Of a stretch of DNA of 64,000 nucleotides, positions 1 to 64,000 are shown in pieces. Under the pieces are notes generated by a model. That model ran no database searches. It was not told the DNA's origin and saw only the letters and a list, made by a program, of their open reading frames with translations. The stretch lies in the NCBI GenBank assembly GCA_964016885.1, contig OZ024752.1, positions 1,984,001 through 2,048,000 of the forward strand, given 5' to 3'. The number at the start of each line of letters is the position of its first letter. Position 1 is the stretch's first letter. Made by a program: the position numbers and the translations under genes. This stretch comes from Eledone cirrhosa. Its lineage: Eukaryota.

Positions 1-301
1 TTTCCCGTAATTCATAGTAGTCTGAAACCACATTAGCGCTAACTTCTTGGCTCAATGTACATATTATAAACTATGAACAGCAATATATTGTTGTTCGGCA
101 CAGTATTTTGCTTTGTTTTTAGCCACTCAATGGTAGTTTGTGCGTCATAATCCTTGAACATTGACTACTGTAAAGTAGAATTATGTAGTTCGTATACAAT
201 GAATACTCGCATAAATGTAACATTTGTAATTTATGTATAAATCCTCCACTATTCGAAGAATATTTATTTCTTTGCTCCGATGATAATATTTTCATCACAT
301 A

Positions 302-364
302 GACACACACGCACACACACACACACACACAAACAAACACACACACACACACACACACACACAT
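302..364. repeat. (CA)n microsatellite
   Basis: Directly visible dinucleotide run. Confidence 0.95.
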
Positions 365-2117
365 AATCATAGGATCTGTTGACACACGTTGAATGGTGGA
401 TGGATTCGAATCATTATTTATCAGCATTCCAATATTCCCACCCAATATTAAGCTATAATATTCCGCATTGCTTTTGTCCTGCGAGATATCGATTGATTTG
501 ATATTAAATATATTACGATATTTGCCTGTTTTTATATAGAGTAACCTGCAATGAGACCCTTTATGGTTCCAAACAGATCATGTGATATAAAAAAAATTGT
601 TTGTTGAAACGTGTTTCTGATTTTTCATCACTGGGGTTTCTGGCCAATAATTGGATCTTGCATATAAATGGTTGGATTTGGCATCATGCTATCATACATA
701 TCTAGTATTATAAAGATATGTGTTTTGTCATGTTACATAATTTCCATCTATTGCAGTTCATCATAGAAGATTTCGATCTTTTTTATAATCTCCATCATAA
801 TTTGCTTTCTCTTTTTATAGTCCGTACTTCATATTATGATGATTCACTTTTCACAGAAATGTTCAATGGAAATATGCAATAGTTAAGAGTTCATTTATAA
901 AGATCAATCCTTATTTCTATTCGATATCGAATGGAGTTGGTTTCTCGTGAGCTTTAACCCACACTTAGTAAGTTATTTGGCATCTAGAAGATTAGATAAA
1001 GACATATGCAAACTATTCTGTGCATGTCTAGATTCCTCAATTTTCTCTTCAAATGCTTTATGTTTCTAATTTCCCGTTTTTCATAGATACCCTAGCTTTT
1101 GTTGTATCACTCTTTCTCGTTTTCATTCACGATAGCTTTATATCTTTCCCCTGCCTCTCTTTGCCTACATTTGTCCCAAACTGATCTTTCGAATCCCGGA
1201 TACATATCATCTCACTTCGTTTTAAGCTGCCTGCTTGCCTTCAATTTTAATATTCACCTGATATATATACGGTTTATCCTTCTGCGGTATTTTATACATT
1301 GTGTTCACCGATCAAATATATATTTGCCTAGGTCTATGTTAATCATAATTATATCAAGTTATTCGTCAACCTATCACTTTCTTTTATTCATCAATCCATG
1401 TATTGCTTTTCATGTTAGCTTACTCTCTGTTCTACTTAACCCTGCTCTACTCATTGTTTTTTCATATACGTCGTGTCCCTTTATTTAACACACTTTATAT
1501 GATTTCCTATTACATATATACCCAACAACAAACACTCTCTCATCAATTCTCACGCTCTTTCTCACAGATTCTACCTCTCTTTATATTTACATTTCTTCTA
1601 TATTTGCTTGTTTAATATATTTCCTTCATTATATTATCATTTCATACATCCCTTTCTTTCTCCGTCTTCATTCACCCTATCAAGATTATTACATAAGTTA
1701 TTAGATGTAAGTAAACACGGCCGAGTGTTTAAAGTACTTCCTATTTGATCTAAACTGGTCACAGGTTTAATCTCACAGTTACGTGTCATTTGAAACATAA
1801 TTTTACCATATTTACATGTCTATATATGTTATATTCTGTATAAATTGTGGAGACGTAAAATATATAAAGCCCGTAAGACTTATTTGTTACAAAGATCCAA
1901 ACATATTTCATATTGTGACACATTGATTCCGTTTGAGAATTACTTTAGCTGTAGAGGCGTCTGTGGGGCATTCAAGTACATAAGCAATAATTCCAATCAG
2001 TTGATCAAACAACAATTTCAACCAACGAAATTTACAAAGATTCACCCACTGTATTCAATATATATATTAATAACAGATCGGGGGCCATATTCAGTTCGTT
2101 CAATTTTAATTAAAAAA

Positions 2118-2177
2118 GCTGTTATACATATTTCACTGAGCACTATCAATTATGATAGCCTGAGCTCTTCAGACGGC
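2118..2177 (-). ncRNA. Type I hammerhead ribozyme, probably in a PLE pseudo-LTR remnant
   Basis: Minus strand reads gccgt-CTGAAGA-gctcaggctatcataattgatagtgctcagt-GAAA-tatgta-TA-acagc. Core intact, stem I has one mismatch, stem II has a ctatca/tgatag hairpin, stem III is near-palindromic. Confidence 0.65.
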
Positions 2178-5100
2178 AAAACCTAAAATAAACATAGAAG
2201 GTTCCTGAGAAAACTTTAAATTTTGAAAGAATCTAATAATTTCCCTGTTCTCTTAACCCCTTACTCTCTCTCACCCGCTCTCTCTCTCTGTTCACCCTCT
2301 ATCACCCTCTCTCTCTATCTCTCTCAATAGGAAATTGAACTGAAAATTGATATATATATATAATCTTTCAATTTTCAGTTAAATTTCTTATTTATCAAAC
2401 AAAATTCAGTATATTTCTCACTTAATCACAAGTCTGACCCCATCACCCTAATCGTTTCTCTATCTATCTCACGCATACTTTCTCTGTCTCTCTATTTATT
2501 TCTCAATCTCTCTCTCTCTCACTCACTTACTATCTAGCTGATTGGTCTCCCTCTGAGTGACGTTTTCCAGTTAATTCAGCTAGGGATTAGATGGGCAATT
2601 CTAAACAGTTCACATATTAGAAAATGGTGTTCCTGGTTTAGAAGTGGGCTTAGCAAAGCTTTACATCCTGGTTAGGCATCCTTGGTCGTTTATTGATGCC
2701 AATTAATTATCGCCATGTGAATGTTCCCTCAAATAACTAATGCAAATCATTTGCAGTCAAGCGTTCCACGTGAAAGTTATAGCCGCTATCATGGAATAGT
2801 CAAATTTAGTAGCATCTGCTAATATATAATGACATATTACATCTTCTCAGCAAGCACCCGCCAAATCTCCCATCTTCGTAATTAACTAAGCGCCGAATCA
2901 ATACGACAGAGGATTGAATCTTGTTTCCTGATCATGAATCTATTTACAGTTTCCCACGCATTCAGCCGTTGATGTGTGAAATTTAAATCGGTAATTGGTG
3001 ACTGAATAACTACTTGACGTGGTACCTCACTGTTCGTAAGCTAAAGTTCTCAGTATATGATCCCATATTGTACTTGATCAGATACTTTATTTTATGGGTT
3101 TCAGTGCATGTATGAATTGAAATCTTTCAGTTAATCTCTTATCTTTGAAACAATTCATAATAGCGTAACGTGACTAAAGAAGATACATACAACATATATT
3201 AGAAATGTCGCTATAATTTACTTATGATATTATGTTATTAAGATACTGTTATATCAAATATAATGATGTTCTATGCATCATGCTTCCATACTCATCAATA
3301 TTATGTTGGATTTTAATCATAAATACTGATACACATTGAAACAATAAATTTCAATTGGTGTCTTATCTCAAGATAAACATAACTGATACTGAATTGCGCA
3401 AAAAAGTACATGAAATAAACAATCTCTGAAATACCAATTCACCAAGAAAAGCAAATCACTCAAAGAAAGTACATACATATAATCTACCTGTTTACAATCT
3501 GGGGATACATAATTTTACAAATAATGTATTTTATTCTCTTGTATAATCGATATCGGAGTTTACTATCAACATACTAGATACACCTCTTTTTTTTATTTCA
3601 CTTAGTCATTTTAACACACGTAACTTTCAATTCATTTTTTCAATCCTTGAAATCAAATATGCAAATTACTTGTCCATTATTACTTCATGCTTAAAGAAAC
3701 AAGTAGGTGTTCTCCTGGGGATAATGGATTTTGGAGAAAACGATAAAACATATTATAAAGAGGCGTATATTGTATAGATACACAAATAGGTGGAAGATTG
3801 ATTGGCAGAAATAGAATGTAAATGAGAAATACTCAGCTGTCAACAAACAGCCAAATGGTTAGTGGACTATACGAACATAGAAAAGAGAGAGTGAATGAAA
3901 AAATTATATTGTAAGAGAAAACAGGTGGAAAACGAACGGTACTGTATTACATTTGAGGACGGAATTAGCAATGTAAAAGAGAAAATGACACATAGAGTAA
4001 CAGTAAATGACAGAGAGAGATGAGTGAGAAAGAGAACTGATGTAGAAAAAAAGAGAAGAAATATCAAAACAAACAGCAAGCTATAGAGATAGGGAAAAGA
4101 AGGCGAGCGGATGAGAAGGGATCATGTATTATCGAAGTTGGGGCAGATGTGAGAACATACAGGCATAGACTTTGATTGAGTGTAAAAGATAGGAAAAATG
4201 TAAAACAAAAATAACGACGGCAACATATAGGCAGTTATGAAGCGCACAAATAAAGAATATGTCGATGTATCACTGGGAATATGGGACAGTTGATAGACGA
4301 AAAAGAAGTGAAAATAACTGAACGAAGACAAATTGGAAACAGGAACTACACAGCAAGTTTTCAGGCAAGTAGATGTACAATTGTTCAACATATCTTAAAA
4401 CTACGCTGGTTACTTTATGCCAGTAGAGGATTCTTTTTATCTCTCAAAAAATGCACCGGATCACATTGATGTCTTCTCCCATAATCCTTCATATAGCCAC
4501 AAGGCTTTTGTTGTTTTATTTTCATTTTTATTTTCGAATAACACATATTTCCTTTCAGAATTTTATCATCTGAGGAGGTGTTTAATTCAGTTATTCTATT
4601 CTGTCAAATTACTTCACAGATAAATAATTAAAATATAGTGGCAGAAAAATACATGAAGCATAATTACACTCACACTAGAACGTAATATACATTCTACGAG
4701 GTTATTTTACATGTAAGCACAACTAAGAATACAGAAATTCCTATCTGAACGTTTTCAAAAGGACGTTGTTAATGATGTTAATCTTGGTACCGCACTTTTG
4801 AAAGAAAGGAAATTTGATATTGATAGAATTCCAGTAATCATATGATTCTCAATAGGACTGCTTATTAAGCAAAAAACTTATTTCAAGTACGGAAATGGGG
4901 GAAGCCACTTACAAAAACGGTAACAACGGCATAAATATATCATTGATGCTGTTGTCACCGAATTTTCCTTAAATGGATCATAAAACCAGTGACGTACACG
5001 TTATACCATGTCTACTTGAGGCTGGCTGTCGCGACTTGAATTTGAGTGCTGAGTTAGCCTACTAAGGGAAACATGCTGCAGGCAAAACCGAGCTCTATGG

Positions 5101-5490
5101 GGGTAATTAAATGCCTTGTGTCCATCATTATAACGGCGTCTATTGCTTAGAAGCAGAGCATTTGCCATTCATGAATTTCCACCTCCTCACAGGAAAGAAA
5201 TTTCTTGCGAAACCGGTTCTGAGAAGAGATTAGCATCCCTCAAATAATTAGTTGTTAGTTTCACTTCAGAATAGATTATCCGCCTCTGTTCAAATACCTT
5301 AAGACCTATTGTAATCAGATGTTGCCTCTAGGCACTGTCTGTTGCAACTATTTCCCAGGTTTCAGTGTTGTTATTGATATTCTTCAAAGTACACTTTATG
5401 CTATTGTCGAAACACTTGTGTGTCTTGCACTGCAATCGTTCGCGTTGTAACAGGTTTCTATAAAATACTACTACTAATAATAATAATGAT

Positions 5491-5706
5491 GGTTTATACT
5501 ATAGGCACTAAGTCAGCAAGTATGGGGGAGGGGAAAGTCAATTAATTCGACCACAGTGTATTGCTGGTGCATAACTTTATCAACCCCGGAAGGATGAAAG
5601 GCAAAGCTAACTTCGGCGAGATTTGTACTCAGAACGTAAAGGCCGTGATTCTATGCTTCCAGAAGCATGGTATCCGATGCTCTACCGATTCTGCCAATCA
5701 CCACCA
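5491..5706 (-). mobile_element. tRNA-derived SINE (longer, diverged subfamily)
   Basis: Matches the other copies (aaggatgaaaggcaaag, ctctaccgattctgccaatcacc); adjoins a (TAA)n tract. Confidence 0.85.
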
Positions 5707-5708
5707 CC

Positions 5709-5761
<53 letters not shown>

Positions 5762-8136
5762 TAATAATAATAATACGGATTGTGATGGGAGGAAAAAGAG
5801 GAAGCTTGATGAAACAGGAGAACATATCTATCATGCAAATTTAAAAAAAAACTAATCTACAATATCTAGACATTTAAACAGAAAACCGAATGGAAATATC
5901 ATTAACTCAAATATTAATGAAAGTAAATACAAAATTTCATGGTGAGACTCATAATCATAAATGTGATTAACAGACAATAGTCCTCTAACATACCTCACGA
6001 TTGTAAGAGTAAAATGAAAATAGAATAGCAGCAATATTAATATTATTAACCCAAAACAGGCCAGCCCAGCCAGATTGAAAAATGTATTAGAACATCAGTC
6101 TCATCTACATATTCTATGAAACATGCATAGATTTTTACAAAGGAATGTGTGTACTTCCTATGATCTACACATAAACATAAATATGAAAACAGTAACAAAG
6201 AAATTGAGGAAAATATGTACAGTATAATGTAAAAAAGGGAAATGAAAGCCGCTCTCAATACACAAGCAAATTAAGAAAGAAACGAAAGTAAAATAGAAAA
6301 AAAGAAAACCAAAAACAAACAGAAAATCACATGTATATATAAAAAAAAAACCAAAACCAATGGATGGAACAAAATGAAAATTAAATTCGTTAAATATACA
6401 AAGGATGTGTTCGTATAAGATGGGACACGGATTCTTTGAAGAAAACCGTTAGCAATAGAACATATCTTTTTATATAGAACTCAGAAAGATTAAATTAAAC
6501 TTCGGCAGGGGCCAAGAGGAAGCGAAGCAGTATAATTTGGAGAAATAACGGGAGCATCACATTATCACTAAAGAATACATTGTTCGAAAGAACAAAGCAT
6601 CTGGTATGTTGTGGATGATATAACCACACAAGACATAGCCAGGGTGCTTCAAAATGCAAATAGCTGGAGTGCACCAAGCCCTTATAATATTTCAAAATTA
6701 TTACAAAATAATTAACTGAGGCATATAATTTACTAGTCAGTTTATTAACAGATCTATAAAGAGCGGCTGTCAGTCCCCCTGACGGAAACACTATTTTAAA
6801 AAGCAAGAAATAAAACAACGGATATTAAAAGTACATAAGCTTAACCAGCCTTTCTTTAACCTATTATGAATGATATCAGACTATATCAGAGACAAGAGAA
6901 TACATTTCCCGAAAACCCGAAAACCTTTTTTTTTCTTTTCAGAACAAAAAGACAGCAGGCATCAACATTCGTGGAAGAATAAATATCAATTGCATACAAA
7001 CGACTTAAAGATCGGGAATTAAATGTTTGAGCATGAAGTAACAACCAAAAGTTATTTGGCATAATTTTTCACATTTTGATCTCGTAAATAGTAACCAAGA
7101 TTAAAGTAACACCAATAATAAGAAACATTCATACCCCGTCATTAAATAGACTCTACTACTGCAGACACAACTGAAGAAATCCCAAATGGACCATTCTTTC
7201 TCACTTCTTCTTTTCTTGCATTGACACTTTCAAATGGCATGTTAAACAAAGCTGTCCTCAGACGTACAATCTGGACTATTATAAGATATTTTGTTTTTAA
7301 ATAATTGTAATTTGGACGCTGCATATGGTGCACAATCACAAATAATACAGCGGATATTATGTGGATTTATTAGATACAATTTTAAGAGATGCGTTTCAGA
7401 AATAAACGCCAATGCAAGGTTAACGTAAATAAATTTAATGCTAAACATAAAAAAATACTTTATAGATATTGCAGAGCAAATAGTCATGGAATTACTCGAC
7501 AGTGTGTATCAAATAAAAAAACTGAAAACAATTAAGAGGAATTGTAAAGTAGTTTGACACAACATTTTCAAAGAAAGCGAAAATAAGCCGTTCTGGTAAT
7601 AACATTATTGCGTCTTGAAATATCTAGACAAAAGCTGACAGACAGATGATGTGTTAACTACATATAACGAGAAAATGTTGACCTTAGCCAGGGTAAGAGC
7701 ATGGCTGATGGATACAGAGGAAATAGCCAAGCACATATATACAGAAAAGTGGTTTACATACAAAATTGCAAGATATTGTTAAAAGTGTTTAAAAAAATAT
7801 AGATAAAACATGATATTAAAAATACTGAGTGTGTCATGACGAAAAAAAAAAAGAATATAAAGAAAGCCAGAAAATATTTTTAGCTTGAGAAGATTCACGC
7901 TTACATTAACAATGGATCTTGACATTGCCATTATTCCAATTATATCATCCTTAACTGATCCTTCGTTCAGAAAGTCTATTGCCATAGAAACATTACTTAC
8001 TTTCAGAGTTTAGATATGTCCAGGCTATAAATGATTACGTTGCCTGTGGTTCAATATCTGTAAAAACGCAAATGTTTGTTGGCTGAAATGTTATTTCCAT
8101 TTTCTACACGCATATGTCGAATGCGAATATCGAAGA

Positions 8137-8179
<43 letters not shown>

Positions 8180-8182
<3 letters not shown>

Positions 8183-8306
8183 CGAAGGAGATGTGGTAAG
8201 GAAACAGATGGACCATAACGCACCAAAGTACTCAATACTTAGGGTAGTAGAGTCCAGAATTAGCCGTCGAAACGGCTTGAGCTCAGCCGTCGGGGTCCTG
8301 CTCGTT

Positions 8307-8310
<4 letters not shown>
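8180..8310 (+). mobile_element. Family B short repeat in (TA)n, single-arm (deleted) form
   Basis: Shares ggaccataacgcaccaaagtactc and agccgtcgaaacggcttgagctc with 51218-51417, 53906-54103 and 57961-58085. Confidence 0.8.
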
Positions 8311-8352
<42 letters not shown>

Positions 8353-8357
<5 letters not shown>

Positions 8358-8571
8358 GTTTAAGCAAAGAATCGCTGCTTCCAAACTTAAGGGTTCTTAT
8401 CCCGTTGGGGGGGGAAAAAGGCGATTATTTGCTTAACATCAATTATTTTAATAAGTATTTGCTCTAGGGTTCTTATATATTTGATTCATATTAATCGTTT
8501 CGAGCCCTGTTTGCAATTTAGTCTTCACATATATTATCATTACTATATATATATACATATATATATATATT

Positions 8572-8657
<86 letters not shown>

Positions 8658-8822
8658 TAACAGATTAAAGTTCATGAAAGAATCGCTGCTTTCACACTTA
8701 ACGGATTTCCTGAAACTAAAAGAAAAAATCAATATTTGCACTAGGGTTCTTATATATTTGACATATATTTATCTGTTTCGAGCCCTCTTTGGATTTTAGT
8801 CTTCACATTTATTATTATCACT
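8353..8822. repeat. Two copies of family E short repeat separated by (TA)n
   Basis: aaagaatcgctgctt...tagggttcttatatatttga...gtttcgagccct...tagtcttcacat occurs at 8353-8542 and 8651-8822; related to 14780-14965 and 28873-28960. Confidence 0.75.
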
Positions 8823-8830
8823 ATACACAT

Positions 8831-8866
<36 letters not shown>

Positions 8867-8877
8867 TATTATTATTG

Positions 8878-9570
8878 CTCTGAAATAGCGATGTATATAT
8901 GAGTGTATATATAGTATATTTAATGATATAGTATGTGTTTAATTAAAAACATGAATTTTAAAGTAGTCACTTACATATTCTCGGCAAAAACGAAGGGGAG
9001 TAATCGACAGTCCAGTTTCTCTCTAGTCAGCGGTTACCAAAATTACTTAACCCTTCACTTCTGCCGAGAGATATAGAAGGTGGATTCTTATAGAATTCAA
9101 GTAATATTTAACAGCTGATTAAAATGACCGGAATTCTATAAGTAATCTATAAGTCCTCGGACACAAAAATAATCGAGTGGATGGTAAAAAGCTAGCGCGG
9201 ACTAAATTCCAAGCCATTGAAAATTTCACTGCTTTCATGGTCAGTGGCAAATTTAGTCCGCGCTCGCTTTTTTCCACCGACTGAATTATATTTGTATTGG
9301 ATCCCTGTGTCTGCGCATCGCCAGGAATCTTAGCCGAGAATGACCCCCCTGATGAAGAAAGGATTATCCATTGTCTCCATGTGGAGACTATGTATATCAC
9401 CTTTCAGAAACTAATTAGTTGGAGTGAAATTTAAGTAAATGAGTTAATTACTATAATTTTATTATTTTACGTATTTTATATAATTGTTCTACATCTCTTT
9501 GTATTAAACCACAGAGTTACAAAGGCAAAACCTATATCTCAGCTACTGTAAGTATACATCTGTATAAATA
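8878..9570. mobile_element. Structured non-coding element, divergent relative of the 312-bp HHR repeat, with HHR-like motifs on both strands
   Basis: Shares gctctgaaatagcgat, tgttt..aaacat, attctcg..aaaa..aaggg.agtaatc and cttatagaat with the 43753-44376 unit. Embedded between (TA)n tracts. Confidence 0.6.
9344..9425 (+). ncRNA. Type I hammerhead ribozyme with extended stem II and weak stem I
   Basis: ccccc-CTGATGA-a-gaaagg...gtctcca/tggagac...cctttc-a-GAAAC-taatta-GTT-ggagt. Stem III is the palindrome ACTAATTAGT. Confidence 0.55.
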
Positions 9571-9595
9571 TGTTGGTAGATATACTAATTATTTA

Positions 9596-9642
<47 letters not shown>

Positions 9643-9734
9643 GTATATATATATATAGGTATATATATATATATATATATATAGGTATAGGTATATATAT
9701 ATATATATATAGGTATATATATATATATATATAT

Positions 9735-9771
<37 letters not shown>

Positions 9772-9781
9772 TATATAGGTA

Positions 9782-9850
<69 letters not shown>

Positions 9851-9865
9851 GTATATATATATATG

Positions 9866-9896
<31 letters not shown>

Positions 9897-9898
9897 GT

Positions 9899-9926
<28 letters not shown>

Positions 9927-9929
<3 letters not shown>

Positions 9930-10529
9930 TCAGGTCACCAGTTGGTGCTACTGGTAACATGTATCCCAGTACAACCTGTCTCATGGTCGGGACGTTGGCG
10001 ACTAAACTGGCAACCCCACCAAGGTTTCTTGGTGAGGAGGGTTACTTTGGACATCCTGCAGGACTAAAAACAAAACCTGTCAAAGGGCAAAGGAGCTCTT
10101 AAGAGTCAATGGCCATCCAAAATCACCGGGAGAGATGACCCCTTAGCCTTTGTCAAGGCAGAATTCTAGGAGAAGGAAAACTCTGATATAACACCTGCAA
10201 CCCTGATGGTATCCAATGATGTTGACTTGTTCTTCTTTTTGGTAAATATCATCTTGGTTAAGAGAGTGGGACTGGCTTTGTGCAGTGCCTTTGCTCACTA
10301 TAAAAGCTTCACGGCACAGGCATTGCTTTATATCTGGAGATCTCTCTGCACTTGTCCTCACATGGTACCAGCACTATGTGTCAATAATTGTCACAAGTGT
10401 AGTGTTTGTACCAGAGTTTTCAAGTCGCTGGCTGGACTAAGAAGTCACACTCGTTCAGCGCATCGGTAGGGGTTCTCCTACATGGATATAAAGTAGTGGC
10501 CGTACTCGAAAACGAGTTGGCAGCCACCA

Positions 10530-10530
<1 letters not shown>
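9927..10530 (+). mobile_element. Internally deleted (bipartite) non-autonomous RTE-type element
   Basis: GC-richer island in (TA)n with RTE 5'UTR-like ggagaaggaaaactctga. Ends with an RTE/BovB-type C-terminal C2H2 finger ([23 protein letters not shown], stop at 10469) and a 3' hairpin actcg-aaaa-cgagt. Confidence 0.65.
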
Positions 10531-11296
<766 letters not shown>

Positions 11297-11327
11297 GAGG
11301 ATGGCTCTGAACATTATATATACATGT

Positions 11328-11358
<31 letters not shown>

Positions 11359-11359
11359 T

Positions 11360-11700
11360 GAGGATGGCTCTGAACATTAATCAGTATACACTGAGGATGA
11401 AAAACTCAGAGCTGTATGGGAGCATCCCAAAAGTCAGCTCAAAAGTGACACAGAGGAGACTGAGGTTGGATGGACATGTTCACCGACATCCAGAGTTGAC
11501 ATTGCACTCAGTGCTCCTTTGGGAGCCCCTACATGGACACACTAGAAGAGGAAGACCAAGGTTAACATATGTTGATGCCCTAAGGACAGACACTGGTCTG
11601 TTGGAGATGCAGGATATGGCAGCGATAATGAGGGACAGAGACCGCTGGAGAGAACTCGTCCATGGATCTCGGGAATTTTACCCGCCTTAGATAGATAGAT
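11360..11700 (+). mobile_element. 5'-truncated RTE-clade LINE 3' end
   Basis: RMALNINQ...[14 protein letters not shown]...[21 protein letters not shown]...DRDRWRE, stop, then an (AGAT)n tail. Near-identical to 13258-13585. Confidence 0.9.
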
Positions 11701-11701
11701 G

Positions 11702-11797
<96 letters not shown>

Positions 11798-11803
11798 TAT
11801 TTG

Positions 11804-11836
<33 letters not shown>

Positions 11837-11943
11837 ATATGCATATATATATATATATGTATGTATATATATATATATATATATGTATGTATATATATAT
11901 ATTTATATATATATATGTACATATATATATATATATATGTATG

Positions 11944-11974
<31 letters not shown>

Positions 11975-11979
11975 GTATG

Positions 11980-12010
<31 letters not shown>

Positions 12011-12143
12011 ATGTATGTATATATATATATATATATGTATGTATATATATATATGTATGTATATATATATATATATATGTATGTATATATATATATATAT
12101 GTATGTATATATATATATATGTATGTATATATATATATGTATG

Positions 12144-12176
<33 letters not shown>

Positions 12177-12197
12177 ATATATATATATATATGTATG

Positions 12198-12262
<65 letters not shown>

Positions 12263-12267
12263 GTATG

Positions 12268-12304
<37 letters not shown>

Positions 12305-12331
12305 GTATGTATATATATATATATATGTATG

Positions 12332-12362
<31 letters not shown>

Positions 12363-12381
12363 ATATATATATATATGTATG

Positions 12382-12445
<64 letters not shown>

Positions 12446-12473
12446 TATGTATGTATATATATATATATGTATG

Positions 12474-12508
<35 letters not shown>

Positions 12509-12513
12509 GTATG

Positions 12514-12546
<33 letters not shown>

Positions 12547-12622
12547 GTATGTATATATATATATATGTGTATATATATATATGTATGTATATATATATAT
12601 GTGTATATATATATATGTATGT

Positions 12623-12653
<31 letters not shown>

Positions 12654-12668
12654 TATGTATGTATATAT
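11701..12668. repeat. Interrupted (TA)n/(TATG) microsatellite, about 970 bp
   Basis: Directly visible. Confidence 0.95.
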
Positions 12669-13585
12669 ACTGGCTGGAGTGCTCCAGGGAGATACATTGG
12701 CTCCCTACCTTTTTATCATCGTAGTGGACTATTGTATGCGCCTTGCACTGGAGAAACACCAGGACTCTGGCTTTACTGTAGCACCGGCTCAGAGCAGGAG
12801 AGTTAAGGCGAAAAGGTATCGGATGCTGAATTTGTTGACTACATAGTTTTGGTGACAAATACCATGAAGGAGGCAGCGGATTTGATGCGGGAGGTTGAGA
12901 CTGTGTCGATGAGTGTGGGGCTGAGAATTAATGAGACTAAAACAAAATATCTGGTAGAGAATGTTGAGAAGCCAGAGGGGATCACTAATGTAGGCGGAAA
13001 GCCGCTAGAATTGGTTGAGGGCTTCCTCTATTTGGGAGCAAAGATTGGGAATACGGAAGATGATGTGGTTGAGAGGAAGAGCAAGGCCTGGGCGACGTGC
13101 CACAGCTTGAGTTCGGTCTGGAAGTCGGACATTCGTAGAGACCTGAAAATCCGCCTCTTCATTGCTGTAGTGGAGTCTGTGCTGCTGTATGGGTCTGAGA
13201 CTTGGACACTGACCAAGAAACTCACTCAGATGGTGGATGGGTGCTACACGAGAATGCTGAGAATGGCTCTGAACATTAATCAGTATACACTGAGGATGAA
13301 AAACTCAGAGCTGTATGGGAGCATCCCCAAAGTCAGCTCAAAAGTGACAGAAAGGAGACTGAGGTTAGCTGGACATGCTCACCGATATCTAGAGTTGACA
13401 TTGCACTCAGTGCTCCTGTGGGAGCCCCTACATGGACACACTAGAAGAGGAAGCCAAGGTTAACGTATGTTGATGACACTGGTCTGTTGGAGACGCAGGA
13501 CATGGCAGCGATAATGAGGGACAGAGACCGCTGGAGAGAACTCGTCCATGGATCTCGGGAATTTTACCCGCCTTAGATAGATATA
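12666..13585 (+). pseudogene. 5'-truncated RTE-clade LINE: RT C-terminal half and 3' end, frameshifted
   Basis: [19 protein letters not shown], degenerate catalytic motif FVDYIVL after a frameshift, [29 protein letters not shown]; (AGAT) tail. Confidence 0.92.
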
Positions 13586-13625
13586 TATGTATGTATATAC
13601 ATATATACATATATATATATGTATG

Positions 13626-13667
<42 letters not shown>

Positions 13668-13721
13668 CATATATATATATGTATGTTTATATATGTATAT
13701 ATATATACATATATATATATG

Positions 13722-13763
<42 letters not shown>

Positions 13764-13892
13764 TATATATGCACTCATTCATACACACACGTACTCCCTC
13801 TCTCTTTCTCTCTCTCACACACAAATATATTGATATGCAGACTCCACAATTCAGATCATTCCCAAAACTAATTTTGTTCTGTGAAAATACAC

Positions 13893-13938
13893 AACTACTA
13901 CTACTACTACTACAACTACTACTACTACTACTACTACA

Positions 13939-13986
<48 letters not shown>

Positions 13987-14003
13987 GCTACTACTACTAC
14001 TAC
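13893..14003. repeat. (CTA)n microsatellite
   Basis: Directly visible. Confidence 0.95.
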
Positions 14004-14255
14004 TCTCTACATAAGGTTCCAATTTAGTTGCCCATTTTCGCAACCAGAAAGATTATCTCTTCAACAGTTAACTTAAATTTTTAATTCTTTTGAATTCTTT
14101 TTAATTGTAATATTCAACATTTGATGAGATGATTTACATTGATACAACGATACACTTATACAACGGTTTTTTCAAAAATGTAACTTTGACAAATCAAAGA
14201 AGAAAAAAGAGTAAAACAGATCCTTAAATATATTTTCCGTGCTATTTCAAATTCC

Positions 14256-14317
<62 letters not shown>

Positions 14318-14696
14318 ATATATATATATATCAAATTACAAAATAAGATGAAATAATAGACAAAAATATACATTTTCTTTCTTGAATATCTCGCAACATT
14401 TGTGCATTAGAGACCTGCACCATCGTTGTGAGGCAAATCAGCTTTTCAAGAGACACCACAGAAAGAAATACTGTATTCCCGGCGTGTTTGTAGACAGGGA
14501 AAATATCTGAGGAAGCGGAGGGAGGAATAAATAAATGATACAGTGGTCACAGGCGGATAGTAAGATGGACAGAAAGGGAATATCGTATTTGTTAGAAAAG
14601 GCAGTTAGCACACTCCCGGGTTAACTCAACCATAGCGAGTTTGAGACAATATTATGATGAAACACACATACACGCACACACACACGCACACACGCG

Positions 14697-14778
<82 letters not shown>

Positions 14779-14779
14779 G

Positions 14780-14965
14780 TAATAATAATAAATTTGAAGA
14801 CTAAAATCCAAAGAGGGCTCGATAAGGATAAATATATATCAGATATAAAAGAACCGTAGAGCAAATATTTATTAAAATAACAGATTAAAATTTAAGCAAA
14901 GAATCGTTAAGGTTGAAAGCAACGATTCTTTGCTTAAACTTTAATCTGTTATTTTAATAAATAAA
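14780..14965. repeat. Family E copy with a ~43-bp-arm inverted repeat
   Basis: tatttattaaaataacagattaaaatttaagcaaagaatcgtt / aacgattctttgcttaaactttaatctgttattttaataaata with a 12-nt loop. Confidence 0.85.
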
Positions 14966-15513
14966 TAAATATATGTATATATATATATATACTCTATATA
15001 CATATGTGTGTGTATGTGTGTGAGTATTTAAGCATAATGCACCTGACATTGGGCTATTCACGACGAATTTAGGGTAGAAATACATAGAGTTTATAAACCT
15101 TGTTCTGAAGCTTTTAAAACAAATCTCATTGCCTTTATTTAAGAAGAAAAAAACATAATAGAAAAAGGCTGTTTCAGACTGTTCAATTTCTTGCAGAGGA
15201 AAATTCGTTCATTGGTATATTTGGAGACAATGATAATCTCTCTAATTTAATTGTTCAAAAGTTTATATTTTGTATGCATAGTTTCATTGGTGAATGTAGA
15301 AAAATAATTATGTAGTATAACAAATGAAATGAGTCGTTACACAGATCATCAACTTTACAACAAAAACAAGTTCTACTTTCAAACTTACCCAGCGTAATAT
15401 AGATATTGATAAATTGTGAACTAAAGAAACAGTTGGCTTAGGTAATGCTGGTAATCGATCAATCATAGGAACAAATGTAGAAAATGGGTATAGATGTAAC
15501 ATCGATGGATAAA

Positions 15514-15550
<37 letters not shown>

Positions 15551-16271
15551 CAGTGATAGAGAGAGAAAGAGAGAGGTAGATAGATAGATGAATTTATATC
15601 TGACGCAGGTCTGTACTGAAGGATTTTGAAATGTTGAGTGTAATTTAACGTTAGCTTCTCCTGATAAATATATGTAAAGTCATTAAAGGTGTGTAATATA
15701 CGAGTATATACTCACACTATGCGCTGAAATGCAGTTCAAAATCGGCTTTCATTTAAATTTATCCGAAAACTCTCTTTAAATGTGTGCGTGTTGTTACTTT
15801 GAAAATCCCATTTTACAATCCGGAACACATAAATCTGCCAATCGTTGGTTGGAAATCTCGTCAAACTGAAAGTCCCATGAGAAACATTCAAGAAAAATAC
15901 GATATGTTTAATTATCTCCTCAAACATCGTTCACATTCAGATGTTTACCATTCAAATAAAATGGATTTATCTCACTTATTTGGTCGTTTTTCATAGCATC
16001 TCTTTCCTGTATTTCAAGTTCATTCTACGAAATAATGATTTATTCCACGAACGCATAGTTTCGATACCTCTATATATTTGCTTCATTCATTCTCGAGGTA
16101 GCGTGTGCTACTACTGACACTATCTATATGTCTATCATTATCTAATTACCCAACTTTCTTATAAACTCGCACGTGTATAGGCAAACCTACAGAAACATTC
16201 GTGTGTGTTTGTGTATACATAAACACACACTTATATAAACGCACGCAGGAAGCTGTATATGGATGATTACA

Positions 16272-16345
<74 letters not shown>

Positions 16346-16454
16346 ATACATATAGGTATGTGTATACACATATATATGTGTGTGTGTGTGTGTGTGTGTA
16401 TACATATATGTATATATAATGTGTGTGTGTGTACATATATATATATCTGTATGA

Positions 16455-16501
<47 letters not shown>

Positions 16502-17504
16502 CACATATATATATATACACATATTTCTACAACCATATATGCGTACTGATAATCAGGTTTCTTGAGGGATGTCGTATCCGCCTATAAATGAGTGAGTGGA
16601 AGTTATTTAGATGAGAAAATAAAGACAAATGACCTACGTAAACCAAGTTCCCAGGAAGAGAGAAAAAAAAAGACCATTAGTTATCTGTCTTTGATGCTGA
16701 TTGATAGAATACTGGAATGATAAGGGATTGCTAATTGCTAAAAGTAAAGTCACAAATCTTTACAATTCAATTACTTTAAACAATGTGTAACATCTATGTG
16801 GGTGGATTAGTCGTACGTTTCTATAATTTTTATGTTTAAATATCCGAATATTTGCTATATACGCGTAGAAATTCAGATACACCTCTTTATAATTATAGAG
16901 TGATAAACGAATGAGCAAAATGTAATAAACCACAATGCTGAACGTTAAATATCTTGATGCGTTGACACAGTTTCTCTTATACGCTTAACCTCTGTGTATA
17001 CTTCATGTTCTTCATTCCTGGACAATTGTTATACTTGATGTAGCCATATAAGTTTGAACCATGTTAATATAGATGAAATTTTCAATCATAATGCCCGGTA
17101 CATCATAGACGTACAAACTAAAACAACACACAATTATGTTTCGTCGAAGGGTGTTCTAAATGTCAGATTAATGCAACAGCATGATCCTTGAATTAACATT
17201 TAAGGGGCTGCTCATTCCAAAGACACGTGGAACTTGCGGTAATTCTGAGGGAGATTTAAGATGCCTTGGCGGGTCCTTTGAACTACAGTTACGATCCAAA
17301 CTCTCTATCACTCTACGCACAGACATATACAGCCACGCACGGAAACAAAAACACAGACTCACACACACACACAAACACAGACAAGTATTCTTGTGGCTGT
17401 GGCTGTGCGTGTGTGTGTGTGTTTATATATATGTATGAATTATTTTTTCTCTGAACGTCTTTGAATAATAAATGCTTCTCATTTTGTTATTTTTCTTTGC
17501 CTTA

Positions 17505-17710
17505 CATTGGTGAAATTGAAGAATCGGTAGACCGTTCAACAATTGATTTGTAATATATGGCATGGCTCATTTTATTTTGAATTCAAATTCTGCCGAAAAA
17601 AACTGCAGATTTCAGCCTCCCGACACTTATTAATCAAAGAACGATAAAGGAATAAGGCCTATATAATTAACTTTCAATTTTCCTTAGCCTACTGCCTGTT
17701 TTCAAAATCA
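17505..17710 (+). mobile_element. Highly degraded SINE copy
   Basis: ggtgaaattgaagaatcggtaga head and a B-box-like aattcaaattctgccg. Confidence 0.45.
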
Positions 17711-18167
17711 TTACTTCGTCACTTTTCTCCGTCGAGCCGCCAAATAAGTCCGCTTTTGATAGAAACCATAATTGGGATACGTAAATTGCTAAACTAGCGT
17801 TTACATGATTTTAGATGTGGCAGGTTGTTTGGGGCGACAGCAGAAACGACTACTATACTATTTTTTTTTATTTTATTAAATTTGAATATCAAGTGGGCAG
17901 ACTATTTCGGGGGGCCTCGAACATAATGTATTGCGTTTACTTACGGCTCTCTCGTTAACGGTTCTAACAGCTTTGAGGATTTATTAGACTTTCGTTTATC
18001 CTGGGATGATAAATTAGAGTACCAGTTAAAAATTAATGTCGTTTTAACAATTTTCCCCACGAATTAAATGAGGGGACATGTGCTTAAATTAGGAAACACC
18101 CTCATCCTTCCCGTCATGATACCCTCCGGCTACTCCCCATCAACATCAACCTCACCATTATCGTCGT

Positions 18168-18365
18168 CGGTGGATTGGCAGTATCAGTAGAGGATCGGAC
18201 GCCGTGCTTTGCAGCATAGATTTAAGGCCCTGTATTATCTGTGTTCAAATCTGCGGATATTAATTCTGCCTTTCATCCTGACAGGGTCGATAAAATAAAG
18301 TACCAGTCACGCACTGGAGTCAATTTAATCGACTTTCCCCTCCCTAAAATTGCTGGCATTGTTTT
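18168..18365 (+). mobile_element. tRNA-derived SINE
   Basis: A box tggcagtatcagt, B box gttcaaatct, central gcctttcatcct..gggtcgataaaataaagtaccag. Confidence 0.9.
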
Positions 18366-18931
18366 CCCGAATCCTATCCTGCCGAAATAAACATTGCGTT
18401 TCAGGCAATAATGTACCAGTTGAGTGCAAGTGTTCCTAAAATTTGCTAAAACCTCCATGGTCATATGCTAGGACTAGAGGATAGATCTGTAACGAATAGA
18501 TGAAATTGTTGGCATGATGGTTACAATTCAAAGAATAATACCAGGATTGTGTTGTTACTATGTTTATTTTATTATAACAATATTCACTTTGAATATTGAA
18601 TGATAAAATCTACAACATGAAATATTCGTACAATGAGTTGGTGGCTCTTCGGACCACGTAAAAACAAGTATCACAGAATACGATATAATATAATTTGTAT
18701 TAGATCTGAAAGATTCAATAGGACAGACAGAAATGGTGCGTGTAAAAATGTGAACATACTATGTGTGCGTGTGTGCGTATTAGTATACGTTCTTGTCTTA
18801 GCAGTTAATAGTATTCAATCAGCCAGGCAGGAATGGTGTGTGAGAAATTAGTGGACAGACTGTTTTTCGTGAAGGGAGTATTGACAGCGTTGGTGAAATA
18901 CGTCCTCTCTAATCTATGGTCTCACTTTTTC

Positions 18932-19180
18932 TCTGCCGAGCGTAAACAACCCTTGTATTTATAAGGGTTGAAGTTAGAAGGATAGATATATCATCTGACC
19001 TGTGGTTAGCATCTCACAAGTGTTAGTCTGCCGGGAGTAAACAACCCTGTATTCATACCGGTTGAACTTAGAAGGATGGATATATCATCTGACCTCTTTT
19101 CTGCCAGCCATAAACAACATCTGACCTGTGGTTAGCATCTCCCAAGGGGTTGGTCTTCCGGGCGTAAACAACTAACCACA
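18932..19180. repeat. ~95-bp minisatellite, two units plus deleted partial units
   Basis: tctgccg..gtaaacaaccc..gtatt..ttagaaggat.gatatatcatctgacc starts at 18932 and 19027; partial units at about 19100 and 19154. Confidence 0.85.
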
Positions 19181-21147
19181 GTTGTCCAGAGGCGGGAAAA
19201 CTCAGATTCGGTTTCGAATCGTTGCGGCCGTTATAGATCAATTGAATAATTAAAGTGTCAGATCAGATATCTTGTGATAAGGTTTGCCTATTTCTGTTAC
19301 GAGTACAAATTAATCATTTCTTCTGGGCTCCTTGAAGCCAACTATAAATCAAATTTTTAATCATGACAATGATGGTTAAGTTTTTTATACAGTATTCAAA
19401 CTAATTCTTTTAAAATATAACGTATTTTACGTTTGTCACAATGGTTCGTATGTATTTTTAGGATTGTGTAATTATATTGAACATTTCTCATTACAATGTA
19501 TGACTCATTTATACCGACACAACATAATGTGGAACATGACGCATTTCATACTGAGATTGCTTTTGATATATCTTGTCTTTGTATTTCTTCACTATATCAT
19601 ATCGTTTAAGGTGTTTAGACTTCAACATTTGAGGTTCTATGATTTCTTCTTAACTTTTCTTCTGTTCTCTCGATATCACATTTTTCTTTGATGTCATCTT
19701 TCTCTGTAGATTCTTATTACTTTATTTTGTGTTCTTTATTAAATAGTTTTAATGAAACACAATTATATCCTTTATGTTTCCTCCTTTCAACAGTTCTATG
19801 TAATTTTATTTTCTTTTATAAACTTGCCAGTTCATTCCTACTTAATTACCGCTGTGTTTTCTTTATTCATATTAAAATGTACTCCACATTTTTCATTTTC
19901 TTTTCTTTTAATATTTACCTCATGTTCTTTCGCAGAAAATGTATTTACTTCTTGTGTTATATATAATAGCCCGTATCATTTCCGTATATTTTTGTCAGTT
20001 TTTGTAAATTAGTAGATATGTTATGAATTTACTTGTTACAACTTATTATATCGTTTATATATGTATTCGTAGAAGAGTAACATTGTATATTCTCCTAGAA
20101 TATCCATGTTTTCTTGACTGTGTATTTCTAAAAACATAAAGTAATGGAGCAAATCTGACAATCTTACACTGAAAGAAAAATAAAGAGAATGCAACACGAA
20201 TGTGTATAATTAAACAAATGTTTGTATTTTCTTAACACTAACTCTTACAATTTTATGAATAATAAATCTAGTAACTACATAGTATTTATTTACACACATT
20301 GTAATAAATAGTAAAATGAATGATGCGCACGATCTGTCGGAAATAATTTGAAAATCTAATAGAAATTAAATAAATAGAAATATTAAAACACAAAATCATA
20401 TAACAATTGGAAACGCACTCACACAAACACCCAATACATCCATACACACACCTATATATGCATATATATATATATGTGTGCCCATGGATATACAGTTAAA
20501 TAGAAACACAATGTTGTCTCTGATCGCGTATGTATTTGAGCATCGAAAATGTTTGTTAGTAGGAAAATTAATAAAGAGCAAATTTATTACGATTCACGAA
20601 AGTAAAATATATTTTGCTACCTTAGATTTCAAGGCATATTTGTGCCAGCATGTACACAACTTTCTGGAATGCATGACGCTATGCTACAAATCTTAGGTGG
20701 CATTCGCCACGCGTATACGCTGGTTTATATCTGCAATAATGCTCTAATATATATTCATTTTTTATGAAATCCTTATTTGCACTTCGTACCAACCGCAATG
20801 CAGATATAAGTAAAAAATATAGTACAAGGTCGATATGATCAACGATTCTACACATATGACCCTTACTTTAGCCACCTTGAAATAAATCCCACTACGACTT
20901 AGACAAAATGAGTTTGGCAATAAAATATTAAGTGCAAAACCCATTCAATTAAATGGATAATGTGTGAGGAATCGAGACGACTGCCTCAATGTAATTGCAT
21001 TTGGGCATCCTTTATCTTTGTGTGTACACACACACACACACACCACACACCACACACACACACGCACACGCACACACACATATAACAAATAGTTTAGCGC
21101 TCTACATGCCTGAAATCAATAAATGTAATGTGAGGTTTTCGAATATT

Positions 21148-21535
21148 AATAATTGTTTCTACTTTTGGCACAAGGCCAGCAATTATCCAATACATTACTG
21201 GTTCTTTATGTTATCGACCCCGTAAGGATGAAAGGCAAAGTTAACCTCGACGGGATTTGAAATCAGACCATAAAGGGATGTAACTATGCTAGAAAGCATG
21301 ACGTCCAACCCTCTACCGATACTGCCAATTCACCTTCAAATATTAATAATTGTTTCTACTTTAGGCACAAGGCCAGCAATTACCCAGTGTATTATTGGTA
21401 CTTTATTTTATCGACCCTGTAAGGATGAAAGGCAAAGTCAACCTCGGCGGGATTTGAACTCATATCGTAAAGGGACGTAACTATGCTGGAAAGCATGGCG
21501 TCCGACTCTCTACCGATACTGCCAATCCACCGCCC
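21148..21535 (-). mobile_element. Two head-to-tail tRNA-derived SINEs
   Basis: Full SINE consensus occurs twice (21148-21334 and 21346-21535). Confidence 0.92.
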
Positions 21536-23881
21536 TTAATAATAATATTTGATTTGCTTGCAATTATGCAAACAGCCTCTTTAAAGCCATGCCAGTAGAA
21601 TGACACCGTCATTCTTGCTCTTGGGTTGGCATGTAAATAAATCGAATATTAGTATTCGAAAAACTCAGATTATATATATACACACAGAGAGTGAGAGAGA
21701 GAGATACATAAGCTGCCGTGCTGAGACAGAGGAAAATACTAATCATTGGAGTACTCAATGCATATAGGTGGGTAAGCATAGGAATATATTTATATATATA
21801 TATGACGGTTATGTGGTGTTGGATAGGATAGTGCGGTCCAGTTTGTGGGTCTGGGGGAATTTACACCCATTACATATCGGTCATATATTGCATGGATAAT
21901 GATGAGGAAGATGTCGAAAAAATGGGTAAAAATGTTCTTCGATTAAACGGAAAACGAAATAATAGTGAATCGAATAATAGACGTAAGTTAAATATAGCTG
22001 CGCCAGGATATTCTATTTATTTATTTTCTAATTTCTCTGAAGAAGTTAGTCGAAGTAATTGGTGATGAAGTCCAACCCACTCACCCAATCCCCCTGTTTA
22101 TATTATTTTTTCAGGTTCGGGTGTTGAGGAATCTCTCTATGTACGAATAAATTAAATTAGATAAAAATATATTATATATGAAAAAGATTAAAAGAAACAT
22201 GTAACGAGAAAAACATACTAACAATAAAATACATTTTAGAAAACCATTAAGTTTCAAATTTAAATAGTAAAGGGTAATGTCGATACTGGTTGTAAAGACA
22301 CATAGAATTTAGAATATTAACACAAACAAATAAACGCCATAAAATTATATGTAAAAATGGAATGCCATATGCAAACAAAAAGAATATAAAATAACCATTG
22401 AAAACATTTAAGAAAATATTTTTAAGATCTATGTTGTATAGTGAAAACGCATATATTTCTATGTGGTTATATCTATGGCATGTGTATGTGCATATGTTTA
22501 CATGAATGTATGTCTAAAGGCGTATAATGCAATTTCCAAGGTTCATAAAATCATTTGCTTAATTGGTAAGGGAATATGTTGATATAGAATGGTAATGGTG
22601 TGTCACGCTTGTCACAAAAATACATCTATATACAAATTAGGATATGTAAACACACGCATTCGGACACTCAGAAAGATACTCACGTCTGTGCGCGTGTTCG
22701 TGTTGGAATATATACATACAATAAGAGAGAGAGTAATACATGTCTCATGTTTGCATGTTTGCCTATCTAACCATCACATTGCAGAACATACGCGCACACA
22801 GTCACAGACAGATATACAGGGAATGACAACCGTATTAATACAGATACATATACAGAAATATTCACATTCGAGGACAAATAATATAGTAAAATAATTATCT
22901 GATTATGAATAAAGCTGAAGACAAACCTAAATCATTTAATGTGAAATTAAATTCACTAATTAGTGGCGAAGCTTCCGTATTTTTTTTTTCTGAATATTTA
23001 ATATAAATTTTATTATATGTAGTTTTGTTTATTTTATATTTGAATATGTTCCTGCACGACTAATTACATTTGTATTTCCGACTGTCTTTCTACATTATAC
23101 CACGAACCATATTATCAATTCCTTGTCATCATCATCATCATTAGCAATCATCACCATTGCTTTAAACAACGTATTAATATTAGTAGTGACTCAGTGGTTG
23201 CGGGAAAAATAGGTTGGCTGCTGAGGTGGTAGTATATTGAAACAAATGCCTTACGTTAGTTAATAATCTATCTTAAAATTCCATGTTCAATTACCCTCAT
23301 CTATCAAAAGTAAGTAAAGTACGCATTACTCATGTATTTGAATATATTTTTCAAAAGCATTTAAGACCTTTTATCACAGCTAGAATTCAGAATTATTGCA
23401 AAGATATATAATTAAATTTTAATTAATGCTGGTTTTATTTTGCTTAACGCAAAATAACTTAAATTTATGTTTCATTGTATAAAATCAAGTCTGTATAAAC
23501 TTAGGTTATTGCACAGATTTGTCTGCTCTAAAGTATCGTCAATGCTTATCAATTGCAATATTTACTTACTACGTAATATTGTTTTCGTAATTGGTCAATG
23601 TTAAAATATGTTTATGGTCAAAGACATATCAGCCACTACATCCAAAAACGCTTTTTTCTTTGGCAGAATTCCAGATATCCTGCATAAATCGTTTTTGTTT
23701 TAAAATTTGTCCTAATTTTAATTCAATAGGTTTTTTACTTACGTTTCAGAATGTGTTTCGTTGGCATGGATGAGGTTAGTGACGTTACATAGGATGTGAA
23801 TACGATATTTAAGCAAATTGTTTCGAGTTGAATTTTGGAAATTGACACACATTCTGACTGATATATACTATCATTAATTTT

Positions 23882-24005
23882 GTACTTTACCGACCCCGTA
23901 AGGATGAGAGGTTAACTTTGCCTTTCATCCTTACGGGGTCGATAAATTAAAGTACCAGTAATGTACTGAGTAATTACTGGCCTTGTGCCAATAGTAGAAA
24001 TAATT
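23882..24005 (+). mobile_element. 5'-truncated SINE with inverted duplication of its central domain
   Basis: cgaccccgtaaggatgagagg / cctttcatccttacggggtcg hairpin, followed by a normal SINE 3' end. Confidence 0.85.
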
Positions 24006-25779
24006 AATTTTGTATTTTACCTAAATAAATTAAACACACGCTCGCACGCACCCACAAATGCACTTACACACAAACACACTCACACACATAAACACTCACA
24101 TACACACACAAACGCACGCACACACACACATACACACACACCTTCTTAACACATTACGATATTTGGTTTACCGATGGTCCAGTAACTCTATATAACTTCA
24201 AATAATATCGAAATTACAAAATCAACATATATATTTATGGCAACAATAGTTTTAGTATAATAATGCATATTGGTGTATCTCTCGTGTGAAAGAGCAGGAC
24301 ACAAGACCTAATGAAATGTCATTGAATACACGTACCTAGTTTACAGAAAAATTCTAACTGGGTATCTTAAGTATTAAACATTATTGTATTTACCAGCTGT
24401 CCCAGGAGATAAGTAGAGATTTGCTTAAATACACATACTCATATACTGCGAATTAAATGTTTAATGTCTGTGTAAATAAGAAAGATGATAAATATTATTT
24501 AGAAACGCGTATGATCCAATCATTATAATTTGTCATTAGAAATTTTATGTCTACTTTACACGCGTGAGTCCGCATGAATGCAAATCGATGTGTTTCTATG
24601 GCGGTGCATAAATGTATAGCTAATCTCACAAACAAACACACGCATAACCACGCATAACCATACGCATAGACATGCACAAACCCACATAAACGGAAATGTA
24701 TACATATATATATATATATATATATTGGAGCGATTGGGCGCGCACATATATGTGAAAATAAATATAAAATGTGTGTTGATATGTGTGAATCTAATTACAT
24801 ACTCGTCACACCTTCTATGTACATACACATATACAACCGCACACACAGATACAATTTTCCTGGAAAATACACTTTTTATAAGATAGGGATGATATTATTT
24901 TTTATATCCAAGTCGTAAAAGGCCTTGAAATGATTGAAGCTTTATAATATTCATGAGGGAACATAACAAAGGCGTATCCGAACGAAGCAGAAAGTGTACA
25001 AACGAATATTTCAACTCGAACATATTTGAATTGCGGGCAAACAATTATAGAAATGTCCTGCAAAATTGTGAAAATACGTTTATACGTTGATCAGCCAACG
25101 CCATTAAATAGAGAAATATGAGGGATTTTGTTCAAAATACTTACACGTGTTAGAGCACGAGTCAGTAATGACGAGGTATAATAGAATGTTTGAAATAAGA
25201 ACTGTGAGGCAGTATGAATCGGAAAGACGACATGATAGATAGCACTAGAAACATGGTGACAGAAAGAATTGTAAATAAGGAGGAAGTTTCATACGGAAGA
25301 AAGAAGATCTGTTAAATTTAAGTGAGCAGGTATCAATTACTAATATGCTAAATATAAAGTAGCAATGTGCACATGGAAATACCAACAGGGAGAAAAACTC
25401 TCACAAAATGTATTTCCTTGTCAGCCACCCGCTTGAAAATATACTTCTATCGCAATAGGCAGCTTTGTATTTTTTATCCAGATCGTACGACGCCCTGAAA
25501 AGAGGCATATTACAACATAACAAAAAAACAAAACAAAAAAAAACACGAAAGGGCTATTGAATAAAGATAAGAACTTCAATAATGAAATGAGGTCAAAATA
25601 CGCAATAATACAGTAATATCTTGCGAGTATTGAAAACGCACAAATATATATGCAATATAATAGAAAGAAATGAGATATGTTTGCTGCAAAGTACTTAAGG
25701 GCTTGAAGGAAAATCAATGTTCAGAAAACTGTGACACACAACATCGAAAGGGAGCCAACCTACAGTGTGAATTCTACGT

Positions 25780-26128
25780 GCGAGTAGAGTTCCACCGAAG
25801 CAGGTGCAGATTTTCAAGTATCTCTGGGCCGTGTTCAAGTAATGTGCAAAATTACAGGCACTGTTGCTACAATGTGTCAGCGAAAGCTTTCCGTTAGCAG
25901 AGGAGTTGTATGTGTAAATGGAAAGCTCACTATCTTCAATTCGCTATTCGTGCCAACGCGTATATGTGTTCATGAATGTTGGGTAATGACCGAAGGAATA
26001 CCATCACAAATAGAAGCAAACGAAACCAGATTCTTCCAAAGGATCTTTACGTAACAAAGGGATAAGAAAGCCTTTAAATTAAAGATACTACATCTCCAAA
26101 TCGATAGATCAGAGCTCCTTTACTACGG
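25780..26128 (+). pseudogene. Old RTE (Expander-like) LINE fragment
   Basis: KLTIFNSLFVPTRICVHECWVMTEGIPSQIEANETRFFQRI resembles the post-RT region of RTE elements. Confidence 0.7.
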
Positions 26129-26133
26129 TTATA

Positions 26134-26169
<36 letters not shown>

Positions 26170-26322
26170 AGGTAGTAGTAGTAGTAGTAGAGGTAGTAGT
26201 AGTAGTAGAGGTAGTAGTAGTAGTGGTGATAGTAATAATGGTGGTAGTAGTAGTAGTGGGGGTAGTAGTAGTAGTGGTGGTGGTGGTGGTAGTAGTAGTA
26301 GTAGATGCAGTAGAAGTGGTAG
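26134..26322. repeat. (GTA)n/(GGT)n microsatellite
   Basis: Directly visible. Confidence 0.95.
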
Positions 26323-26381
26323 TAACCAAAACAGAGTAATTCACAACATTAAATATATATGTACGTGTATATAATCTGTTG

Positions 26382-26444
<63 letters not shown>

Positions 26445-27105
26445 GTGTGTGTGCGTGTGTATTTATATAAGATGGTATGTATGTGCCTATATGCGAGTGG
26501 TTTTATATACATACATATGCACATTCACATACACAAATTCTTATATATACTTTTGTTTGTGTATGTGTGCACATTTATGTGTAAATAGTTTAGTGACATA
26601 TTCTACTTCTATGACAGTCTGTTTTATCAGTTTGTTAGTGTGTCAATATGTGTGCCATCTGATTCTGTCTGTGCTTGTGTGCGTGTATATGTATGTCTCT
26701 GTCAGTGTGTACATGCGTGTGCTAATTTATATACATCAACAGCATTTACAATGACACGCTAAAGTTTGCATGCAAAATGTCTGAAATAAAAAAATAAATA
26801 AATTGACACCAGTCAGCATGAGTCATGGAATGTTGTCATTGCTACAGTGGAAAATTAGCTAAAATTTCTTCTTCATGTTACCAGAAACTGACTAGAAAAT
26901 TATGTGATGGGAATATTGAATATATGTATCATGATGAACTCTAATAGTCGAATTATTTATGTTATATTTATAGCGCATCATTAGCAAATTAGTGTGAATA
27001 TTAAAGATAACTATATATGTATGTGTATATGTGAGTGTGCATATGTGCTTGGGTTTATATAAATATATATATAAATTATATATGATATAATATATATATA
27101 TATAA

Positions 27106-27150
<45 letters not shown>

Positions 27151-27270
27151 TATATATAAATATATATATATGTATATTTATATATATATATATACATGAA
27201 TTATATGTTTATATAATATACTATATATATATATATATAAATATATATATATATACATGAATTATATGTT

Positions 27271-27335
<65 letters not shown>

Positions 27336-27370
27336 TATATATACATGAATTATATGTTTATATAATATAC

Positions 27371-27393
<23 letters not shown>

Positions 27394-27401
<8 letters not shown>

Positions 27402-27621
27402 ATACTTTGGGAGGGTCATGTTGCCAATAAGAAACACACGCACCAGTTGCGTTAAACTTCAATTTAATATATATTTATAAATTTATAAATTTACAAGTTA
27501 CAGTGAAATCAACTGGTGCGTGTGTTTCTTATTGGCAACATGACCCTCCCAAAGTATAACAATATCGGTTTCAACACACGATTTCAGATAAAGAATCTTG
27601 CTAAACAAATTCAGAAACGAA
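27394..27621. mobile_element. Family D PLE pseudo-LTR fragment with a perfect 56-bp inverted repeat
   Basis: Arms 27394-27449 and 27510-27565 are exact reverse complements; the sequence matches 44955-45110 at the 3' end of PLE-2. Confidence 0.85.
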
Positions 27622-27749
27622 ATATATATATATAAATATATATATATACAGGAATTATATGTTTATATAATATACTATGTATATATATATATACATATAT
27701 ATATACATATAAATATATATATATACATGAATTATATGTTTATATAATA

Positions 27750-27794
<45 letters not shown>

Positions 27795-27828
27795 TATATA
27801 TATACATGAATTATATGTTTATATAATA

Positions 27829-27891
<63 letters not shown>

Positions 27892-27915
27892 CATGAATTA
27901 TATGTTTATATAATA

Positions 27916-27952
<37 letters not shown>

Positions 27953-28027
27953 TATATATATACATGAATTATATGTTTATATAATATACTATATATATAT
28001 ATATATATATATATACATGAATTATAT

Positions 28028-28059
<32 letters not shown>

Positions 28060-28064
<5 letters not shown>

Positions 28065-28272
28065 AAAGTTTTATTTAAAATTGTTGGGTTACAACGAGTA
28101 AATATTGTATAACTGATATAAAGCACTCAACAAGTTTTGGAGTAGATATACGATATTAAACAAATGGAAACTATATTTATAAAACCATATTTATTTCATT
28201 ATACATTTTTCAGGGATACCATATTAAAAATATGGCATGCCTTTTTCAGATAACATACAATATATAAGCAGT
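28060..28272 (-). mobile_element. Family C PLE pseudo-LTR fragment with a degenerate hammerhead
   Basis: Matches 39957-40080, 42775-42925 and 46578-46762; core mutated to CTGAAAA. Confidence 0.8.
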
Positions 28273-28427
28273 TATATATATATACATGAATTATATGTTT
28301 ATATAATATACTATATATATATATATATATAAATATATATATATACATGAATATGTTTATATAATATACTATATATATATATATATATATATAAATATAT
28401 ATACATGAATTATATGTTTATATAATA

Positions 28428-28477
<50 letters not shown>

Positions 28478-28498
28478 GAAATATATGTTTATATAATA

Positions 28499-28535
<37 letters not shown>

Positions 28536-28651
28536 TATTTATATATATATATATATATATACATGAATTGTATGTTTATATATATATATATAATATAAAT
28601 TATATATGCATATATAATATAATATTTACATATATTATATAAATTATATAT

Positions 28652-28841
28652 GGCGGTGGATTGGCTGTATCGGTAGAGGGTCGGACGCCATGCTATGGAG
28701 CATAGAGTTACGGCACTTTATGATCTCAGCTCAAATCCCGCAGAGGTTAACTTTGCCTTTCATCCTTACGAGGTCGATAAAATAAAGTTCCAGTAATGAG
28801 TCGGGATAATTTCTGGCCTTGTGCCAATAGTAGAAACAGTT
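28652..28841 (+). mobile_element. tRNA-derived SINE with ~17-bp TSD
   Basis: Full consensus; ttatataaattatatat at 28635-28651 and 28840-28856. Confidence 0.92.
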
Positions 28842-29239
28842 ATATAAATTATATATGTATATATAATATGATATATTTATTAAAATAACAGATTAAATTT
28901 TAAGCAAAGATTCGGTGCTTTCACCCTTAACAGGATCTTCTAAAACTAAAAACAATCAATCTGTGAACGCAAAAGTAAATATTTCGAAAATCTTTGCAAC
29001 CGAAGGAAAACAGAAAGACGATACTTTGGTTCGTGAAAACCTTCCCTGGCAATTCTTAACTCCGCAGTCGAGAGTCATTTGGTTTCCTGAATAGAATATT
29101 AGTCTAATGACTCCATTTATACCATAAACGTGGTTTTGTCTTTGCGTGTAATTGTTCTCCACGCTCCACATGACAACGTATTATCTTCGCTTTTTTCCGT
29201 CCATCATCATCATTATTATTATTATTATTATTATTATTA

Positions 29240-30729
29240 CCGTTGCATTTATCTTGCTTTATGTTCATACGAGTTATCACCAAGTCACAACAAGTGACCT
29301 CAAGAGACAACAAGGCCCGCCATGTTCAAGAAATAACATACATACACACACGTGCATCTTTAGGTGTTTAGACTTGTGATGTATTATATGATCAATGGTC
29401 TCTGGTTGTTTTTTACATACACGGCATAATGGGTTGCATCCATTTTTATTATGTTGGCTCGGTAATTTTTTGTTGGCAGACACTGATCTTGTGCTGATAT
29501 AATTAGTCCTTCAGTCTCCGATTTCAGTCCAGAGGATGCCAACCACATCAGGATTGTTAGCTATTTCTGGGTATTTTCCATACAGAGGCTTTTCTTTCCA
29601 TTTCATGTAGCAGTTCTTTCTTTGCAGTTACTTTTGCCTGCCTTGCTTTTTTCTGTTTTTCATTTCAGCAGTAAATGGAACTTCTGAAATTTGTAGTTTA
29701 TTACTGTATCTTCGTGCATCATTTGTAATGGAGTATGATCTGTTGATGCTTTCGTGTTTCAAAACGAGTTTGATCATCCAATCATGTGATTCCCTTAGAT
29801 AGTAGATAATCCAATTGTTGCAGTTTTCAACGCAATATCTAACTGGATTAACCCACGTCCTCATTCTTTCCTAGGGAGATATATTCTATCTGTATCTGCC
29901 TTAGGGTGATGCATTCTGTGCATGGTTAAGAATTTTCTAATTTTTGTATCGAGCCTACTGATCTCTGTGCTTGACCAGTTGATGACATTGTAACTGTAGG
30001 TTACTACTGGTATGGCAAGCGTGTTTATGGCATCGATCCCATTCTTTGCGTTCAATTCCGTTTTTAAGTTTGCTCATAGTCTGCGGTAACATTCCTTCTT
30101 ATCCTTTCCCTCATTGTCGAGTGCTTGAATCCGTCTCCTTCACAAACACCTAGATATTTGTAAGTTTCCTCTTGATCAAATTCTCTTATCACATTCCCCC
30201 GATCAAGATTAATGTTTGAACTGTTCAGCTGCTTTCCTCTGGTGAACGTTGCTGTGGTGCATTTATCTAGTCCAAACTCCATTTTAATGTCATCACCGAA
30301 CTGCTTCACAGTGGATAATAGCCCTTGCAATTGTTCATCATGTTTTGCAAATAGTTCCAGGTCATACATGTAGAACAAGTGATTAATGCTTTTGTCATAG
30401 ACTTTATATCCATGTTTTATTTCATTGAGCCTTTTACTTAATGGTATAAGTGCGATGCAGAATAAAAGCAGTGATAAAGAGTCACCCTGAAAAATTCCAC
30501 AATTAATATTAACTTCTCCAGCTTCCAGTGATTTTTTTTTCTCTATTTAAAAGGAGTGTCGTTTTCTTTGTCTCCATACTGAATGGCAGGAACCTCCTGA
30601 CAATCGGAGATATTTTGAAAATCTCTAAACATATATCAATCCAACTGTGTGGCAAACTATTGAATGCTTTTTTGTAAGCTATCCAAGCAATTGATAGATT
30701 GTTGTGTCTATTATGACAATCTTCCAACA
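29240..30729 (-). pseudogene. R4/Dong-like non-LTR retrotransposon B (RT to zinc knuckle; endonuclease deleted)
   Basis: AWIAYKKAFNSLPHSW, GIFQGDSLS, INHLFYMYDLELFAK, YKYLG, AINTLAIPV, HHPKADTDRIYLPRK, CRVCKKQPETIDHII; frameshifts; (AAT)n after the 3' end. Confidence 0.88.
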
Positions 30730-30745
30730 TTATTATTATTATTAT

Positions 30746-32386
30746 TCTTTGAGTCTTGGTCATTGATGTCAGTTAACTGGACAGTTTGTTGAAATGAATA
30801 TCAAGCCACTACCTGCAGCCTCAGATATTCAAGACGTATCGGAGAGTTCTTGCTGTTCCCAGCAAGCATGCCTTTGAAGTGTTCCAAAAAGCGGGGCAGG
30901 GCCAATTTTCTTTTACCATCCCTGGAAACCTTTTAAGATAGTACCGAGTGCGCCTATGACAATCGGGACCACTTTGACTTCATGGCAGTTCCAAATCCTT
31001 TTTACCTCCCACTTTAAGTCCTGGTATCGGTTAATTTTCTCCCTCTCTTTCTTTTGCACTCTCGTGTTTGAATGGGCAGGCCACATCCACAATCAGGCAC
31101 GATCTTTTTTCCTTGTCCAAAACGAGCAGGTCAGGTCTATTGTTCCAGTTTCTTGTCCGTCTGTATCCTAAAATCCCATAGCACCTTCACCTGATCGTTT
31201 TCTAACACCGACTCTAGCTTATACTCATAGCACTTCTCAGAATGTGGTAAATTGTTTACTTTGCACAGGTGCCAGTGGATCAACCTGTCCATCACATCAT
31301 GTCTCCAGCCTTTATAGTGAGTCTGGGCTAGGAGTTTACACTCGGATACAATGTGAGCCACAGTCTCCTCTCTCTCTCTCCACAGATCATGCACAGTGGG
31401 CTAGCCTCCTCCTTATAAATATGGTGTTTCAGCCACTTCGTTTTGAGGGCCTGCTCTTGCGCAGCCATTAGCATTCCTTCTGTAGCCTTTTTAAGGTCTC
31501 CTCTTCTCAACCAGTTCCATGTCTGTGGATCTCTGAATTCCGTTTTCTCAAATAAGGTACTATGAAGGGATTTTTCATGAAGGTTGCTCTTTCTCCTCGT
31601 TGTTATATCCTCCTTGGACATCCCCTGGTCTATTGTCCTCTCCATCAGTACAATTCTAAGTATTGGCTCCTTACTATCGGTCACGTATTTGTGTAGGTTG
31701 TTTTTCTCCATCTGAACACAGTCCTCTATGCTGATAAGACCTCTTCCACATTCAGATCTCCTTAAGTAGAGTCTATCGATATCACTCCTCTTGTGGAGCA
31801 TATTGTAGATAGTCAATAGCTTCCTAGTCTTCCTATACATTTCTTTTTGTTCAGCAACATTCCATCTCAGAATTCCCGCACTATACATAATAATAGACAC
31901 ATCTCTGGAATTTCCTGCACTTATGGCATTCCTACTGTTCAGATGTGACTTTAATACGCTCCTTACTCTCCGAATGTATTCAGATCTTATCAATTCCTTC
32001 ATTGTTTTGTTCTTGATGTCATCAGCCTCCAGAATACCCAAATACTTGTATCCTTCTTCAGTGTCAATTTCCTTTATCATCTCACCTGTTGGTACCTGGA
32101 TTCCGTTGCTTCTGCTCAAGTTACCCCTCGTCTTCACAAGGACTCCACGCTTACTAATACCAAATTGCATACATATATCATTGATGAAAATACGGACAGT
32201 GTCAACAAGCACATCCAACTCCTGCTCACTCTTCCCGAAGAGCTTAAGATCGTCCATGAAGAGGAGGTGATTGATGGTAAGCTCTCCCTTTCCCAACTTG
32301 TATCCTGCTCTCACTTTTCGCAGTATAATGGTCAGGGGCATCAGGGCAAGGACAAACAACAGAGGGGACAGACTATCTCCCTGGAA

Positions 32387-32387
<1 letters not shown>
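30746..32387 (-). pseudogene. R4/Dong-like non-LTR retrotransposon A, 5'-truncated (RT C-half, CCHC, RLE endonuclease, 3'UTR)
   Basis: GDSLSPLLFVL, INHLLFMDDLKLF, YKYLG, DRLYLRRSECGRGL, AAQEQAL, ETVAHIVSEC...RHD, LWDFRIQTD, PDL, VVPIVIGALG; (TAA)n on both sides. Confidence 0.92.
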
Positions 32388-32440
<53 letters not shown>

Positions 32441-32640
32441 GGGCGGTGGATTGGCAGTATCGGTAGAGGGTCGGATGCCATGCTTTGCAGCAAAGAGTTA
32501 CGGCCCTTTATGGTCTGAGTTCAAATCCCGCCGATGTTAACTTTGCCTTTCATCCTTACGGGGTCGATAAAATAAAGGACCAGTAATACACTGGGATAAT
32601 TGCTGGCCTTGTGCCAAAAGCAGAAACAATTTTTATTATT
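32441..32640 (+). mobile_element. tRNA-derived SINE
   Basis: Full consensus with A box tggcagtatcggt and B box gttcaaatcc. Confidence 0.93.
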
Positions 32641-33271
32641 AAGACCACAGTGGCAGAAAAAAAATTACTATCACCAACAACAGAACCAATGGAGAGCATG
32701 CCCCTTCTCGATATTGCTAAATAGGACAAGGAGTGCGATGAGGCCGATGGATGGAAAACCGTCCCAGCAAAAAAAAAAAGGAAAACTCCCTACCTTCGCC
32801 CATCAAAAAAAAAAGATGAAGAAAGAAACCCAACAAAGAAAGTGAAAACGATCCCACATCCTCCACCACCATCAACAGCCACATCAACACAACCACCTAC
32901 ACCATCACCACCACCAACACCACCACCCCCACCATTATCATCTACCCCATCGCCACCTCCAACAACACCACACTAACATCACAGAAACACACTACGTACA
33001 GACCAACATAATTGCCCCCACCCCCCAACATAAAATAATAGAAATTACGCCAAAAGATTACATGAAATTAAAGAAAATGTTCCCCACATCAATTGGAGAC
33101 AACTGAGGGAACATCAGTAAAAGAATATTCACAGACATGCTCGTGGTGAAACTCGCCACTGGTTGGAGGGATGGATCACCCACCCTCTTCCTAAAAAAGA
33201 GCCACAGGTAAACTTTTTTTTTTTTTTTTTACTTTTCCCCTCTCACTTGATTTCCTCCTATCCTAACCAAC

Positions 33272-34580
33272 ATGGCTTCTCACAGGATACGTAGCATAAA
33301 TGCACGTGGCCTGGGGTCGTCTTGGAAGCAACGCCACCTGCTCAACGATCTCACGTCGCTAAACATAGATATGATGGCTATGAGCGAGACAAGAATCTCC
33401 GGGGCACGGGCATTCACACCCATCTCCAAGCCGTCCCTATTCTGAGGGAGTGGTGTGTGTTCCGGAGATGTCTGGATCTCGCCGTCTTCTTGGACCCAGT
33501 AGGTAAGTTGATGGTGCTGGACGTGACCAGCGGAGAAGGGCAAGCTTTCAGGTTAGTGGCCCACTATGCACCAACAGGAGCAAGGCGGCCTGACTCCTTC
33601 CCGTATCTGGAGAACTTTCTTGGAGGTCCCGCTCTTTAGTGTTAGTGGGCGACTGGAACGGGATCTTAGATGCACACCGGGATTAGCGGATAGGGTAGGA
33701 GTGTGTAAAAGCCTTGCAAACATGCTCAGACGTTTTCAACTGTCTGACAGGTGGCGTTTGGTTTTCCCGAATGTGCCAATGTGGACTTGGACAAACTGTA
33801 TCGAGTCATCCAGGTAATATCCTGATAGGGTATTTTGTAGCGAAATGTATAGGTCTAGCATAGGCTGACCACAACTTCATGATTTGTGTGGTTGACTTAG
33901 ATAGGCTTCATAGACAGGGACCCGGCTACTGGAAGCTAAACGCGTCGGTAACAGCGCGTTAAGCTTATAGAGACCGGATTAGCGAATTAGTTAAGCGGGC
34001 ATTGATGGGGGCCATCGTCAACAACAAATGGTGTTTTGCCCAGAAAAGAGCGATTAAATAGGTTTAGTAAGGCGTTAGCAATAGAGAAAAATAGAGCAGA
34101 GAGAGAACTAGTTAGCAAATTAGACGAAGCGCATAGTAAAGGCATCAGGACCGACGTGCTTGCAGCGAAAATGGCCCTCGACGAATCTTTCAACGCAAAG
34201 CACGAAGGCTGCATTGTCAGAGCTAGGGCACGTGCTCTCAGACACGAGGGGACGAAAGCCGTTCAATGGGCCCAGCTCTGTGAATGGAGGAGCTGTGGCG
34301 CTGTTGAGAAAGGATCCGAACAAGGAGGATAACATAGATAATTTGAGGCCCATAACTCTGCTAAACCAGAGTTCAAGATGTTTGCCAAGGTGCTAGCAAA
34401 GCGCCATTCCAGAGAGATCTATCCAAAACAACCTCCACCTCTTGCGATACATCATGGAGAGGATAGTTAGGGAACCTGGCACAGATGGGTACTTGATCAA
34501 TTTAGATCAGTCGAAAGCTTTCGATGGGGTCAACCATCGTTACCTGGCGGCAGTCCTAAGGGCGGATCTCTGCCATGCAC
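33272..34580 (+). pseudogene. Tx1/L1-like LINE ORF2 copy 1 (APE endonuclease, RT with internal deletions)
   Basis: SINARGL, MSET, HYAPT, GDWN, DRWR, GPGYWKLNAS, LRPITLLN, LDQSKAFDGVNHRYL. Confidence 0.88.
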
Positions 34581-37044
34581 GGCCGGATTTTTAGACGCCT
34601 GGAAACATTCTACGTACGTCTTGCTGTTTACTGTTAGCGGGAGACTGGAACGGCATCTTAGACGCACGCTGGGACTATGTGGGTGTAACCGAACTGGACA
34701 AATAGTTTAGTGACATTACATAGGTTTCAAATTAGATTAGTGGTAAAGGATAGTATAGGGTGTCCACAATTACATACGGTCGCCTATTCGGATCACAAGT
34801 CTGTGACCTGTATGGTCGACCGAGATAAATCGCGTAGATAAGGAGCTGGTTACTGGAAGCTGAACATGTCGTTTCCGGCATGTAAGGCTTACAGGGACCG
34901 GGTCATCATTTAATTAAGAAAGAGTTGACAGGGAGAGACGTTAACAATAAATATCGGGGGGGGGGGGGCTCTCAAAAGAGAGATTAGAGAAATGTCAATA
35001 AGGTTTAGTAAAGAAGTAGCGTTATAGAAAATAGGTGGAGCTGGTAGATAAGTTAGACGAGGCTATTTGCTGTTGCATTGCAACTGGCCTTCTAGCGGTG
35101 AGAATGACATTACATCATTTCTTCAATGCGAAACACGAAGGTTGCATTGTCAGAGCTAAGGCGCGTGCTCTGAGAAACGAGGGAACGAAAGCTGTTCGAT
35201 AGGCCCGCGTGGGAGAGGCACAGCGTGGTAACTAAACCACAATTCGGTCTTTGACGAGCGAGACGGACATGAGCTGAGCGATACCAAGCGTATGTGTGAG
35301 GCCCTTCACCAACATTTTGCTCGGCTGTTCGAGGGAAGTGACGGTTCAGAGGCGGTGGCAGAGTTCAGTCCCTACCTCGATGGCTTGCCGCAACTCTTGA
35401 TAGCCGACCCTGAGCGCTGCGAAAGGCCGATTACTTTAGCCGAAATTCAGGATGACCATCTCGGCTGCACGAGGCGCAAGTCACCCGATTTGGATGGTCT
35501 TCCCTACGAGCTTTACGTAAATATGCCAGACTTGTTCTCCGAACTCCGCGAAACACTCTACTGCAATTGGCAGCAGAACGGGCGTATTCCCAGTTCTGTG
35601 AGCCGGGGCGTAGTGATGTTGATAAGGTAAGACGAGAACAAGAGGGACACATTAAACACTTTTTGGCCCATAACTTTTTTCAACATAGAGTTTAAGATTT
35701 TGGCTAAGGTTTTAGCGAAGAGGTTGGCGCTCGTTGTGGATGATTTTGTTGAAGGGGCGTCGACTTGCGCAATCCTGACCAGGTCCATACACGGCAACAT
35801 CCACTTGATGAGATACATCATGAATAGGCTAGTGTGTAAAACAGGCTTCGGTGGGGCTCTGATCAATTTAAATCAATCGAAAGCATTCGATAGTGTCGAC
35901 CTTCGGTACCTGAGGCTGTCCTCAAGCAGCTGACTTCGGCCCTGCCTTCAGAAGTTAGATCGCTGTAATGCACAGCGGCATCTGCTCGGTGCTCAAGTTA
36001 ATGGCCACCTCACTTAACCGTTTCAGATCTCACGATCCCTCCGTCAAGGGTGCCATCTCTCCACCCTTCTGTACGTATTGACTCTTGAACATTTACTGTG
36101 GAAGCTGGAGCTGTTGCGGGGACGCGGAAAGGCTGTGTCGGCTTATGCGGACGACATCACCGTGATAGCGTCAGACACATCGGAAACTGAGGGAGTCAGC
36201 AACTTATTGGAGGGATATGAAATGTTGACGGGAGCAAAACTTAACCAGGTAAAGTCAGTGGGCTTTCAACTCGGCACCTGCAGAGGCAATCTATGCCAGT
36301 GTAGTTGGGAGCAGGAGGGACCAGACCTCCGGGTGGATAAAAATTGGGTCGAGGTGACGAGCAGGGTAGCCAGTCTCACTCAGAAATGGGCTGCGAGGAA
36401 GCTATCACTGAAAGCTCGTGTGAAGGTGGCGAACGGGTACATTGAGTCCGTCATCTACTACCACCTGACCTTCGTCCCTTGCCCCCGTTCGCGCCTCGGC
36501 AACTTGGAACGGCTCATCTTCAAATTCTTGTGGAGGAGACAGGTTCCGTTGGTGAGGCGGTCCATCTGCTGCCAGCACCCTGTACGTGAAAGGCTGGGCA
36601 TGCCGTGGCTAATGAGGGGCAGACATGCGCTGAGGCTGCGGCATCTCCAGATATTTTACCTAAACGGTGAACAGCTGGGGTCGCCGTTTGTCAGACGGGC
36701 CTTTCCGCAGCTCGTCTCTCAAGAAGAGACCGAGACTGGGTGACCGGCATCTGAAATGTTACCAGGCACTCACTTCCCTCTATCATGTGGTCAATGGGGT
36801 CAGGAGAACTTCCAATATCGAGTTCTGTAGAGGATTAGTGGTGAGAAGTGCGACGACGCACTTGGAGAGGTGCTGGGCGTCGACGAAGTCGAATAAACAA
36901 GTCTGTTCCGTAAGACTTTCGAGCCGGGGAGGATGGATAATTTTCAAAATTCCTTAGCTTGGCAGTGCCACCGGGGGGCACTGCCAGTTTGCGATAAACC
37001 CTACAGGAACGGAAGTGCTGTCATCAGACGGACCTGTCCGATAC

Positions 37045-37045
<1 letters not shown>
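34580..37045 (+). pseudogene. Tx1/L1-like LINE ORF2 copy 2 (partial APE, RT, C-terminal region)
   Basis: Second GDWN, SDH, GYWKLN; KSPDLDGLPYELY, AKVLAKRL, QSKAFDSVD, RQGC, SAYADDITV; many stops and frameshifts. Confidence 0.9.
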
Positions 37046-37080
<35 letters not shown>

Positions 37081-37206
37081 TTATGTTTCTGAGTGGTGTC
37101 GGAGGTCACAGCAGTTATAATGTTACCCAATACGTAGGTAGGGTATATACGTAGTATATACATACATTACTTCTACAGGAGGAGAACTCTCTCATTCGTG
37201 GGAAAC

Positions 37207-37251
37207 GTACCTGATGATTTCATACGATTGAAGGAAAGGGGGACTTCGTAC
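37207..37251 (+). ncRNA. Type I hammerhead ribozyme
   Basis: gtac-CTGATGA-t-ttca-tacgat-tgaa-g-GAAA-gggggac-TTC-gtac; 4-bp stem I; 3-bp stem III with a GGGA loop. Confidence 0.65.
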
Positions 37252-38415
37252 ACGGCCCCATTTCCATGGCCCTCAACGGCAAATACTAGTACCATAGATT
37301 ATGATGACGTATCTAGGAAGCGTTCGTAATAATTGTACAACTCATTTTCCTATAGTGACACATATACCATGGTATATAGTCAAGGAAAAAATTGAATTTG
37401 AAGAGAACATCTACCTTGTGTTGTTATATAATGAGAACCCTATTCAAGTCGCTTAACACATTCTTTAGTTCAATCTTATTAAAGTTTCTTCTGACATAGG
37501 TACAGTAATATGACAATGAAGTGCTGGATATAATTAATTTGAATTTTCTCACAAACCTTTAATATATTAAACAGTGTTGTGTATATCCCACACAATCATT
37601 AATTGGAGGGGATACCTTGACTGGCAAAGGAAAAGGAGTGAAACGCCAGCACACGTACGTTATCCTTTGGACACAGATTATCGAACAGCTGCATATCTTC
37701 TAATATATTGAATGTTAGAGTCATGATATCTGACTGGGATATGGTGGTCGGAACGTTTAGCATCAACTCAAAATGTACAGAAGGGTGGGGTGGACAGCTA
37801 TCTGCATAGGATGCAAGTGTAGAAAATCTGTAATATTTTGATAGTTTTAATTTCCATATATCAGAATGTATTGCAATATAGAGTATCCAGTAGTAAAATA
37901 AATTCTACAGGCAAAGAAGATGAAAATAAAAATAAAAACAAGTGTCAAAAAACAAAGGAAATTAAACATCGTAAAGGAAGAAAATAGGTAAAGAATGGTG
38001 CTATATACCTTGTGTGCACGTTGTTAAAGTTGCGCCCCACGGACACATTGGCACACTGTGATACCATAGAGAGTAGCAAGTGACACGTTCCTCTACAGCT
38101 GCTTCACCTTATGGGGCTCCTTATTCGTACAAAAATGCTTGAGGACTCTCTGGTGACCGGTATGAACATAATTCGGTAACCATGGCATATAACCATGTAC
38201 AATATGTTCGTGTTGTCGGTTGTCATGTTCAGAAACTGATTTATTTTCCAACTGAATAACAAAGCAACTATCAATATCTCATTTATTTGATATTATAATG
38301 TGGGATATGTTACCATTTAAAAATAGATCAAATGTGAAGTTACATTAAAATAATCCAGTGCAATTATATTATAAGAACCGTTGGAAAATGGTGCAGGCAC
38401 TATATACTATATCAA

Positions 38416-38602
38416 ATAATTGTTTCTACTTTTGGCACAAGCCAGCAATTAACCAGTGCATTACTGGTACTTTATATTATCGACCCCGTAAGGATGAAAG
38501 GCAAACTTAACTTGGGCGTGATTTGAACTCTGAATGGCTAGGGCCGTAACTCTATGCGTCAAAGCATGGCGTCCGACGCTCTACCGACACTGTCAATCCA
38601 CC
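38416..38602 (-). mobile_element. tRNA-derived SINE
   Basis: Full consensus on the minus strand. Confidence 0.9.
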
Positions 38603-39696
38603 ACGAAACAAAGATGATAATAAAAGTTTGAACAGTTTTAAAATATATGAAGTTATTGAAACATTATTGAGAAAGAGTTACCTGTACTATAACAATTATC
38701 CGATAACATTTGAATATATTCTAAGGTATATTGTGTCAGAGAATCCTATGAATATATTCATGTGTGCAATATGTAAATGTAATAAATTTCGCATCGCTCT
38801 AATATATGATAACAATTAGGGACCAATTCCAAATTTAAGTACAAGATGTTAATGACATTTAAAATTGAGCCTCTAAAAAAAAGATATTTTAGTTTTGGCA
38901 ATCTAAGGCATTGCCATCAAATAAAGATATGGCATATTTCGTTTTTACTGCATAAATATAATCTTTATTTTCCGCAACATCAATTTATTTTTGTTTTGCT
39001 TTTTTTGCTCCCGGTAAATTTTCCATATATCGCATTATTACAATTCATACATTTTTTTCCATTTATATTTCGAAAAGATTATTTATTTTCTATGCAATTT
39101 TGTTTTGAAATACGTGAAATGCTTTTATATTATGTTTATTTTCATGCGTTTACAAGATGCTGTGCTCTTCTATTCCTTATATTTTTCATATTATGAGGAT
39201 CTCCATTTGTTATCAGATTTCATTTCAGTATTATATACTATTGTTTATGCGGTATCTCTATCTTTAACAATGATATTTAGCGATATTCCATAACCAGAGT
39301 CATAGGCAAGCATCAGTAATCTCAATCATATATACCTCTCGTATATTTTTCTAGACTTTTGAATATTACTTCTTTATTGGCAAAAAACGTTTCCCCCCTG
39401 TGAAATCATTATATATTTGGTTTTCGTTAATATCGGCAATCAGACACAGACAGCAAGCTATGTCTTTCCCAACTAGTTCGATTAGAGCCAAATCCTTTTT
39501 TGTGTAGCAATTTCTGGAACTAATCAAAATTCTATTTCATTATTTATGACTAGCCAACAACGTACTTTCGATAACTTTTCCTTAAAACACCCTCATGAGA
39601 GCAAGCAGAACTATAGAAAAAATAACACATTGAAGATGTAGTTGACAGGGGTACATATATATGTATATATATATATTTATATATATATATATATTG

Positions 39697-39761
<65 letters not shown>

Positions 39762-39785
39762 TATATATATATTTATATTTATATT

Positions 39786-39820
<35 letters not shown>

Positions 39821-39860
39821 ATATATATAAATATTTATAATATATATATATATATTTATA

Positions 39861-39894
<34 letters not shown>

Positions 39895-39903
39895 TTATAT
39901 ATT

Positions 39904-39956
<53 letters not shown>

Positions 39957-39998
39957 ACGATATTAAATAAATGGAAACTATATTTATAAAACCATATT

Positions 39999-40063
39999 TA
40001 TTTCATTATATATATTTCAGGGATACCAAATTAAAATATGGTATGCCTTCATCAGACAAAATA
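39999..40063 (-). ncRNA. Type I hammerhead ribozyme in the inverted pseudo-LTR of PLE-1
   Basis: tattttgt-CTGATGA-aggcatacca...tggtatccct-GAAA-tatata-TA-atgaaata; 8-bp stem I with 2 GU pairs; palindromic stem III. Confidence 0.8.
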
Positions 40064-40369
40064 CAATATATAAACAGTTTTATAAATAATTTTGACGTAC
40101 CCTATTAGATGCAACCATTATTTTTGGAAGCTGTATGGATAGTGAGATGTTTATAATTATTTTATTAGTTATAGTGTTAAGCACAGTTAGAAAAAGACGG
40201 AGAGAAAGAAAAAAACGGAGAGAGTGAAGGAGAGAGTGAAAAAGAAAACCTGGAGAAATACCGGAGAGAGAGAGGAGTGTATGCAAAAAAGAAAGATATA
40301 AATAGATAGGAGGAAATGAAAAAGAAAGAAAAAAGGAAGAAATAAGAAAAACAAAAGGTAACGGACCTT

Positions 40370-41592
40370 GTGGGCCTATTTATAATTAATTCGCTACATA
40401 GAAAAATACCAGGGGTAACCGGAGGATTATATCGTGATGACATGCTTTTACTTATTGAAAATAATAGCTGTGAACTAAATAGAAAAAGAAAACAAATTAT
40501 ACAATTTTTTAATTACCTTAATCTAAAAATAGAAACAGAGAATAACAATAGAATAGTCAATTTTCTGCATGTAACACTAAATCTCAACACATGTCTGCAT
40601 TATCCATTTCACAAACTAAATGAGAACTTGAATTATGTCAATTTTAACTCTAATCACCCCAGATCTGTTAAAAATACTATAGTGAACTATGTTCAAGAAC
40701 GAATTTCAAGAATTTCATCTAATAAAAATATTTTTGATGAAAAAGCGCAGTATTACAATGAAGCGTTAGCTAGAGCAGGATATAGAGCTAAAATTAAATA
40801 CATCGATAATAATAATAAGCAAACTAACGAAAATAATAACAATTTTAATTACGGTAACAACTTTAACAACTATAATAGAAAACATTACAATAATTCCAAA
40901 AGCCGAAAAAGAAATAGAACTAGAAATATATTATGATTTGCCCCCCCTCCTTCTCACTAAATATTAAAACCCATATTGCTAAACTATTCTTTAATGCTCT
41001 TGACAAACGCTTCCCTAGAACACATAAATATCACTCAATTTTTAATAGACACACTATAAAATTAACTTACTCGTCCACCAAAAATTTAGTACAAAATATT
41101 AACAGAATTAATAATAGGAATTTAAAACCTAACCAAAATACGAATAATAACCCAAACAATATTCAATTAAATAACTGTAACTGTAGAAATAAATCTAACT
41201 GTCCGTTAAATAACAACTGCTTAGTGTACAATTGTAATGTTAAAACTAATTTAAATTCTTTCAACTATGTTGGTTCCACCTCGACAGAATTTAAACTTCG
41301 CTTCAATAATCATAAGAATTCTTTCACAGATCCAAACAAAAAATCCTCAACTTCGCTATCTAGCCTACTCTGGCACCTTAAACGAGATAATGTTAAATAT
41401 TCGATGATTTGGAATATTGTCTCAAAAGGTACTCCTTTTAATTCCTCTTCAGAGAGTTGTGATCTTTGTATAGAAGAAATATTCTTTATATTAAAGTCCA
41501 AAAATTCCCTTAATTTAAGGAGCAATTTATTCAGTTGCTGCAGGCATAGATTGAACTCAACGTTTAAATATAAATATAAATTTAAAATGTAG
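40370..41592 (+). pseudogene. PLE-1 RT C-terminus and GIY-YIG endonuclease (possibly Hydra clade), disrupted at about 40935
   Basis: GLYRDD, VNFLHVTLNL, SNHP, IFNRHTIKLTYS, CNCRNKSNCPL..C, VY...YVGST..FKLRFNNH, CDLCIEE, LNLRS...CRH. Confidence 0.9.
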
Positions 41593-43138
41593 TATAATTA
41601 ATTAAGAAATTTAGTTAATATATGAAACCTGACGATAAATCATTAGATTCCTTCACCTTTTTCTTTTTAAACTTTCTTCCTAAATATAAACAAGGATATA
41701 ATAAACTTCTCTAAAATGTATATGCTCCCAATGTATTAAATAAAATTTACGTAAGATAAATTTCTATACTAACTATAAGGGCATCCGTAGAATCACTGGG
41801 TCTTCTAAATCTTTTAAATTATTTTTAATTTTTTATTTGTTTTTGACTCCGATAGTTTCATATGTCTACCCTTGCAATATCTTGTTTGAGATATAGGTAG
41901 GATAGATTTCTATAATAAATATATAAAACATATTATTTTAACTTGAGATACTCTATAGTGTTTTAAAGATATTTAATGCTTTGATATTTCTATATTAATA
42001 TATTGATATTTGATTATCTCTATACAAAGGCCATATATGTGTATTAACATGCATATAAAAGGTTTATAGGGTTTATTTATGTGTTCGTATATATGTCTGT
42101 ATAAATGCATAACGATGCTGGAAAACTCACGCAGATATTTATTTATACATATGTATGTGTATGTATGGTTGTGTGTGTATATGTTGATCTGTATTGCAGA
42201 TATGCACAATATTAAATACATGAATGGTAATCATATATATGAGGACATGAATATTAATCGTATGTTTATGTATATATACTGTGAATTTTTTATAACACAA
42301 GAAATGTATAGAAGTAATCAAGTGAAACCATTTGTGTGTCTATATTATTGACTGGAGTAGACATAATTTCTCTTTTTTCAGGACGTACATATGCGTGTAT
42401 ATATATATATACATATGTGTATCCGTATTTTTATAAAGAGGGTATTTTTTGAAGGTTTTAACTCAGATTTTGGTATATTGACCTCAAGGTTTTAAACTAA
42501 ACATATGGTCATTATTGAAAAATGTTATTTTCTCATATTATATATCTATGTCCCATTCATGAATATTGATATTTACATTTTTATTATTCATTTCATATGA
42601 ATTGTTAACTCAACTTAATATGACATGACGTAAAGTTGTCACTATATCCTCCTCTCTCTATATAGTATTTCCTCTCTCTTGAGTTTCTCTATCTGTATGA
42701 TGAATTAATATCTCTCTGTTGCTTTCTTTTGTTTTTCTTATTTCTTCCTTTTTTCTTTCTTTTTCATTTCTTCAATATGTATAATGAAATAAATATGGTT
42801 TTATAAATATAGTTTCCATTTATTTAATATCGTATATCTACTCCAAAAACTTGTCGAGTGCTTTATATCAGTTATAAAATATTTACTTGTTGTATCCCAA
42901 CAATTTTAAATAGAACTTTTGCATATATATATATATTAGAGATACAAATCTGTCGTTATATTTAGTTACTAAAAATCTTTTTTTAGTGGCGAGCTATAGA
43001 CGGCGAGTCTACGATTTCCCGCCTTCACTATACACCAATGTATTTACGGGTCACTTTCACGACCTTTTAGACCTGTATTAGTTGCAGTGAGGTCATATAT
43101 TTTGTCGTTCCTGGGGTTTTTAACCCTAGGACAGGAAA

Positions 43139-43224
43139 ATGCTTCTCTGATGATCGTTGCTTTTCCATTAATATCCTGGTGATATTTAATGTTTTGCAGC
43201 GTGAAACTGTACAGTTAGGGGCAT
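43139..43224 (+). ncRNA. Type I hammerhead ribozyme with long stem II
   Basis: atgcttct-CTGATGA-t-cgttgc...cattaatatc/gatatttaatg...gcagcg-t-GAAAC-tgtaca-GTT-aggggcat; 8-bp stem I; palindromic ACTGTACAGT. Confidence 0.82.
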
Positions 43225-43414
43225 TAGAATAAGTAAATATTTATATTATATTTTTTAATTTTGATTAATTTTGATTGTATATTAATTTTGATTTATTTTG
43301 AAAAATTGATTGAATTTTACTTGTTCTGCTTATCTTGATATATTTATATATATATATATTTATATATATATATATTTATATATATATATTTATATATATA
43401 TATTTATATATATA

Positions 43415-43746
<332 letters not shown>

Positions 43747-43752
43747 CTACGC

Positions 43753-43795
43753 GTAATCTACGCGTTTCATTCTTATTAGAAATCATCAGGATTAC
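43753..43795 (-). ncRNA. Minimal type I hammerhead ribozyme (unit 1)
   Basis: gtaatc-CTGATGA-t-ttct-aata-agaa-t-GAAAC-gc-GTA-gattac. Confidence 0.88.
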
Positions 43796-44064
43796 ATATC
43801 CAATGCTTTTATCGAGAACGACACAGCTAGAGACTTATAGAATACTTAGCTGTGTACAGGAACTGGTTTGAAAGAGCGGTAGCCGGTCCGGCAGAAATTA
43901 GAATTTGGATTTAATGCTCTGAAATAGCGATATATATGTGAAGACAAACATAGAATATTCGAAAATATTCTGTATGTTTATAATAAACATTTTGAAGACC
44001 CAATCGCTATAGAATAGAATACGTCACGTATTACAATTTGAGATTCTCGATAAAAGCAAGGGAA

Positions 44065-44107
44065 GTAATCTACGCGTTTCATTCTTATTAGAAATCATCA
44101 GGATTAC
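44065..44107 (-). ncRNA. Minimal type I hammerhead ribozyme (unit 2)
   Basis: Identical to 43753-43795. Confidence 0.88.
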
Positions 44108-44618
44108 ATATCCAATGCTTTTATCGAGAACGACACAGCTAGAGACTTATACAATACTTAGCTGTGTACATGAACTGGTTTGAAAGAGCGGTAGCCGGTC
44201 CGGCAGAAATTAGAATTTGGATTTAATGCTCTGAAATAGCGATATATATGTGAAGACAAACATAGAATATTCGAAAATATTCTGTATGTTTATAATAAAC
44301 ATTTTGAAGACCCAATCGCTATAGAATAGAATACGTCACGTATTACAATTTGAGATTCTCGATAAAAGCAAGGGAATACGTAATACGTGACGTATTCTAT
44401 TCTATAGCGATTGGGTCTTCAAAATGTTTATTATAAACATACAGAATATTTTCGAATATTCTATGTTTGTCTTCACATATATATCGCTATTTCAGAGCAT
44501 TAAATCCAAATTCTAATTTCTGCCGGACCGGCAACCGTTCTTTCAAACCAGTTCCTGTACACAGCTAAGTATTCTATAAGTCTCTAGCTGTGTCATTCTC
44601 GATAAAAGCATTGGATAT

Positions 44619-44661
44619 GTAATCCTGATGATTTCTAATAAGAATGAAACGCGTAGATTAC
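44619..44661 (+). ncRNA. Minimal type I hammerhead ribozyme (inverted unit)
   Basis: gtaatcCTGATGAtttctaataagaatGAAACgcGTAgattac read directly on the plus strand. Confidence 0.88.
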
Positions 44662-44823
44662 TTCCCTTGCTTTTATCGAGAATCTCAAATTGTAATACGT
44701 GACGTATTCTATTCTATAACGATTGGGTCTTCAAAATGTTTATTATAAACATACAGAATATTTTCGAATATTCTATGTTTGTCTTCACATATATATCGCT
44801 ATTTCAGAGCATTAAATCCAAAT

Positions 44824-44936
<113 letters not shown>

Positions 44937-45176
44937 ATAAATATATATATATATTACGTTTCTGAATTTGTTTAGCAAAATTCTTTATCTGAAATCGTGT
45001 GTTGAAACCGATATTGTTATACTTTGGGAGGGTCATGTTGCCAACAAGAAACACACGCACCAGTTGTTTCACTTCCAATTTATTATATATTTATAAATTT
45101 ATAAATTTACAAATCTACAAACTTATAAATTTCTGGTTGGTTGGTTGGTTCCACAACCAGATAGTTGTTTATATAT

Positions 45177-45221
45177 AGTCATAGTCCTTTCGTCACACAC
45201 TCTGTGACCTCTTCAGTGACT
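45177..45221 (-). ncRNA. Minimal type I hammerhead in the PLE-2 pseudo-LTR
   Basis: agtca-CTGAAGA-g-gtcaca-gagtg-tgtgac-GAAA-gga-CTA-tgact. Confidence 0.78.
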
Positions 45222-45433
45222 GGGGATTCCTTTCTTTATTTCTGTGCCTTTCCTTTCTTCTGTCCTACGCCATTTTGTTTCTGTGTGTGTGTTGTGTGCT
45301 CAGTTTGCGCATGCGCCACATCCGGGTGTCTGTGTGTGTTTGTGTTCATTTATCTATTTGTTTATTTATTTATTTATTTACATGTTGTTGGTTGGTTGTT
45401 TGTTCTATGTGTGTGTGTGTTTTCATTTTGTCC

Positions 45434-46577
45434 TTAATTGTAAGTTGTGATGTTGCTGTTCCACTCATATTTTCTATTTAATTTTGGTTGTAATTCTTTT
45501 ATGCTTACTGCCTCTGTAATTTGCCTAAACATTGCATCTTTTCTGTGTGTGGATTCTATTTTTATTTCTATGTTCTCTAATTTACCCTTGTGTTCTATCT
45601 TAGCATGTTGGTAGAGCACAGATGATTCTTTATTATCTTGCAGGTCTCGCCAGTGTTCATTTATTCGTTCCCCTATACTACGAGCTGCCTCACCTATGTA
45701 CACTATATTTTTGTTTCTACATTGTCCTTCAGTACATCTTATGCTATACACTACATTTCTAGTTTTACAGTTAATATGGGGGCTTATTTTACAGGTTATA
45801 CATTTCTTATCTATACATGAGGGTCTTTGGAACGGGTATGTCTTGCTAATAAGTGTTTTTACGGAGGTACCTGGTCTTTCTACTATCTTAATATTGAGTT
45901 TATGTTTATTTAGGGCCTTCTAAATTTGTAGGCTAGTTCGCCTCTAGGGGTTGTATTGATGAACATTACACTCTGGTATTTATTGCTATCATACCATGAG
46001 TTTATTCTATTGGCCTTGTTCCTAGTTCTTTCTATTCTATTCCAAAATTTGCTCCTATACAAGGGGCAGGTCCCATTTATGTCATTATTTACCATTTTTT
46101 CCCATTTGGTTCTGGCTCCTCTATACACTCTGATTCTATCTCTCTGATTGTAGCCAGAGAACTGCATACGGTGGATGAAGTGTTGTATGTGTCTCTCTAG
46201 TTCTTCGGGGTTGCACATGCGGGACACATTTCTCATCACCCGTACCAAATCCGCAATCAGTATGTTGATTTTGGTATGGTCCGAAATGGCCGAGTTTCGG
46301 TGGATCAGATGTTTGGAAGTCATGGGTTTGGCATAATGGGAATGGAGGATTTGTTTTTGGTTGTTAATGGTATCTAACCAGAGCTCTGTGTCTAGTACAG
46401 GTAATCGATGGTTGGGGTGTCTACTTGGGTAGTCTATAGTAACTCTAATGCTCTGGTGGATGGAGCTTGCTATTTGCTGGATGCTTTCCATTGTGTTTTT
46501 CTCTAGTTCATGACTGTTTTTTAGTGGGGGTGTCTTAACTACGATGTTTATATCATCTACGTAGCGGGAGTACATTA
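45434..46577 (-). pseudogene. PLE-2 RT C-terminus and GIY-YIG endonuclease, frameshifted near 45915
   Basis: YSRYVDDINIV, LPVLD, YAKPM, RVMRN, SGY; VYSIRC...C...YIGEAARSIGERINEH, H...EH, RQITEA, LNRKYEW. Confidence 0.9.
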
Positions 46578-46762
46578 TCAGGGCATACCATATTTTTAAT
46601 ATGATATTCCTGAAATATATATAATGAAATAAATATGGTTTTATAAATGTAATTTCCATTTGTTTAATATCGTAAAATACTCCAAAACCTGTTGAGTGCT
46701 TTTATATCAGTTATAAAATATTTACTCGTTGTAACCCAACAATTTAAATAAAACTTTTGCAT
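46578..46762 (+). mobile_element. Family C pseudo-LTR fragment fused to the 5' truncation of PLE-2
   Basis: ggcataccatatttttaatatg..cctgaaatatatataatgaaata...aacttttgcata matches PLE-1 termini; begins just inside hammerhead stem II. Confidence 0.8.
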
Positions 46763-46786
46763 ATATATTTATATATATATTTATAT

Positions 46787-47030
46787 CATGCAATAACATT
46801 TGTGTTTTCATCAGATAAAATAGGAAGACATGATATGAAGGTTAAAAAACACTTGTGAATAGAGCATTTTTAAATCAACATATCACTATTCATATGTCTT
46901 TTTTAACCTTCATATCATGTCTTCCTCTTTTATCTCATGAAAACACAAATGTTATTGCATGAATATATTTGTTTTTGAAACGCGCATAATAAAATACATG
47001 GAACTCTTTTAACCATCTTTTGATCTTATA
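46787..47030 (+). repeat. ~75-bp-arm inverted repeat with a degenerate hammerhead (46928-46994)
   Basis: Arms about 46787-46862 and 46885-46962. Right arm reads ttttat-CTCATGA...GAAAcgcgcaTA-ataaaa; left arm keeps CTGATGA on the minus strand. Confidence 0.7.
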
Positions 47031-47319
47031 TATTATATATATAAGATCAATATATGTATGTGTGTGTGTATGTGTATAAATGTATATTTATGTGTGAATG
47101 TATTTGTTTGTGTGTGTGTGTGTATGTATGTGTGTGCAAATGTATGTATGTGTATGTATAGTATAGTTTACACGAGAGAGACATACGTACTTGTAGGCGT
47201 GTATATATATGTATATATATATGTATATGTGTGTGTGTATGTATGCATATATATGTATATATATATATATATATTATGTATGTATGTGTATATGTGTATG
47301 CGCGCGTGTGTATGTGTAG

Positions 47320-47366
<47 letters not shown>

Positions 47367-48104
47367 TATGTATATATGTGTGTGTATGTGTATGCGTGTG
47401 TGTGTGTATATTTGTGTGTTTGTGTTTTTCCTGTGTATATATGTATATATGTGTATGTATGTGTGTGTATATGTATTAGTGTGTGTGTGTGTGTATGTGT
47501 ATGCGCACACATGTGTGTGTGTGTGTATATATATATGTATGTGTATGTGTGTGTGAATGTGTAGGTGTGCACACACACACACATATGTATGTGTGTGTGT
47601 GTGTATATATATGTAAGTATATATGTATGTGTGTGTGTAAGTGTTTTTGTATGTGGTTGTGAGTATGTAAATATATTTTATTCTTTCCATCCTACTAAAA
47701 CACTCTGGCCACCTGTGGCTTGTATGTTAACTTGACCACTCAGCCCAGTCTGTGCCATGATTCTGTCTTGTTAAATGCTTAATTTCTATTACCAACCCAC
47801 CTAAAAAATTTCCCTACTATATATCTGTTGAATTACTATTCTTGGGGTTTTATTTATTTATTTTTTATTTATTTCTTTATTTATTTTTATTTATTTATTC
47901 ATTTATCTATTTATTTATTCATTTATTTATTTATTTACTTATTTATTTATTTAAAAAAAGCACTCTGGCTAATTGACCACTCCCCATAGAAAAAACGGCC
48001 TGTGCCATGCAGTGGTCCTGTGTATCTAAATACCCCCCCCCCCATCCACCACCCTCCCTTGCCACTACCTAAATGTATAAATACCAGAACTTAATATGAC
48101 ACCC

Positions 48105-48155
48105 AGCTTCCTGAAGATTTCATCTGAATGAAACAGTACTAGTCCTGTAGAAGCT
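48105..48155 (+). ncRNA. Type I hammerhead ribozyme in a PLE-like 3' end (about 47690-48240)
   Basis: agcttc-CTGAAGA-t-ttca-tc-tgaa-t-GAAACAG-tactagtc-CTGTA-gaagct; perfect 6-bp stem I and 4-bp stem III. Confidence 0.85.
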
Positions 48156-49947
48156 CCTTCTATAAAATAAAAAAATTTTACTCTGCCATGTATTGAGTAC
48201 CTTACTTACTGTGGTTATCCCCGACTCAACCCGGGACCTATGTATATATATATATATATATATATAAGAAAGAGCGAGAGAGACAGAATGTAACATTTAG
48301 TTACTGTAGGTTCACCCGTGTGAGCACTTGATGCGTAGTTTCCAGTCTGTAAAGAGGTGTAGAACTAAGCAGAGTTTAATTATATTAATGAAAAGACGAT
48401 TTATTATGTCTTCATTACGTTTATTGAGTAGTGACGCACGTTCAGCTATTGGTCAGCTGAAGCTTCGATCTGTGTGTAAGTACGCACGCAAATATGTAAG
48501 CACATTAATGCATATACACGATTTCTCCCAGATTGATAATGTAGTCGTAAGAGGGCCTATCTGAGCCCTATTATGTTGAGTGCCGTAGCCTTGTATGTCA
48601 GGTATTGTGTACTTATAGATGCATATATAATTTATATAATACATAATATATACACGGAGATGATTATATTTTATTCAGATGCCAACGGTTCTTCCACCGT
48701 TCATCGTATACGACATAAGGCTTGACCAACAGAAATTAACAGTTGCAAATATATTTATCTAATATGTGCTTTCATTCATTCTCCTGACTCACGAACTGCA
48801 AGACTGTGTGTCCCAAAAGCTCAGTCAATACATTTCAATGTTCGAAAATGTAATGAGAGTTTTCTGAGCAATTTGTTACAGAATTATGATGGACGTGAAC
48901 AGTTCTTTTAGTTATACTTATATCTTATAAAATATTAATATAAGAAGTACATTCGGTCCTTAAGAACTATTTTGAAGTTAATTGCTTAGCCCTTGACAAT
49001 TCTTGATCTCCCGACTAAACACTAACTTTACATTCCACAACCCGTTAATCAATCATTCATCATTCCATGCAGATTATTTTTATAACTCCATTGAATGAAG
49101 TGATATGTTTTTATAATGAATAACCATTTTGTTTTCCAGTTTGTGAAGTTTCATTTTACGCAATCCTCAACATACACGTGCACACTCAACTGTATGTACA
49201 ACTATCCGTACATATGCTCGCGACACACACACTTAACACACTCAAAATACATAAATACAACTTACCCAGAGAATACGACCAATGCAAAAAAAAAAGATTA
49301 CAATCATGCATTTCAAAGACATTTGTGACATCTTCAGAAACTAACATCACATATGATTTGTGGACTAGAGTAATGACATAAGCGTCAAAGTGGAAATAGT
49401 CAGACAAATTTGCACAACTTGCATACATAGAGCTGCGTAATTAATAAACTACTGATGTTACAAGTAGAATGACCCTGAGGTCCTAAAAGTCAGAACCCGA
49501 CATATAAATGAAGCTATTATTGATGATGATGGGGCTTAGACATTTCAACTAAAAGTTATGTATCTAACGGGAATAAACATTTTCTCGTTATATTTTCTAT
49601 TTAAAGAAAATTGGTTCGCGTTAAAAGGAAATGATAACGCCATGGCAAGTCACGGTTATATAATGTATCGTATATTTTAAACAAACGGTGAGCATTATAT
49701 TTTTTCTATTTGTAAATATTCTTTGAGAATAATGAAGGAAGTTACTGTAACTTAGGAAATGGAATTGCAAACCCCCGCCCAGTTGCAATGAGTTAAGTTC
49801 AGTATTTTGAGACGCCAATCGGCAAGGGATATACAGTTATAAATATATGCATATGCATATATATATAAATATATATATATATTAAATAGACCACTTGACA
49901 TTTGATTTCGAATATTCATAATGAACCTGAATGCGCGCGCACACACA

Positions 49948-49986
<39 letters not shown>

Positions 49987-50763
49987 CAGTACACAAATGT
50001 GCAAAGTAAATTAGTTGCATGGAATGGGAATCGGATTTAATTTACTTTGTAAATCTTTGCTCTAATGAGATGATATCCGCTACATCTTTTCGTAAGTTAT
50101 CAACAATTAACTGACATCATGTCATGGCTGTATCTGGTTATCGTTTAGCGAATGATGTCTAGTTGTTGTAAACTAATAATTACATCATAGAAAGTTCAAG
50201 GAATTAATATGGTATTCTGCTTAACAAGTCAGAGCCAATACGTTCATAACATAAAAAATAAATGCCACAGCAAATGGGATATGACAAAAACATAAACAAT
50301 TACAATATGAAGTAAACTCACAAAATATACATATATGTATACAGACGTACAGTATTATGTATATATATATATATACATACATGCACACATATATATATGT
50401 ACATATATATATGTGTGCATGTATGTATATATAAATAAATACATGTTTACAAACACACCGAGCATTATAATAAATGTTCGGTGAATCCATACGTACATAT
50501 ATATATATATATGTATGCATGTATATATATACATACTACTGAACGTATGTATACATATATATGTATGTACGTATACATACTTATATTTAAGTAACAGCTG
50601 TACTAAGAGTGAGAAATGAAATTTCGTTTCATTTTTTCCGTTTATCGTTTTCGGTGCGCCCGGCCGATTAACTCACTCGATATGAAAATTAGACTGCTCA
50701 GCCGTTAATATGCATAAGGAAAGTATATAATTTCAGACGTTCAATCATCTGGAAGGAAGGTAT

Positions 50764-50806
50764 ACGTTGCTGACGATAGCTAATAATCTTGAAACTAGTA
50801 CAGCGT
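50764..50806 (+). ncRNA. Minimal type I hammerhead ribozyme
   Basis: acgttg-CTGACGA-tagctaataatctt-GAAAC-ta-GTA-cagcgt; palindromic ACTAGT. Confidence 0.82.
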
Positions 50807-51047
50807 CCTTTTTCAGTGTTGAACAAATGAGCAACGATAGTTGCTAGACACTGTACGGCTTAATTCGGGAGGCTTGTTTACAAACACACCGAGCATTATA
50901 ATAAATGTTCGGTGATCCATACGAACATATATAAATATGTGTGCATGTATGTGTATATATATACATACTACTGTACGTATATATACATATATGTATGTAC
51001 GTATACATACATATATGTATGTACGTATACATACTTATTTATATATT

Positions 51048-51078
<31 letters not shown>

Positions 51079-51217
51079 ATGTACGTATACATACTTATAT
51101 ATATATTTATATATATATATATGTACGTATACATACTTATATTTATATGTATATTTATATATATATATATATATATATACGTATACATACTTATATATAT
51201 ATATATATATATATATA

Positions 51218-51412
51218 TAACGAATGAGATGTGGTAAAGAACCAGGTGGACCATAACGCACCAAAGTACTCAATAGTTGAGGTAGTAGAGTGGGTAATAG
51301 GAACCAGTAAGACCCCGACAGCTGAGCTCAAGCCGTTTCGACGGCTAATTCTGGACTGTCCAGAATTAGCCGTCGAAACGGCTTGAGCTCAGCTGTCGGG
51401 GTCTTACTGGTA

Positions 51413-51417
<5 letters not shown>
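51218..51417 (+). mobile_element. Family B element with a 60-bp-arm palindrome
   Basis: Arms 51297-51356 and 51358-51417 with one mismatch. Confidence 0.85.
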
Positions 51418-51510
<93 letters not shown>

Positions 51511-51754
51511 CATATTTACGTATACATACTTATATATATATTTATATATATATATATATGTACGTATACATACTTATATATATATTTATATATATATATA
51601 TGTACGTATACATACTTATATATATATTTATATATATACATATTTATATATATATAATATGTATATATATATATATAAATGAATGTTAGAGTTAATAACT
51701 CTTACTGAAACCCTGTAATCAATAAGCACCAAGTATAAATACGGAGCATTATAA

Positions 51755-51939
51755 TAATTGTTTCTACTTCAGGCACAAGGCTAGCAATTAACCAGTGCAT
51801 TACTGGTACTTTATTTTATCGACCCCGTAAGGATGAAAGGCAAAGTCAACCTCGGCGGGATTTGAACTCAGATCGTAAAGGGACGTAACTATGCTGGAAA
51901 GCATGGCGTCCGACCCTCTACCGATACTGCCAAACACCA
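51755..51939 (-). mobile_element. tRNA-derived SINE with 18-bp TSD
   Basis: acggagcattataataat at 51741-51758 and 51940-51957. Confidence 0.93.
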
Positions 51940-53695
51940 ACGGAGCATTATAATAATAATAATATATATGTAGTAAGAAACACAGTAAACCATGTGTCTA
52001 ATATTACGAGGGTTGAAAGACCACATTTGTTTGAGATATTTAACCATGAAGCAGACAGAATGATAAAATAAAATAAAATTATATTATACAAACCGCCTCA
52101 ATAACAATTACATCTCTCGGACAGATTAGGGATAATCTGTTTCGCCCTGAGTGTGTTTGTAACAGATAATCCTGGGCATTATCAGAGAGAGAATCTGATT
52201 AAATGCGACAAACACCTAGTACCAACGTTCACACAGAAAGATGAATTTATCACCTCGTGCGCCGTAAGTCAAAAGTGGTATGAGTGTATTCTATATGATG
52301 AGTGCAATGAATTATGTATAGGTGATGTATGAGTTATAAATACATTTATGACTTGATGGTCAGATTACTGTCTTTGTAGGTGAGAATTGATCTCTGGACT
52401 ACCCTAGTGATATTTAACTTTGCCATGCAATCAGACATGCAATGACCCAGAACGTACCAGCAGTCATATATAGAAGTGATTCTAATAAGACCCTGCCAGG
52501 TCCTGCGGGTGAACTACACTTACAAAGATCATTGATTTGGAGATTTGACTCTTCGTGTAGAATGTTCGGTGGGGGCACTCTATGGTAGAAGGTAATCATC
52601 CTAATAAGAACACCTTTAGTACTTCTTGATAGACTACACTGTAATTTATAGATAAGATACTTAAATTTTGAAATTGTTTATAACCTTATATGATGGGAAC
52701 TCATTTGAGAACCATTAATGTACTTTAGGATAATAAATTTAGCTATAGAAATCAGCTAGTTACCTCCCCTTACGCATTAACTCCCCTTAATCACACACAC
52801 ACTTCCGGAATATAATACGATGTCATCTCTCACAACAAAAACAAACTGCTCTATAGAATCGAATTAAAGAACGACAACCTGTGATGTTCTAGCATGGTTC
52901 ACCAGGCACCCAATGTTGAATCATCGTGGATTGTGACATGGACATGTAGTCTATAAATTGCGTTTCCTGCTAGCAAATATATATGTTATCTCTTAGTACC
53001 TTTGTGGTTCTATGCAGGGTGATGCAGAACAATTATATGAAAGACGTAAAATAAGAAAATTTTAAAAAAATTTAAAAATGCATTTTCTAAGTAGAAATGT
53101 GGAAGTTAATTCGAAGTTACAGCTTGGTTTCTGTACACCTCCAAAACGTATATATTTCATCGTGTGTATTCCTGTGTGTGTGTTTCTTTCTGTGTGCACG
53201 TTTGAGTGTTTGCATGATTGTATTTATGTATTTGAGTATAAGTATGTATGTGTATGTGTACGTATATATGTATGCATGTTAGGATGTGTGTATATGTGTA
53301 TGAATGTGTGTGTATATGTGTATTCATTATGTTTGTATATAATAGAATGGGGCAAAATAAGCAACAGAATGGTGATATGTTATGACTCATAAACGCATGG
53401 GTCTCTAGATACTCTTCTAAGGTTTCATGTAAATGATCGGCTAAAGCTTCTTTCTATATCATTAGTGTGAAAACGCAACTCTATATGAATTGGAATTTAA
53501 CGACCGATTTCATCACTTCTGATAATTGAATCTGGAAGGAATACACAAATATCGAAATGCCTGGTCCGTTTATTATAATGTTGCTATAACTTTATTTCCA
53601 AATGTTAATATATACCGAAAATATATTACGAAGGTGAATATAACACGCATATGTATAAACACACACGTACACATACACTATGACAGACACATACG

Positions 53696-53723
53696 TAGAC
53701 GCCAACGCAAATATATGTACGAA

Positions 53724-53775
<52 letters not shown>

Positions 53776-53831
53776 TTCGTGCATATATTTGCATTGGCGT
53801 CTATGTATATATATATGTATATATATATATG

Positions 53832-53863
<32 letters not shown>

Positions 53864-53898
53864 TATAGTGTTCGTGCATATATTTGCGTTGGCGTCTA
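53696..53898. repeat. 33-bp unit in one forward and two inverted copies around (TA)n
   Basis: tagacgccaacgcaaatatatgtacgaacacta at 53696-53728; reverse complements at 53771-53803 and 53866-53898. Confidence 0.85.
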
Positions 53899-53905
53899 TA
53901 TATAT

Positions 53906-54103
53906 ATAGGAAAATGTATGACCCCAACGGCAGAGCTCAAGCCGTTTCGACGGCTATTTCTGGACTCCAGAAATAGCCATCGAAACGTCTTGAGCTCTGC
54001 CGTCGGGGTCATACATTTTGCTATTACTCACTCTACTACCCTAAACATCGAGTACTCTGGTGCGTTATAGTCCATCTGGTTCCTTATCACAAATCCTTCG
54101 TTA
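53906..54103 (-). mobile_element. Family B element with a 59-bp-arm palindrome
   Basis: Arms centred on 53965 with about 4 mismatches. Confidence 0.85.
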
Positions 54104-54352
54104 TATATATATATATATATGGGAATGAAAATGGCGTGCTGCGTTTTTGCCAATATGAACATGTGAATGAAAATAGACCGAGAAACAGGAATGTCCATCA
54201 TCAGTAGCCTGCTAATTATTATTGGTAGTTCTTGGCATTAAAGACTAGATACCTAAAATCAGCGCGAGCGATAACTAAATTATGTTATCGGGACAGTTGA
54301 AAGTAAACAAACCACATGGTAGTAATGCAACGTAAAGATATATATATAAACA

Positions 54353-54393
<41 letters not shown>

Positions 54394-55924
54394 GAGTGTG
54401 TATATGTGTGTGTATAATTACGTACATATATATACGTGAAACTGTGCTGCTCAGCCTTTAGATTTTTGGACGCAAAATCAATAGGACACAACTCATCACA
54501 CGATTCGATTGTAATTTCAGACTGGGTGGTGAGATTTGTCCTTGAGATTAACTCTTTATTTCACGTTACTTCAGTTAAATCAGCTGAAAAAAAATGAGTT
54601 GAGTAACTCAGCCGACCTCTGCTTTTCTCTAAGCCAAAGTCGGGCGCACAGAGTGGGTGGGACCGCCGTTATACATTTATGTGTGCTGGTCTTCCTGAAA
54701 ATCTCGTCCGGACTTGTGCCATGAAGAGTAAATTTCTAGTTGCAAAGCCAAAATATATTTCTGAACAAATGTGGTCGTATATATATATCCCCCCACTCTC
54801 AAGCGTGAACCTAATACTAACACTTTGTATTGCACTCATCGTTATTGTTTTCGTTTTCCGTTTTAACTTATATATATATATATATATATATATATCATGA
54901 GCAGAAAATTGTTAATTACCTTAGTGTAGCCACACGATTTTAAGAAAATATATATCTTTAAATGTATTGAAGCTAGAGGGAAGCAAGCATGTGATTCATC
55001 TACCATCACCTTTCTCTACACTGTTTACGTGTTCTAGTCTGAAACTCCACGTCATTAGTCTCGAATGTATCTCACGCCAGAACAATATACCCATTTAAAC
55101 TCACCTCACACTACATCTTCAGTTCAAAACTAGTGTCGTCAAAGGCATCCTATTATATGGCCATGGCATATATTCTTCAAAAGCTAAATATCATGCATAC
55201 GTTTTGCACATATTAATTTAATGCCTTCAGATATATTTGGCATATACATAATTAGATATTCCATGTTTTTGTCCATATGAGAGCCCACACTATCACTGAT
55301 TATACATTAGCAGAATCACTTCACTTTTTGGCTAGAATGCATGCAGACATGCGGACTGTTTTCAATCAATTACACATATCTCACTTATAGCTCAACGTAA
55401 CATGATGACAACGGAATCACGCCCTGGCTGGTATTTTAAAATAAGTAAATGGTATTAGTAGTCTGGTAGACACTTTTATACAGAGGAAATCAGCACTTAA
55501 ATGTGCGGAAACTGGTATGGCAGACGAGTGGGATCGATGAAATCATCGATCACAGACTTTGGTAGCATGAAAGCACATTTTAGAGCTTCAAACATCATAT
55601 AATTCAGAATCAATTGCCAGATACTTGTTTTGATTTCGTTTTTCATGGAATAAAATATTTTAAAAATATATGTTTAGTTACTGCATTAGAAAATAGATCG
55701 AAAATGTATGGTATCATTATATACAGTGCATCATTGTTGCATTCCAGTACAAAGGCACCAAGATACATAAATAAAATCTTGAGAAAAATATAAGAATTAG
55801 CTTTACTACAAATTAGATACTGGACAATTTTGGAAAACGTAATTATGTTGAACCAATAAAGAATAGCAATTTTATACAGCTAATACACCTCTTCACACGT
55901 TTATAATGATGAAAAGGCTGCAGC

Positions 55925-55978
<54 letters not shown>

Positions 55979-57960
55979 CCAAATGCCCACAATAAACAAT
56001 TAGAATTTTAGATTGTAATAATATGTACTAAGTCGAAGTACTCAAATGAGTAGCTGAGCGCTGTGTCTATGTACTGTAAAAGAAAAAAAAAGTCAATCCA
56101 GTAAACGGAAACGTATTTTCGGAACCGGCAAAAATATTATAGATGAGGAACGATCCTGCTGACAGTGAAATCAAATAGACAATACACTGAAAATATAAAG
56201 ACATTGAAATATATAATATGTGCTACAATGTCACTGAGTATATATCATTTCAGACCGTAATTCGGTGATATTTCAACTAAACACCAACCATTCGATATTA
56301 AAATAAAGCATAACAAACGAATATAAATAAACAAAATGCATAACTGAATTTGCTAAATGTCTAGGTTTACTAACTGCTTATATGAAGACCCATTTTCCTC
56401 GCCTCTCACACTCTTATGTCATTTCCTAGGTCCTACATCGTGCAAACTACAACCAACAACATAGATTGTAGTCACCAGAACTTTCTCCACGATTGCAATG
56501 GGTGTAGCAGTTTGGGGGAAAGAACTGTTGAGATATGTGTGGGGTAGTATTTAATTCGAATAATTTAATATAATGTATTTAGTTAAATTGCATTTTTTTC
56601 TACTGTGCATAACCAAATGTATATTATCTGATATATATTCGTGAAGTTAAAATATAATGTTATTTTTTGCATTATCATGAAATGGCAGATGACTTCATTA
56701 TCAACACTGTTATATATATACATTCTGAGACGTTTCAGTAAGGTGTACCTAAATACGTTTGAATATCGCTAAGAAAATTACATTAAAAAAACAAAATAAT
56801 GAGGAATAACAAATATTTCAGATCATTATCTCATTTTCGTATGGTTACTGATATTCATAATGTTCAAAATGTGAAATATAATCTAATATTCTGCCAGGTG
56901 TGAAACAAAAGTTATTTGCCTGAATGATTGTATATGTGTATGCATATAAAACCGTTCTGATGTTAAAAATAATGAGCTCGAAAATGTATGACTATATGCT
57001 ATAAAAGACAATACAATCATGCATTTGCTATAACATCTTAATACAATTTGAACTAAGAATGTTGAAATGTACACATCTCACGGTTTATCTTTGCGGAAGC
57101 AACATCGTGTTTATCCGAAGGCAGAAGGAAACTGCTGATTAAATTCGAAAAATAAATCCAAACAGATGCAATTTCTTTGCGAGTTTGACAGCACCTTCGT
57201 AAGTGAGCGATATTTATTTTTTTATGCATATTTTGTTAGTGTTTCTTTTTCTTCATTCTTGTATTTCTCTTTAGTTTTAACACTGCCTATTATTTTTAGC
57301 ACTTAATGTTACTTCAGCATACTGTAATTATAGGTTTGTCATCTAACACACTGTTTTGATTGATTAATACATCTGCTTCGGGTACAAGAATAAAACTCGT
57401 TTACATTATGCAAAGTAAGAGTGCAAGGGTATCGATCAAATTTATAATAAATGTGCTTTACAACGCCCATGTGTTGCGCAGAATTTCCCAAATCTAATTC
57501 CACACGGAAAATGTCATTTGCAATATGCAACCTGCTTTAATAACTGTAAGATATACGATGTGATCGATTCAGTATTTCTGTCACGCAAAATACAGCGACA
57601 TATTAAAAGAAACATGTAAGCTTTATTTTTCATCTTCTGATTCCCGAAAAATAAACTCTGAATTATAATTATAATATATAAGTGCACGTAACTGTCTCTC
57701 CGTATGTATTGTACAGACGATCCATCAATAGAGCCTGTATGTTTATGACTATACGATATATATATCGTAGATGTTGAGATATATGTATGGCTACTGCCTT
57801 CGATCGGTTTTCTTGGTGTCACACATGTGAAGTGATGTGTTTAATCTGAGCGCTAACGTATTAACAAACTACTCTACTGTGGGTCTCAAACAACTTGATT
57901 ACCTGCTATATGGCAGCTAAAACTTCGATTCATGCCTTATATATATATATATATATATAT

Positions 57961-58082
57961 AGGAAAAGAGTCAGAACCCCGGCGGCTGAGCTACAGCCAT
58001 TTTCGACAGCTAGATCCGAACTGTAAGTATCGAGTACTTTGGTGCGTTATGGTCCACTAGGTTTCTTACCATACTTTCTTTG

Positions 58083-58085
<3 letters not shown>
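57961..58085 (-). mobile_element. Diverged family B copy
   Basis: gagtactttggtgcgttatggtcca and accccggcggctgagct. Confidence 0.75.
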
Positions 58086-58128
<43 letters not shown>

Positions 58129-60763
58129 ATATTGTATATATATAAACATCGTGGCGAACACTTTCCTCCTTGCTATTGCACAACATGCAACGTAGGCTAT
58201 TTCGCGTCTGCACTATGCAGTAAGTGCACCGATTGCTACATTGGCAGGATAATCAAAACGGACCAAACAAACATGTAAGCAACATAAGTAAAGAAATAAT
58301 ACGTAATTTTAAAATCCTACGGAATTCGTTAAGCTGACTCTCGGCTCTACTAATTAACAACACACTACCAATTGTATGTCGGCATTAGCAATTGTGCAAA
58401 GATTAGTACTGTCTCTTAATCTTTTGGGGACCGAATATTACCTGTGAAATGCAAATGTTTGAGATGATGGTTACAAACGTTGAAGACGTATTCTACTGCA
58501 GGTAGTTATGAATGTTTGCGTTCTAAAGGCAATGCAGATGCAGACAAAAACATGTAACGGTTGGGCATTTTCTTTTCACATGATTGCTAAGTACTTATAC
58601 ACGGAATATATGAATGTTTCAAAATCGGAAGAATTACCCAATTCATGATCTCGTGAGACTTATGGAAGATTTCATATTGTATAGTAAGTGTGTTGAACAT
58701 GAGGTATCCACTACTTGATTCGTTTTATTAATATGATAGATTTGTTCAGAGTTTGCCAAGTCTTCTGCAATGGTAAATTTAACCAGCCAGACAACATCGG
58801 GAATGCGGTATCTCCAAATACTAGTGGCAAGGCTTTCACTATCATGTCTAAAATTGATAAATGTTGATAAAAAGTTAATAGATTTGTAAATTTAATGATC
58901 GATCGTATATATTTCAGTTTAGAATTATAATGTTTACCATCTTAAAATATCTTTTGTGTTCATGTGTGTCACTTTTGGAATGTCTTGATTGACATGTGTA
59001 AAGATTCCTTTCTATAAATTCAATAATTTCTCAAAGAATTGGTGTACACGTTTTTCATCAAACTGAAGAAGCATTATATAGCTAAAGGTCTTCCTTGTGT
59101 TATATTCTTTTCCGTTGTCTGCTCTATTTCATTTCTCGTGGGGTTTCCTCAAACTACGTATTTTATTTTTATATACACTCCTAATATCAGTTGATTTTCA
59201 AGTGTTATTTGTTGTGTCCCCTACTAAAGTCTTGATATATCAATAGTAGATTGTATTGCTTGTTTATTGTACGTGGTTTCCAGCGATGAAAATGTTCGGT
59301 ATTATCAAAATGTCTAATTCTGTATGCGTTTTCAGGATTAGTGGTTTCTTTTTACCGCTTCAAATATTTATTAGCCTTTCCCAATATATATTTTTGTGGT
59401 TGATTTATTCTTTACAAGTTAATTCTTTTCTATATTGACTTGACTGTTTTCTTTCCGCATCATCTTTCATGGAATTAGATGTTTGATTTTATTAAGACCG
59501 ATCTCTATTATAGCAGTATTTCCATTCCGACAGAGTAAATTAGATTATGTAGCATATTAATATTGTATGTTGGGATTATATCTTGGAGGGTCAGATCTAT
59601 TTGGTCATTATTTCCCTTGGGTACCTCTATTTTATTAGACATGATAATTGATTTTGTTGATCTATGCTGGCTATTTATTCTCATATTTTGTATAATATTC
59701 ATTTTACGACTGATTTTTCACTTGTCTCATCTGTCATGATATATTCTATCATTCTGTGCGGTTTCCTATAGGATTTAGACATCATACATTCTTTTCAGAT
59801 TTTTATTTTATTTCGTGTTTATGACAGTGACGTAGTTGTTGCAGGATTAATATTAAAAAATAGTTTCTAGATATTCGGAGCCCGGTCAAAACTAAGTATC
59901 AGTGCAACTGATAATGGAGCGGTGCATTAATATATAACGAGTAAACACATTCTGACCTATGTTTGAATTTCGAATTTACTTTTAATGAATTTCGAATTTA
60001 GTAAATTTTGTTTCGCAACTTTATACTGTGTATATTGACTGAGCTATTGCAATTATGTATGGATGCCTATACAAATGGAGGTATTTTGTTCATTAGATGT
60101 CTTGTAGAATTTATTAAATCCAGTTATTTAACTACTGGTAATATAATTATATTAGTGCATATGCATAGAAGACGAAGTGGGGCATAGTCATTATGCATCT
60201 CAGAAGACTAGATCAGTCATATATGTGCAATGCGATGCGTATGGTTATCACTGAACCAAGGTTTCACATTATCGACACCAAACTCCACACTGCATTTGGC
60301 ATGGGAGACATCGTCTTTATGCCTAGAATACTAGTAACACCAAAATAAGCCCCCTTTTATTTCAAACGACTGCTGTTCCCAACGAGAGACAGTTACGCAA
60401 CGACTTTTCACAAATCCCAGTCTAACACTGCAGGTTGTCGGTTTCCATCTAAAGGAGGTGTGTTTCTCACCTGGTTGATTTTATGTAGATTGCTGCAGAG
60501 TAGTATGCACCAACAAACTCTTCAAGTATGCTCTAAAGAAAAAGACATTGCATTGTATAAACTGAAGTTCTGCACACGTTACTGGATTTGGGCTGTTACT
60601 TGAGGTATTGCGTATCTGCTAAACATGCAGTTAAGTGGTCTCTTTCATGTAACGATCATATAATTCATTTGTGCTGAGATTGATTAATTTCCATACATTA
60701 TTGATCCATTTGTAGCAATTCGGTTGTCCTGTTATGAATAAGTAATATATATATATATATATA

Positions 60764-60794
<31 letters not shown>

Positions 60795-61148
60795 GTGCGC
60801 GCGCGCGCACGTGTGTGTTTGTGTGTGTTATAATCAAGAGTGAAATAACATTTTAACAAAAGGTTAATCTCATTATACGTTTTTCGATGATAATTTGGTC
60901 GGAAATATTGGTAATTACATAATTTATACAATATGATAAATATGTAATAGAATGATTCAGATAATAATTTTTTCGGATATGTATAGAGAAGTGAACTAAT
61001 GTCACTTTGACATTAACGAGAGGGTGCCGTTTTATATGTAGAAATATCTAGGATAGTGTACCTAATATATATGTATATGAAATATAATTGTCAGAAGAAT
61101 TAACGAAACAGTGTTTATTACCTTATAAAATATATATTAAGTAAATTT

Positions 61149-61185
<37 letters not shown>

Positions 61186-64000
61186 TTTAGTGTATGTGCA
61201 TTTTTTTAATTAAAATTGCTTTCTTGGGTCCATTTAACCTTTATAAACAATATCAAAATATTCCTTAGATGCTGCTCTACTGTCATAAAGTAGAATGGGC
61301 ACGGAGACTAATTTACACGTTGATGAGCTATGTTTGAAATTGCTTGTATCGTCATGGATTGAACTTCTTTGGTCAATGCACACATCGACCTTAGCAACAA
61401 CATTAGCATTTGATTGAATTGGATATATATGATTCAGTAATATTCGTGTTTTGACATGTGAATACATTTTATACAATATACAACTATCTTCGTATTACAA
61501 AATCATATATTGCTTTACTTTACAAGCCACCATATGATTTTCTGAAAGGAATCAGATGAAATGACGAGGATAAATTTGATGGATGTTTATTTTTCCTCCA
61601 CAACTTTAATCTTCTGATTAGTGTCCCCTTACATCTATTGGCAATTTTCCTATTTGGCGTTTTAAATAGAGTCAGCGTTGATATAGAATTTCATATTATT
61701 ATGATGTTTTCTAAACATTAGTTCCTCACGTATTTGTGTTTAACTTTACAAAAGAAATAAGATGTTATAAAATCTATAATGATTATAACTTTCAGGTTTT
61801 GAAAAGCATAGTGAGTTTTACTCTTTCAGCCTCTTACTCGTGATTTCTATGCTCAATAAAGAGGATTACTCATTATTAACATGAAGCTACTCATTGATAT
61901 ACATAAATAGAATTGAAGCAAGTACAGCTTAGAAAAGGAGCGGCTGTAAAAGGAGATTGTTATAATCTATAACTCGATAACCATGTTAGGTGAAAAATGC
62001 CCCCCGATCGTAAACAATCAGTGTATATTGTCTCATTTCCAGAATTTGGTGTAACCACAGTTGACACGCACATTTGACTCACACACACACTTACTCACAC
62101 GTATTGACACATATAGATATAAATATGCACGTTTACGCACATACGTTTCCGCACACACACACATACACACACACACATATGTATGGTTGTGCGTATTCAT
62201 TAGATATAACTATTTTTATATATGATTTAAATAAGTATACATATAAGACAAACATAATTTTTACTAAAGATATATCTATCTTCGCGCACGCGCGATTGCA
62301 ATATTTGTGTCGCTGGTTCATAAATGACTTGTGTATTGGATATATTTCACTTTAGATCCAAAAGTATTAAAACTATTTCATACAATTTCATTTCCAGGGC
62401 ATATTGTGTGTTTAGAAATTGACAGTGTCCCATATATTGAATCCACAAATTCTTCTAGCTATCATAGTACTTGTAACGATGAGGTCACTATTGAGTATAG
62501 ACATTAGCAAAGCATCAATGAAACTACATAATTTTCCTTCCATTTCTATTTTACTGATATTATCCATATGCCAGTATTTCTATTCTTATAGAATCTTGAA
62601 ATGTCTTAGATTTGTTATTCAAGTAGGACAGCCGAGGAATTGTGCTGCCATGATGAGAGTGTATTCAGTTTTACCATTAAATGTTTTCTACTTTCGTAAT
62701 TGGTACTTATTACCACGTATAATAATATGCCTAATATGCAGAGGATTTTTATGTGTGGGGAGTTTGAGGGAATGAGGACGTGAGCGGATATTATGGACCG
62801 TGCGACTAGCATAATTACCTGAAGCGAAAGGAAAATCAAGATGTATGAGAGTATAGTGTCAGAGAAAAATGATAATAGAATGGTGTCTAAAAGAAATTTT
62901 GAAGAATATAAAGTGGATATGCATCGGACGGTTTTGGCACTATGAGGTGCGAGGTGTTACTGGAGGCAAGATTTACAATGCAAAAGAAAAAATCCGAATA
63001 TATAATAAACAGGAAATAGTATGAGACGGAATAAACCGGCAGCTATGTAAAGAATTTAGAAGACAGTGTGGTAGACGGCCGTGGTGGGTGTGAAACACAT
63101 GACACAATAATGCAGAGATAGAGGTTGGAATATGAGAGCGTTAGTCATTAACAAAGACGATGTAGGAAAAAGAACATAACAAAAACATACAATCACAATG
63201 AATGAATTGAGTTATTGAGAGAGGAGAAAAATTCAATACATAAAGAAATAAATATTCCTCAATAGGGCCGGGGTGGGGAAAATAATTTTCCCTCGCTGAA
63301 AACTAACAATTACTGTATTAAAAAGATTTGTAGTTACTTATTTTTTTTATATATACGTTTTATCCTCCCATTCCTAAACTTTGCTGTCCCCCCCCCTCTC
63401 TCTTTCTCCCCCCTCTCTCTTTCTTGCTTTCCATGTGTATTCCTAAACACAAAAAACAGATATTCACATACAAACGGATATATATATATATAATCGAAAT
63501 GCATAAACTTACACACATACGCATATTTATATTATATATATGTGTGTATGTGTGTGTCTGTCTATATATATATATATATTATAAAAAATTCATTGAGATG
63601 CAGCTATATTGGGGCAGCTCATTCAATGTAATAACAACCCGGTAGTAATTTTATATATCCAATGACAAATTCGCATATATGAAGAGATGTCGAAAACGAA
63701 TCGAGTATGTCACTTTGATTGTACCTTGCGATAATCGATATCGAAACATTTCTGCTATGCAAATACAATTTGTACATATGTTACAAAACTGACTTTGATT
63801 TAAACAAAATATATTTACACTCTGCGCACAAAAGCCACATTAACCCAAACCAGACGGATCTCGTAACAGCTAGGAATGTTTCGATCCGTACGATAGCCGT
63901 AATTGATGTAACACGCCTAACTAGCACACACACACTCACATATACACACGCACACCCACACACACCTACACACACACACACACGAACACACATATATATA

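What the first reader, a model, noticed from the sequence alone, without database searches (positions are those of the whole stretch)
8878..9570. Divergent relative of the 312-bp unit with a covarying stem and HHR-like motifs in both polarities
Seen: 8878-9090 is colinear with the 312-bp unit. The closing stem changed on both sides (tctcgATa/tATcgaga becomes tctcgGCa/tGCcgaga), which indicates selection on RNA structure. At the homologous position the minus strand has a variant HHR (9000-9037: gtaaccg-CTGACTA-gaga-GAAAC-tggact-GTC-gattac). About 300 nt away the plus strand has a canonical-core HHR (9344-9425). Known: ribozymes in both polarities characterise symmetric rolling-circle RNAs, whereas PLE pseudo-LTRs normally carry sense HHRs. 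Inference: either an ambisense ribozyme element or a fusion of two pseudo-LTR fragments.
Basis: partly seen in the sequence, partly recalled or inferred. Interest (0 to 1): 0.72.

Follow-up and report, generated by a model that had tools for sequence, protein, structure and literature searches.

The report
Two unrelated retrozymes joined back-to-back
This is a decayed spot where copies of two unrelated, abundant ribozyme-carrying repeats sit back to back in a TA repeat, likely left by two separate insertions driven by Penelope-type jumping genes, so it is an ordinary junction and not a two-strand self-cutting replicon.

Summary
Not an ambisense element. 8866-9131 (minus, family A, kin of the 312-bp unit, 71% identical) and 9161-9594 (family B, ~530-bp unit, 2,004 exact 28-mer hits) are separate high-copy repeat families. 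The junction is unique among 40 scored candidates, and 0 of 235 near-full units carry an antisense hammerhead. The left ribozyme was misread. Its core is UUGAUAA, the known U3-A8 variant (21 of 21 pattern hits); 'CUGACUA' is stem II plus loop. This copy has a private A6G and stem mismatches; B's core is intact but its stem I is damaged. Opposite polarity comes from how these repeats insert in (TA)n: two arms facing outward, one long end and one short end (37 of 39 same-family inserts), the Penelope footprint. Here both outer ends are long and there are two inversion centres. That favours two neighbouring insertions whose inner arms were lost (0.6) over one event on two RNAs (0.3). Side result: U3-A8 subfamilies are predicted to block their own core by a covarying helix. 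Earlier scan notes report the two-armed layout and U3-A8 elsewhere in this genome.

The parts
8835..8865 (.). Left (TA)n tract, insertion target
8866..9131 (-). Family A arm (about 318-bp retrozyme-type unit, positions 27-325 of the unit); its long 3' end abuts the left (TA)n
8978..9070 (-). Closing stem plus hammerhead domain of A; compensatory changes against the 312-bp unit
8999..9047 (-). Type I hammerhead, U3-A8 variant: stem I 9047-9041/9005-8999, core 9040-9034 with private A6G at 9037, stem II 9033-9030/9023-9020, GAAAC 9019-9015, GUC 9008-9006; likely inactive in this copy
9127..9160 (+). Short inverted piece of A (remnant inner arm or fold-back), ending at the start of the closing stem
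9161..9252 (-). Inverted piece of family B (unit positions 146-236), joined to the A piece with no TA between
9248..9594 (+). Family B arm (about 530-bp unit, positions 191-535); 5-nt overlap with the inverted piece; its long 3' end abuts the right (TA)n
9344..9428 (+). Type I hammerhead of B: canonical core 9349-9355, long stem II 9356-9406 opened by a family-wide A.A mismatch, palindromic stem III, GUU 9418-9420; stem I keeps 3 of 5 pairs in this copy
9590..9926 (.). Right (TA)n tract

Best explanation
The stretch is a head-to-head joint between single decayed copies of two unrelated, high-copy hammerhead repeat families, and it likely arose from two separate Penelope-driven insertions into one TA tract whose facing arms were then lost. 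Shown: the two families, their strand, their ends and the state of each motif. Inferred mechanism: each family's RNA is reverse-transcribed by a Penelope-like (PLE) RT/GIY-YIG protein onto both ends of a cut in (TA)n, starting at two fixed sites, which gives two arms with 3' ends facing outward. An A insert and a B insert landed side by side. About 200 nt of A's inner arm, the TA between and about 190 nt of B's inner arm were lost at the second insertion or later. Each ribozyme serves only its own family's RNA (predicted: cutting tandem transcripts to unit length, as a dimer through the palindromic stem III). This locus has one damaged motif per strand and so would not release a monomer.
For: Independence: 1,651 and 3,975 first-look candidates for the halves; 2,004 exact B 28-mers; no other copy crosses 9131 among 40 scored of 81 candidates; B has no real similarity to A, P or U; antisense hammerhead in 0 of 235 near-full units (A 42, P 39, B 49, U 105). 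Insertion rule: same-family two-arm inserts with TA at both ends have one long and one short end in B 12 of 12, P 7 of 7 and U 18 of 20 (two further A-type rows, L056 and L071, had non-standard ends and were left out), and in 17 of 18 in a position-ordered sample of 40 B loci (read by eye). Cross-family joints without TA follow the rule in 3 of 6 (Fisher p 0.013); the window and L010 are long+long. The window has two inversion centres, one per family. Crowding is common: 13 of 40 B loci have another family within about 650 bp across TA, and 4 of 22 two-arm B inserts have lost one end. Literature: inverted copies with a tail at one end and microsatellite targets (PMC8557442, PMC3846280), two RT start sites and extension of both strands (PMC11167929), opposite-strand hammerheads 100-700 bp apart (PMC4209133).
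Against: Arm ages match in some joints, as one event would give: L214 B arm 6 of 335 against PLE arm 7 of 354. In the window both arms lie in the oldest tail of their families, with near-private changes 12 of 247 and 15 of 340; distance to the local majority differs (29 of 262 against 21 of 340, p 0.037), but A subfamilies are thinly sampled. Three of six joints are long+short. Both A-lineage/B joints break at the same homologous A position, which is unexplained. The mobilising PLE was not identified. No cleavage or RNA data.
Confidence: 0.6

Rival explanations
1. One insertion event on two different RNAs: PLE enzymes primed family A RNA on the left DNA end and family B RNA on the right end, with fold-backs and a template jump, and the two cDNAs were joined by microhomology.
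For: No TA at the joint; 5-nt overlap at the B inversion; similar no-TA joints of B with P (L010), E (L005, L142), G (L135) and two protein-coding PLEs (L003, L214); matched arm ages in L214 and roughly in L010; same A breakpoint in two joints.
Against: Long+long outer ends in the window and L010, never seen in 39 same-family two-arm inserts; two inversion centres; no joint of this kind with the reference hammerhead families in 40 position-ordered B loci; none recognised in the young 312-bp family; crowding plus end loss gives about the observed rate.
Confidence: 0.3
2. An ambisense ribozyme element (symmetric rolling-circle, viroid-like RNA) integrated in the genome.
For: Hammerhead motifs lie on both strands about 310 nt apart. 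One other locus (L010) has an A-lineage arm and B in the same outward polarity.
Against: The composite is single-copy and not tandem. L010 has another subfamily, junction and spacing, and its minus-strand hammerhead is partly deleted. 0 of 235 units have an antisense motif. One cut site per strand cannot release a monomer. Both motifs are damaged here.
Confidence: 0.02
3. Both halves are solo pseudo-LTRs of autonomous PLEs not yet found, rather than self-standing retrozymes; the joint arose as in the best explanation.
For: Tail and inverted layout are PLE features; B's long stem II with an extra nucleotide after A9 resembles PLE minimal hammerheads (PMC4209133); Xenopus retrozymes are related to pLTRs (bioRxiv 10.64898/2026.07.22.740005).
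Against: Units occur as full head-to-tail tandems (13 B units in L031). No RT/EN frame runs into A, P, B or U in 221 fetched loci except L214, and 19 of 19 other copies of that endonuclease have a different 3' end. Only two PLE proteins were used as probes.
Confidence: 0.08

Closest known systems
Metazoan non-LTR retrozymes (Cervera and de la Pena 2020, PMC7229834; Li, Clavereau and Pollet 2026, bioRxiv 10.64898/2026.07.22.740005)
   Same: Short AT-rich non-coding tandem units with one type I hammerhead per unit, many families per genome, PLE proposed as mobiliser.
   Different: This locus is a two-family joint with damaged motifs. Family A has a U3-A8 core and a C.A mismatch at 10.1-11.1. Expression, cleavage and circles are untested here.
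PLE pseudo-LTR insertions (Penelope/Poseidon, Neptune; PMC3846280, PMC8557442, PMC11167929)
   Same: Head-to-head inverted copies, tail on one end only, AT-rich targets, palindromes at inversion joints, two RT start sites.
   Different: No ORF and no parent PLE found; B's tail is 112 nt, longer than the 30-40 nt described.
Schistosoma Cercyon PLE hammerheads (PMC4209133) and natural core variants (PMC3088659)
   Same: U3-A8 covariation; opposite-strand motif pairs 100-700 bp apart; a mismatch at 10.1-11.1 (U.U) is known in nature.
   Different: Family A has canonical-size stems with a 6-nt loop 2 and a longer stem III; the core flips between C3-G8 and U3-A8 among six related subfamilies.
[quoted passage not shown]
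   Same: Only the presence of motifs on both strands.
   Different: The motifs belong to different units; no monomer holds both; single genomic copy.

Membership tests
Symmetric rolling-circle viroid-like RNA | Ribozyme in both polarities of the same monomer | tested here: not met
   0 of 235 near-full units have an antisense motif
Symmetric rolling-circle viroid-like RNA | The two-ribozyme unit recurs as a unit (multimer or dispersed copies at fixed spacing) | tested here: not met
   junction unique among 40 scored candidates; L010 differs in subfamily, junction and spacing
Symmetric rolling-circle viroid-like RNA | Circular RNA of both polarities in cells | not testable with these tools
   no RNA holder listed
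Metazoan non-LTR retrozyme | Short head-to-tail tandem unit | tested here: met
   A about 318 bp, B about 530 bp, arrays up to 13 units; met by the families, not by this single-copy locus
Metazoan non-LTR retrozyme | Type I hammerhead in each unit, sense strand | tested here: met
   descriptor passes in A 20 of 42, P 33 of 39, B 34 of 49, U 97 of 105 units; covariation
Metazoan non-LTR retrozyme | No protein-coding frame | tested here: met
   no frame of 100 aa in 8866-9584
Metazoan non-LTR retrozyme | Two consecutive complete hammerheads at the locus (Li et al.'s 'active' copy) | tested here: not met
   one damaged motif per strand
Metazoan non-LTR retrozyme | Self-cleavage and circular RNA | not testable with these tools
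   no assay; 5' ends of arms not enriched at the cut site for A, P or U, weakly for B (3 of 58, p 0.05)
PLE pseudo-LTR | Flanks an RT/GIY-YIG reading frame | tested here: inconclusive
   none found in 221 loci with two probes; L214 is a one-off chimera
PLE pseudo-LTR | Inverted head-to-head insertion with a tail on one end only | tested here: met
   37 of 39 and 17 of 18 same-family two-arm inserts
PLE pseudo-LTR | AT-rich or microsatellite target | tested here: met
   3' ends abut (TA)n in most loci

The most novel reading that the evidence does not exclude
The joint records one Penelope-type integration in which two unrelated retrozyme RNAs were copied onto the two ends of a single DNA break. 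Similar joints of family B with four other partners, including two protein-coding PLEs, would then show that one enzyme system serves unrelated families and would name its helpers. In addition, the U3-A8 subfamilies would carry a built-in off-switch: the core pairs with the stem III arm in the monomer and is freed only on dimer pairing.
Probability: 0.3. Interest if true: 0.55.

Novelty: new member of a known kind. Interest (0 to 1): 0.27.

Why it matters
As a locus it matters little: it is a dead junction. It is a useful warning that hammerheads on both strands in animal genomes come routinely from Penelope-type two-armed insertion and crowding in TA repeats, not from viroid-like replication. 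Two by-products are testable. Cross-family joints could reveal which PLE moves which retrozyme and whether one integration can use two RNAs. The predicted self-blocking helix bears on a question left open in PMC7229834, namely how animal retrozyme circles avoid cutting themselves. U3-A8 families with a 10.1-11.1 mismatch are also missed by canonical motif searches.

Tried and rejected
Rfam scans found no hammerhead, only TA-repeat artefacts. Reading the A core as CUAACGA (G5A) was my own first misreading; the cross-subfamily alignment removed it. L214, an endonuclease frame running into B, was tested as B's parent PLE and rejected: 19 of 19 other copies have another 3' end. An apparent age gap in L214 (7 of 354 against 27 of 332) vanished once B subfamilies were allowed for, so distances to a global majority are not used as ages. 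Enrichment of arm 5' ends at the ribozyme cut site: none for A (0 of 46), P (0 of 48) or U (2 of 66); B 3 of 58, p 0.05, also explained by stalling at structure. No RNA holder listed; the one run, contigs of unknown kind, added nothing usable. The first A divergence run was swamped by 312-bp copies and redone. The sigma-70 scan is not applicable and was at chance level. Similarity of A, B or U to the 3' ends of the two PLEs in the window: nothing better than E 0.02. No covariance model was built; own-genome searches return only the 40 best candidates.

Full report
Setting. The window lies on contig C12 of a 3.0-Gb animal genome and is rich in (TA)n tracts and broken retroelements. I call it U. 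It is a very young family: the best matches are 99-100% identical.

Check of the observation. 8876-9123 aligns with U at 159 of 224 letters, far above 200 shuffles. The closing stem has the double changes described; they are the majority state of the family. The plus-strand motif has a canonical core at 9349-9355. The minus-strand motif was misread. In 32 aligned copies, this one included (four duplicate rows dropped), the letters after stem I are U3 30, U4 32, G5 31, A6 30, A8 30 and A9 31 of 32. A genome-wide pattern that allowed either letter at positions 3 and 8 returned 21 hits, all U3-A8. Across ten sequences from six subfamilies the 3-8 pair is U-A in 7 and C-G in 3, never unpaired; 10 of 16 pairs show changes on both sides; the covariation score is 0.535 against at most 0.115 for slid controls (the rows are related, so this is not a probability). 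Further copies confirm the subfamily states: S is U3-A8 in 11 of 11 examined (4 of the 15 fetched were tandem neighbours and were left out), Q is C3-G8 with an intact motif in 14 of 15. This copy has A6G (1 of 32), a G.A in stem II and a U.U in stem III. Changes at A6 lower activity (PMC3088659, passages), so it is likely dead or weak. B's motif keeps 3 of 5 stem I pairs here against 5 of 5 in the family. Neither passes the descriptor.

The halves are independent. The left half (family A) drew 1,651 first-look candidates and shows a 318-bp period; the right half (family B) drew 3,975 and a period near 530 bp. A 28-mer of B has 2,004 exact matches. Of the 29 other A loci, one (L035) has B nearby, about 300 bp off on the same strand. 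A query across the junction matched only up to window 9131 in every other hit (40 scored of 81 candidates). Among about 78 other B loci examined, one (L010) has an A-lineage arm joined head to head without TA, with another subfamily, junction and spacing. No unit carries an antisense hammerhead: 0 of 235.

Anatomy. Left to right: (TA)n; A on the minus strand with its 3' end at the tract; 34 nt of A on the plus strand; 92 nt of B on the minus strand; B on the plus strand to its 3' end; (TA)n. There are two inversion centres, near 9127 and 9250, and one cross-family joint at 9160/9161 with no TA.

Why the strands are opposite. All these families insert the same way: two arms with 3' ends facing outward into (TA)n, one ending at a long site and one at a short site (U 313/286, P 323/293, B 535/423). 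This held in B 12 of 12, P 7 of 7 and U 18 of 20 two-arm inserts with TA at both ends (two A-type rows with non-standard ends left out, 37 of 41 with them), and in 17 of 18 among the first 40 B loci of contig C1 (read by eye). This is the described PLE footprint: an inverted copy, a tail at one end only, microsatellite targets (PMC8557442 and PMC3846280, passages). A purified PLE protein cuts and extends both strands and starts at two sites (PMC11167929, parts 1-2 of 4). Opposite-strand hammerheads 100-700 bp apart and the U3-A8 core are both reported for Schistosoma PLEs (PMC4209133, parts 1-2 of 4). That a PLE enzyme moved A and B is inferred; the helper was not found.

How the two families came to be joined. 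For sequential insertion: the outer ends here are long+long, which no same-family insert showed; cross-family joints follow the rule in 3 of 6 (window, L010, L005 long+long; L003, L142, L135 long+short; p 0.013; L131, L024 and L214 have other layouts and were not counted; the long and short sites of partners E, G and N were read from few copies). Each family keeps its own inversion centre. 13 of 40 B loci have another family close by across TA, and 4 of 22 two-arm B inserts have lost an end. For one event: no TA at the joint; matched arm ages in L214; similar near-private change in the window's arms, 12 of 247 and 15 of 340, though distance to local majority differs (p 0.037); and the same A breakpoint in the window and L010. 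I put these at 0.6 and 0.3. That the locus is a two-family joint and not ambisense I hold at about 0.97.

Side result. In the U3-A8 subfamilies the predicted ground state pairs the end of the stem I 5' strand and U3-U4-G5 with the 5' half of stem III. It dominates in A 16 of 21, P 27 of 31 and S 11 of 11 intact domains, in Q 1 of 14 and U 0 of 45, and persists in circular folds of natural units. The five pairs are kept in 96% of cells with three sequence states. PMC7229834 (parts 2 and 4 of 6, passages) says most animal retrozyme circles are not predicted to block their ribozyme by self-pairing. This is a folding prediction on few independent lineages; in P, Q and S it could stem from a short duplication.

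Comparison and novelty. Families A and B work like metazoan non-LTR retrozymes and meet the sequence criteria; cleavage and circles are untested (PMC7229834; bioRxiv 10.64898/2026.07.22.740005, parts 1-3 of 5). Searches of the held library showed no paper on cross-family retrozyme joints or on this blocking helix; only listings were seen for most hits, no supplements were read, and subscription journals are missing. Earlier notes of this scan, looked up after my reading was written down (then), report the two-armed layout for many families of this genome and a U3-A8 family; they are unchecked and not used as support. Verdict: new members of a known kind at an ordinary decayed junction; interest 0.27.

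Noticed in passing
window 43753-44827: Two-armed array of the very young 312-bp family; U.U mismatch at 10.1-11.1; left arm ends at a non-standard place near the ribozyme.
   Followed up: partly
window 44955-46701 (-): Truncated Neptune-like PLE (GIY-YIG, Pfam E 7e-4) with its own hammerhead at 45176-45222; sits tail to tail with the 312-bp array across a TA tract. It has long and short 3' ends about 60 nt apart.
   Followed up: partly
window 40346-42840 (+): Penelope/Poseidon-like RT and endonuclease fragments (family name recalled from motifs; no Pfam hit); a hammerhead-like motif lies at 40001-40061 (-).
   Followed up: no
window 43141-43222 (+), 48105-48155 (+), 50764-50806 (+), 37205-37253 (+), 2117-2178 (-): Further type I hammerhead motifs of other repeat families, several with a mismatch at 10.1-11.1.
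   Followed up: partly
window 8182-8308, 8355-8543, 8654-8834: Three small inserts of two other TA-targeting repeat families directly left of the finding, each between TA tracts; found in 28-40 fetched loci, often as inverted pairs.
   Followed up: partly
L055:1506-1603, L155:1515-1612, L101:631-728: Predicted self-blocking helix between the catalytic core and the stem III arm in the U3-A8 subfamilies, covarying in three states.
   Followed up: partly
window 9160 and L010:1326: Both A-lineage/B joints break at the same homologous position, a few letters into the 5' arm of the closing stem.
   Followed up: partly
L003:1045-1090, L214:1336-1340, L131:1164: Family B joined without TA to protein-coding PLE fragments; possible pointers to its helper element.
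   Followed up: partly
window 52971-53064 (-): Old fragment of family B whose end lies near the short 3' site.
   Followed up: no
window 9927-10340: Young repeat (97-99% to four other fetched loci) right of the finding, unrelated to A or B.
   Followed up: no
window 11300-13460, 30064-32497, 33295-36743: Fragments of LINE-type reverse transcriptases (RVT_1 hits), one split by long TA tracts.
   Followed up: no
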